Of a stretch of 64,000 nt of DNA, positions 1 to 64,000 are shown in pieces (position 1 is the stretch's first letter; each line of letters begins with the position of its first letter). The DNA is from Epithemia pelagica (Eukaryota; Protista; Bacillariophyta), in NCBI GenBank assembly GCA_946965045.2, contig OX337229.1, forward strand, positions 3,720,001-3,784,000, given 5' to 3'. A program made the translations under genes and the position numbers. The notes beneath the pieces were generated by a model, which made no database searches, was not told where the DNA came from, and was given only the letters and a program-made list of their open reading frames with translations.

Positions 1-2
1 CC

Positions 3-608
3 GGTGGTCAAAGAAACATGCGAAATTCTGTGGAATCCATGGGGACAATCGAGCCAATGAGTGTGGGGAGTGAAGCAAACATGAGCTATGCCACCATGAA
101 CAGTTCCGTTTTCTCAATTTTGCGACCTGAGGGAACTGATGAACAAGGGGACTCAAAGCCTAGCAAGGATTTCCCAACACCTGACAATGAACGCAGCTTT
201 CGTGAATTGGAACAGGAGGAGGCACCAACATATGTTCGAGTGTACCCGACCGATGCTGGGGCAGGAACTGGCTTGGAAAGCGATTTCATGAGTAGTACAA
301 AGTTTGGCCTTGCCAGTGATGCCTCAATGTCCATTGCAGACTTAGGTGGATCTCGAAAGAGGCAGCCATCTTCAGTGGCGTTAAAAGATGTCAAGGAAGA
401 GGGTTATAGGGAAGTTTATGATTCAATTCTTGGCGAAGTGGCGCCACCATCGATGCAGAGCGACTCAGCTTCCGGAATAGAAGCAATGGGAAGCTCATCG
501 TTGAATCTGTTGAAGGGAATGCTCATGTCACAGGATGAGCTTCCCCCCTCGGGAAGCTCACAACAACAGGGACGAAGTGATTTACCACAAGACAGTGCGA
601 AGAAATAG
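3..608 (+). CDS. 3' end of a gene starting upstream of the window; Ser/Met-rich low-complexity C-terminus, function unknown
   Basis: The frame of ORF 18..608 is open back to position 3 and ends at TAG 606-608. No domain recognised. Confidence 0.6.
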   Translation, partial: GGQRNMRNSVESMGTIEPMSVGSEANMSYATMNSSVFSILRPEGTDEQGDSKPSKDFPTPDNERSFRELEQEEAPTYVRVYPTDAGAGTGLESDFMSSTKFGLASDASMSIADLGGSRKRQPSSVALKDVKEEGYREVYDSILGEVAPPSMQSDSASGIEAMGSSSLNLLKGMLMSQDELPPSGSSQQQGRSDLPQDSAKK

Positions 609-893
609 CACAATGTAAGAGCATGTTAAGTATGTTGGATTGTTGTTTTACAGTTTCGTGCACTTGGACAGAGAACATGGCATCTTTGTGGCAAGGCTGA
701 TTACTCAGGTTTGACGAGATTGAAACATATCCATACGCATAAGATTAGGACCACAGAAGTAGCGAATCTTCCAGTTTTCGCGGGACTAAGGTATATGTGG
801 AAGTATTGATGCGACCAAAATGTCTATAGATTCTGGGTCATCGATCTGAAAAACGATGGAAGAAATCCCGCAAAAGACACTTTGCAGGAAGGT

Positions 894-1918
894 ATGAATA
901 CGGATACTCGTAAGATGAAAAGTGTTATCGCTTCTCCGGAACACGATAGCATTAACAATGAGAGCCTCAGCTTTCATGAGACAAACGCCAGTCGGGGCTC
1001 CAAACGGGCACATGAGCTTCTGGAAGATCATTCCAATAGTGACAGCAAAGAAAACGAGGTGCTCGACAGTACAGCATTACAGAACGAGAAGGAAAACGAC
1101 CAGGACAATGCTGCGCAATTGCTTGCCATTTGGAGAAACCTTGAGAAATCGGCGGACGATGGTGAGGGTTACGATGATGCAATTTCCAATGCCCTAGAGA
1201 AGACATCGCAGCTCGTAAACGAACAAATTGCCGAAGTCATTCGGTGTGGGCTACAAAGCTTCCATTCTCTAGAGAGACTTTCTCGTGCTCATAGTGTTCT
1301 TCAAGACGAGTGTAAGGCCAAAACAACTGAAATTCAACGCTTACGATTGGCAGACGAAAAGCAACGTAAAACGATCCAGGTAAATGCAAGACTTTCAACA
1401 TCTAACCCTTAAATCTATCGACTTACGTATGTTCTCCATACTTTACTCTGATCAAGAATTTGCTTCACTCTGTGGAATCTGTAAAGACGGATACCCGCAA
1501 TGCGTCAGATCATGCAATTGTTGAGGCCCGTTTGAGAGCTGAACTCAGCTTGGCCACTGAGGAAAAGAACGAAGCACTGCAGTCATCCCGTGCATTCCAA
1601 GCAAAAAGCTCGCTCCTTTCCGAGCAACTCCAGCAAGTCAAGAACAAACTATCCCGTGCCATCCAAGAAAAGATTCAGATCGAACGGGAACAGCGAACGT
1701 CTATGTCTCTGACCAAGTCACTTGAAACTCACCAGAGATCAACGCCTTCTGCTCCTTCAAAGGAGATCGAGCAGTACAAGCTCAAAGTAATTGATCTGGA
1801 AAACCAGGTAACAACTTTGAAAAACTTGGTTGCTCAAAAGAACGCTCGACTGGAAGAGCTGGGATGCCCGTTGAAGCACACAATCGGGGATGAGAAGAGC
1901 ATCAACACCACCAAGTGA
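894..1918 (+). CDS. Coiled-coil protein of unknown function, 2 exons (intron 1380-1456)
   Basis: ORFs 882..1412 and 1460..1918 join in frame via CAG|GTAAAT...TCAAG|AAT. Heptad-rich E/K/Q/L sequence. Confidence 0.7.
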
Positions 1919-2030
1919 CGGTGCTTGTATTTTGCTACTTCATGCCAGAATTCCGACCCATCGGTCGAAGTAGCTGAATAGGTTACTTCGTAATAATAAA
2001 GTGTTGATTTCTCCTCCGATTTCAATCTTG

Positions 2031-3956
2031 TTAAAAAATCTGGCTTGTGTTACTAGAACGACCGCTGAGACGCTGGTGAAGACCTCGCGTGCGGTGTAAG
2101 TATGATGCTCGAGCAAAACCTGTACCAGTAAATTGTTATGAGTGAAGGAAAACATAGAGACGACAATCGACCATTGTGAGTTTGAACAAGTGTTGCGTAC
2201 CTGCAATTCCCATGAGGCTTGTCAGCACAACCAATGCTGCTGAAGAAGGAAGATGAACTTTGTTAGTGAATAGACACGGAATCAAGTCTCGTGACTTGTG
2301 ACAGCTCTTACCAAAGAGGCCCACATTGTGCAAGCTACCATCGCGATACTCCATGCAGTAGGTGCTAACCTTTCTACATGTTAGCCGCGCTGAGATCACA
2401 TAGGCAACTGCCCCCGATATGCCGTTTTGAAGGACGATGTTTGCGTACGCTCCTTCTTTCTCGTAAAAGAAATAGTCCGCAAAAACAGCTTTGAGGGTCC
2501 CTTCAAATGTTGCCCTACCTATTCCTTGGAGACAATAAATCCCTATCAACATGAGGAAACTCCACTGTTCCATATTCGGTTGAATCAAGAACGGAATGGC
2601 AACCCAAGCAAAACAAGCTGCGCCCAGATAGAGGATAGGGCCCTTGCCTGTGATTCGGGCCATGTGACCAAAGACTAAGGAGGCCACAGCAGCAGCTCCG
2701 CCATGTACGGCAACCAAAAGTCCCACCATAGAAGCCTTGGAATCGTGCAACGCGAACGGAACAACTTCCCCATTGACAAACGAGTCCAGAAAAGCACCCG
2801 AGAATCCAAATGCAGCACTCAGTCCAATCATGTATTTCATTTTGGAATCATTCACCAGGAGCCGGATAGTTGCGGTCGTATTGTAGAACGCCCCTCTAGC
2901 TCCAGATGGCTCGTCCTCACTTTCTGACCGAGTCGATTGAACGGGGTATTTTTTTACAAGAATCATTAACACAGTGGCAACAACCTGGAGTAGAGCCCAA
3001 TGTAAGATGTGTCCACGACGTGTCATGGTGAGATATTAAAAAACCTACCGCAGCTGAGAAATAAACGGAAAATACGATAGCCCAGGGAACTCTAAACTGG
3101 CGAACAAGAACTGTCGACAGCAGATCAAGCGTTGTTTCCTCGATAAGAAGAACAAATGCAAAAACTCCATTAAGGTACCCAGTAGATTGCGAATGGTCTA
3201 TATTTGACAAAATAGCATACTCCTCCGCTGCCTCGGCAACGTATGTTGGCCCTGTCGAAAGAAAAAGAACAAAGTGCATGATGAGCACGCACAAAGATAC
3301 AAGACTTGTCTTTTCATCCTGGACTTCATGAACGTATACTTGCCTGAAGTCCACAGTATTCCAGCTCCAATGCCACCCACCGTGGCGCCTGTCAAGGCAA
3401 AGACTTTGTCTGACTGAGGTATGATGATGGCTGTCATAAAACAACCAATGTAGACACAAAATAGTCCCATGCCAAGAACAAGAGCGTTTCGACTTCCAAG
3501 TTCTTTGACGACATGGATGGCAAAAGTGACGGCCGACAATGTGTAGAATAGATAGAGGGTTCCCGATTGAATCATGCCCAAACCTCCAAGTTCTGCCGAA
3601 GCCAGGGCTAGGCATGCCAAGGCCGAGGCGGGGACGATCGAGAATAATATGGACATTCGACAAAAGTTGTTAAACACCTCTTTCGCTGACCTGGAACTGG
3701 ACTCAGCAATGCCGTCGCAGCTTGAAGGGTCATCCGAATATTCATCTGGGAATCTCTCCATGTTGTCTTCGTCACTACCAATATTTGTCCCACCCTGATC
3801 GTCACGGAACAAACCATTGCCTCCACGAAGAACACAAGATCCAGAAAGTTGTTCCTCAGTTGAAAGCCCGCCGTATCTTCTGCTGCTAGCGCGGAAGCCC
3901 TGCCGTTCTTCATTTTTGGACATTGCGATCCCTACTCCAGGATTCTCGTTGGACAT
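2031..3956 (-). CDS. UNC-93-like major facilitator superfamily membrane protein, multi-exon
   Basis: Hydrophobic helices with UNC-93-like segments (GTLYLFYTLSAV, GGIGAGILWTS..TY, GIGRATFEGTLKAVFADYF, AYANIVLQNG) across ORFs 3198..3962, 2917..3663 and 2136..3026. Introns inferred at about 3252-3343 (GC-AG), 2990-3048 and two near 2.1-2.3 kb. The last exon ends ...SQIF* at 2031. Confidence 0.8.
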
Positions 3957-4151
3957 GGCCAAATGCCATTGACTTTAACATTATTTCTCATTCATGTAAC
4001 CTTATCTAAAGAGCAATGAAGTCTCATACCACTCCCAAGCGCGTCCGTCGTGGATGAGCGACCGGTCCAATGACGGGCGCGCGAAACGACCCAGAAAAAA
4101 CCTCAAACAACATAAGAAGCAAGTATCCCTAGAGACGGTGGACATTCGACC

Positions 4152-7100
4152 ATGTCTCGCATTCAGGAAGCTCTGGCCGGCTTGAACATGAGCATCAAAG
4201 GTGTTGATGCCAAGGAATCTTTGTCGCCACACGCTCAGTTCATTCAAAAAGACTTGTTGCCACTGACGACCAAGCTCCAACGAGAAGTTCGTGGAAGACG
4301 ATGCCGGGTACGTCAATGACTTTTGTGTGTGGAGCCGAGATGCACGACACAATTATTGAGGAAGAGGGAAATAACAAAGAATTGTTCGACTTGTATGTAT
4401 TGTTGCACAGGATATCCAAAAGATATTGCAAGAATCTATTTTACAGATTCGTCCATTTCAGAACGAAGAATGGCCACCCAAAAAGGGCATTCCTCCAGCG
4501 TCGATTGACACGAGCGCTGGTTCCACGGAAGACAATGCACAGAAACTTTCGGAAGATTTGGATGACAACGATTATGAAGACAGTGTTGCAGATTCAGAGT
4601 CTGTGCAAGGAGAAGTGGCAGCGGAGGAGGATAGTAGGGGTGGAGCTGAGATACTTCCAGTGACCGACGCATTAGGAACCATCACGGACGATGAACAAAG
4701 CATTCGTCCTCAAAACCCAGTCGAAGAAGATCCACAAGCACAGGATCCTGTGCATAGTTCTATTGTACATCTGACTGAAACTCTGATAATGCTGATGCAC
4801 AATCCTGCCAAAACGAACCGAGCTTGCGATCTATCTTTGCAGATCATATCACTGTTAGTGGGACGTCGATACCTTTCAGGTGTGGCTGGTGGTCAAGGGG
4901 ACATTTCGGCGTCTGGACCCCACGAATCTGAGGGACAAGAATCCTCTTTGATTCACCGAGTTTTGGAAGGAGTTGCCAAAGTTTCGGAATCCAATAATGA
5001 AATGATCTATGTCCCTGTCATTGACACCTTGAAAACGCTCATGACTTCACCAAAGTGTGGCATTCATGAAGTTTCCATGTTGCTGGCACTTCGCACGACT
5101 TTCCATGTCTATCTTGTGACAAAATCAGAAACGTGCAGAAATTCTGCTAAATTGGCTCTCCTCGATATGCTTCGTTCAGTCTTTTCTCGCATGGAGGCCT
5201 ATGAGGCCGTGGCCAAGCGACAAATCCAAAAATCTGGAGCCACATCCAATGTTTCCACTCCAAAATCCGATGACGGAGGATCCGTCTCGAACGTGTCATT
5301 TGCTTCTCAATACCATACCGATAGTTACGTGCTTTTTCGGGCTCTCTGTAAATTGAGCTCCAAAGATCTACCAGTGGACAATGACAATGAGACAGCAACT
5401 CGGCTATTCAATACGCATGCAACAACCGACCCTCTTGCCCTCAACAGCAAGATTCTGTCTCTAGAACTTATTCTTGCTGCAATGGATTTTTGCGGTGAAG
5501 CATTCTGTGAAGGAGAGCGATTCATTCACCTCTTGCAGCATTATCTCTGCTCTTCTTTGCTAAAGAACTGCATGTCCGAGCATACCCAAATTGCTTTTAC
5601 GTCACAAAAAATTTTCCTTGTTCTGGTGTACAAGTTCAAGGCGCATTTGAAGCAAGAGATTGAAGTTTTCCTTTCCAATGTATTTCTGAAAGTACTCGAT
5701 TCACCAAACTCGTCTTTTAAACAAAAAGCATTGGTGTTGGAATCACTGCGGTCGTTGAGCAATGATGCATCTCTCCTCACGCAACTATTTCTTAATTACG
5801 ACTGTGATTTGCATGAAAAGAACTTGTACAAAGAAATCATTCACATGCTGACAAAGTTGGCAGGGAAGGCAACATCTGCTCCCTCGTCCGTTTCACGAAA
5901 GGATTCGGAAGAAGAAACCGAGTTAAGCCTTGCAGCTATTGAAGTCCTGGTCACCACAATGCGAGCAATGCTTCGTGCGCTTGGGCTGCCTAGTGGAGAA
6001 GAGCCCAGCGAGGATAGTGCCGGGGCACGAATCAGAGGAATGCTCAGTATTGATGCTGCTGAGTCGACAAAACCGGAGGAAACTAAGGATGTCGCTTCTG
6101 CCGCGACCGAAAGTTTGACGGACGATATATCTGTCTCTGACCGAATAAGTACTGCTGTTGGCGAGTTTGAAGAGATTGGCAGTTCTGATGTCGCTGGGCA
6201 GATAGTCGATGCCTACGAGATGAAGCGAAATGTTGAACAGAACTTTGAAATCGGTGCGGTAAAATTCACTCTGTCGCTCAAGGGCGGTCTCAATTTTTTC
6301 ATAGACAATGGGCTAGTTAAGCTCGATGCCCGTGAAATGGCATTGTTCTTTCTGGCAAACCGTGATAAGTTGGACAAAACGCAAATGGGGGAGGCACTGG
6401 GACGTGAACCAGACTCAGCGTTTGTTAAGGACAACAACGTTGACGCGGAGAAGGGAGGCCCTGGTTTCTGGGTCCGGATTCTACACCATTACATTGACGC
6501 TCTTGAGTTTTCTGGACTGTTGTTTGACGAAGCGATTCGGTTGTTCTTGTCTGGTTTTCGTCTTCCCGGTGAGGCCCAGAAGATTGATCGAATAATGGAA
6601 AAGTTTGCTGAGAAGTTTACCTCCCAGAATCCTGAGATCTTCCCATCAGCTGACACAGCGTTTATTCTGGCTTTCTCAGTGATCATGCTAAACACTGATC
6701 TTCACAACCCTAGTATCAAGCCTGAGAGAAGAATGACGTTGGATTCGTTCTTGCGCAATAATCGAGGAATTGGTGAAAACGGTTCTGATCTCCCTCAAGA
6801 GTTCCTAGAAGGGATATTCAATCGCATAAAAGAGAAGCCCTTTAGTTTGAAAGAAGATGACGATGCGCGAGAAAGAGTTGCACAAAAACAAATATCCGAT
6901 TCCCTGGTTTTCTTTGAAAGCCCCGCCTTATTCGGGACAACGATGGAGCAACGGAAAAGGGAAACATTCAAGAAGGAGAAGGATGAACTTGTAGCACAGA
7001 CTGAAAGATTGATCCGTCGACGACCAGAAAAGAGCACACCTCGAACTGCGGGAACCTCGACGAACCTCGATTCGGTTGCTCCCGCCGACGTAGTTAGGCC

Positions 7101-10100
7101 GATGTTTGATGTAACATGGGGGCCTTTGCTTGGTATTCTATCTCAAGTACTTGAATGTTCAGATGACGAAAGAAGCATTACGGTGTGCTTGAGTGGGTTT
7201 ATATACGCGGTTCGCATTTCGTCTCATGGGAGGATGTCCCTTGCTCGAGATACCTTTGTGTCATCCCTCGCCAAATTCACGTACCTCGGTTCAATAAAGG
7301 AAATGAAGAGGAAAAACATTGAAAGTGTAAGAACTCTTTTGACCATTGCCATCGTTGACGGCGAGTACCTTGGGGAATGTTGGGAACCAGTGCTACAGTG
7401 CATATCACAACTTGCGCGATTGAGGCTTTATGCTTCAGGCCTTGACGCCGACGAATCGTTTCTCGGAAAACAGAAGAAAGCACAACCTACTCCTGCTCGC
7501 GACTTCGATTTGTTTCGTCCAGCTCCTCGTGTTGACTCTGCCCGTGAGGCCGAAGAAATCAATGGAAAGGCAATCCTAGAAGCTGTTCACGAGTCGCTCA
7601 TGGACAAGGTGTTCTCTTCAACAGTGAATCTCTCCGCACATAGTTTGGCTAGATTCATTGAGCGACTGATCACAGTTTCACGAGCAGAGATTGCGGGTAA
7701 TTCAAAGAGTGTCATCACTGGAATCGACAGCGGCAGAGGAAAGAATGCGTCGACTGGAAATGAAGGACCAAGTATCTTTTCCTTGCAACGATTGGTGGAG
7801 GTAGCGGATTTCAATATGAATGTTCGGCCACGTCTTGTATGGGCGCAAGTATGGGAAGTCTTGGCAGATTTTTTTGCCGAAATCGCTTGTCATGAAAACG
7901 CTATGGTCAGCGTCTTTGCGATTGATTCGCTTAAACAGTTGAGCTTCAAGTTCTTGGAGAAACCAGAGTTGAAGGAGTTCAATTTCCAAAGATTGTTTCT
8001 GAAACCTTTTCTCGTTGTTATGGAAGACAAAGGAAGCAGGGTTGAAATTCGGGAAATGGTTCTTCAATGTGTTAGCAATATTGTGATGACGAAAAGCCAC
8101 AATCTGCGCAGTGGATGGAAAGTTGTTTTTTCTATCTTGGACCACTCAGCCTGTGATGCGAATCCCAAAATCGAGGCTCTTGGCATGGGGATCTTACAGC
8201 GCCTACTGGACGAACATCTCTCGGAACTCTGCAGTATTTCGGACGAAGACAGCTCATCAGATACGAACCGTACCCTTTCTAGCATGGAACGTAGAGATCG
8301 GAACGCAAATGTTGATGATTTTGTTGGCCTCTGTCGTGCTTCGTTGTCGTTTGTTGGAAAAGAAGGTACTGGTACTCCCCGACCAGTAGGACTATCGCTC
8401 CGGGCATTCTGTCATACTGCCATTTACGCAGATCTTCTGGCGTCAAAGCGTGTTCATCCGGCAGTGTCAGGAGCTCAATCTACTGAACCAGACTCTCCTG
8501 GGTATACTTATTCTGGTTTAGGGGAACAGGATAGTCTTGAAATGGTTGCATGGAGACCTTTACTAGAAGGGCTGGCGGAATGGGTGCGATCCCCGGTAAC
8601 TGATGGAGCCGGAGGAGTAGGTTGTCTGTTGCAACGGGGGAGTATCCTTGCCTTGCGTGCTATTTTGCTGCGTCATGGACACATTTTCTCCCATGCTCAA
8701 TTGTCGGCGATTCTAGAACAAACGCTGATCCCTGCCATTCAAGCTGGTGCAGAGAGCGACACGTCACAAGTTTTAAACATTTCATCAGAGTCGCCCTTTG
8801 TTTCCAGCATCGACTTTTTGGCTGAACCCCTTCCGCTGCCACCAGCTGCAGACGACAATCGTCTTCGCCTATTCGAATCGAATATGGATTCGTCATCGAA
8901 ACGCAAACTTGGATCTGCGGAGTTGATGCTGGAAGCAAGCTTCACCGATCTGAGACATGGAGGCGACGGTGACCTAAGCCGAGCTTACCAACTTGCCAAG
9001 AAGGAGGATGTAGCTCTACGACCTGCATTGGAAGAACCCTTCCCGAACAGTTGGCTTGCGACTACGGCCCCATCAGCTCTCGGTCTTCTCACCGATGTTG
9101 CTAGCGTAGTTGTTGTTCCTCGTGGGGACGAAGGAAGCAGATTCATTTGGCCCTGTCTTGCGCAACAATATAGAGCTTGGTGTGTGGGGAGAACCGGTGT
9201 TGTCAATGATAACGAAAGTGTTCGATGGACTCCATGCGAAGCACTTGTGCGAGTCACCTGTCGAGAGATGCAGCGTCTATCATCAAGACTATCGGATATG
9301 TTCGACAAGATGGAAAATGCAGATGCTACTAGTTGGGCTTCATGCGTCCTTGATCTTTTTGCGGATCTGATACATCAAAACGTCCTGGTTGAAAACAAAG
9401 TCCGGGAAGCACTTGTACTTCGCAGACAAGAGTTTGTGGGTCAAATTCAAGAGGAACCCACCCGTTCACCTCCAAGTCGACAAGGATCGCTTCGAAATAC
9501 CCCGTTCGGACGAGGCCGTCTACTTAAACTTCGGCATGATGGTTTCGATGTCGAAGGAGAGCGCGTTACAAACGTCATCAAGCTCAATTTTGGGGGCACT
9601 TTGTATCAACCCGAAACACTATCCAGCCCCTTTAAAGGGGAGTCGGCTGAATCTAGGTTAGAAGGTACCAACAACGGAGCTAGCGACGAGTCGTTTTCTG
9701 GGTCTGCGGACTACCTTAAGGACGGAGTACCCTCCCTGAGAATTCGGGTCATTGCGCTTCATATGCTCCATCATGCACTCTGTGATGTGCTGGATCGCTA
9801 TGTTTCCCATGTCCCGCAGCATGTCATCTCAGGCTTGATCGACGCACTGAACGAATCTCGTGTTTCCGCAGAACGAGCAGTCTCCGAACAAGATGTCGCA
9901 GTCGCTTTTCAGGAAGCTTTGATGAGTGACTGGGGACATGGTGTTGACGAGATGCAAGCGGCCATTGAAGGCTCATCTCACCTTCAAGGCAGTGCTATGT
10001 TTTTCCTGACACAAGAGGCTGGTGCAACCCAGGCAACGATTAATATGTTATCCATTCTATACAAAGGCACAGACGATACTGCAGAAAGGGAAGAATGGGA

Positions 10101-10437
10101 CAGAGAAACCTTTGCTGAACCCTACCTCCTTGCTGTAATTCATGATGTGATGACAAAATTTGTGGCATCGGAGAGACGTGATAGTCACATGATAACCCCC
10201 AATGTGTGGCGTAATGCAAGTGAGAGCGGTGGCAAAGTTGCTGTATATTGCACTTCGTTTGCTACCGTCATTGTTGAAATTCTGACCATATTGAAATTGA
10301 TGAGAGAAGATCAGTTCAGAAAACACATACGAGTTATATTTCCGTGGTTGTGTGATTTGGTCTGCGTTCAAAGTGATGAAATTCGTCACCTGGTCAAAGA
10401 TGTCATGGAAAGACAAGTGCTACCAGCCATAGCCTAG
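4152..10437 (+). CDS. Large Sec7-domain ARF guanine-nucleotide exchange factor (BIG/Sec7 family)
   Basis: 2003-aa ORF 4426..10437 with DCB/HUS region (SKILSLELIL, YDCD), Sec7 catalytic FRLPGEAQKID and AFSVIMLNTDLHNP, and HDS region (LQRLVEVADFNM, FAIDSLKQLSFKFLEK). An upstream exon 4152-4307 joins in frame via intron 4308-4410. Confidence 0.95.
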
Positions 10438-11296
10438 TCGAGGAATCATGACATTGTCGGACGTTGGCCATCGCAGCTCGTTTAGTCTCCCACCGTAGCA
10501 TTTGGTTTGTACTCCATTCAAAACTTTGTGAAGTAATAAAACGAACTACTGACGAAAAGTAAACTGCTCCAGGCGATGGGAATACTATGAAGCAAAAATA
10601 GGAGTTCCTCTTCTCTTCGTTGCGAACTTGTTGGGTAATGTCAGAACTACGCTCCTAAAATGAGTGAGTTGTGAGATAGCCTTATTCAACCTCCCAATCC
10701 GCGCTGAAGTGATATGAGGAGGAGGAAAGGTCGCGGGAATGGGTTTAAGGTTTAACATACCTCACCACTATATTCAAGAGTGTCTCCGGGTACGTCACCG
10801 TGAGATGTGAGGGAGGTACCTTAGATGTATAGATCCCATCTCCCAACACTCCTACGCGAGGGTGAAAAACTAAAGGAGTGCATTTTTACACTATGTGTTT
10901 GTGTATCAACAGCGGTGCAACTCTTACCGCTCAGGGAGATTGATGCTTCTTGCGCAGTTTTCTCGTTTCGCTGATACACCTCATCGCCCAGATATCAAGG
11001 GGGGACCGGGCTGCGCGAATCATCAATCGGTTGGAATGAAAAATTTTTCCCCTTACACGAACAACCGGCCATTGATCGATTGAGAGTTGCGTCTGTTGGT
11101 CCCATTCACTCTTTCGTTCTGAATCGTCAATTCACGCAAGACGCTCTTTTCTTTCGCGTAGTCTTCTTTTTCGGCTTCTTCTGTCTGTGATTGATTGAAC
11201 TGATGTCACTCTCATGAAAAAAGTCGACACTTCCTCGTCAGGGCAAAAAACAACATCAAGAGCCTATTTCATGTTCCATCACACAGTTTTTAGACC

Positions 11297-13539
11297 ATGG
11301 CTGGAAAGATAGTCTCTTTGCTCTTTTCAATTCATCTGTTCTTCGTCGGCTGTCCAGTTGTTCTGTGCAGACTTTTGGACTTTCTCGATGATTTCGATGC
11401 AATTCCATTTGATAAGTCCAGTGACGCATGCAAACACAACTCGGATCTTCTAGCTCGAGTCCTCTCCCAAAACGCTTCGAACAATGTCCTGAGGTTTCCT
11501 TTCAATCACACTTTTCACCTGCATCATGGGATTGTCGCCTCAGGGGTCAACAACAGCGTAATACAGCTGGACGGGACCCTTCGATTTGAGAAGAGTGAGT
11601 TGCCGAACGAGAAACTGGAGAAAAAGTACCTTGCATGTGTGACAATCGAGAAGACGCGGAACCTCACCATAACGAGTAATCACCGAGGGGTTGTCGACGG
11701 TCGGGGATCACAGGTAAGTTGTGGTTTGCTTTTGTAGCTGGTGCTTGATGGGCATGTCCTCACTATGGTGAGTCTCCCATATGCCAGTACTGGGGGATTC
11801 CGGTGATAGGCTACGTACAACGAAAGGAGCATCGTCCTCGGTTGCTACGATTCAACCTCACGGAAGAACTTCTCATCGAGAACATCGTCCTCCAAGACTC
11901 CCCATATCATACTCTTTACCTGGACTCTGTTAATAACGTCGAGGTTCGGAACACAAGCATAATTGCGCGTCGCACGAGCCAGGACGGCCACGGATGGGTT
12001 GATTTAACTGCGTTCAATACTGATGGAATTGATGTTTCTGGACACAATGTTTGGATTCATGGTAAGGGGTTGCTTGTTTGATGATGTAACGTCAGATTTC
12101 CGCCCGTGCTCACGTGTGTTGGACATGATGACACAGACTGCGATATTTGGGTGCAAGACGATTGCATTGCGGTAAAGGACGTGAAAAATCACAGTGGTAT
12201 CCCCTTCCATCCAATGTCCTCTAATATGACTTTTGAACGGATAAACGCAACGGGTCTTGGATTTACCATTGGGTCGATTCAAGGCACCCATGTTAAAAAC
12301 ATAACATTCAGGGACAGCTACTTGCATCGGACTGTGAAAGGGATTTATATGAAGTTCTCAAACCCGAAGCGAAGATTTATCGAAAACGATATACACGCGG
12401 TGGTGGAGGACATTTTGTACGACAATATTACCATGGAAGCACCGACACAGTGGCCCATATGGATCGGGCCAGCGCAACAGGCCGACACCAGCGATTTTTG
12501 TCACCCCAATCCCTGTAGTTTGTGCTGGCCCATGACCCCGGGTTCAAAATGTCATGTTGTTCCAAAGAACAAGTTTCGCAACATCACTCTTCGCAATGTA
12601 CGAATGAATAATCCACAAATGTCCCCTGGTGTGCTATATGGAAGTCACGTAGATACCATTGATGATGTTGTCTTCGAAAATGTTCAGGTTACTAAAGGAA
12701 AACCTCTACCGATATCACAAATGAACATTCATGAAACCTTTCCCGGAACTCGCCAACCTATTCACGATGCACATGTTCCCTCTTACCTTGCAAATGCGGA
12801 ACGAAAGGCAGAAGGCATACTTGATCGAATACGATCTGCAATCGTTCGAGCAAAAGGCGCAGTTGAAAGAACACGTGGAACTTACTCGGAAGTAGCTGTC
12901 AATCTGGTTCAAAATGGTGGTGGAGCTGAACAGTGGTACTTGTCTATGATGCTGCGCGCAGTGCTCGCCACGACTTGGATGTGGGTCCTTCTTGCGGTCT
13001 TTATGGGTATACTAGCCACATGCGTTGCGCTTCACTGGAGACGGTTCAGCCGATCAGAGGAGGCACGAAATTGGGGCTGGCTTTATCATTTCTTGTACGG
13101 CCTGCTGTTTTGTGTTTTCTTTTTCTCGTGCTTATGCTCAATGGCGCTGCCGTTTCGAAAGCCTAAGTGGGAACGGACGAATCGATATTACGAGTGTAAA
13201 GGGGTGAACAACGGAATCGCAAGAGGGAGCACATGGCCGATTCCTGCGTGTTTTGAAGAAGAACAACACTGGTCTGCAGGTTTTAACGCTGGTGGTGACG
13301 GTTCATCCTCTCACTTTCCCTTGGTCGATATTACCGCAGTATTTTCTTGCCTGTTCCTTTTCTGGGGAATAATCGTTCATCGGAGATATGGTTTCCCACA
13401 AGCAGAATCTGAAAAATCTTCAGTCACGTCCGATGTGGAAGAAGAAGACTATGTGGAATGGACTGAACACAGAAAACAGCTGCTGATTTCCAATAAACAA
13501 CGTGATACAGGTGCAGAACACGGCATCTCTGCGTGCTAG
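11297..13539 (+). CDS. Glycoside hydrolase family 28 (polygalacturonase-like) protein with signal peptide and C-terminal membrane helices; introns 11714-11787 and 12062-12136
   Basis: N-terminal hydrophobic signal; VDGRGSQYW, LQDSPYHT, FNTDGIDV, QDDCIAVK, GLGFTIGS and NITFRDS beta-helix motifs. Splice sites restore the frame across ORFs 11297, 11803 and 12106. Confidence 0.85.
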
Positions 13540-13641
13540 CTACTACTTTAATACCCTTAGTTATATGAAATTGTACAGCGACGACTGGTGTTAATGCTTT
13601 CTCTTTATGATAATACCGACGACCCTGGTTTTGCAAAGCAT

Positions 13642-15111
13642 TCAAGGATTCCGATCATTGCCGGAGTCCTTTCGAGGAGCTCCCAAGAAGTCAACCTCTG
13701 CATTATGGATCCAGTCATCGGTATCTTGCAGAGACGTGCGCTCGGCAATCTCCACCGCCTCTGGTCGCCAACCTGGTTGCTCCTTTCCTGAATTTCCATT
13801 GGGTGGGTAGTCGCCTACAAGTTTGGAAAAGGCCAGTGGATCAAAGCCCTCTTGTTGAACAGACCCAAATACTTTCCATTGAGGCGATTGACCGAGCTTG
13901 AGACTCTTGTGGACACTGTGCTTAAAGTCTCGGTGCACAAACTTGATCTGCCATACCTCATCAAATGTTTTGCCATGATAGCGATAGGGACAACCATTCA
14001 AAGGGCCACAACCAAGCTCATGGGCCAGCGGACCAATATCACTGTGCTTCCATGAAATTACAGCCACCTTGCCACACATATCTCCACTTTGTAGGATCGC
14101 GAGAAGTGTTTGGGCCAGATATTTGGTGTGCTTGATTGTAAATGAATCATCGACAAGAACGCCCGTTTTTTGGCTTAGTGGTCCCACCGTCTCAATCTCT
14201 CGAAAGTTCATACGTTGATGGTTTCGACGATTCCCTGGACCCAAGGCAAAAATGTAGCTTGGAGCTGGCCATCGCTCGTTGCCTTGTCCAAATAAGGTTG
14301 AAAGAAACACAGATCGTTCGTATCCAACAAAGTCACAATGCTCACGAATGTGCCCTTTTTCGCAATGGCGTAGAATAATAATGGTCGCTTCACAGCCTTC
14401 AGGAGCTGTGCTTTCGTGATCATTACCTCTACTACGTTTTCTTCGGGAGAAAGGGAGACGTCGGACACTATCGACTTCACTGTCATGATGAGCACTGTTT
14501 TTGCTCTTGTTTGCGGCAATGCTTGGAGCATTGAGTAACCTCTCGCGGTTGGAATCGGCTATGCGCTGGGCTTTTCGAATTTGGCGAGCCGTCGTACTCT
14601 CTCGTTGTTCTTCTCTTGTCATTGGTATGTATATCATACCAGTCCACATCGTGGCAGCAAGAACCAATGTACCGATAGCCCACAGAGCTTTCTTTCTTGC
14701 TGAAGAAAACAGGGGCGGAAGCCTTTGGTGTCGTGAACAGGCGACAACTGTGAGGTCGTTGTGTTGTTGATGTCGTGGCTCATCGCATAGAACTGAACCA
14801 TGCTGATACGATCTGGATCCGTAGTCTTTGACGGCGTTCATTATTAGAAACTGTGGGACGAGCTTTCCTTTTCCTTGTCTTTGACAACTTGCCTTGATTT
14901 CACGATTTCTTTGATTGTTGGCTATTGGCTCATCCATTGGCATAGAATTTGAATGAGAACCCCCTCCCAATCCCGGCGAGCGACTGACAGTCACGAACCG
15001 CACGTGGGTCGCTTTAAAGCGGTCACGAGGCACGAGTCCAATTGTGTCCCCCATCCAGAATCCACAACCCAATCCCAAATCCCAACCGCTTTTCTCTCGT
15101 GACCCCCCCAA
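13642..15111 (-). CDS. Type II membrane protein with a histidine-phosphatase (phosphoglycerate-mutase-like) domain; true start probably 14943 or 14841
   Basis: One TM segment (ALWAIGTLVLAATMWTGMIYI), then IIILRHCEK, REIETVGPL and VAVISWKHSDI, typical of the RH(x)E PGM-like fold. Confidence 0.7.
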   Translation of the reverse strand: MGGSREKSGWDLGLGCGFWMGDTIGLVPRDRFKATHVRFVTVSRSPGLGGGSHSNSMPMDEPIANNQRNREIKASCQRQGKGKLVPQFLIMNAVKDYGSRSYQHGSVLCDEPRHQQHNDLTVVACSRHQRLPPLFSSARKKALWAIGTLVLAATMWTGMIYIPMTREEQRESTTARQIRKAQRIADSNRERLLNAPSIAANKSKNSAHHDSEVDSVRRLPFSRRKRSRGNDHESTAPEGCEATIIILRHCEKGHIREHCDFVGYERSVFLSTLFGQGNERWPAPSYIFALGPGNRRNHQRMNFREIETVGPLSQKTGVLVDDSFTIKHTKYLAQTLLAILQSGDMCGKVAVISWKHSDIGPLAHELGCGPLNGCPYRYHGKTFDEVWQIKFVHRDFKHSVHKSLKLGQSPQWKVFGSVQQEGFDPLAFSKLVGDYPPNGNSGKEQPGWRPEAVEIAERTSLQDTDDWIHNAEVDFLGAPRKDSGNDRNP

Positions 15112-15277
15112 TCAGAAACCAAAATGACCGGGCGCCTCAAAAATTCCATTCCCCAGGACAACTACCGCGATGGCATTTGTCGTGGCGCCTCTGTTCCATT
15201 AGCGACAAGTCTCCGCATCCATAACACGAAAAACCTCCCTGGGACAAGAGAACTTTGGGGAGTCTGCCATTCAAATA

Positions 15278-16627
15278 ATGACGAATCTTGCTCTTTTTTC
15301 TTCGACCAGCAAGGAGCTGCCAAGTCTCTTGGACATTTCCTTTGCCAGCGACCCAAAGTCTGGACTGGGGGCCCAACTCGTGAATTGTGACAAGTCGGAT
15401 GAAGCAGATTACCACATGTTTGCGCCTGGCTTTGCCTCGATTGGTCGTGTTTTGCCAGGTGAAACGATTGCTCGAAAAGCTGGCGTCAATGTGGGTGATA
15501 TTATTGTCGCAGTCAATGGACAAGGATTCCGTCGATATGCTCCCGATTATGACGAAGATGAGGTGACCAAATTGAATACCCCTCCACAACCAGAAGACGA
15601 CGACGATGATGATGACGACGAAGAGGACGAGGACAAAAAAGTAGTACATGATCACCGAGTCGTAACACCGATCGGGGCCTATGACAAATTGCTGACTTGT
15701 ATCAAAAGCGTCAAGGCAGCGGTTAACCCTCCTTTGCTATTGAGTTTGGAACGCTATGATTGGGATGCCCGTCCGCATTCTTGGAAGCGGTTTCTTGATG
15801 CTCGTGATGGCAATGTCCCAGATGCCATGACCATGTTGCAAGAGCACGAGTCATGGAAGGCCAAGACCTTCCCCATTGACCTTACTGCCCCAGGCCTCCA
15901 GCAGGTTCTCAAAAAGCAAATTGTCTGCGAAGTCAATACAGATTCCACCATGGAAAACGTTCTTCCAACTGTCTATGTGAACTATGGAGCCCTCAGCAGT
16001 TTGCAGGCCGAAGGGAAAGTAACGGCCGAAGATGTCTGTAACGCCTTTGTCATTTACACTGAACGAATGCTTCGAAAGTCAAAGGACCCTCGCAGCCCCC
16101 AAACATGCCAGTTGTAAGTGCATCAATGAATGGACTGTGTACGTGTGTCTCTCTGTACTCTTATTTGTTTGTCTCATGTCTTTTACTCTGCTCACAATGT
16201 TTCCTATCCCGCAGCATTGACCTGACCAATGTATCTGTAACTTCGGGATTTCGTGTGGAAAACCTGAAGAAGATTTACCAGGTTTTTGAACCAAATTACC
16301 CAGAGACACTATCCAAACTGGTCATGTACCCAGTCTCCACAATGCTTGTACGTTTATTTGTTTTCCATTTGCTTTTGTTGTACGTGAGATAAAGTGCAAA
16401 GTACTCATTTTCATTTTGGCCAATTCGTTTTTCAGGGTTCGACAGCTAAAACACTTCTAAGTTTCGTCAATGATAAGACAAAAGACAAATTTTTGATTAC
16501 AAATAGTCTGGAGCAAGTTTGCACAGAATTGGGATGGGACAAGGAAGAGGTGGACGAGTGTGGTGGAGTTCAACAGTTTGTTCAAAAGTATGAGTCTCCC
16601 TCTACAATGATGGTTTTCAACGATTGA
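15278..16627 (+). CDS. PDZ plus CRAL-TRIO (Sec14-like) lipid-binding protein; introns 16114-16214 and 16348-16435
   Basis: PDZ: IGRVLPGETIARKAGVNVGDIIVAVNG. CRAL-TRIO N-terminus: RFLDARDGNVPDAMTML. Core after splicing: CQFIDLTNV...NYPETLSKLVMYP...LLSFVNDKTKDKF. Confidence 0.8.
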
Positions 16628-16987
16628 TCAGACGATTTTCACCCAGAAGTTTTCGGATCTCCCCCGAATTTAGACGGATGAAGACACCCATTTTGCTTCT
16701 CAGCCGTCAAATTGGCGAACACTGATTGATGATGTCCACAGTATCACAATAGACACAATGTATATGAACTAGGAACCATTTACTTGTCTTGTGCATGTAT
16801 CTAGGTGGATCACAGGAAGATGAAGACAAGATCTGGGGAACTACCTAGAGGGAATGATACAAGATAATAACCTTACAACATAATACAACGAACAACGAGC
16901 ATGATGACGTCACCGGCCTGGTTCCGTTATTTCACTGCCCACGTATATTGTTGCAGTATCCAGATTTAAGTTGCATCAGTATTCAGT

Positions 16988-17650
16988 ATGGCAATGGCGC
17001 AAGAAATGAATGTCATGAATGCTTCAAAGGTTGCTGCTCTCTTGGCCACAATTTGCTTGAGTTCAGGGTTTACGCCCACTTTCGTACGAAATCATCGAGC
17101 TAGTCCCGGCTGCTTGCTTGTTGACCAGGTTCGAACGTGCCACACATCATCTCATTTGGTGCGCTATGCTTCTGATGAGCCAAATATAGAGGATTCTGAT
17201 CCGACCGACACAGAAAACGAAAACCAAGATCCACGTCAAGACGGAACCTCGGAACAAGCCATTGAATCCTCTGTTCCTCCAGAGATGGCAGTAGCCCCTC
17301 GGGTGGTTACTCAAAAGCAGCTGGATCCTCTGGTTCGAAGTCTTACACGCACTGATCCACAAAGTGCCGATGCACCAACCGTGCAAATCCCACCGATTGG
17401 TGAATTGGTGCTGGACAAATCATTGTTTGTTTTGGTACCTGTGGCCTCGTTTGCTGTGTTGGGTGCCGTCCTTGCCCTATACATTGGATTGAATGCGGGA
17501 GATGCGTTTGCGGAGATGGAACAAGCCGCGACACTGGGCCAGCAGTCGACGCGTACTGAGGTATCGGATGATTCATGTCGTGGCCTTTGTAGCAGCCAAG
17601 AGAAGGATTTGGAGGGTTTGCGAGTATTCATGTCTAATTTTGCGAAATGA
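16988..17650 (+). CDS. Predicted plastid-targeted single-TM protein of unknown function
   Basis: Signal peptide ending ICLSSG followed by F and an S/T/R-rich transit-like stretch (the heterokont ASAFAP-type pattern). One TM (LFVLVPVASFAVLGAVLALYIGL). C-terminal SCRGLCSSQ. Confidence 0.65.
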   Translation: MAMAQEMNVMNASKVAALLATICLSSGFTPTFVRNHRASPGCLLVDQVRTCHTSSHLVRYASDEPNIEDSDPTDTENENQDPRQDGTSEQAIESSVPPEMAVAPRVVTQKQLDPLVRSLTRTDPQSADAPTVQIPPIGELVLDKSLFVLVPVASFAVLGAVLALYIGLNAGDAFAEMEQAATLGQQSTRTEVSDDSCRGLCSSQEKDLEGLRVFMSNFAK

Positions 17651-17767
17651 AGCGATACGATTTTCTACTAATGAAAACTTTACGCTGAGATAACTCAGTA
17701 TTCTTCTATTGTGACGGTACTACTTTTGATGCGGATCCCTGAAAGTTTTGTAGTTGGTGTGGGTTAC

Positions 17768-19869
17768 CTACAATTCGTCATCTCCAAAGTCTCCCATGTC
17801 CTCTCCTCCTCCACCAGCTCCTCCTTGGCTGTAAAGGTTTCTCATGATTGGGTTAGCAATTTGTTCCACCTCCTTAAGCTTGGCATCATAGTCTTCCTTG
17901 TCTGCCTCAGGGTTTTCGTCCATCCAGTCCAAAGTTTCATCGATCATGTCTTGCATTTCCTTCTTGTCTTCAGCGGAGATCGTGTCAGACAAGCCCTTTT
18001 CATCGTCTTCCAAGGTATTCTTGAGGTTGTAAATGTACGACTCAAGACCATTGCGAGCATCGATACGTTCCTTGACTTTCTTGTCCTCTTCTGCATATTC
18101 TTCAGCTTCTCGGACCATGCGCTCAATTTCTTCTTCGGACAAACGTCCCTTTTCTGCAGTGATGGTGATCTTTTCAGCCTTACCAGTTCCTTTGTCTTCA
18201 GCGGAAACTTGCAAGATACCATTGGCATCGACCTCGAAAGTAACTTCAATTTGTGGGACACCACGAGGAGCTGGTGGGATACCAGTCAATTCAAACTTTC
18301 CAAGCATGTGATTATCCTTGGTCATGGAACGTTCACCTTCGTAAACTTGGATGAGAACCACATTCTGGTTGTCCTGGTGCGTTGAGAATGTTTCTGCAAG
18401 AATAACACGTGGTTAGTGTGGCACCGCTAAAAATTCGATGTTGATTGGGAAGTTCATTACTTACGAGATTTCTTGGTAGGAATCGTAGTACCACGGTTAA
18501 TGAGTTTCGTCATGACTCCACCAACAGTTTCAATACCCTGCGAAAGAGGCGTGACATCCAAAAGCAAAATCTCGGACGTGGCATCACCACCTTCACCAGA
18601 CAAAATACCTCCCTGAACGGCAGCACCATAGGCAACGGCTTCATCAGGGTTGATACCTTTAGAGGGTTCCTTTCCTCCAAAGTATTCACTGATGAGTTGT
18701 TGGACCTTGGGAATACGGGTGGAACCACCGACGAGCACGATTTCGTCAATTTCACTCTTGGAAAGATCCGAATCTTCCAACACACGACCGACGGGACCCA
18801 TGGTCTTCTTAAAGAGATCATTATTCAATTCTTCGAAACGGGCACGGGTCAAAGTCTCAGAAAGGTCAAAACCTTCGGCGAGATCTTCAATTTCCAAACG
18901 AGCCTGTTGTTGACTGGAGAGGGCACGCTTGACACGTTCGACCTCCTTACGAAGCTTCTGGAGAGCTCGCTTATCACCCGAAATGTCGACGTCACTCTTC
19001 TTCTTCATCATCTTGATGAAATACTGCATGACACGTTGATCAAAATCTTCTCCACCCAAGTGGGTATCTCCGTTGGTCGCCAAAACCTCAAAGACACCAT
19101 TGTCAATCGTCAGAAGGGTCACATCAAAAGTTCCTCCACCCAAGTCGAAGACCAAGACATTGGACTCGCCACCGGTCTTATCCATACCATAGGCAATGGC
19201 TGCAGCTGTTGGCTCGTTGATGATACGTTCAACCTTGAGACCGGCAATGGTACCAGCATCTTTTGTGGCTTGCCGTTGGGCGTCGTTGAAGTAGGCAGGG
19301 ACGGTGACCACGGCGTTCTTGATTTCCTTACCCAAAAAGGTTTCCGCTGTAGACTTCATTTTTTGCAAAACCATAGCGGAAACTTCTTCTGGCGCAAAGT
19401 ACATGTTTTCACCATCCTGGGTGATCTTAATGACCGGCTTGTCCTTGTCGGACACAATCTCGTAGGGGACCAACTTCTTATCCGATTGGACGGACTTGTC
19501 CGAAAATTTGCGACCAATCAATCGCTTGACATCAAAGATTGTCTTTTCAGGATTGATGGTTGCTTGATTCTTGGCGGCATCACCCACCAAACGTTCGCCC
19601 GAGTCCATAAAGGCCACGTACGACGGTGTGATACGATTTCCCTGGTCATTGGCGATAATCTCGACGCGACCGTTCTTAAACACACCCACGCAAGAATATG
19701 TTGTACCAAGGTCAATCCCAATGACGGTTCCCATTTTCTCCTCCTCGGCACGAACTCCTTGGAATGACCCGGCCAAAAGGGCCACTGTAACGAAAGCAAA
19801 CGAAAAGACAGGGATAACGACAATCATCAAACGTTCAAGTAAGCTATTTGCAGCGCACGACGTTCCCAT
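17768..19869 (-). CDS. BiP: ER luminal HSP70 (BiP); intron 18394-18464; start at 19869 or 19827
   Basis: [51 protein letters not shown]; signal peptide; C-terminal DDEL retention signal. Splicing gives TKKSQTFST. Confidence 0.97.
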
Positions 19870-20338
19870 CTCCCAACAGATGCAACTTACAGGCCGCCAC
19901 AGCAAGTCTACTAAAGATCATGATCAATTGTGTTGTTGTTGTTTTTCAAAAGTGGTACCCTCAAGAAGGTATCGTTGTTGCAGGTTATAAGTCGCCAACG
20001 GCAATCCCTCAAATTTGCTGATTTGATTCACAACCACAAAATGACGAAACACAAATACAAACGACACGTGGATATTCACTGCGAATGATACGATGACCAC
20101 AACGGACATTATCCGATAATACAATTTCCTTTAGAGTCGTACATTTCGAAGTATAGTCGATCGCAGGAGATGGGAGACAGACAGACGAATTGCCACTTGG
20201 CAATTTTGGTAGTGATTCCAAAAAAGATCCAAACGACCGTCTGTTCTGTGTTCGCGCCCCAGCCCCACGTACAAAAATAACGAGAATCTGATCTTTGTCT
20301 CGTAGTTCCGTAGCATGTCAAAATAGATCCATGCGCAA

Positions 20339-21768
20339 ATGACAAACCGAAGCCGGCAAACTGGAAGAGGCTCCTCTCGTCAACAACAAGACGGAGAATG
20401 CGTTTGTTGCTTTGGAAACGGCATTCAGAAGTACATTCGTGAATTGGTGGGAGGTGGAAACAGTGATCCCATTGGAACCCCTTTACCAGAGACTCCTCAA
20501 TTTCAGCGTCGGAGACGGGAACAGGTCAAGGACGCCTTTCTGGAACAAACATCCGGCACCAAGAATGGCTTTGACTTTCGATATCATGGCTTGGAAAAAG
20601 CCCCGAGTCAAGGTAGCAGCTTGCTCTTGTCGGTTAACTCGCTGTCCAACAACGGCGGTGGCGTGGCCCAGGTCTACGAAGGACCCGATTCGGAACGTCG
20701 GCTTTTGGCCAAGTATGAGTTGCTGGAAGTGTTGGGAGTTGGATCAACCTCGACTGTTCAACGATGTCGCCATCGTGCCACATTGCAAGAGTTTGCCTGC
20801 AAAATTATTGACTGCGCGCTCATTGAAGAACGATTTCGTGGTATGATGGCACAATTCCGGACCGAAATAGACGCATTGCGACAATTGCAACACCCGGGGA
20901 TAATCCGCCTTTACGACGTGTTTATTTCCAAAGAAAAGATTTACATTGTCATGGAACTCATGGAGGGGGGAGAACTCTTTGATTATGTCGTACAAAAGGG
21001 AACGCTCACGGAAGAGGAGGCTTCACGAATTGTTCGTAAAGTGACCAGCGCCTTGGTCTACATGCATGAAAAAAATATTGTGCACCGAGATTTAAAACCT
21101 GAAAATCTGTTGCTCAAAAAGAAGCCTACCAGTTCCCACGCCGATGTTGATGTCAAAATTATTGACTTTGGTCTTTCGAAGGTATCACTTTTTTGTGTGT
21201 GGACCTCTGTGGTCAGTGTGTGTGTGTAAGGACTCGTCTCAGCCAACAATGTTTCATTCTTTCTCAGGCAATGGTAGAACCAGTGGCAAGAACCTTTCTT
21301 GGAACCAGGGGCTATCTGGCTCCCGAAATTCTACAGCGACGAGATTATACACGGGCGGTAGATTCCTGGGCATTGGGTGTGATAGTATTCGTCCTGCTTT
21401 GTGGTTGTTTGCCATTTGATGATGATTCGACGACAGTTCCTAGCGATGATCTTGTCAGGGCCAAGTTTGTCTTGCGGTTTCCTCGTTGGGCACGAAGTTT
21501 GAGTCCCTCGGCAAAGGATGTCCTGGCCCATTTATTGGACGTGAATCCACATTCTCGTTACACGGCTGAACAGGCACTTGTACATCCATGGGTGCGTGGG
21601 GACACTGCCCCTGGTAACTTGCTTGCTTCACCCAAGAGAATAAAAAAGACACCCTCAGAGAAACTTGTAGGTGAAGGCAAAGAAGGCACAACCGCGGCTC
21701 AAGTCAACCGTCTTCGGGTGGGGGAACGCCCGCATGCTGCAAACCTCACACGAAAACAAAGCCTCTAA
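20339..21768 (+). CDS. Ser/Thr protein kinase, CaMK-like; intron 21182-21267
   Basis: LGVGSTSTV, ACKII, HPGIIRLYDV, VHRDLKPEN, DFGLSK, GTRGYLAPE and DSWALGV. Confidence 0.92.
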
Positions 21769-21975
21769 TGCTGCACTTATCTGACAATAGTTGGAATCTG
21801 AATCATATTTGATTAGAGTTGTTAAGTCTTGGTTGCATTCGCATAAGTTTGTTCTAGTTCTCACTTCTCTCAGTAGTACATACAGACACTGTTGTCAACT
21901 ATGGCCGTTATTGCAGGAAATGCATCCTACAAGGAATGCCCTGCTTCTCCTTTATTACGAAATAGCCAATTCCAA

Positions 21976-23682
21976 TTATCCAGCAACGTAGTATGCATAA
22001 TCCTCGATAAGAATACGATCGGGTAGAAAACGAATTACTGCGGTGGCCGATGCTTCACTGTAAATGTCTTTCCAGTCCCAAGTGGCCAGCTTCTCGGCGT
22101 TAAAGGATGGATGTTCGGAACCAGAGCACTCCCACACCCTCGCTGTATCAATTTCCCAGTGCTTTCCGGGCCAAAAATCTCGTTCGAAAAGCTCCTCAAT
22201 AATGATTCGAGACAGAGCCTTGGGGGTGACTTTTCCCTTTTCCAGTTCCACCAATCCCTTGTACACCTTTTTGTGTTTGCGCACTTGGAAGTCCGAGAAG
22301 CCACGACTGGGATTGAATTTGCAGCTGATCTGAACCGGTTTGGTGACCTTCTTTCTATTTTTCTGGTTTCCTCTGGAAGCACTTTTTTCGGTTTTTAATA
22401 TGGACTGAAGAATGCCTTTTCTCGATGAACTCTGCCCAGACTCGTTAGATAGTGGTCGGTCTTCGCTGTCTGGAGAACTGACATAACTGCTCGACCTGGA
22501 TGGGGGTTCTTGTATCGCTACTTGTTTGGCAGTCTCGGCGATTTGATCCTCCCTGTTCTGGTCACAATAGGGGTTCTGCTCTGGTTCTTGGCCGCTCTTC
22601 GCGCCATCATTCAATGGTGGTAACCCGCCGCTGTCCACGTGTGAGCTTTCAATAGGCTCCGATCCACCATTAACCATGTCGGATCTCGATTGCAGTCCTT
22701 CTTCTGCTGTTGGAGAGAAAGCACTTTTCTCACCTGAAGAAACAAATGCACCTTTTTCTGACATTGCTACTTTGTTGTTGTCGGCAGACTCAACAGCATC
22801 ATTCTCCGATGAATCCAGTCCGGCAACTGGAGAATCCGACTCATTGACAGAAGGGGTTGTGATTTGATTGATTTCAGCAGTCTCTGAAATGTCTGTATTC
22901 GCCACAGCTGTTGGCGAACTTGACGTATCTGGCGCTTTGTCATTATCCAATTCAGGAGTTTCACTTCCTGTTTCTGACTGGGGCTTGTCCTCATCACCCA
23001 AAAGTCCATCCAACTCATCATCGATATCAGAACGGATAGGAGTTTCTTTTTCAGCAGACGAAACATCAGCGGCAACGCCAGAGGATGGCTTGACCAAAGA
23101 TTTTCCCGGCGCGGCCTTTTCTTCCAACGTGAAGCTAGTGGGTCCTTTTGTCTTCAACGGCGACTTTCTAGAACTAACGCCATCTGTCTTGCGCTGAGGC
23201 GCGGATTGGTTTGGTTCTTTCGTGTAAACACGGATAGGAGGAGAATCATCCATGGCAGGGTACGAGAGCTTGCTCGGTGATGATGGACGCACTTTCAGAT
23301 TTCCTTTGTGGGGCGAAGCAGCTCTGAACGACGGCGAGACAGGCCTTGTTTGACCAGAGCCTGTTCGAGGGGGATTCGCAGAGACGGGGGTGCGTCGGCG
23401 AGGTGAACCATGATCGACAGCGCCCCGATGACTCGATTTTACATCCTGCGTCGCCGTTCGTTTCTGGTTTCGACGAAAAACTTCCGAGGACTTGCTCGAC
23501 ACCACAGATCTGTCATCTACCGCGGAGCTCTTCTTGGGGGATTGTGGTCGTACGGGTGAGGTGCGTCCGTTCGATGACGGGGACTCATCGGTTGAAATTT
23601 CGTCATAGTATGCGTCTCGGTCAAAGTCTCGTCGACTCGCCAAAGACGCTATCGTATGTTCATAAAACAACCGACTTGCCAT
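21976..23682 (-). CDS. Hypothetical protein: long S/P/E-rich disordered region plus a ~110-aa globular C-terminal domain
   Basis: 568-aa ATG-initiated ORF. The aromatic-rich C-terminus (FWPGKHWEID, WDWKDIYSE, YAYYVAG) looks folded but is not recognised. Confidence 0.7.
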   Translation of the reverse strand: MASRLFYEHTIASLASRRDFDRDAYYDEISTDESPSSNGRTSPVRPQSPKKSSAVDDRSVVSSKSSEVFRRNQKRTATQDVKSSHRGAVDHGSPRRRTPVSANPPRTGSGQTRPVSPSFRAASPHKGNLKVRPSSPSKLSYPAMDDSPPIRVYTKEPNQSAPQRKTDGVSSRKSPLKTKGPTSFTLEEKAAPGKSLVKPSSGVAADVSSAEKETPIRSDIDDELDGLLGDEDKPQSETGSETPELDNDKAPDTSSSPTAVANTDISETAEINQITTPSVNESDSPVAGLDSSENDAVESADNNKVAMSEKGAFVSSGEKSAFSPTAEEGLQSRSDMVNGGSEPIESSHVDSGGLPPLNDGAKSGQEPEQNPYCDQNREDQIAETAKQVAIQEPPSRSSSYVSSPDSEDRPLSNESGQSSSRKGILQSILKTEKSASRGNQKNRKKVTKPVQISCKFNPSRGFSDFQVRKHKKVYKGLVELEKGKVTPKALSRIIIEELFERDFWPGKHWEIDTARVWECSGSEHPSFNAEKLATWDWKDIYSEASATAVIRFLPDRILIEDYAYYVAG

Positions 23683-24020
23683 GGTGCCTGCGGATGAAGA
23701 GCCTTGTGATCTATGTCGTTGTCGCGTCCGTTGAGATGATTGAGAATTGATTGTGTTGGGACTATGTGTAAAAAGAGGCGATGGGAAAATCCCCCCGATC
23801 CAATGTCTACTCCTCAGAATACAGGCTAATTGGTAGAGGGAAATTATTATGTAAAACTTCCATCCCGTGCGATGGAGCTTCTAATAGCTACGGGCTACAC
23901 CATTGTACTCATGCCGTAACACTCCACAATGTTAAGACAAGGGGACGCGGGATTGCTCACCCAGCACCCAGTCAAAGCAAAAGGTCTCCCCAATCCCAAA
24001 GTCAATAGGTCAAATCCACT

Positions 24021-27000
24021 CTAAACAAAGCGAGTTTTCTTGTCTTCCATGACCGTGATGTATGAATTGTCCACGTCAATCACCTCAATTTTTCGTTTGC
24101 CTTCACTGGAGCAAGTACCTTCACCGTCACCAAGCAATTTCTCTGGTGAGCTTGCCCCATGGTTCCAACCTACCTTGGAATATCCGGCTTCATCAAACTC
24201 TTGAAACTCGGTTACAAGATTATTGACACGGATACTGAGAATAAACTCATTTAGCCCGTTCAGTTGGAGCGGGACGCCGGCAATCTGATATCCGTCTCCG
24301 TTAGACACATTGCGAGGGTCACAGAGGATGACAAAAAAAGAGGAATACACACACTTACCGTCATTTTATCATACACCACATTCTTAAATCCCAAGCAAAG
24401 GAGCGTTGTCAAAAGTTGACCATCGTCCTGACCAGCATTCCATGCAGGGGGTAGGTGTCCTTTCCAACCTCCATCAACTGGGTCCAAATTCATGACCGCC
24501 TGTTGGATCATGGCCAACACTGAATCCCTATCGCTTGACATGAAAGACGATCTGAGTTTCGCCATGGAAGAAATTTGGGCAAAGACATCTCGACAAGCCT
24601 GTTTGTCAAGACAAGACGCCAGTAGCACCTCTGATCTATCTTCGCTTTTCATATCATCCAGAAAATCGACTGCGGTAAGTGCCAGTGGTTCGTTCGCTTG
24701 GTCAACAAGATGAAGTGACAATGACCATGAAACAACTTGACCGCCAAACCACTTCAAGACTTTGACACTTAGGCCTCGTTCAGATTTTAAGCCAGGAACA
24801 GCCAAACCAATTCTTTTCATAAGTTTGGAGAGCATCAGGATTGTCTTCTTAGCCAGCGTTTCAGGTTCGGCTTTATATTCTAGTACTTGCTCGTAGCACA
24901 GCGATTCCCAAGAATGAACTGACCTCTCTCGCGACAACTTCAAAGAAACATCCTTCTCCAGTCGGCAACCAAAGGTTTTCCAGCTCATTTCTGAACCAGA
25001 AGAATCGTTGTCTACGAAAACAGACTTCTTCCAATCTTCCTGCCAGACAGGCAAACCATGACTGCATGCGGCAGAAAGGATAAGGTTCTCAACAGCTGTC
25101 AAACATAAGTACGGAGAATGGCAATTTGTAGGTCTGGCACTGTCTCCCAATTGATTCATCCGCAAGGAAGACTTTTCAATGGCCTGGTGTCCGTAGCTCA
25201 TTCGAGATCCGCAGTGAACTTTCGGAGAGATATTTGACGAAGCCTTTGGATCCCGACGAGGAGGAAAAAGAGGTTCCCCGTCCGATTTTCCAGGAATCGG
25301 AGAGTCACCCAGAATTACTCGCAGCACGTTTTTGTACAACCTTGGGGGCATTGATAAACTCGTCTCGACGTGGCGGATGTGCTTCAAGACACTATTCAAA
25401 TTCTCGCATTTCATTTTCATGGGTTTCTGCGAGCTATCAAAATCGTGGACAAACTCACGAGCATCGTCGACTCGCTTCTGAGCCTCAGCCAACGCTGCTG
25501 TACATAGAGTTTTCGCAAACTCTTTACCTTCCTTATTATTGACAGGGGATTTTAGGACCCCGCGCATCAATTCTGCTAACAATGCATTGGAAACGTCACT
25601 TTGGTCGAGGATTGTGAAACCATGCGACTGTTTGGGATCGTGTTTGAGGTCATCTCCTTTCTTTTCCACTGACGAAGCCATCAGAGATCCCAACACCACC
25701 TTTGCACGCTTGGTCAAGTCCTTGCGGTGAGGCAAATCAATAGCCACCATTTCTCCGCAAAAGCACTGATGCTTAACCATGAGGGCCTTCTTGTTTAGTT
25801 TCCACTCTTTTTTGTCTACCGTTACAGTTGCACAATTGCTGTCGGATGAATCGGCTACTCGATTCAAGCAGAAGTGCGTGGATAGCAAATCTAGATTCAC
25901 ATACTTTGCTTCGTCCCGTGAATCCATCGCTCGAACAAATTTTTCTGCGCGCTTCGCGACAGTAACGAGTTCTTTCTTCCTAACCTCTGCATCGGATGAG
26001 GGCGGCGGAAGGGAATCAAATGGCGGGCCCCATGATATGCTCTTGTCCGCGATCATTCCTGAGGAAGGTCAAAGAAAAGATTCGTGAGCTAAGTTTGTTT
26101 CATTCAATAAATTCGCTATCCACGACATACCTCGATAATTACAGTCCAAATCAATAAAGCCATGTTTATATATAGCACGAAGAAGGATCATGTCGTGATT
26201 GGCAGTCCAGTCCGGATGAGGCAGAGCTTTCAACTTGGTAGTGAGAAGCGACTTTGGTGGTTTGATCGACTCTGACGAACTGAGATCCTGATCTTTTCCA
26301 AAGAAAGAGAAAACACCGTGCATCAACGGAATCGACGTTAAAACACGGCGACCTAAATTCAGAGAGCGAGACTTCGCTCGATCACCCAACAGCTGCTCCG
26401 ACGAAAATGAGGAACGAAACGAAGTATATGAAAGGTGGGCACACGGAAGACATACCTCGAGAGGAGCATAACTGCTTAAGAAGTCCTGTAACGTCTTTAC
26501 ATCGACAGTCTGAGGAGTCATCGAAAGGTGTTTCGCCTTTTGCTGTGACCTTACAACTGCTAAACGTCGATTTCTGTGGTCGAAACTATTGATGATGTTG
26601 TCAAGGACTTGCGACAACTCTGGATGTGCAACTCGAGCTCTTTGCACCGTTTTTTCGATTGAATCAAACTATTTCCAGGTGTAAGGAGACAACATGATAC
26701 AAAACGGAACAGCTCAACGTGTCCAGCTACTTACCGTCTCATTCCGGTATGAATAGGTGGTTGAAACAGCCTGTGGGTTTGAGACATCGTCTGCTCCACA
26801 ATCCCTTTTCCATCCTCTGTTTCTGAGAGAGCTCCACACAGTCTTAATGAACTCTTCTCTAATTGATTCGTCTTCCGCACGGTATTCTGGTCTCTGCAAT
26901 GACAACTCTCTTTGTAAGACCACATGCTCTCGAGGAGCTTCCTCCTGCGCATAGTTCACTGCATCGGTGAAAACTTGGTATGTCCAGCTGCTATTTGCTG

Positions 27001-30000
27001 ACATTATTTTTCCGAAAGCCATATCAAGCATTTCCTGTTTCGACTGTTTTGGAGCATGTGATGGTATAGCTTCCGAAGCTAGGATCCCTCCATCATTTGA
27101 GCTAGGTGCGTTTTCGCGTTGTTTTTCTGCATTTCTCTGAACCCTCTTCTCAAATGTGGTTGCATCACTCTGAGCAGATTCGAGTAATATGGTCATAACA
27201 AGTGACCACGCCATTCGCTTTAGCTGTACAAGAAGTCAGTGCGCCGAAAATAAAAGCGATACTCTAACTCGCAACATCAACTTACCTCTTGTTCTCCTTG
27301 ACCTTGAAGATTCATGAACCTTAATGCCGTTGGCCAAGGGACGTTTCCGTAGCCAAATGAACATAGAAACCGTTCAACCTTTTCAACTTCTTCTTTCGTC
27401 CACGCGGACTTCGAAGAACCTCCCCGTTTCACTCGTTTAAAGTTTTCTCCGTCTTCGTCGACACCATCTTCAGACTGATACCCAAAATCACTGTCCCCTT
27501 TGTCCGAGAGTCCAGGCGACTTCTCAAAATCAAGTTTTGTGTCTTCCGAATAATTTAATTGACCCTTCCGTCTTTGCTTGGGATCCAAGTACGTGTTTTC
27601 GTGTTGTTCATATGTGTCTCCAAGCATCTTCTTCCAAAAATCTGGATCATCAATGTCGACGTCATTCGAGCTGCCCGCTTTGTCGGCTGATTTGGTGATT
27701 TTGAAGCTCGCCTTCGAGAACGTTCCTCCACTACGCTTCCCACCAGCGTCATCATGGACAATTTTGGTTGCCCGGCGTTCCAGAATAGAATCGATGTCTT
27801 GTTGAACGAATTCAGTCGACTCTTTTTCCGATTTACCGTCCTTCTCTTCCGTGAGCATGTCATAAGCACCATGTTTCAACAACTTCTCAACTTCGGATTT
27901 GGACAACGCTCCTTCTCCGGAACCATTTTCAAAACCCTGCAACACTGCTTGATCCAAACCCATTTTCATAGAAGAAAGGTGAAACATTTGCATTTCGTAC
28001 GTCCGAGCGCTTAGCAACCGGTACACCTGTAAAAAGTTGTATACATAAGAAACAAGGACATCTGATCTCAAGGTTATAGAATGGAGACTTACTTGTACGG
28101 CGGATCTTTGACCAATTCGATGACAACGCGCTTGCGCCTAAAAAGAGAAACATGGTATACTTTAAGTTTTCGAACCAAAGGACTTCTTAACCCAATGCGT
28201 ATGAAGTACATCTTACCTGGAGATCGTTCTGGGGATTCCAATCTGAATCGAAAATAATCACTGTGTCTGCTGCCGTCTATTGACAAGATGAAATTAGGAG
28301 ACATACGATCAATCGTCTCCATCAGTGTAATATGAAACTTACCAGGTTAATTCCAACTCCTGTCCAAAAGAAAAGAAATGCCATTAGCACAGGTGTCTAA
28401 GCGAGATTCATAGTTTGTTTGCTCGTACCTCCTGCGCGAGTTGATAACATCATGACGAAAGGCGCGGCGTCATCCTTGGATTGGAACCGGTCAATCGCAA
28501 GCTGCCTTTGGAGCCCCGTAATTGAACCATCAATTCGACTGAAAGTGAACTTCCGTGCTTCAAGATAGCTATTAAGAACAAAAACGTGGTAAGAGTACAA
28601 TAAAACTACATCAATGCAGCGGCTGCTGGAATACGTACTCTTCCAAAATATCCAACATGATCTTGAACTGCGAAAAAATGAGCACACGGTGGCCTTCTTC
28701 TTTAAGCCGAGGCAGAAGCTTGTCGAGTAAAATTAATTTTCCCGACCCGTTCACGAGCATATCAATATCATTCATCGATGCATTCACTTTACGAATTTCT
28801 TCTTCGATCCCATTGAGAAGGAAAACATGGTTACAGCATTTTCTCAGCTGCATCGCCAAGTTACTCAATGTCGGCCCATCCAGTGCCTTCGACTTCCCCT
28901 TATTCAAAAACTTGACATTTTTCTCGTACAAAGCCCTGTAATATTGCTTCTGCGATACTGTTAGTTCAACTTCAATTATTGTCTCTTCCTTGGGAGGTAC
29001 GCTTTTCTCGACATCGTCCTGAGGGGTTACAAGGTGAGATGAAAGCAAGGAGAATTACTCTGATGGCGAAAAGACTTACCTTCAATCTTCGAAGGATGTA
29101 CGGACCAAGCAACTCATGCAGCTTATCAACCGATTCTTTACTTTTCATGTCGCCGTAGTTGTCAAGGAATTGTTCCATACTCCCAAACGAATCCTGGTCT
29201 ATGAAGTGGAGAAGGGTCCAAAGTTCCTTCATATCATTTTGAATTGGAGTGCCTGTACAGAGAATCCGAAATCCAAACTTAAACCTGTCGTCTCTCAATG
29301 TCACCGCCAACTTTGAGCTGTGGTTTTTCAGTCTATGTGCCTCGTCCACTTCATTTGCGTTGCTGTTAGAGCCCCCTTCTGATTCTTAACAATTCAGTTC
29401 AACTACCAATGGACGTACCTACAAGGACTGTCCAGTCGATCTCCGAAAGCTCGAAGGCATCTTCCGTAACAAGCATCTCTGGTGTCGCAACCACAACTTG
29501 TAACATCCAAAGAGAATCGCTCTTTTTTCTTTTGCAACGTCGAAGAAAGTTGGGACCTTCCGTTTTTGGGTGATCCGACTCGTATGCCATTTCAGTCTTA
29601 CGGATAACGGACCTGTCCTCCGAGCTTCCGTGGTACACAACGACGTTGAGATCCGTCCAAGACTCAAACTCTCGTACCCAATGTGGGATTGTAGACAATG
29701 GTGCAATGATCAGGCAGGTTGCAGTGTGTTGTAGCTGTGTCGCGATAATATTCAAAGTAGCTGCAGTCTTTCGAGGACGTGAGAAGGGGGCACAGACATA
29801 CCTGAAGTTGACATTCGCCCGAAGCCTCTTACCTGAAGTGTCTTCCCCAAGCCCATCTCGTCTGTGTGGAGGTCACGTTCAAAGGGTGAGGCGAATAATA
29901 ATTTTGACAAAACGACGTAAAAGACTGCGAGCACATACCTGCGAGAATACACGATCGGCTGTTGATGTAGTTTGCAATCATCCAAGAGACTCCTTCAGCT

Positions 30001-31352
30001 TGATAGTCACGCAACTGGCCTCCATTTTTGTAAATATGCTCCCGCAGAGATTTCTGATACTCCGTTACAGCATGAGAACGTGATTCCTCATTTACAGTCG
30101 TTTTGTCGCCAAACGTCTTGTAAAGTTTTCTCCTCGTCGCGTCCCCTTCGCGAAGGTGGGATCGAACCCACTGCTTGGTTGGTTTGCTGGAGCGACTCAG
30201 AAAGTGTTTCAGGTGACTTTTGTAATCGATGTCATTCATGATCAAGTCCCGTTCCCACTCGTAGCTTGATTCGGTGTAAGGCTGGTTGCACCATTTGACG
30301 AAGAACTGTCTGCCCAATCCTTCTTCATATTTAGGATCACTTTTGTCGGTAACGATCCCCAAATCACTATGCGTGAGTTTATCCTCTTCCTCTGGAGACG
30401 TTTCGGAGAAGTCGTCAGGCTCTGTCACAGCTAAGATTCGGTCAATTTGGGTGTAGGCGGGATCAAAATATTCCCCATCACAGCGCTGGTCGGGAGTAAA
30501 CAAGCATCCATCTATGCTCTTTCGGAAAAACGTATTGAGGTAAGTTTTTGAGTTTTCAATCTGCCCATCTAAATCTCTTTCTGTCTCCCATGAGCAGTGA
30601 AGATAACTGAGACCAGACCATTTCACCAGAAAGCGTTCTTCAAACTTGTCCTCGTCCTCGCAATCCTTTTGATGCCAAACACTACCTGAATCAACCTCTA
30701 CTGTATTCATTTTGGCACATATCGCCTTCCAATCACGGCGCCTCAATGATTTGGACCCAATGATTCTTTGCATTTTCAGAGGATCTTCCTCTTCTACGGA
30801 GGACTCGTCAGTATCACGGAGATCAGGGGAGGCAGAAGACGCAGATAGAGGGACGTGTGATTCTGAATTCGTCTCTTCTTCATCATCTCCATTGTCATTA
30901 TCCTCATTGTGTCTCGTCTTTTCCAGCTCGTCGGCTTCTGTCATCACCTCTTCGCGTGACTTTTGAGTCCTTTTCCCACCCAACGCTGTTCGAGTTTGTT
31001 TGATCTCGAGTTTCGGTGACCGCGGAAGATCAGTTAATCTAGGCTCTGCCATGCTGGCATTAAATTTGTTTGCTCGAGATGAGGTTCGTCGAATCACCGA
31101 GGGTTTTGATTCAATATTTTTCGATTTGAGCCGGCGGTTGACTTTCAATCGCTTGAAATCGGCCTCGTCTTCACCCAAGTCATCGGAACTGTATGTGTTT
31201 GATTCTTCTTCTACTTCAGCACCAGTGTCCAGTTCACCATCTTGACCAGCATACATACCACCATGTGCTTTGCAGCGTCGGCGAGGATAGCGAGATTTCG
31301 GCATATTCTCCTTGATTAAGAAAACATTCAAGGGAAAGTCAAGTGATTTCAT
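24021..31352 (-). CDS. CHD-family chromatin remodeller (double chromodomain + SNF2 ATPase/helicase), many exons
   Basis: Chromo 1: FLVKWSGLSYLHCSWE. Chromo 2: FFVKWCNQPYTESSYE. Helicase motifs: [99 protein letters not shown] (assembled across short exons). Confidence 0.92.
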
Positions 31353-31893
31353 ATGAGAGGTTTACCACGTCCAACACATCATTTCGTTCACACGCAATGA
31401 TCTCTACTGTACCAATCACTTTGCAAAACAGGACGATGAAACTCACTTTGTCATTCATGATAGTTCCATGAACTAATCGAAAATTGCCTCTGTTTCGTTT
31501 TGCGTCAAAGGTCGTCCACGTGAGGCGCCGAAGTTGTGTGAGAAATCACAATAAGACCGCAACCCATCGAATAAACTGGACGAATGAGTGCTCCTTCACG
31601 CCATTTATCCATCATGGGCTGGCGCGATCAACAAGCGCGCCATTTTTCTGCGGTACGAGTAAATAAAAAATCATGCGCCTACCGAGTATGCACGCCGAGC
31701 GGGCCCAGGACTGGAGTACTATGGGCGGAGGACAGACATAAAACCTTCACAAAAACTACCTACTCCTACAAGTAGGAGCTAGGAGTACTCCCGTGTCCCG
31801 TGTTTTCCAAGAGCTTACTCCTAGGAAGTGTGATACATTCAGATCAAAATTGTTTGCCTCTATTGTATGTTAGTCCTTGAGCGTTTTCCAAAT

Positions 31894-33981
31894 TCAGGCA
31901 ACTGCAGCGCATTCAGGGTGCATCTTTGAAAGCCCATAGAAATTGAATCCAGAAATGGCAAGCGCACTGTCGTCTTTTCCAGAACCCCGAAAAAATCGCA
32001 GAGCCTCGCTAAACGCATCTACCATTTCTTCCGCATTTCCTCTTTGCAAGTAGACATTGCCAATGTGATTCAATGTTTGGGCAATAGCTGCAAAGTCAGG
32101 TTCACTCGATGCTTTCTGGAGATCCAATGCTTCTGTAAAGTATCCAAGTGCTTCGCCTAGCTCCCCACGTTGTTGGTGTACCTGTCCAATGTGTTGCATG
32201 GTCAGGACGACATCCTTATGCCCTTTGCCGAGTGCGCACCGTTCCACACGAAGCGTTTCTCGGTAATAGTCCATGGCTTCATCATCATCTCCAATCTCGA
32301 GATGAATGGTAGCAATGTTGTAGAGAATGATTGCGACGTCTCTATGATCAGCGCCTAACAGTCTTCTTCGGATTCGAAGACTCTCGTGGAAGCTTTGCAT
32401 AGCAAGTTCATGCAGTTCCATTTTAAAAAGAACCAGACCAATCGAGTTCAACGTGGAGGCGACCTCAAGATTGCCGTCACCAAAAGCATCACGACGAATC
32501 CGGAGAGCTTCTTGATAGACATCAAGTGCCTTCGTGTAGCTACGCGTCTGGTAATGAATAAGTGCAATTGAAGACAAGGTCGAAGAAATGTTTGGGTGGC
32601 CAGGACCGAGACTGTGGCGCTGGATCGACACGGCTTCTTTGTATAAGCGCAAGGCGTTTTGGTACTCCCCTCGAAGCTTGTATATTTGCCCAATGTTTGT
32701 GAGTGTGACCACGATATTTGGGTGGAAAACATCCAATACGGCTCGCTCGACATCAAGGCCCTCTCTGTAAACACGAATGGCATTGTCGAAGTCTCCCTTT
32801 TCATACAGCAAGTTTCCCAGCTTATTGAGCGTGCTAGCAACCTCCGGATGGCTCTTACCCAACGCTGCTTTTCCCACCACAAGAGCCTCTCCGTACAGTT
32901 TGGCCGCATTTTCGTAGTCTTTACGTTCATGGTGGATCTGAGCCATGCACTTAAGCATAATTGCCACGTCACGGTGATGAGCTCCCAAGCGTTGTCGTGC
33001 AATTCGCAAGAACTCTTGATAAAATTTCATGGCAGTACTGAGTTCTCCTCGTTGATGATAAGTCTGGCCCGCATTATAGACAGTCGCAGCAACATCCAAG
33101 TGTTCGTTGCCAAGGAGTTTCCGTCTCATACGGAGGGCTTCACGGTAAAGTTCAAGCGCTTTACCATGTTCGGCTCTCATGTAATGTATTCTCCCAATGT
33201 TGTTCAAAGTAGTGGCAATCTCCTTGCTATCGCGATCGTCTCCGAGTACAGTTCTGCGGATAAGGAGAGACTCATGGTAGAGTTCCATTGCTTTCTCAGT
33301 ATCTGCTTTTGGCAGATGAAAGTAAAGGACACCTAGACAATTCAAAGTTGTTGCCACCTCAAGAAGACCATCGGTTGTTTTCGCCAATGAACTCTTTCCA
33401 AGATGTAGTGCCTTGGCGTACGTCGTAACTGCTTCTTCGTAATGTCCACTTCGATACTGGACATGTCCGATGTTGTGAAGAATAGCGATGATCGAAACTC
33501 CGCTTTGGCCGTTACGAGCTCGTTCCTCCCCACTCCACTCGGCGATCTGCAACGAGCGCATGAACGAATTCAGCGCTTCTTCGTTGTCATTGATTCTTAG
33601 AAACAGTTGACCAAGATTGTACAGGACTGTTGCTATTGTGCCGTGCATTGTTGCAAGAGATGCGTCAAGCCTTACTGGATCGGAAAAGGAGTGCATACCT
33701 TCGTCGTATTCCCCGCGTTGATAGATGTACAAACTTTTTGATACTTCAACATGTCTCGAGAACGAGGGCTGGGGCTCCGGAATGTCAAAGAAAGTATTTT
33801 GTCTTGCTCTGTTCAGTGCCTGTCGAAATAGTTGGCCGGCCTGTTCGTATTCCAATGCGTTCAAACAAGACGTAGCAGTGTTGTTCAGCCTGGTGATCGG
33901 CGCAACATCACATACTTCTTGACTAGATCCCTGACCATCATGAAAAGCCGTTGATACAAGAGGATGCACTGAAAAGCTCAT
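31894..33981 (-). CDS. Tetratricopeptide-repeat protein (kinesin light chain/NPHP3-like 42-aa TPR array)
   Basis: Repeated VA.TL.N.G..Y...G.Y..AL..Y.EAL...R..LG..H units through ORF 31894..34047. First ATG is at 33981. Confidence 0.9.
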   Translation of the reverse strand: MSFSVHPLVSTAFHDGQGSSQEVCDVAPITRLNNTATSCLNALEYEQAGQLFRQALNRARQNTFFDIPEPQPSFSRHVEVSKSLYIYQRGEYDEGMHSFSDPVRLDASLATMHGTIATVLYNLGQLFLRINDNEEALNSFMRSLQIAEWSGEERARNGQSGVSIIAILHNIGHVQYRSGHYEEAVTTYAKALHLGKSSLAKTTDGLLEVATTLNCLGVLYFHLPKADTEKAMELYHESLLIRRTVLGDDRDSKEIATTLNNIGRIHYMRAEHGKALELYREALRMRRKLLGNEHLDVAATVYNAGQTYHQRGELSTAMKFYQEFLRIARQRLGAHHRDVAIMLKCMAQIHHERKDYENAAKLYGEALVVGKAALGKSHPEVASTLNKLGNLLYEKGDFDNAIRVYREGLDVERAVLDVFHPNIVVTLTNIGQIYKLRGEYQNALRLYKEAVSIQRHSLGPGHPNISSTLSSIALIHYQTRSYTKALDVYQEALRIRRDAFGDGNLEVASTLNSIGLVLFKMELHELAMQSFHESLRIRRRLLGADHRDVAIILYNIATIHLEIGDDDEAMDYYRETLRVERCALGKGHKDVVLTMQHIGQVHQQRGELGEALGYFTEALDLQKASSEPDFAAIAQTLNHIGNVYLQRGNAEEMVDAFSEALRFFRGSGKDDSALAISGFNFYGLSKMHPECAAVA

Positions 33982-35024
33982 GTTTGCAATCGCAGGGACG
34001 TCGGTATGGTCAACACCGGCAGTTTTTGTGATGGATCGAATGTTCACATTTTATTTTCCGGCCCCTCATTTTTCCTGATCGTGAAGGTTATCGTAGAAAA
34101 CAATAAAAACAAGAATTGGTGGTGGCAGTCACAACCGGCTGATGGCAGAAATCTAATTTTTACTAAGCCCCAAAATCGCCCGTGCGTGACACAGTCTTTG
34201 TGATCGCTTGGGACATAATCTGTGTAGCAGTACGAGTACAGATACTTACCGAAGAAAATGGTCATAGGGGTCACAGAGATTTTATCAATTGCCGTTGGAG
34301 GTTGGCTACGAGTACGCATGCAGTCCGTCGTCCGTCTGCTACAGATGTCTCAGATCTACTCTCTAATTCTAATGGACTCTTAGAGAGCGACTAGAGAGCG
34401 ACGTAGGAGTAGTAGTAGCAGTCTAGCTAGAGACTCTCTAGCTGGAGAGACAACGAGTAGGAGTACTCGTAGACAGTATGTAGAGGCCAAAGCCAAAAGT
34501 GCTACGAATTACGAATACGAGTGCTGGAATTGGGACTACAATAGACTACGGTAGACACTGGTCGAAAGTGGCCATCCTCTCTAGGTAGTAGCTACACTAC
34601 CACAATTACGATAGCGACTATTCGTACTCTAGAGCTACCCGGTAGTAGAGCTCGTAGTTAGAGAAGAGGGAAGAGGGAACATAACCTTTCACGAACCTGT
34701 CTCGCCAATCGCCGATGCTTAGTACTCGTAGCATTGCTAGCTAGCTCGTGGTGCTTAGTTGGACCCAAACCAGACATACTACGATCTGCAACAGACAGAA
34801 CACGCACTTTCGTTCTTATTCAGGAGTGTATGTAAAGCGAAAAGCGACATGTCCTATGTCCTCGTTCTTCTGTCGTCTTTCGACTTTCGAACTTGCAACT
34901 GTCACTGTTCAATGTTCAAAGACTCCTTTCTCATGTTTAAGTAACATTCTGCCAGCTCCAGCATTGATTACGAGTATACTAATCTCATGGAAAATGGAAA
35001 TGGAATTGCGCCCTTATCGTGAAG

Positions 35025-35054
35025 CTGAAATCTGAAATCTGAAATCTGAAATCT
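35025..35054. repeat. (CTGAAAT)x4 tandem repeat
   Basis: Four perfect 7-bp units read directly. Confidence 0.9.
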
Positions 35055-35496
35055 TTCTACACCCGGAACAACGCAGCTGAGATTGCTAATTGCTAAGATC
35101 TTGGTATTCATCGACAAAACAGAGTACTTGACTCACTAGAAGAGAGGAGCATGAGCATGAGCAGTGAGCATGCTCTAAATCTGTTTACCTGGTCTTAGGG
35201 CTAGTGTCCCGCATCATAGCGAGGAGAAATCGGAGAACACACCTGCCCAAAGCCCCAAAACTAAAGACGAAGCTATGCGGCATCCTTCGTCTTGTAGCAA
35301 TAGCTCTACTAGACTCTACTCTATAATCTTAGAGGCAACTTTCGAACCTTAGATCTAAACCCTAAACCTGGAAGCTCCTGTTACCTGTTAACCTTACCAG
35401 CCACTCGCTGGAGTTTGTTGCGCCAGACAGACAAAACGTCTTCGGTGTCTGGTCGTAATGTGGTTGGGGAAAATAGGCTGTAGTTGTAGGCATGTC

Positions 35497-35517
35497 GTTG
35501 TAGGTTGTAGGTTGTAG
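35497..35517. repeat. (GTTGTAG)x3 tandem repeat
   Basis: Three perfect units read directly. Confidence 0.85.
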
Positions 35518-35851
35518 GGCATGTTATTGGTTCGGCATTCTGTTTCTCCTGTACTCGTACTCGCAGTATCCGACAAGGAAATATCAGGCGCATACAATAT
35601 CCCCTTTTCCCTACGAGTGACGAGTACAAGGCTCAAAGGAAAAAGGAAAGGGGGGGGATGGGGCAAGGGAAAAGGGAAACCATTGAGAATTGTCCTTTTA
35701 TGGAGAAAAGCTTAACTACTATTGCCAAATGAAGGAGGCTTAAGCCTTATACCAAAAAGCCTTCATCTCATGGTATCATTGGGGCACTTGATGGACGAGT
35801 ACAAGGATCCTTCATGGTAGTTCGTTTGGGGTTTTTGGATCGGGATTCGGG

Positions 35852-35894
35852 ATCCCATATCCCATATATCCCATATATCCCATAGATATCCATA
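35852..35894. repeat. Imperfect ATCCCAT(AT) tandem repeat
   Basis: atcccatatcccatatatcccatatatcccatagatatccata. Confidence 0.8.
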
Positions 35895-36121
35895 AACCAC
35901 ACATCATAAAATAGAAGTACAACCACACGAATCATTGTGTTACAATCTAGGATCTAGGTACGGAGTAGGAGTACTCGTAGGTAGGTAGAAACGATATACG
36001 AGAACAATAGGACTCTACCTAGGAGTACGAGTAGTCGCGAGGAAAGTTTTCCGCATTGGCGGGGATCACTTATCAATTTAGCACAGGCTATCTAGTACTG
36101 AAAAATGAGGGGTATGGCAGT

Positions 36122-36984
36122 GATTGCGGGGGTACCTTTGTTCATCCGTCATCCGAAAGGAAAAAATCGTCTCGTATTTTTTCCTAAAGCGCCAGCCGTG
36201 TCAAAGCGCAAGCATGCCTCTGATCGTTCGAAATCGACGCGCCTGTCACGCCGGTCACGCCTTGTATTCCTGGCCTGAATCGTCTCACTTTTCGAGCAAC
36301 ACCACAAAAGAAAACCATGGGCACACCAAAAACCAAAAACAAACCATCCAGCGTAACGAAAGACCACAATGACAACTTTATGGTCAAAACAATTCACCAA
36401 GATCACATGTCAAGGCGGCTTGCATCAATGGAAGGATGACAACATGACAATCAACCACTGCAATGAAGAAGCGAAGACGGTTTGGACGATGAAGTTAAAC
36501 GAATGACAGCTTCATCCTGCGATGGATAAGCGCAGGAAGCCTAAACTAGCTAGAAGAGTAGATAGATATTAGGAGCATGTGGACTATGCTTTTATCTTAG
36601 CCATAGACAAAGTCCCAGCAGCTTTCATTGGTAGGTGCATTGCAGCATGGGTGATGGGTGTGTTTTTCATGGTTGGGGTGAGCGATTGAAGCTTGAGTAC
36701 TCCATGAAGAGTACTCGCTGCTGAAGCAGTATAGACTACAGAGTATAAATCTGGCTTGTGGATTTCTTTGCTCAAAGTTCCCATTTCCCATGTACGGAGG
36801 TGCGCCAGCGCAAGCGGCTACAATACGTCTACGTCTACAATACGTCAAATCCAGTTATTACGGTTGGCTTGGACGTTATATATTTTGCAAAATCATAAGA
36901 AATTTGACGAAGATAGTTTTCAGCTTTTTTACGAAAATTTGGTCATAGCCGTATAGACAACAGACGGGAGGTACCCCCGCAATC
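36122..36984. mobile_element. Putative non-autonomous TIR element (~863 bp)
   Basis: Perfect 16-bp inverted repeat: GATTGCGGGGGTACCT (36122-36137) and AGGTACCCCCGCAATC (36969-36984). Flanks GCAGT and GCAGG differ by one base. No transposase inside. Confidence 0.5.
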
Positions 36985-38273
36985 GCAGGGTTCCACGTTC
37001 TCACGCAGCTACTATGTAGAGTTACTCTAAACTAGCTTTAAAATATACTAGAAAGTCTAGTAGAGGAAAGTCCCTGTCTACTCTAGCGGGACTTGGTCGT
37101 AGTTTCACTTGTGAAATTTTGCGGGACTAGGACTTGGGGGATGTTCGGGGAATGGCGCGCGACCAATGAACCTAGGTAGTTCACACGCAATCCGCAAGCC
37201 TTTCGACTTTCGACTGGAGTGCTCGGTGACGTCAACTTCGGAAGCATGAAATTCACGCGGCCGTTTTTGTATCTACTTCTTCCCATATTTCTTAAAAATC
37301 GAATAACCGAAAATAGAAACTTGATGCCGAGACTGGTATCAATGATCTTATATCTTGAGTACGTTTCCCACCAATCTAAGATTTTGGTCTGGGTACATCC
37401 TGCACGTTACATTGTCTCAAAAGGTCTCGTAGCCGGTCTAGATGGATTAAGGAGGAAATTTGGGCACAGTTACGTTACTGATGGATGAAACGAACTGTGC
37501 GGTGACCAAAATATGGCGACGTGAGTGAGCGAAATCAGTGGTAGCAAGGCCTCTAAGTTGGAGGCATGCAATAGTCACAATTTTATCCATTTCTACGCTG
37601 TTTGTATTTTGCACATGTTTCATGGACTTTCGGCCTTCTTCGCAATCTTCGCATACATCGGGGGACAGCCAAAAGTTGCGAGCCTGCTTCGTACTCCTAG
37701 GAGTAATTGGTAAACCTTCTCCACGACGCTATGATTGCTATATTGACGATGGAATCTAGACTAGACCTAAAATCCTCCTCTTTATTTCGTGCCAGGCCAA
37801 AATCTCAGCCAGGCCAAGCACGATTTTCGTCTGTCTGCCACACGAAACTTTGGCTCAGGCCAATGGCCGGGCGTAAGTAACATGCTTTTATTCAGGATAA
37901 AAGGTCGTTATTTCCACCAGGCCAACGGTCTGCAAGTCGTCCAATGCACCGCGACTAAACGCACGTCGTCTTCACGTACATAGGCGAAATAGCAATACTT
38001 GCGCGCTGCCGTTATCGCCAACCTACGCTTTGTCTTGTCATTGCCGACGCGCATTGGTAGTGTATTCTTGAGCATTTTTGTTTCATTGGTGTGCCAAACG
38101 ACAACAAATGAACAACAAACGATCCATTGAACGAAAACCATCCTATGTAGGTCCCTTTTATCGTAGGACATGTAGGAGCAGTACCGAAAACTAGTGCTAA
38201 ACGAAATAACAATGCCGATGTTGTTGTTATCATAAATTTGAGCAAGGACAAGTTGTTATCATCCACATCCACA

Positions 38274-41200
38274 ATGCCATCGCCTCCATCACGTCGTTGT
38301 CGTGGTACTCCCTGCAACGAGGACCTCGACTCTGTCTCACCCCAGAGCACCCCTGACCGAACATCCACCCCCAGTCCGAGACGAACTCCCAGTCCGAGAC
38401 AATCCGCGACCCGAGGAGAAGCCACCGCTGACGAGGCACCCGTGACTCGTGACCAAAATACTGGTGGTGGTCATGTTCTGGAGGTAAATGCGTTTATGGA
38501 CCATGACGAGTTAGACCGAATGATGGACGTGTTCACAAGTTCTGTGTGTCGTACCCTCGATAATGCAAACACTCGGAAGGCTTACGCGAGCAAGATCAAA
38601 GAGTATTTGAAATATTGCGAAAGTCCTCACCGAAACCACCTGGCACTAGCGGAACGATATCTCGTGGACGAGCCTGGGTCGGCCTATTTTATGTTTTATA
38701 TTGTTTTTCGTGAAAAATCCTTTGGTAAACGAAAAAAAAAACGGTGTCTTTGACTACGAAGATTTTCAGCGAGTCTTACTGACTTATGGAGCTTTGTACA
38801 ATCGGATCAAGCATGATCCTAAATGCGAACTGCCCCCCGACCAGGTCGACCCTGTGAACCCTCTATCGGAAGCTACTGTCTTGTTGTATAAGAGTGCGCT
38901 TCGGCGCCAATGGGAAGAGCAGAAGACGAAGCGATCCGGCGAGACATCATGGGATCAACATTTAGACACTCCACGTGTCAAGAGGCTTATCAAAATAGCA
39001 AAGGTCAGTACCACATGTCACACATCCTCCCTAAGTACATGACGTCTCTCACTAATTACTTTTATTTTCCAGTGCCGCAAGACACGTGTCCGTTAGAGGA
39101 GTTATAAAGAAAAAGTGAACGAGACGTCCCCCTTCGAGCACTTTGAGATGATTAATAAAATTGAATTTTCGTTTTGGTCCCGTGGCTGCAGCGAATCAGA
39201 TTCATCCAATTCGAAGAAATCTCTGTTCGCATCTCTCCGCCATCGATTCTCGTTCCTGATGAATTATGCCTCGATCCTACGAAGCGAGAGTCTTCATCTG
39301 GCAGAACTGTCCGACTTGCGTGTCTTTGCCATCAAGCGACCAGCTGATATAGACAAAATGGCAGTGGTACTTATGGAATGTCAAACTGGTAAGACGATCA
39401 AAGCCGGATCTCCCTCGCAGTTTGCCCGTGCCACGCGCCACAAAAATGTCATGTGCTGTCCCATTGGTGCGTTGGCGATGTATCTATTCTTGCGTTTCCA
39501 TGTCACCGAAGAATTTAATGGACGTGCCGACCACCCCGACCTTCGACAGAATTCTTCTTGGTTCGACTTCAAGATATTGGTGTCAGGAGAAGGTTCCCCT
39601 ACCACTTCCGTGAAAGTTTCGAACTTTCGCTCAGAGATCGACTCCATTTTTGGCGAGTTAGGAATCGTGTCGGACTACTCAACTCACTGGTGCCAGGGTG
39701 ACCGGAGTCTAATTATACCCCCACTTTTAGACCCGGTCTAAAAGGGTATAATTATTTTAGACAGAGGTTGAGTCTAAAATAAAAGTTTTAGACTCTTAGC
39801 CTTAACCCTTCAGTAGCGCCGCCACCACTGCGTGAGTAGGAGACCGTTCTGCCTCATTCATCTCAATGCCATCGCAATGAACAAAGTAAGGTCTCAGTTA
39901 TCCTCTCTCATGCTTAGAGAGTGCAAGAACAATGTTATCCATACCATCCAATAACTTAGATGATGAAGCTTTGAGGTCCTCTGGATGTGTTGTCATAGAC
40001 AATGCTCGCTCCTAGAAGCTGGCTGTCTAGGGTTAGGGTTATTGCTTCGCCGTACAAAACCACGGAGAGATTTTAGACCCTGTTTTAGACATTTTTTACA
40101 GTCTAAAAGTACTTTTAGATTTATTTTAGACCCGAAATATTTTAGACTGTCTAAGCGGTCACCCTGCTGGTGCCGGCACATTGCCCCCACACATTGTGAG
40201 TTCAAAGAAGTAAGCCCCGAGCTTATCAAGCAACTTGGTACGTCCCTACTGATATTCCCATATTCATATATAACCCTTACCGATTACTAACCATTCCCTG
40301 CCATTACTACAGGCAACTGGGATCGCGACACCCAAGAGACCCGGTACTCGTCCAAAATCCCTATTGCCGCCATCCGATGTATGGCAGGATTCGAGCAGTC
40401 CGATGGGTATTGGTTGCCTCGAGGTAGACTGGAAGTCCCCAAAGAGTTATCGGATCAAACATGGCCATGGCTAGACGAGAAAGAAGAATGGGTACTTAGT
40501 GATTTAACGTATTCTGAGCGAGCTCAAAACGTCAACGCACGGAAGAAGCACCCTACTGCTGTATGCTTCTTACACTTTCTACGGTTCCTAAGAGATGTTC
40601 TCATCCAAGACATGGCTGCCATCTTCAGTCAGTTGGAGAACTGCGACGACACGGACGAGGGCGAATGCGAACTTCGGAAGAGCCACGTACTGTTCACTGA
40701 CTTCGACATATTCAAGTCCGCCGAGTTCTTGAAGTTTAAAGACGACATGCACGTGCATTTAACTAAGAACAGCCCGAGAACAACGAAGAAGATCAGAAAG
40801 CCAAGTCAATCGAAAGGGCACTCCCAGGCGTTATTCAACGGTTCGAGCATCTGAATGTGGAGAACAGTATCTTGAAGCAGACCATGGAGAAACTCTTCTT
40901 TGAAATGGACCACACTAGGGAGTCCATCACACAGAACACGCAATCCATTGTCCAGTATCTCCGAGACATGCTGGAAGCCCGGATCAACTTGGAATCGGAT
41001 CGAAAATTCCGTCGCTACCAGGAACACATCACCCAGTCTTTCCGAACGATTATTGGGGGAACTGTGAATGCCTTGTCAACGGCTCACGAATTCGCGGCAG
41101 ATGCTACATTCGGAACGGAAGCAAACCCCAACGACGACGACCATCCAATGCCATATTCCCACAACGACACTGCCTTGCCCAATCACGTCTCCCCAACCCA

Positions 41201-41819
41201 ACTGCCATCTCCTGGAGAACAGAATCCAACGGATCCATTCGCAGCTGCTTTCCCAATGTCTCCTCCACCGAACCGTTCTCCCACACTTGATTCTACCAAT
41301 CCGAACCCAACTCCACCAATTACAAATCGCCAAGAATTGATGCCACAGAATACGACAACGCCCTCTCCACCAATCGCGAATCCCCGAGTCACTCCCGCGC
41401 AGTTACCAGACGACGCAGATGCCTTCATCGGAATGAAACTACCGTGCACACTAGTGGACAAAGGCCGACTAACGATGAGGCGCGTATACGAAGAATTCTT
41501 CGGACTTGGAGAACGACAGGATATACCCACTCCTCAAGGATTCCACGGATTGGACGAGCGTTTCAAATCCAGATGGCGATCGAAACATTCTTCCAAGGAT
41601 CAAACTTTCTACAATAGAGTCCAGAGTATCTGCCGAGGTATCTGCGTGTATCACCAAGTTCCCCCAGGACACTGGAGCCCTGTCATTGAAGAATTCTGCT
41701 TGGAATGGGACGCCATTCTCCACAAGAAAGGCATACATGGGGTATTCCGCGAGTTCCAAAAACATGGAATTACCACAAAACGTGGTACGAGATCACCTAG
41801 CAATAAGACAAATACGTAG
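38274..41819 (+). pseudogene. Crypton-type tyrosine recombinase (Ndc10-II/YR domain + C-terminal GCR1_C-like domain), inactivated
   Basis: Reconstructed catalytic set: R (ILRSESL), K (GKT), HxxR (HWCR, after removing the insertion at 39694-40173), GNW and Y (TRYSSKIP). Also RHKNVMCCPIGALAMYLFLRF, MAGF..YWLPR, and GCR1_C-like TMRRVYEEFFGLG...LDERFKSRWR...FYNR at ~41433-41650. Introns 39004-39072 and 40238-40312 (TACTAAC branch site). Lesions: A10 frameshift at 38732-38741, TAG at 39094-39096, the TIR insertion, and a frameshift near 40770. Confidence 0.88.
39694..40166. mobile_element. 473-bp non-autonomous TIR transposon (MITE, hAT-like ends) inserted in the YR gene
   Basis: 11-bp TIRs CAGGGTGACCG/CGGTCACCCTG. 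Target duplication CTGGTGC at 39687-39693 and 40167-40173. About ten subterminal TTTTAGAC/GTCTAAAA motifs. Removing it restores the YR reading frame. Confidence 0.92.
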
Positions 41820-41855
41820 TTCATTACGTACTTTTACACTAATATGAATAGTTCC

Positions 41856-42944
41856 TTAGCTCTCACGTGTACGTTTTCTACCGCCCGTGAATGTCTTACG
41901 TTCGCGATCACTGTCATCCGTTCCAACACTATCTGCCTCCAAATCAATATCATTGGCTCCCTGTTCTGCCCGTGCGACATCCGCTTGTTCGCCCCCTGCA
42001 TCATCGGCTTGTTCTCCGGCTTGTTCGTCATCTGCTTCTCCGCGATCCACATATACCAGTTGTACGTCATTCTCCATCTCATCCAATCGCATCTGTCGGC
42101 GCATCGAATCTCGGTCCCACTCTGGACCGGGCCCATGTAAGTCAACCTGACCGTCACCGTCACGCGGAACATCACCCAGCATAGGCGGCGACCACGCTCC
42201 ACTCGGAATGTCCATAGAAGCACAGAATGTAGGAATTCTCCGACGCCCACCAGGCAATAATGATCTGTATTCAATCCCAAGCGTAGACGACACGTTGACA
42301 CCGATTTGAAGTACTTTATGAGGGTGAGTAGTATTAGCGACGCTCTCCAAATGCGTGACGGACTCCAACAACCAGTCGTTTCCACTGAGCTCAAAGTTAT
42401 ACGTCTGAGGCGGTGAGGTAAAAACACGAAGGATAGGTTGTCCTGAGCAGTATTGGAACCACGTGCTCATTACCTGCATCTTGTAGTAGTCCTGGCGCTG
42501 TGTCTCATTCAAGTTAAAAGGTGAGTATTTAAAGAAATCAAGTCTCACCAAATGTACCCCATCGTTCGGTGCGACACGGAACTCCACCCGTTCATGCCAG
42601 AACCTCTTTAAGGGCGCTTCGGGTTGTACTGCATCACAACGATCTTCCCAGTCACCAGACACCTCTTGTCCCAAATACGTCAGCGTTTCAAAAATAATCT
42701 TCTTCGAACTTCGATAATTGCCAGGAAACATCCCATGGAACATGTAATACTTATTGATTCGTTTCGTTTGTTCGTGATCATGCTTCTCCCAAAATACACG
42801 CTATTCCATACCCCGAACATCCGGAAATAACGTAGGCAACGGGGCAGTAGCAATATCTTCCAACGAACTATCCGTGTAGACCATACGACCCATCTCGCCA
42901 GGGTTGTTTTGGATCGTAAAATTCTCGTCGATTTGTGCTTCCAT
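41856..42944 (-). pseudogene. Orphan intronless ORF (~362 aa, beta-rich core, acidic tail) with one in-frame TAG at 42801-42803
   Basis: ATG at 42944 reads MEAQIDENF...DVRGME*RVFWEKHDH...YYMFHGMFPG, in frame with ORF 41856..42743. Confidence 0.65.
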
Positions 42945-43100
42945 ATTCGTATTTTATGACAACATCGAGGTATATTCTTTCAAATACCAACACAATCGTG
43001 TAGACATATCGTGTCTACTCCTAAAATATGAGTAGACATAATTGTCGAATACAATGAATCCTATAGAGTATTCATGTTAAGCTCAATATGTTTGGTGCGA

Positions 43101-43257
43101 TTACGGGTTCCCTTCAAGACTCGCCACTCGTGCCTCGAGATCACTCACGCGTACTTTTAAGGCCTGGAATTCGGCGATCATCTGTTTGACATCAACATTA
43201 TCCTTCTTGACGTCATCCTTGACTCCTTGGCGTTGAGACTGTGACAAACCGTCGTCA
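43101..43257 (-). pseudogene. 3' part of a 144-aa KOW/SH3-like + coiled-coil gene split by the copia insertion
   Basis: Reads (S)DDGLSQSQ...IAEFQALKVRVSDLEARVASLEGNP*. In frame with 52328..52605 once the element and one GAAGT copy are removed. Confidence 0.8.
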
Positions 43258-43262
43258 GAAGT

Positions 43263-44045
43263 TGTTACAATTCTCTTGGAATTGCAGAGGCATTAATGCT
43301 CGGTAGAGCAGACAATCAGGTAGGTCACCAACCGATACAAGCTTCTCAGGGTCAGAGAAGCAAGCAAGTCGAAGTCTATCAGAAGGATAGTCGGGACACA
43401 AAAGAAGATGTGATAAATGGTGATATTGTTAGATTGTGTGTTGATTACTACGATAGGTCTACGTGAAATGTTCGGTCCTGCCAAGGGTCATGTGTCATAG
43501 GTTCTTGGCGGCAACAGGTTTGGAATAGTTGGAGTCGATTCATGTGATGTATATGACATGTATATGTGGACGGATAACATATACAGGGTCAACAGCTCTT
43601 GCTTTGGGTTGGCATAGTTGTTTTCATGGCGCGCAGCTTGTTGACAATTTGGAGATTGTGGGAATGGAAATATGGTCTCGCGTGATCGTGTGTCGTGCTT
43701 GGGATACTTAGACCGTTGGGTCGGATAGATGCCGACAGCGCTCGGATGTCGCTTGGGCGCGCTCGATGATTTCGGGCGCGTACGCTTAGAGCGTTAGTAT
43801 AATGTCCGAGCAACGGCCAAATTTACGTCCGTTGTAATACCGCACGACCCAGTTTAGTCTTGAGAGTGAGTTCGTCAATCTATTCTCACTTTTCATGATT
43901 TGCGAAGAAATATAGGTCGATATAGCGCGAAGCTAGGGAACATAGCTCGAAGCTAGATGGCATGATGCGATAGCACGAGGCTATGTGACATGGGGAATCG
44001 ATGAGATGTAGAATCTAACCACCATAGACGGTGAGAATTCTAACA
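43263..44045 (-). repeat. 3' LTR (783 bp)
   Basis: Near-identical to 51545-52327. Four substitutions found by eye (43295, 43388, 43561, 43626). Confidence 0.97.
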
Positions 44046-44057
44046 CTCCCCACAACT
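44046..44057 (-). promoter_or_regulatory. Polypurine tract (AGTTGTGGGGAG) abutting the 3' LTR
   Basis: G-rich run directly 5' of the LTR TG on the minus strand. Confidence 0.8.
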
Positions 44058-44333
44058 CGTCGTTTCAGCCTTGTCATCATTGGATTTGTTGAGGTCTTGA
44101 ACTTCTCCTTTCCAAAACAACAATGGCTTGAGCATGGGCCAAATAGATACGAAATCCCAATGTTTGCTAAGGATATCGGCAGGGTTGGTCTTTCCATCTT
44201 TCCAGTAGAATGCAACATATTTTGCTGCGATGGCTTCACGAACTCGGTGGTATGACTGAAGATGGTGTCTCTTGGATAGTATGGAATGAGGAACGGTTGC
44301 ATTGAGCACAACAGATCTGTTATCTCCGTACAT

Positions 44334-46132
44334 GTAACTTCGCTCTCGGATAGGTACTCCAAGGTAGCGGAGAGAATGTCGTAATTCTGTAATCTGATCT
44401 ATTGCTGTCCTTGCAGCCACAAACTCGGATCCATAGGTAGCAGTTTCCACCGTGCTCTGCCTCTTGCTGTACCAGTCAATAGGTGTTCCGTTCAACAAAT
44501 GTAGAACAGCAGTGACGGATTTACCAGTGACTATGTCATGCATGAGATTGGCATCAACATAATGAGTTGTGGTAACATAGCGGCCAAGAGGTGTTGGGCA
44601 GTCTTCAGGAATACGTTCACTTGCATTCGAATAGACAGTGCGAGTCCAATCAAATTCTTGGGTAGGAAGACTTGAATAATCAGGCTCTCCAATCCTAAAT
44701 CTGATTGCGCCTTCTGGGAGATTTGCAAGGTATCCATAGATACGCGTGGCTCTATCAAGATGTCCTTTCCTCGGAGCAGCACGAAAGCGTGACAGCGTCA
44801 TTGTAGCTGTGAAGACGTCGAAACGACCAATAGTGATCACCCATTGGAGTAACTTCGCTCTCGGATAGGTACTCCAAGGTAGCGGAGAGAATGTCGTAAT
44901 TCTGTAATCTGATCTATTGCTGTCCTTGCAGCCACAAACTCGGATCCATAGGTAGCAGTTTCCACCGTGCTCTGCCTCTTGCTGTACCAGTCAATAGGTG
45001 TTCCGTTCAACAAATGTAGAACAGCAGTGACGGATTTACCAGTGACTATGTCATGCATGAGATTGGCATCAACATAATGAGTTGTGGTAACATAGCAACC
45101 AAGAGGTGTTGGGCAGTCTTCAGGAATACGTTCACTTGCATTCGAATAGACAGTGCGAGTCCAATCAAATTCTTGGGTAGGGAGACTTGAATAATCAGGC
45201 TCTCCAATCCTAAATCTGATTGCGCCTTGAGGTGTTGGGCAGTCTTCAGGAATACGTTCACTTGCATTCGAATAGACAGTGCGAGTCCAATCAAATTCTT
45301 GGGTAGGAAGACTTGAATAATCAGGCTCTCCAATCCTAAATCTGATTGCGCCTTCTGGGAGATTTGCAAGGTATCCATAGATACGCGTGGCTCTATCAAG
45401 ATGTCCTTTCCTCGGAGCAGCACGAAAGCGTGACAGCGTCATTGTAGCTATGAAGACGTCGAAACGACCAATAGTGATCACCCATTGGAGTAACTTCGCT
45501 CTCGGATAGGTACTCCAAGGTAGCGGAGAGAATGTCGTAATTCTGTAATCTGATCTATTGCTGTCCTTGCAGCCACAAACTCGGATCCATAGGTAGCAGT
45601 TTCCACCGTGCTCTGCCTCTTGCTGTACCAGTCAATAGGTGTTCCGTTCAACAAATGTAGAACAGCAGTGACGGATTTACCAGTGACTATGTCATGCATG
45701 AGATTGGCATCAACATAATGAGTTGTGGTAACATAGCAACCAAGAGGTGTTGGGCAGTCTTCAGGAATACGTTCACTTGCATTCGAATAGACAGTGCGAG
45801 TCCAATCAAATTCTTGGGTAGGGAGACTTGAATAATCAGGCTCTCCAATCCTAAATCTGATTGCGCCTTGAGGTGTTGGGCAGTCTTCAGGAATACGTTC
45901 ACTTGCATTCGAATAGACAGTGCGAGTCCAATCAAATTCTTGGGTAGGGAGACTTGAATAATCAGGCTCTCCAATCCTAAATCTGATTGCGCCTTCTGGG
46001 AGATGTGTAAGGTATCCATAGATACGCTTGGCTCTATCAAGATGTCCTTTCCTCGGAGCAGCACGAAAGCGTGATAGCGTCATTGTAGCGGTGAAGACGT
46101 CGAAACGACCAATAGTGATCACCCATTGGAGT
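44334..46132 (-). repeat. Triplicated RT-end/RNase H segment (641+641+515 bp), with a nested 126-bp duplication in two copies
   Basis: The junction CGAAGTTAC|TCCAATGGG occurs at ~45490 and ~44849. The 42-aa unit (E/Q)GAIRFRIGE...EDCPTP is doubled in the two upstream copies. Confidence 0.93.
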
Positions 46133-49100
46133 TGTCCAATCAGAGTTTGGAAATGGCTAGTACCTTCTTCATCAAGGAGCTCAGAATCATCCAATTCAGG
46201 ATGGTCTCCACCAATAAGAGGTGTTTTGGCTTTCTTGGGTTTCTCCTTGAAGATTCGTTCGAAAGTGTCCATCATCTTACCAATGTAGCGTCTTGGATCT
46301 GCTACTAATGTTCCATCAGAATCCTTGGTGTAACAACATCCCAAGTGGAAATCAATAGGTCCATCTCCTTTGAGGTTGAAGTTGTATTTCTCCTTCAGGA
46401 TCTTGCAGATATTCCCAGGATCAGTAGAAATAATGGCTAAGTCATCAACGTATACGGCAATGTATTCGTAACAGTCTTCTCCAGGTGCTTTCCTCATCCA
46501 GATATCCGGATCTGCTTTGCTTGGTGAAAATCCCATGTCTGTCAAAACATCAAATAAGACATCATGCCAGCGTGCGCCTGATGACTTCAATCCATAAAGT
46601 GCCTTGTATATAATCAGGATGTGACCTTCTAATTCCTTGAATTCAGGTCCTGCGACAATGAAAATTTTCTCCCCTGTCAAGGCTTCCAGATATGCGTTTC
46701 CAATATCTGCTCCCCATATTTCCAAGTCATTCAAAGTACCCAGGAATAAGGCAATACGGAGGTTGCGAATGGAAACAACACCTGAATAGATTGTCTCAAC
46801 AGGTTCTTTTGTGAGATGTCCATCTGCGACAAGTCTTGCTTTATGTCGTCCATCATGTTTTACGTCAAAGACAAGATGTACACGTATCTTATGATATCCT
46901 TCAGGTGCATTGGATACTTTCCCTTTAATGAAGATGGCTTTCCCAAAATCCTTGAATGTCTTGTAGGACTGGATCTGTGATAATTCTAATTCTGTTGCAT
47001 CCTGCCACTTTGTGTTGCCATGTTGTTTATCAAGAGTGACAGCTTCCTCATAATTGCGTGGTACTTGGAATCCAAACTTATACTTGACGGAATGGTGAAC
47101 TTGTTTAATCCTTGACTGTTTGGCTGCTTGAATGAGACGTTTGCTTGTTTTGACATAACGTTTCAAATGCTTCCATCCAGGTTCGTTGAGTAAACCGTGT
47201 TTCTTTCCATAAATTGCTACAGTGATCGGATCATCATTGGCGATGAGTGATAAAGGTTCATAGGTAGTCTCCCCAGTTTCCCAATCAACAAGCAAATTAT
47301 ATTTGCTCCCCTTGTAATCTGGATCAGTTGTGTTCAGTGGGCCTTGATGGGCAATGACGTCCCTGAACCTGAAAAGATTATCTCCAGAGGTTTGAGCTTG
47401 GTTATCTCGTTCGATATACTCCATGAGTTGATTATAGGATATCATCTCATCAACATCAGAATTTGTCTTTCGGTAGATGTACTTGACACGTTCTTCCTGT
47501 TTCGTTGCTTCTTCATTAAGATCAATGACTCGTTTGATGACACGTGCACGGTGTCGCTCCCCATTTTCTTCTGTGTCGCATAGGAATGTGCGTCCTATCA
47601 TGTCGTCAAAATCGATCGTGGGCATTGGTTTGGATGGATCTTCACTATCACTGCGAATGAAGACAGTGTCAGCTTGCTTATCATTGTCATCCTTCTCAGA
47701 CGAATCCTCCCCTGAAGGTCAATCCACACGTAGGTTAGGTGTAGTGGATTCAACACGGCAAACGGCAGAACGGTAGATTATCTGGTTATCCTGGGTGAGA
47801 ATCTTCCAAGTAAAAGAATCACCAACGTTGTGAGCAAAACCAACCCAGTGGCCAAGTTTCTCATCAGAAGAAGATGGATATGAACCGGAATTGGGTTCAG
47901 CGGGGTCGACACGGTAGTAAACCTCATCCCAGAAAGGAAAGAACAAGAGATGAGTAATGTCGGGTGGGCGTCCGGAGAGAGCCTCAAGAGGAGTGCGACC
48001 GGAATGGGTGGGTGATGATGTATGGTTCAATAAGTCACAGACATACTCAAGGCAAAGAAGCCAGGTGTTGGCAGGGCAACCAGTGGCATTCATGAGAGCG
48101 TTGGTCATACGTTTGACGGTCTGGTAACGGTTTTCAGCCTTATTCTGGTGTTGACAATAAGGTTCGGATCGATACTCCCCAATAAGCAAAGTGCGAAGAA
48201 TGTCTTTGACCTTTTGAGAGATGAGAGATGAACCACCATCACTGATAAGAGTCTCCATGGCACCACGAAACCGGATGTTGTCCTGAAGAGTATTGACAAA
48301 CTGTTTGGTTGACTTGATCCCATAGATATCAGTAACCAGAGTATCTCGACCAACAAAGATTTGTGCGACTTTACCGCCATGGTCAACAGCAGGGGTGTCG
48401 GAGAAAACCGAGTCAGTAGCAACGGGTTCATGACGTCGAGGTATATTAAGGACCGGATTGCGAGCCTTGAAATGTTTCTTGAGGGTGTCGTGGTCAAAAG
48501 TAATGCTACCATTACGTGTAGTGTGCTTGAACGTATCGGTAAGAACATCTTCAGATTGCCAACCAAAGAATGGACGGAACTTCTTCCAGTCATACGCTTC
48601 CTGGTAACGACGGTGGACAGAGGCATGAAGTGTAGGATCATTACCTTCTGCGTCAGCATAGATAGAAAAGAAGGGTGCGTCGTCAGGTCCATGATCGTAT
48701 GGGAGATCCAAAAGGAGATTGAGGTTACAAACAACACGATCAGTGTACTCCCCATAGTTGTCATATGGATGGTTTGACATACTACCATCAGTCTTGACGT
48801 GTTTCCAATCAGGATCATTGTCAGAGGGTGTGGGAGAATACAAATGGTCCAGAACACCAGGATCCCATGTGTCGGGTGACGTGAAGATGATCTGAGGTAA
48901 GGTATTCATGTCATCGTCGCTGGGGATACCCAAGGAGTGGATGTAGGCTAACCCATCCTTGATGTGAAGGGGTATAGCACGACCATCAAGTGTAGTGATG
49001 CGTTGTTTACCATCAACTTTAACAGATCGTTCATCAACAGCAAGTCCGAAATGCTCGAATTGACCAGGAGCATGGATAGATAAGCCCTTTCCATAATAAG

Positions 49101-50728
49101 CATATTCATTGAAGATGCCGACAATAGGTCCATCATTGGTCTCAAACTTTGCGGCACATGTGACGACAGGAAGTCCAGTAAGTTCATGGTTATCAATACC
49201 CACAATAGTGATATGGCGGCCAGTCTTAGAAAGGATGCGCATGTCAGAACCAGCAAGTCCTCCATTAGCACCACGGTCAATCAATTGATTTCCTGGTAAA
49301 GTAGATTTCCTGGAAAACAAATAGCGTGGAACATGTCCTGCTTGTTTATGCATGTTGGCTTTGAAAGTAACCTTCTTGCTTGTCTTGGACTTGGCGTTAG
49401 AAAGAACACTAGTCAGGTCAGTTGCCAGGTGATTGATATCAGTCGTCATGGCTTGGTTGATAAATTGTGTAACCGGATCTGAATCATCTGGATGCTCAGG
49501 GACTACGCCAGGTGAGTCGTCATCAGATGCAACTTGGTTGGGGTCAGGATCAGGTTCCGGATCAATGTCGAGGGCATGTGTTTGCACTTTCCTCGGTGTT
49601 GTGGATGAAGGTGCTTGAATCATCTTGTTATACTCAATGATCAACTTGCGATCTTCTTCAGAAAGTTTGAACCATAGGTCACGCGGTAGACTAACCTTGG
49701 ACGAAGAGGATGGAGATTCAGATGTCGCTTTGGTGTTGTGGACATGATACTCCATATAATCTTGTGAGGTTATGTCAGCATCTGTATCTTGGCCATATAG
49801 TGATTCATGTTGTTTGACATGTCGACGGCGACTATGAACAGATGACTGGGTTGCTTGATCATGGTCATAAGCTGCGTCTAGAAGGAGACGGAAGTATGAT
49901 TGATAGCAAAGGGATTTTGCACCGGATTTGGTGTTCACCACATTATCCAAGATCTTGACTCCGCGGAGATCAGGTACCTTTTCTACAGCTTGCATGAGGA
50001 AGGTCATCCTGGTATGATCAGGGATGCGATCAGACAATGTCACTAGATTGTCTAGCAAACGTAGCTGCTCTTGAAAGTGTAGAAGAAATTGACGTGTTGT
50101 TCCGCGCCATGTGTCGTCAAGACGTAGATTGGAAATGTAGTTGGTTAAACGGAGGACTTCTCGTTTTGCTAGGTCGGATTCGGTATGCAAAGAGTGTAAC
50201 TTCTGCAATACGGCACGCGCATCTTCATCATGTTCATGTTCACGTACATAGGCTCGACCTTGGTCAGTCTGAATGATACGGACAAGAACGGAGTAAAGAA
50301 ATACTTGTTGCTCTTGAAAAAGTTCTTGGGCATACTCATCATCATGGGGTGGTGTGTATTTGAAATTCAGAACGTTGGATAGGCCTTGAGCCTTAGCTGT
50401 AGTCTTGAATACACGCCAGAATCAATCGTAGTATCGTTCATCCTTGAATACCTCATATGCAGTTGCGTCGTAATGTGATGTGAACCCGGATGTACCACGT
50501 GTGCCACGTATGTACCACGTATGTGATATCCGGATGTGTGTTGTGATGTGCGAATCCTGGAAATTTCCGTTGATTCCGACAAATTTTCGCCGAGTTTCAA
50601 CAAATTTTCGCCGAATTTTCGCGATTTGACGGGAATGTGTGGCGTGTTGTGCGACCAAGGGTACCCGGATGTGCGTTGAGTTTAAGTCTTGGAAAGGTTT
50701 TGAGAGGACGGGAGTTAACTATGAGTAA

Positions 50729-51508
50729 TTAAGCTTCGGTCTCCGAATCCCCACTCTCTTCCGAATAATCAGAGTCGTTTCCAGGCTCAGATGGGACAGC
50801 ACAAGCAAGAGAAGAAGGGGTATCACCTTCAGCCAAGTGGTTCTCGACCTCGGTACGCAAAGGGAAGATAGTTGCACGATGGTCCTCGATGGTATGGACC
50901 TCGTGGATGTAGGCGACGTAGTTATCTAGGCGTACAACGTTAGGAGGCAGAGGGCAAGTCGTCGCGTTCACGACGTAGATGGTATTGTAGTATCCAGTTG
51001 GGCGCTCGAAGGTTAGGAAGCGGAGGTGGACAGTACGGATGGGGTTGCCCGAGAGGGCGGCCAAGATGAGGCGACGCCTCGGAGAACAATGAAGTTGGTC
51101 GTTCAGACGGTCAATGTCTTCTTGGTCGACGATGTGGGTCACCGATTGGAACTGGCGTTTGATCTGGGTCTCCCCACGGATGATCTCGGGATCGAAGGTC
51201 GAACAAGTTGGTTGGCGGAAATACTTGATATGATCAGCAATCAACCGGGTGGTACGACGGGATCGAGAAGGGACGAGCCGACGAGGCGGACTCGGGGGCC
51301 GAAGCAACGGCGCAGGGATCGGAGCGTGAGGCTGGGTTGGAGTCTCGAATGGGTTGCTGTTGGAACTGTCGACGGAGATGTTGACCGATGTGTTGGCTGC
51401 CTTCGGCGTCGGCACCAGTTCCTGCTGCACCAGGGTATCGGGCTGCCCGGGATGCAGGTTGGCTCGATAGATCTGTCGTACAGGAGTGATAAGCTTGTTA
51501 GTATCCAT
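50729..51508 (-). CDS. Intact 259-aa ORF of unknown function between the PBS and gag of the copia element
   Basis: ATG 36 nt inside the 5' LTR boundary, same strand as gag-pol, uninterrupted. Pro/Arg-rich N-terminal half, beta-rich C-terminal half, acidic tail. Confidence 0.7.
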   Translation of the reverse strand: MDTNKLITPVRQIYRANLHPGQPDTLVQQELVPTPKAANTSVNISVDSSNSNPFETPTQPHAPIPAPLLRPPSPPRRLVPSRSRRTTRLIADHIKYFRQPTCSTFDPEIIRGETQIKRQFQSVTHIVDQEDIDRLNDQLHCSPRRRLILAALSGNPIRTVHLRFLTFERPTGYYNTIYVVNATTCPLPPNVVRLDNYVAYIHEVHTIEDHRATIFPLRTEVENHLAEGDTPSSLACAVPSEPGNDSDYSEESGDSETEA

Positions 51509-51530
51509 GAAACCACAAGGAAATAAGCTT

Positions 51531-51544
51531 TGAGACTGTTAATC
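51531..51544 (-). promoter_or_regulatory. Primer-binding site candidate GATTAACAGTCTCA, complementary to a tRNA-Asn(GUU) anticodon arm
   Basis: Directly abuts the 5' LTR. The plus strand reads TGAGA-CTGTTAA-TC, i.e. a 5' stem, the canonical Asn anticodon loop and two pairing 3' stem bases. No TGG/CCA-type PBS is present. Confidence 0.65.
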
Positions 51545-52327
51545 TGTTACAATTCTCTTGGAATTGCAGAGGCATTGATGCTCGGTAGAGCAGACAATCA
51601 GGTAGGTCACCAACCGATACAAGCTTCTCAGGGTCAGAGAAGCAAGCAAGTCGAAGTCTATCAGAAGGAAAGTCGGGACACAAAAGAAGATGTGATAAAT
51701 GGTGATATTGTTAGATTGTGTGTTGATTACTACGATAGGTCTACGTGAAATGTTCGGTCCTGCCAAGGGTCATGTGTCATAGGTTCTTGGCGGCAACAGG
51801 TTTGGAATAGTTGGAGTCGATTCATGTGATGTATATGACATGAATATGTGGACGGATAACATATACAGGGTCAACAGCTCTTGCTTTGGGTTGGCATAGT
51901 TGTTTTCGTGGCGCGCAGCTTGTTGACAATTTGGAGATTGTGGGAATGGAAATATGGTCTCGCGTGATCGTGTGTCGTGCTTGGGATACTTAGACCGTTG
52001 GGTCGGATAGATGCCGACAGCGCTCGGATGTCGCTTGGGCGCGCTCGATGATTTCGGGCGCGTACGCTTAGAGCGTTAGTATAATGTCCGAGCAACGGCC
52101 AAATTTACGTCCGTTGTAATACCGCACGACCCAGTTTAGTCTTGAGAGTGAGTTCGTCAATCTATTCTCACTTTTCATGATTTGCGAAGAAATATAGGTC
52201 GATATAGCGCGAAGCTAGGGAACATAGCTCGAAGCTAGATGGCATGATGCGATAGCACGAGGCTATGTGACATGGGGAATCGATGAGATGTAGAATCTAA
52301 CCACCATAGACGGTGAGAATTCTAACA
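51545..52327 (-). repeat. 5' LTR (783 bp)
   Basis: Near-identical to 43263-44045 at offset 8282. Confidence 0.97.
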
Positions 52328-52605
52328 GAAGTATGCCATGGCTCCTTCCCCTTGATCTTACAAACGCCACGGCATTGACTCCAAAATTCATAGATCTTGT
52401 CAGAAGCCAAATAGGAAGGGGCATATGCGCCAGCGTAGGCTTCCACATTCTTCGGCAAGAACGAACCGTACTTGTTCTCTGTAAACGTCACCGTCACACG
52501 ACTCCGAGACTTGCCAGGTTCTTCTTCCTTGGTGACATAGCCACACACTCCCCGACGCTGTCCAGTTAGAGGGACAACTAGATCTCCTAGCTTGAATTTC
52601 ACCAT
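52328..52605 (-). pseudogene. 5' part of the split KOW/SH3-like + coiled-coil gene
   Basis: MVKFKLGDLVVPLTGQRRGVCGYVTKEEEPGKSRSRVTVTF fits a KOW-like pattern. The ORF runs up to the TSD (WHT-S). Confidence 0.75.
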
Positions 52606-52869
52606 TTTTGACTGACTGGTTTATGATAGGTTCCATCCATTGGCTCTTCTGCTTGCGAGCCATTTTAGGGGGAGCGGCTAACGCGCGGTCTAAAATTTAG
52701 AGCCGTCAGGCTCACATTCACATAGACATTTCTATAAACCTTAACTAACGAATAACAGTTGGATGTAGTATACTTAGATAGTAAAGGACGCAGGCCTCTC
52801 CGTAGGCGTGTATCCATCAAAGAGGACCGTAACGACCAAGAGTGAAAAACACGGAAAGACCTCATCACC

Positions 52870-53460
52870 ATGGCGGACCACCGCGAATCAACAATGGCAA
52901 TGCTTGCCCGGATCAAGGCAACCATTGCAAAGGATGACGAAGAAGGACTGCCCACCGACTATCTTTGCGGCTATTTCATTGCATTGAAGGAAGAGTTGGA
53001 AGAAGAGATAGAGGAAGAACGCAACAACCAACAAAAAACCGACGACGACCGTGGCAAAAGCAACGACCAAACCAACAAAACAACGAACAACGGCATCAAC
53101 AGCGCAACTAACAAGGAAGACGAAGAGTCTGTTTCCACATTCCAGAAGATTCTGGACATGGATTTGTCGGACGACAAAGAAAAGGACGACGACAAGGACC
53201 AGGAGGACGACGACAAGGACGACGACCACGACGATCTATTCAAGAAGCTCTGCAAAGAAAGAGACGAAAGCGAGTACAACGATGTAATCACCCAGCTCAA
53301 AGAGTACGAGACTGGCATGATCGTCCTACACTACGGCCGCAAACGTCGTCGCAAGATCCATCCCAACGACCGCCATGTGCCGAAACCACTGAAGCAAACC
53401 ACCATGAAGTCTTTTTTCGGTGATAGCGAAAACAACAAAGGCATTCGGAAGGACGGATAA
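52870..53460 (+). CDS. Acidic 196-aa orphan protein with basic NLS-like YGRKRRRK and a C-terminal PIP box (QTTMKSFF)
   Basis: ATG in CACCATGG context, intronless ORF, D/E-rich centre, Q-x-x-M-x-x-F-F at 53395-53418. Confidence 0.7.
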   Translation: MADHRESTMAMLARIKATIAKDDEEGLPTDYLCGYFIALKEELEEEIEEERNNQQKTDDDRGKSNDQTNKTTNNGINSATNKEDEESVSTFQKILDMDLSDDKEKDDDKDQEDDDKDDDHDDLFKKLCKERDESEYNDVITQLKEYETGMIVLHYGRKRRRKIHPNDRHVPKPLKQTTMKSFFGDSENNKGIRKDG

Positions 53461-54736
53461 GATCTACTAAAATATTGATAGTTATCTCTAAACTTATATA
53501 TATTTTAGTCTTGTGTGGGTTTACTCTGTGGATTGTTGTATCAGAGTGGTAGTGTTGTGTAGAGGAAAATTTTGTCGACGGAATTAGTCCAGACATTCAC
53601 GGACAAATGTGTTCGGGAGGCAAGACCAAGAATAAAACAAGATACAAACAAGACATCTGAACAAGACATCGGAGTCCGACACTATGTGTGACGACGATTT
53701 TGTCTTACTACGACAAAATTGAGTCACTATCAAGACTCATGTTAACGGTTCCAGGTTTGAATCGGATTGTACTGGTCTGGAGGAGGCGGGCGCGGAGGAG
53801 GAGAGCAAGCCTATGAGTTTCGAGCCGAGCCATTACTTCAGTGGGCCAATCTGCAAGATTGGCCCCGTAGTGCGACTACGGTTAACCTGAGCTAAACTCC
53901 AAAATGCCGAGGAAAATAATGCCTCTTTTCTCCCCTTCTTCTTCCTCTCCTTCCCCTTCCCTTTTCGGGGGTGGGGGCTCCTCACAGAAATACACCCTAC
54001 ATGCCACCCCCGCTGGGGCGTGCGAAATGGGGTGGCGGTGGGCAATAATGGGATAATGGGAATGCGTGTTGCTCACTTCCTGGCGAGGCATTTTCACGCA
54101 TGCCTCTAACTTACAAAGGATTAAGAAATAATTAGCTATTAGGCGAGATTATCGCCGGCCACAGCATACACTTCTGTCAGGCGCGCGGCATATGCTAACA
54201 ATTTCTTAGAATTGAAGGCATGCGCTGAGTGAAAAATGAGATCTTCATAAATAAAAATGTCATTTTTCAAAGAATAGTATGTTAGAATAACCGAAACCAG
54301 TAACGCTGCGCATGACGCACTCTTCCAGAGGGTCCTCCCTCCTCCCGTCACCCATTCGCGTTGTTCGCATGCACAAGCCGCATCCCGTCGCACTCACCGT
54401 AACCCGTAGGCCAAAGCCAGTACCACTTTTGTACAACTGTTGGGGCCAGTCAGTGGTTAATACAGAAACTTCCGAGTGTTGTGGTCCACGAAGCGGCGAC
54501 GTCGAGCTGGCGCTCTCAAAACCCAAGATCTCTCGCTTTTTCACGAAGTATCGTGTTTTCCCTTGTAGCAGAATCTCTGGCAAGAACACACAGCTCACGC
54601 ATACGGGCAAGCCCCTCAAGCACATCACATGAGGATGGGGATGGAGAGCTTCTGGCAATTCTCTCAGAGCCCAAATTACCCTTTTCATTCATCGTTCCAT
54701 CTTAGAGGCTCCAGCAGCGCATTTTCAGCTGTAGAC

Positions 54737-55771
54737 ATGGCGATATCGATGGAGAACCCGCAAGACCCGGGTAATGCCGCAGTGGTCCACCGCGAAATTG
54801 AGCCGATGATAAAGCACGAGTCATCGTACAATCTAAAGCGGAAACCGAGTCGAACATTGCTTTATCTTCGGAATAGAGCAAACACAAGCAATGTCACAAT
54901 AGTGGTGCTGAGCGTCTTGTTGGGAGTTCTCCTGTTCCACCGCGTATTTTCATTATATATGTCACACCGCCGTTGGATCAACGCTCCTATCACATACATG
55001 GAGCGCCAATGCCATTCGCCCAACTATGAGACCGTGATGGCGGATACGAGTAGAATATGCATCACAACATTGACTGATTCCAAGTCCACTTCTCGCTATC
55101 AAAGATTCATGCGATGGCGCAACTTTGATGGTATACTTGAACTTACGTGGCAAAACAAAATAGACTATGCGCAAAAGCATGGATACACGCTATTTGACGG
55201 AAGTGACCTCATTGATACAAGTCGACCCCCTGCATGGAGCAAAATATTAGCTGTTGCGCATTTGCTCAACCAGGATGAATGCGACTGGGTAATGTGGACT
55301 GATGCAGACACGGTTGTGATGAACTCGGACCGGAGAATCCAAGACTTTCTACCGACCGATCCAAATAAGCATCTTCTCGTTGTCAGTGATAACGGAGGTG
55401 GCTACAATAGCGGTGTATTTTTGGTAAGAAATACGGATTGGAGCAAGCAGTTCCTACAAGACTGGTGGGATATGAGGAGTTTCGTTCGGCCAGCGGGTAT
55501 GGCTCTGTCGGGAGATAACAATGCTATGAAGGCGCTGCTGAGAGACATGCCCGATTTTGACGAACACGTTCTTTCCCCTTCCAGATGTACATTCAATTCA
55601 TTCGCGAAATTCCTTACGCTTTCAGAGCAAATGAACATCATTAGCCACCTCGACGACCAGCATTGGTACAATTCCCAAGACTACTATCACAAAGGTGACT
55701 TTCTTGCTCACACACCAGGGTATGACAACAAAGTGGACTGTTTGCGTCTCTTACTACAAGAGGCGAGATGA
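54737..55771 (+). CDS. Glycosyltransferase family 34 (GMA12/MNN10-like), type II membrane protein
   Basis: TM (VTIVVLSVLLGVLLF), NKIDYAQKHGY, PPAWSKILAV, WVMWTDADTVVMN (DxD), YNSGVFLVRNTDWS. The ORF also has upstream ATGs from 54629. Confidence 0.9.
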   Translation: MAISMENPQDPGNAAVVHREIEPMIKHESSYNLKRKPSRTLLYLRNRANTSNVTIVVLSVLLGVLLFHRVFSLYMSHRRWINAPITYMERQCHSPNYETVMADTSRICITTLTDSKSTSRYQRFMRWRNFDGILELTWQNKIDYAQKHGYTLFDGSDLIDTSRPPAWSKILAVAHLLNQDECDWVMWTDADTVVMNSDRRIQDFLPTDPNKHLLVVSDNGGGYNSGVFLVRNTDWSKQFLQDWWDMRSFVRPAGMALSGDNNAMKALLRDMPDFDEHVLSPSRCTFNSFAKFLTLSEQMNIISHLDDQHWYNSQDYYHKGDFLAHTPGYDNKVDCLRLLLQEAR

Positions 55772-56820
55772 CCTCTCTACGGTTGCGACAGTTCCCTTCC
55801 TCCGAGCTGTTGTGCACGTTGTTGATATACTGGAGACTTCAGTTTCTGGCAGACCCGCCTCCCAAGAGGCCCTTGAATTCTTTTCTGCAGCTATATGCCG
55901 TGAAGCTCAATGAAGGACGTGATTTTAAGTGTCCTCGATAAGGGTGTGGAAGATTCATTCGAGTTCGAGGAGTACCTAGCTTAGTATGGTTAGTAGTACG
56001 ACTCTATGGAAGTGAATCAGATGCAGGGACTAGGAGTAGGAACTAAGAGCCTCGTTCAGTTTCAAATTTCTTTTGATATTGAAGCAGTACTTATAAGAAT
56101 GTAGCAGTTTGTCCCATCAACCATTTTCGGCCATGAGCACGAACGCAGACCATGTTGCGAGCAAAATTATTTCTTCCGGACGCGTTCAATGTCCATGTTT
56201 CAACTTCTGTAGACAAGCGAACCACACGATAAAAATCCTACACCAAACAAGTTGAGCATTTTTTTACTACGAGAATGGCGGATGGCGGCGGAAATAAACA
56301 AAAATAGGGACAAACCGCTCTCCTTTCTCCAAGTGTTCTGCCAAACCGTTTCAAGCTCAATTCACTGGACAAACCGCAATCCGTTCTCCACTGCCAAATC
56401 TTTTTTCTTCGCCTTCTTCCGGTTGTTGGTTGTTGTGGTTTTACGTTGAGCGCAGTTGAGCGCGAAGAGTGAAGAGTATCATTGGCATGTTTGAGTTCAT
56501 AGTAATTGTTCGACTCGGACCGTTTCGTACGTTTGGCACGATCGCTTGCATGCGAATCTTCTGTCCTAAGTAAAATAAGTCAAGCTGGCCGTCCTCGACA
56601 TCACCACAATTATTTCAACTGCTGGCACAAGGAGAAGCTATCCGTAATCCGACCAATACCGTTTCCGCCCCCGCTTTTTCCATATTCTAGAGGAAAAGTA
56701 TCAGAAGATGAGACTATTCCTTATTCGAAATTTGCCAACGAAGATGCTCCTAGAATAAAAAGAAAATAGATCGCTACATGGATAAAAATGGTAACAGTGC
56801 TACTTCAAGAAACAGAGGCT

Positions 56821-58828
56821 TCAAGCGAAATGACCTCTCTTGTGGCTTTGGCTTCTGGAGAAGCTCTCGTGGTCTCCCCACGTATCGCGGTAGTAGGAAC
56901 TTCCTTCGCCAGACCGCATGGCCATGATTCCAGAGTTCGCACGTGAAATTCGTCCCGCCTCTGCCACCGCATTTGCTGAAGCGGAAACTGCTGCTCCACT
57001 GCTGAAAGGGGAATGAACGTTTCTGGGTGGTATCCAAACCTTGCGGTAGTACAGCTTCTTGGTCAAATAGCCCGCATAAACAGCCAAGCAAATAAACGTT
57101 CCTATCGAGAAAAAGAGCCCAAGTCGTTGGCCGGTGCCCAACCGATACGATCCGAACATGTGCGAGAAACCGCCTTTCCCTTGCAGATACACTACCCCAT
57201 ATTCATTATATGCTTGATCATGAATACTTTCAATAAATGAACAAACATTCTCTTCATTGTTTTCTTGGTTGATCTCATCATCCTGGTATGACGTGAAAGA
57301 GCGTCAGCGATTGGCTGATCTCACAAGTAAAAATTTCGGGGCTGTATCACTTACTGTGTACTCCAGTATGTTGGCCGCATAGAGGTTGCATTTCGCACTA
57401 TTCTGGTATAGGACAGTGCAGAGCGGGTATGTGAGGTCTTGGTCAGCCTTAAGAGCATCATCGGTGATTAAAGAGAACCCATCAGATGCTGAACACGAAA
57501 GACAAGTCTTGTCGTAGTAGCTCTGAAGCTCGCCATCATCAAAGTTCTGTCCCGTGAATTCGGATATGTCAACTTCGTCTCCAATAAAATCAGAGCAATA
57601 CTGGTCGGAATATATTCCAATCCCGATTGAGGAGCCATCAGAGCGGCAGTGTGGAGCAAGATAAACAGCGTTGTTGCCAACTGTGAATTTCGAGCATGAA
57701 AAGTAATTTTCGTAAAACGTTGCATTTGGATTGAAAGTTTTACATGCCGACCGGAAATTAGTGCAGACATTTTCAAATATGCATTTTCCAGTGTCCTCGT
57801 CTTCATACCATGCCTTGTCACCCTCGAAATCATCATCCTGGGAACAAGCGTGGTTAGATTCTTGAACTGATTGGATACATACCATTGTTTCGATCACTTA
57901 CTCCATAGCTGAAATTGTAGCCCTTTTCTCCGTAGTAGTAGCTCGCTGCCCCACCTCCTTGTTTGTAGTACGAATATCCGGTTTTTCTCTGTGTCATACC
58001 GAGATTTCGATTCCCACCGTCATCGTTCCAGTTCGGTTCCCCCCAATACCTATTAAAACCTGAAACATGTTGAGAGGGAAAACGTCAACTTCACACCACG
58101 AACTCAACAACATCCGTACCTGCCCAGTAGTCATCACCAAAGGCACTATTATCGTAGGCATCGGAGGCGTTTCCATACATCACAGCACCATCGTCGTCAT
58201 CTGCAGCTGCTTGGTCTTGGTCGTTATTTTCCGCGGGGTTGTAGTAGTCCAGTTGCATGCAGTGGTAACAAGTCTTGCAGTATCGACTGAACTGTTGAAA
58301 ATGGTATTCCGCCATAAGGCCAAGGTAATCCTCCATAGGAATCATGTATTCTCCGAAGTTGTAGTCGCATCCACGCTTATTGTAGGCAGAGCAGGAGTCA
58401 GCTTGACAGAGTCGAAAGGTAACGAATCGATCCATTCGGAGAGGTGATTCGTCGTCATTCATTGCCATGTAATCATCATATTTCTTAATATTTTGGCAGG
58501 CTGTATATTTGATGGCCATACTTTCCAGGTTCTCGACGACGTTCCAATCGTTTACATCCTCATATTTGAAATACTGCGCGTCGTTTTCAAGGCGACGATC
58601 ACCTGGAGACGTAACTCTCTGAGCAAGTTGAAGAATTCTTTCCATGAGCGATTTCCGTCGTGCCGCACGTTCTCTTTCTTCTTCTACCTCTCTCATGGCA
58701 CGAACGAAATCGTTCCGATAAGTCCGTTCTGAGCCAGATTTGACATCACTCTGTCCAAAGAACGCATTCGCTAGGCTACATCCTATCAAAGTCAAGGCCA
58801 TCACACTCGCACAAGCCCGTTTACGCAT
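56821..58828 (-). CDS. Secreted/type I membrane cysteine-rich protein of a type common in diatoms, multi-exon, function unknown
   Basis: Signal peptide (58828), IKYTACQ...VTFRLCQADSC...GEYMIPMEDY, YLAPHC..IGIGIYSDQYCS, C-terminal TM (GLFFSIGTFICLAVYAGYL), across ORFs 58091, 57304 and 56821. Confidence 0.75.
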
Positions 58829-59229
58829 CTTGTTCTGTAGAGATTTTCAAAGATATCAGATTGTTGGTTTAGTGGCGCTCCTATGCAAGCAAATGTATCA
58901 TAACGAGGACTGGATGCAATCCTTCAGTTCGGAGAGGCCCCAAAGCTTCAGATAACCCAATGCAAAAGAAGATGTTTGTTTGTTAAAATGCCGGCTTGGA
59001 TATCGTCGCCAGTTGCACGGCGGGCAGGCCAGGAACTACACGTGCAGGGCCGTAGAGTGTTAATTGGATTGATTTTTGGTCACACTGAGGCCGTGAACTG
59101 AAATAATCTGGATGAATAATTAGCTACTCAATATCATATACCTTGAGTTTTGAATAGGAAATAAGAGTCCGCTCAGAAAATTCGAATTTTTGTGCATCGT
59201 CTGCCGTCTGTCCTTCTACCACTTCCTTC

Positions 59230-60675
59230 TTGCAGCAGGGAATGGGAATGGGACATGGGAGGAGGGCGAGAAAAAAAATCATAGGTTATCATATGGAGGG
59301 GCCAACAGACAAGGCAAAGGACGCGATCAGAGAGGTGGCCGATTTCCCAGATTTGTCTGTTTTCCGGTCTCGGATTGAGCGTCCTGCGGTGAGGGTACCT
59401 ATCCGGAAAACGGCAGACTTAAGGCGTCGACTAAAGACGAAGCTTCTACGAATACCCAAAACCAAGAATGTTTATGACGATCTGGATGATCCAAACGCCT
59501 TCCGGCTGTTGGTTCTCGAAGAGAAGAATGGCTTAATGGATCCACTTGTAGTGGAAGCTATCGAAGAATCTAGAACAGCGCAAGAAGGTTCACGAATAAC
59601 TTCAGTCAAGTCATACACGGTTGAAGTATCTTACGAGTCCCTTTCTGTCGAAGATGTACTAAAGGTGATATTGAAGTACAAGGTGGAAGAGATACCTTCG
59701 TCGTTTGAGGCCGTGGGTCACGTTGCACATGTCAACTTGAGACAAGATTGTCGGCCCTACAAATATTGGATAGGCAAAGTCATTTTGGACAAGAATAAAC
59801 CAAGGATCCGCACTGTTGTCAATAAACTTGGTACAATCAACAACGAATATCGAACATTTGGGATGGAGGTGATTGGCGGATATCAAGGAAAGAACTGGTC
59901 AATTGTGAGTGTCAAAGAAGAAAGGTGTTTGTTTCAGCTTGATTTTCAGAAAGTCTATTGGAACTCCCGACTTGCCGGAGAACACAAACGGCTGGTGCAA
60001 CGAATAATGGGAGAATCAAAAAGCAAGCCTGCATCTGAAACGGTTGTGGCTGATGTGATGGCCGGAGTCGGCCCATTTGCAGTGCCGTTAACCGCTGGTC
60101 ATACAAAGGTAATCGTTCATGCAAACGATCTCAATCCTGTATCGTACGAATATTTGAAAATCAACTGCACCAAAAACAAGTGTGGTGGTTTAGAGTTGTA
60201 CAATCAAGATGGACGAGCATTTGTACATGAGATAATGATGAAGCTGAAGAAAAAGGATATCAAGCAGGTATCTCATTTTATCATGAACTTACCCGCCAGT
60301 GCCCCAGAGTTCTTGGATGCGTTTCGAGGTTATCCCTTTGAACTGGACGATACTGACAACCAGACAGCTCTGAAATCAGTACATGCTCGCCCATGGGTTC
60401 ACACGTACTGCTTCGCTCCAAAAACTGCGCACAATCAGAACTATGGTTGTGCTGTTGATCGATGTACGAAAGCGTTGGGATGTAACCTAGACAGGAATCT
60501 AGATGAACTCGAAATCCGTGTGGTTCGTGACGTCTCTCCCAGCCAAAACATGATATGTGTGAGCTTCAAATTACCTGTTGAAGTCGCAGAACTACCCAAA
60601 GTTGCAGTCAACAAAGGCTTGGATGAGAATCACAACGAAGAGGTTATTCGCTCCTCTAAACGGCAGAAGCTGTAG
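59230..60675 (+). CDS. TRM5: tRNA (guanine37-N1)-methyltransferase Trm5 (Met-10+ like); start ATG at 59242 or 59293
   Basis: IPSSFEAVGHVAHVNL, RTVVNK, EYRTFGMEVIGG, DFQKVYWNSRL, DVMAGVGPFAVP, ANDLNP, IMNLPASA. Confidence 0.92.
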   Translation: MQQGMGMGHGRRARKKIIGYHMEGPTDKAKDAIREVADFPDLSVFRSRIERPAVRVPIRKTADLRRRLKTKLLRIPKTKNVYDDLDDPNAFRLLVLEEKNGLMDPLVVEAIEESRTAQEGSRITSVKSYTVEVSYESLSVEDVLKVILKYKVEEIPSSFEAVGHVAHVNLRQDCRPYKYWIGKVILDKNKPRIRTVVNKLGTINNEYRTFGMEVIGGYQGKNWSIVSVKEERCLFQLDFQKVYWNSRLAGEHKRLVQRIMGESKSKPASETVVADVMAGVGPFAVPLTAGHTKVIVHANDLNPVSYEYLKINCTKNKCGGLELYNQDGRAFVHEIMMKLKKKDIKQVSHFIMNLPASAPEFLDAFRGYPFELDDTDNQTALKSVHARPWVHTYCFAPKTAHNQNYGCAVDRCTKALGCNLDRNLDELEIRVVRDVSPSQNMICVSFKLPVEVAELPKVAVNKGLDENHNEEVIRSSKRQKL

Positions 60676-60792
60676 CAATTTTCCGTACAACTTCCAATTG
60701 GGCGATCAAACTCAACCACAGCTCCGATTTCATCTTCCCAGGACCATGCTTCCCAAAGAGAAACAGTTCGCAGTTGTACGTGCAACGGCATT

Positions 60793-61998
60793 TTACGAAG
60801 ACATTTCATGTGGTAGCCATTCTTCAGGTGTGGGTTCCCGGTAACGTCCTTTAAAGCATGCGTGTCTGTTCTTTTGAAGGAAAACGAGTAACCCGGACAG
60901 AAGAGAGCACCGCATTTTTATATTCGACGTGTTCTCAAAGACCATTAAGGGTGGAAGACGAAGATAAAGTCTTAGTAAGAACTCGCATCCATATATTTCG
61001 GCCATTGATGTTTTCGATTGCGCTGCTTTTCGTTTCAAAAATTGATACTGCGGGCGTTCTTGCGGGTACAGCAAAATCTTTGGAAGAGCTGATTCAAATA
61101 ACTTGCACAATTCAGTGCAAAACTCTTCGGCATCACTCCTTGAAGGATAGATAGTTGTAGCGTCGGGCTCGTTTGCTCTGTTGTCTTCCTTTGAGTCTCC
61201 TTGAGACTGTTGGGTTTGAGCCACACTAGACGTGAATTGTTCGTGCCTCTTGCAGAAGTGGTTCAACGCATATTTTATTGAGACATCCGCTGGAAGCTCA
61301 TGAAGAAGGCGGGGTGGTGTACAGTTTGGTCGTTCTTCGGCGTTGGTAGAAGAGTGCATATCGTAGGTATAAGGCAATTCGTGTCCTCGTCTCGTTATAT
61401 GCCCTTTCTCGTCCAGCAAAACAATTTTCAGTGAGAGTGGAAGTATACACAAGTCCTCATAGACGGACAGAATTGATGTTGTGGCTGATCCATTCCCTCG
61501 ATTCGCGTTGCTATCATCTCGTTTTCGCTTGACACCGGCCTTGCTGTTGAAGCCCGATGACTCATTCGACGGAAGAATCATGTCCGATCCTTTTTTAATG
61601 CTTGAGGATCCCGTGCGACAAGAAACTTCCAAAAGATTGGAATCTTCAAGAGCCTTTCTATTGCTCTGCGACATTAACAGAACTCGATCCTCTCCAAGCC
61701 ATTTATCCCAACGAGAATTCCATCCATGATAATGAACTTTGTACTGCCATGCACAAGGATTTCCGGAACCATCCACTCGTCTGAAGGCACGGATTGTCGC
61801 CGGATAGTAAGTGCTATCCGTTGCCTCTTTGCCACCATCTTTGGCAAAAACACGATCATCGATTTCAAAACGCGGCTCTGTTGTCGGAGTGTCACCTAGG
61901 TTTTCCCTCTTGCTATAGTTCAGGCACGGTGAGCCTTCTGCACTCGGTGCTGCAGTAGGCGCACAACCCTTTGAAGTTTCTTCTGAAGAGCTCTCCAT
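60793..61998 (-). CDS. EAF3: MRG-family protein (chromo-barrel + MRG domain; Eaf3/MRG15-like)
   Basis: FEIDDRVFA...YYPATI...YKVHYHGWNSRWDKWL; MRG domain LPLSLKIVLLDE, LLYPQERPQY, IYGCEFLLRLYLRLP. Confidence 0.88.
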   Translation of the reverse strand: MESSSEETSKGCAPTAAPSAEGSPCLNYSKRENLGDTPTTEPRFEIDDRVFAKDGGKEATDSTYYPATIRAFRRVDGSGNPCAWQYKVHYHGWNSRWDKWLGEDRVLLMSQSNRKALEDSNLLEVSCRTGSSSIKKGSDMILPSNESSGFNSKAGVKRKRDDSNANRGNGSATTSILSVYEDLCILPLSLKIVLLDEKGHITRRGHELPYTYDMHSSTNAEERPNCTPPRLLHELPADVSIKYALNHFCKRHEQFTSSVAQTQQSQGDSKEDNRANEPDATTIYPSRSDAEEFCTELCKLFESALPKILLYPQERPQYQFLKRKAAQSKTSMAEIYGCEFLLRLYLRLPPLMVFENTSNIKMRCSLLSGLLVFLQKNRHACFKGRYREPTPEEWLPHEMSS

Positions 61999-62373
61999 AT
62001 TCTTCGCGACGGGAGACGGGATATCTTGTCCTGTGTTGTTGTGGTAGGAGTACTTTTTATTTTTGTTATGCGTTCTCCGTGGTCGCCATTGTGGAGGATA
62101 AACGCTTCCGCGACCGCAATAGATTTTGTGGGGTCATCCTACCTCCTAGCGGAAGCGTGAGTCGTGCTCGTGAATGAGAGTGGTTTAACTACACAGCATG
62201 AATCACGATCAACCTGGACTCATGCTTCCGCTAGGGGGTAAGGTCGTCCCTGTAGGATATTATTTTGTAGACGACCAGACCAATCGAATCGGAACTTTTT
62301 GGATTCTTCTTCGGCATTTCTTTTGGATCCATTTTCGTGGTCTGTTGCTCAGGAAGTCGCTGGAGTAACAAGG

Positions 62374-63950
62374 ATGCCGAAATACAATCATCACACAATG
62401 TTTATTTTCCTTCTAGTACTCCTGACCGTGGAAGTGGTGTTGTCATCTCATAGAGACAGCGTCGTGTTGTCCGCATCCGAGTTCCATCCATCAAAGTTGA
62501 CACATGTACCTACCCGGAAGCACCGAGTGGTCGGCGAGATTCCCTCACGAGATCTAAATGTACGAGGTGGAAACAAGGAATCCGATAAAACCCAGAAGAA
62601 TGAGGCTGCTACCAGTACAGAAGGAAGCACCTCAATGACGGCATCTGTTTTCAACTTGGTAAACAACGTGGCAGGAGCGGGGATACTGGCTCTATCGGCG
62701 GCGCAGGCAGCCGGAACTGGGTGGATTCCCTCAATAGCTATTTGTTCAGCTCTTGGAGCAATCTCTGCGAGAACCTTTGTCATGGTTGGAGAGTCATGCG
62801 ATATGCTAAACGAGAGAGATTTCAAGGTAACTTGGACAGCATCTCGGAGTATTGACTCTGTTCACGACAAGTTCTCATACTTCTATTCTGTTGTTCACGT
62901 TAGGGTTTATGGATGAGGACCGTGTCCAAGGAATCAGCATTCTTTGTTGATGCTATTGTAGCAATGCTGTGCTTGGCAGTCAGCATCATCTATTCAGGAA
63001 TCTTAGGGGATGTTTCCACGTTCTTGTTGGCGCAGACTGGCCTTCCTGAACGGTTCAACACTCGCAATTCGAATATTCTTATCACAACGATCTCTCTTCT
63101 CCTTCCAATGGGTGTCATTAAGGACCTCTCCGTTCTTGCGTTCACGTCTATTTTGGGATTTTGCGCTGTGATGTACACAGTTTTGCTAATTGTCGGCAGA
63201 GCTATTGATGGGACGTACAAAACCGGTACGGGTATGTTTGTCAAGGATGGAGTACTACTTCAAGCGATGCCTTCTTTTGAAAACCAGTCGCTATGGAACA
63301 TAGACTTTGCAAGCCTTGTGCTGACCTCGACTTTAGGACTTGCCTACATCTCCCACTATAATGCTCCCATCTTCTATCGGCAACTTGAAAATGCTTCGCC
63401 TCGCCGATTTGGTAAGCTGGTCTACTCCTCTTTCACTTTCCTCACATTTCTTTACGTTGTTACAATGGGCGCTGGATATAGTACATTTGGAGATAACTGT
63501 ATGGGCAACATCCTGCTGAACTATCATCCCAAGGACTTACTTGCCACTTTCGGACGAGTGGCGACTTGGTTCTCAATTCTTTTTGGTTTTCCTCTGGTCT
63601 CGGGAGGTGCCAGAGAGGGGCTGATTGGAGCTGCCACAAGCCTTGGTTACCCGCAGATTGGAGATGATCGATACAATTTTCCACTTGTTGTTGGCATTCT
63701 GACGTTTGTTTCAGTAATCGCATGTGCAGTGAAGGACGTGTCGTTTGTGGTTGGACTCGCTGGAGCATTGTTCGGATCCTTCATTGTGTACATTTGTCCA
63801 ACCATTATCTATGTGAAGACGGTTGAGTTGACGAGAGGCAATGCTTCAAAAGAGTACAAAAATGCGCGATGGAACTACGCTTTGGTTCCGTTTGGTATTT
63901 TTATCGGTGCATTAGGTGTTTACATGACAGTAAAAGAAGCATCTACTTAG
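62374..63950 (+). CDS. Amino acid transporter (Aa_trans/AAAP family) with N-terminal signal; intron 62827-62903
   Basis: SVFNLVNNVAGAGILAL, AYISHYNAPIFYRQL, GAGYSTFG, GNILLNY, FVVGLAGALFGSFIVYICP; multiple TM helices. Confidence 0.9.
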
Positions 63951-64000
63951 TAAAGAGATGGCTAAGGGCACAATGAAGGCGCCAGTTGTATTAGCGCCCG

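Follow-up and report, generated by a model that had tools for sequence, protein, structure and literature searches.

A decayed copy of a probable multi-gene Crypton-type DNA transposon in a diatom genome

Among eukaryotic DNA transposons, Cryptons are the least understood class, and they have been treated as one-enzyme elements. CryptonF (Goodwin et al., 2003; Kojima and Jurka, 2011, PMC3212892), which includes CryptonF-1_cRei, active in Chlamydomonas (PMC9977147), has been described as coding for a single protein, to which some oomycete elements add a C48 peptidase, and Cbf2/Ndc10 is derived from it (Kojima and Jurka, 2011, PMC3212892). CryptonS is found in oomycetes and diatoms; some of its members carry a second gene coding for a Ulp1-type C48 peptidase, and most end in TATGG (Kojima and Jurka, 2011). 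Multi-gene units with a tyrosine recombinase (YR) at one end are known from the Starship/Enterprise elements (PMC10104507, PMC8092012), which are restricted to fungi (Pezizomycotina), measure 15-700 kb, and combine a DUF3435 captain with variable host-beneficial cargo. Here, we analyzed a locus within a 64,000-nucleotide stretch of diatom DNA (the window), in which a sequence-only reading had proposed a cargo-carrying YR element. Our results indicate that the locus is very probably a copy, now dead, of a multi-gene Crypton-type DNA transposon (Table 1).

Table 1. Features of the Crypton-type element in the window
Feature	Position	Strand	Basis
Whole Crypton-type element, subfamily A	37779..53932	+	Homology limits against the C4, C9, C2b, and C10 copies
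Conserved 5' terminal region, starts TCTTTATTTCGTGCC	37779..37948	+	79-80% identity to subfamily B
YR exon 1, N-terminal part	38274..39003	+	Alignment with the intact C9 gene (exon 1)
YR exon 2, catalytic core (RSE box, HWCRH)	39073..40237	+	Pfam NDC10_II, E 9e-16
Nested MITE, about 473 bp	about 39695..40166	.	Absent from C4; genome-wide copies
YR exon 3, NW...RY catalytic tyrosine region, linker, C-terminal domain	40313..41819	+	NDC10_II, E 3e-9
ORF2, accessory family	41856..42944	-	Family alignment; open part 41856-42743
ORF3 C-terminal half, coiled coil	43101..43262	-	Separated from the start by the copia
Nested copia LTR retrotransposon	43263..52327	-	LTRs, TG...CA ends, RVT_2 match
ORF3 N-terminal half, small SH3-like (KOW/Tudor-type) beta barrel	52333..52605	-	Homologue of C9 ORF3B
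ORF4, acidic, C-terminal PIP-type motif QTTMKSFF and basic stretch	52870..53460	+	Family alignment
Conserved 3' terminal region, ends ...AATAATGCCTCTTTT	53745..53932	+	73% identity to subfamily B

The element is sharply bounded, on the left at 37779 and on the right at about 53928-53932, and homology to the C4, C9, C2b, and C10 copies begins and ends exactly at these limits, with unrelated flanks. The boundaries had previously been placed at 37820-53705, with two similar words, ACGATTTTCGTCT (37820) and ACGATTTTGTCT (53694), as the termini. Both words exist, and the right one lies in a small hairpin as described, but they are internal, and their common 8-mer is found at 4 places in the window, which is the chance level. 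After removal of the 473-bp MITE and the 9,065-bp copia, the element's own sequence measures 6,604 bp instead of about 6.3 kb. All copies start with (T/A)CTTTATTTCGTGCC and finish with AATAATGCCTCTTTT, a terminal word present at four element ends; every copy has (T/A)CTTT at its left junction and CTTT at its right end. These terminal direct repeats, 3-5 bp long, fall short of the 4-6 bp usually quoted for Cryptons, and neither a terminal inverted repeat (TIR) nor a long terminal repeat was found in the element, terminal matches being at most 11 bp. The 5' terminal region contains four GGCCAA motifs, and the non-coding DNA adjoining it gave no alignment with subfamily B; the 3' terminal region encloses the palindrome GGGCCAATC...GATTGGCCC. 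The element has six GGCCAA/TTGGCC sites, none of them farther than 200 bp from an end (P about 5e-8). At the joined ends, a core site formed by inverted repeats was also considered and rejected, as the weak 6/7 arm pair around TGCCTCT misfits the junctions.

The first gene codes for the YR. The catalytic set, consisting of an RSE box, HWCRH, a tryptophan at +23, and a tyrosine at +9, was recognized in both the window and the C9 copy, and the spacing of these last two residues after HWCR is the same as in Cre. The C9 gene yields an open 974-aa frame with intact catalytic motifs after removal of two GT-AG introns, exon 2 of the window gene shares 80% aa identity with it, and the intact relatives of the YR retain RSE...HxxR...W...Y. 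Pfam NDC10_II was matched across subfamilies A and B (E 9e-16 to 5e-17), with 58-62 bits on exon 2 (cut-off 26.3) and 36-37 bits on exon 3. At the C-terminus, GCR1_C scored below its Pfam cut-off of 23 in the window YR (16.3 bits) and at the same position in the relative P0018 (14.6 bits), and gave no match in the C9 protein. The YR core had no match when PDB sequences were searched; in the database searches, the YR exons and the ORF3 halves were queried separately and not as joined proteins. According to Pfam, no RT or other transposase domain is present in the own ORFs of A or B, and the sole RT signal, an RVT_2 match, is confined to the nested copia.

Two nested insertions had been claimed in the element, and both were confirmed. 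The first, given as 43263-52332, is a copia LTR retrotransposon at 43263-52327 with the 5-bp target duplication GAAGT (43258-43262 and 52328-52332), and its 783-bp LTRs are identical at 779 of 783 positions (99.5%). The second, given as 39694-40173, is a MITE at about 39695-40166 with terminal inverted repeats CAGGGTGACCG... and a 7-8 bp duplication, CTGGTGC(C); it sits in the HxxR codons of the YR and has at least 30 copies elsewhere in the genome (91-98% identity). The C4 copy, which is collinear with the window over the whole unit at 83-91% identity, carries neither insertion and is continuous across the copia insertion point. In addition, YR exon 1 contains a frameshift near 38734 (the frame switches between 38738 and 38734), exon 2 an in-frame TAG near its start, exon 3 a frameshift near 40791-40857, and ORF2 a premature in-frame stop. 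Because the YR is split by the MITE and bears two frameshifts and a stop, ORF2 bears a stop, and ORF3 is split by the copia, the window copy is a pseudogenised relic that cannot move on its own, and not a working element. ORF4 is its sole gene that is still open.

The three accessory genes are intronless and had been called unrecognised, which agrees with the absence of Pfam matches. ORF2 follows the YR closely, and the stop codons of the two genes (41819 and 41856) are indeed 36 bp apart. A gap of 156 bp between ORF2 and ORF3 holds if ORF2 starts near 42944, but that start reads through the in-frame stop. The alignment of the ORF2 family revealed a conserved core, FHG...DG.HLVRLD...PVLRI, and some paralogues in sister subfamilies start with SUMO-interaction-like VIxLD/acidic stretches. 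ORF2 had no match in Pfam and no usable match in the ESM Atlas, its matches in a word-based search were confined to proteins of this species, and a profile search of 1.84 billion representatives returned 13 matches, all of them, by eye, this species' copies. The AF2 model of ORF2 is of low confidence (pLDDT 51) and had no significant structural match in Foldseek PDB, Foldseek viral, or VIA-wide searches. These searches gave only weak NTF2/cystatin-like rows, with E no lower than 0.016 and Z no higher than 4.2, and no fold is assigned.

ORF3 is interrupted by the copia, and its true frame in the insertion-free reading, 52605..52333 joined to 43262..43101, codes for 144 aa. Its divergent orientation to ORF4 across a 264-bp gap was confirmed. 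The barrel reached pLDDT 75-84 when ORF3B was modelled with AF2. Its best Foldseek matches were the eS4/Spt5 KOW and SETDB1 Tudor domains (E about 1e-3), and its matches to KOW, Tudor, and PWWP domains spanned E 1e-3 to 5e-3; Pfam KOW gave no match in ORF3 at E up to 1. ORF3 is predicted to combine a KOW/Tudor-like barrel with a coiled coil. The acidic composition and PIP-type motif claimed for ORF4 were both verified. The C10 copy has the motif. It is conserved at the C-terminus of six diverged homologues, and among five homologues of 28-37% identity neither the Q nor the F of Qxx[MI]xxF[FL] varies.

The proposal that the four genes form one mobile YR unit was borne out by copies at unrelated loci that share both ends and the gene order. 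Members of the ORF2-4 families also accompany the YR at other loci in several diverged subfamilies, a co-occurrence that had been named beforehand as support. The YR core of the subfamilies with ORF2-, ORF3-, and ORF4-like genes is 55-80% identical, and in subfamily B the homologues of ORF2-4 follow the YR in the same order at 31-37% aa identity. ORF3- and ORF4-like genes were also found in the C1, C8, and C16 elements (these and the C5 element were read in part or by coordinates), and ORF2-like genes are located 3-4 kb downstream of the YR at 9 of 10 YR loci, no such gene being near the YR at C16:1169296. Subfamily A has one ORF2 and one ORF4 and subfamily B has two of each, with ORF3 on opposite strands in the two. 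These comparisons show that the minimal shared gene set comprises the YR and a single member of each of the ORF2, ORF3, and ORF4 families, and the window copy adds a third, four-gene subfamily. The pN values of the accessory genes (0.13-0.44) compared with pS (0.32-0.87) show that the ORF2-4 families are under purifying selection. Since they recur with diverged YRs and are selected, they form the element's own gene set and are not passengers.

ORF2-like genes also occur alone, in a 2.15-kb repeat on C7 and C10 (96.6% identity) that has its own sharp right boundary and lacks Crypton ends, and ORF2-like fragments are present on C13 and C2. This repeat would fit a composite, in which a one-gene Crypton is fused to, or lies beside, a distinct unrecognised element owning ORF2-4. 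However, there was no sign of an internal boundary, the conserved cis ends flank the YR on its outer side and ORF4 on its outer side in both A and B, and the YR and ORF2 stops are 36 bp apart. Among the copies read, no YR copy terminates right behind its stop codon. We consider a composite improbable.

The locus had also been likened to a Starship, that is, a YR captain moving host-derived, copy-variable passengers, here ORF2-4, that serve the host. In each of the diverged YR lineages examined, the same three protein families recur. Host-type and metabolic genes are absent, the element measures 6.6-8.6 kb, and its YR belongs to the NDC10_II/Crypton type, the element ORFs giving no DUF3435 match in Pfam. 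Sequence database searches found no relatives of ORF2, ORF3, or ORF4 outside this species. Such a carrier is therefore very unlikely, although the gene numbers and the strand of ORF3 do vary between A and B and solo ORF2 units exist. A fungal host was likewise rejected, as the host genome contains at least 11 silicon-transporter genes, which indicate a diatom. No DUF3435-type captain is present, and the term cargo was abandoned: the small genes are a fixed, selected set instead of variable passengers.

Mobility of the multi-gene Crypton-type transposon is indicated by its sister copies. On C9 and C2, two subfamily B copies with different flanks share 99.6-99.8% identity over 8.6 kb, and at least seven loci have exact shared ends and unrelated flanks. 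The search for empty sites succeeded in part: five paralogous empty sites were found for the C9 copy, but in this genome there was neither an empty site nor a second allele for the window copy, and no empty site for the C4 copy. The C9 target is a T run, ACTTTTC, and TTT alone is common to both junctions, a 3-bp overlap that comes from a single testable junction with paralogous, not allelic, sites and from a T run in which slippage is possible. A segmental duplication of an immobile gene cluster including a domesticated recombinase would suit the age of the window and C4 copies (9-17% diverged, without empty site), but is hardly credible given these shared ends, the near-identical pair on different contigs, the five empty sites, and the pseudogene decay instead of conservation in the window and C4.

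Regarding mechanism, the recombinase may, as has been proposed for Cryptons, excise the element as a circle, whose joined ends would recombine with a short T-rich target. Both ends carry GGCCAA repeats as putative binding sites for an element protein, ORF4 might dock on the replication clamp PCNA via its predicted PIP motif, and ORF3 and ORF2 are putative nuclear helper or tethering factors that would couple recombination to replicating or marked chromatin. It is possible, though doubtful, that this diatom Crypton lineage has its own multi-protein machine of YR, ORF4 as PCNA adaptor, ORF3, and orphan-fold ORF2, with arm-type GGCCAA binding and replication-fork coupling. If true, such a machine would explain copy gain by a cut-and-paste recombinase element and would parallel, in eukaryotes, phage integrase and its accessory factors. 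The three extra selected families, one with a clamp-docking motif, are candidates for determining the time and place of YR recombination and for the rise in copy number despite presumed cut-and-paste, and the intact sister copies that this genome contains provide a testable system.

Judged by sequence, the features expected of a Crypton are present, namely the YR catalytic set of Ndc10-related type, no RT, and short target-like direct repeats. Four genes are unusual, as Cryptons have been described with one gene, at most two. The element resembles CryptonF as a DNA element with an Ndc10/Cbf2-related YR and no RT, without TIRs or long repeats, with the same short, target-like word at either end, and with a YR gene that has introns. 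A weak GCR1_C-like signal at the C-terminus of the YR stays under the Pfam cut-off. The element differs in its diatom host, in the three to five conserved genes added by the diatom family, in a terminal word of (T)CTTT in a T run and not 6 bp, and in about 170-190 bp conserved per end, dense in GGCCAA motifs. With CryptonS, compared by description only, it shares the host group and the presence of genes beyond the YR, but the C48 peptidase is absent and the termini, TCTTTATTT... and ...GCCTCTTTT, are not of the TATGG type. Like Starship/Enterprise elements, it has the YR at one end of a multi-gene unit that is moved; however, the unit is small, its gene set fixed, and its YR of Crypton type. 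PCNA-docking motifs are known in transposon proteins, namely pogo transposase and LINE-1 ORF2p. The LINE-1 PIP box is mentioned in PMC7617806. In these mobile elements, as here, a canonical Qxx[ILM]xxFF presumably serves to reach replicating DNA, whereas the diatom element uses a tyrosine recombinase and carries the motif on a separate small acidic protein and not on the enzyme.

Searching the window's own assembly at the DNA level (60.5 Mb, 23 contigs) revealed a second copy of the element on contig C4, collinear with window positions 37779-53931 at 83-91% identity and free of both the MITE and the copia that interrupt the window copy. In the 8.6-kb sister copies of subfamily B, those on C9 and C2 are 99.6-99.8% identical over 8.6 kb, and a third, on C10, is 97.9% identical to them across its first 4.5 kb. 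In all copies the homology starts at (T/A)CTTTATTTCGTGCCAGGCC and stops at AATAATGCCTCTTTT, with unrelated flanks, and pattern searches confined these words to element ends, including those of one further diverged element on C10. The element has neither terminal inverted repeats nor long direct repeats. The sequence-only reading had proposed a cargo-carrying Crypton bounded by two similar words at 37820 and 53694. These words are internal, and the 8-mer that they share occurs four times in the window; the hairpin described at the right-hand word is present. The expectation that the recombinase and small genes would recur elsewhere was borne out by the C4, C9, and C2 copies, which have shared ends and homologous small genes after the tyrosine recombinase (YR) gene. 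Thus, the proposal of one mobile YR unit stands, as the copies share ends and gene order, but its ends and the cargo label do not. In addition, the C4 copy shows a tandem duplication across its left junction.

Coordinates of the element, its relatives, and nearby features (L030, L042, L043, L046, and L047 are stretches of contigs of the same assembly, whose contigs are written C or G000:C)
Feature	Coordinates	Strand	Details
ORF3, insertion-free	window 52605..52333 joined to 43262..43101		144 aa; gene cut by copia
Copia-type LTR retrotransposon	window 43263-52327	-	TG...CA ends; 5-bp duplication GAAGT; RVT_2 match
Tandem repeats in copia	window 44334-46164		units of 126, 515, 641 bp; 3 copies, 89-100% identity
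MITE	window ~39695-40166		473 bp; CAGGGTGACCG-type inverted ends; 7-8 bp duplication
Perfect small hairpin	window 53690-53722		ATTTTGTC / GACAAAAT, 7-nt loop; 3' non-coding part of element
Chromodomain ORF	window 29829-31352	-	507 aa; Pfam Chromo, E 8e-14
Second copy, subfamily A	C4:1092153-1097916
Duplicated C4 left junction	L030:4055-4252 (G000:C4:1092054-1092251)		99-bp unit x2: 44 bp flank + first 55 bp of element
Subfamily B copy	C9:3453046-3461635		8.6 kb
Subfamily B copy	C2:6149405-6174011		interrupted by ~16 kb of nested insertions, window's copia family among them
Copia in C2 copy	G000:C2:6155268-6164199		in YR exon 3
Further diverged element	C10:1893473-1902442
Cys-rich ORF, C1/C8 elements	L046:2796-3179	+
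Cys-rich ORF, C1/C8 elements	L047:221-595	-
ORF2-only repeat	L042:409-2557 (G000:C7:~2604.9-2607.1 kb)		2.15 kb
ORF2-only repeat	L043:1030-3166 (G000:C10:~2153.4-2155.5 kb)		2.15 kb
C9-flank repeat regions	G000:C9:3.32-3.58 Mb; C6:0.07-0.39 Mb; C13:3.07-3.30 Mb; C17:2.96-3.17 Mb

The window copy and subfamily B have in common only their coding regions and their two ends, about 170 bp on the left and about 190 bp on the right, and these terminal 170-190 bp are the sole non-coding DNA conserved between the subfamilies. GGCCAA/TTGGCC sites are concentrated there, with all six sites of the 6.6-kb element and 7 of the 10 in the C9 copy located within 200 bp of an end (P ~5e-8 in each case), and the GGCCAA-bearing ends are putative protein-binding arm sites.

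The YR gene contains two GT-AG introns, as read by eye, and removal of both from the C9 gene leaves a single open frame of 974 aa; the domain searches were made with the separate exons. Exon 2 matched the Pfam domain NDC10_II with 58-62 bits and exon 3 with 36-37 bits (cut-off 26.3), a domain that Kojima & Jurka derived from CryptonF recombinases (PMC3212892). The catalytic set comprises an ILRSESL box and then HWCRH, with W at +23 from R and Y at +9 from W. The same W/Y spacing occurs in Cre. The C-terminal domain scored below the GCR1_C threshold of 23 bits both in the window (16.3 bits) and in a relative (14.6 bits). Outside relatives of exon 3 were few; they lie on short ENA contigs and carry the same Pfam domain. 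The window YR gene is dead, because the MITE is inserted in its HWCR codons, frameshifts are present near 38734 and near 40791, and exon 2 contains a TAG.

The MITE has at least 30 copies elsewhere in the genome, at 91-98% identity and across many contigs, suggesting a young, hAT-like, non-autonomous family. The LTRs of the window copia (783 bp) are identical at 779 of 783 positions, and, relative to the coding strand, its internal tandem repeats fall in the 3' portion. A member of this copia family, 97-98% identical, is also inserted in the C2 copy; two insertions among about 12 Crypton copies or fragments may reflect either chance or a target preference.

YR and ORF2, ORF3, and ORF4 are present in the window with the spacing originally reported, although two gene models required correction. 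ORF3 is not intact, being cut by the copia, and ORF2 is not open to about 42944, since a start there, implied by the reported 156-bp gap, is reachable only by reading through an in-frame stop. In subfamily B, homologues of all three genes follow YR at 31-37% amino acid identity (tblastn), as a set of two ORF2-like, one ORF3, and two ORF4 genes. With a profile built from eight family members (alignment A1), ORF2-family genes were found 3-4 kb downstream of YR at 9 of the genome's 10 YR loci, including lineages whose YR cores are just 55-61% identical to that of the window. The C1 and C8 elements, read in part, contain two ORF2-like genes, one ORF4-like gene, and a small Cys-rich ORF; ORF4-like genes, and ORF3-like genes between YR and ORF2, occur in the C1, C8, and C16 elements. 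Among diverged copies, pS was 0.69-0.87 (near saturation) and pN 0.26-0.44, and a closer pair gave a dN/dS of 0.34. Judged by sequence comparison, the small genes are selected protein genes, and they are the element's own rather than cargo. The ORF2 tree gives moderate support to a grouping of the window gene with the C1/C8-type second paralogue. The window copy represents a third, four-gene subfamily that is now extinct, with two decayed copies; it is a relic, and the interest lies in the family.

The Cys-rich ORF of the C1 and C8 elements (~125 aa, motif WCGxCRxxxCxxCDRIF) has a pN of 0.36 vs a pS of 0.87 and is absent in the window's subfamily. ORF2-family genes also occur in a 2.15-kb repeat, 96.6% identical between C7 and C10, whose only gene is open on C7 (310 aa). 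Crypton ends are absent at both places, and a 276-bp tandem repeat borders the unit on one side. Shorter fragments are present on C13 and C2.

None of the three small-gene families matched Pfam. For ORF2 and ORF4, the only matches were proteins that, judged by eye, are probably E. pelagica's own: products of the window and sister copies, or near-identical versions from further ENA contigs. For ORF3, the search covered Pfam, the species' own genome, and fold comparison, with the two halves of the window gene searched separately. ORF4 is acidic with a basic patch, and every homologue read ends in Qxx[M/I]xxF[F/L], in which Q and F are invariant at a mean alignment identity of 37%. By its sequence this is the canonical PCNA-interaction motif, and ORF4 is predicted to bind PCNA. 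In the AF2 model of the C9 ORF3 homologue, residues 18-66 form a small beta barrel (pLDDT 75-84), and long helices come after it; the top Foldseek rows for the barrel were KOW domains of eS4 and Spt5, together with Tudor and PWWP domains (E 1e-3 to 5e-3). The earlier label 'KOW/coiled coil' is reasonable as a fold class but not as a family assignment. For ORF2, a poor model (pLDDT 51, core ~70) with a helix on a five-stranded sheet gave only weak NTF2/cystatin-like rows. In the sister subfamilies, the ORF2 paralogues in first position have N-terminal VIxLD/VIVID-type hydrophobic-acidic stretches resembling SUMO-interaction motifs; no such stretch is present in the window ORF2.

The genes neighbouring the element are ordinary, coding for a TPR protein, a GT34 glycosyltransferase, and a TYW2-type methyltransferase, and the genome contains at least 11 full silicon-transporter genes (up to 755 bits), which marks the host as a diatom. 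The window also holds a chromodomain ORF with no further match. In the Crypton literature searched, elements encode a single protein, joined in some cases by a C48 peptidase (PMC3212892), and no description of the YR and ORF2-4 gene set was found there.

The flanks of the window and C4 copies are unique, and no empty site for either was found in the genome. The proposed empty-site check succeeded only for the C9 copy, which sits inside a dispersed repeat with many paralogues of both flanks. This large dispersed or tandem repeat (>40 paralogues, 70-96% identity) is clustered near contig ends and may be a subtelomeric array. At four places on C9 and C6, the left-flank match stops 7 bp ahead of the right-flank match, and a pattern search listed five paralogous empty sites, these four and one on C13. 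All five read ...AAAAGAT-ACTTTTC-TTGGGG..., and the occupied C9 site reads ...AAAAGAT-ACTTT[ATTTCG...GCCTCTT]TTTTC-TTGGGG.... This comparison places the C9 copy within a T run, with TTT as the only sequence that both junctions share. In the model that Goodwin et al. reportedly proposed for Cryptons in 2003, a short word at the joined element ends would recombine with a like word in the target. The C9 insertion fits this model, with empty sites that are paralogous rather than allelic and with T-run slippage possible. Such recombination has been observed for CryptonF-1_cRei, with a CACCG end and a CAYCG target (PMC9977147).
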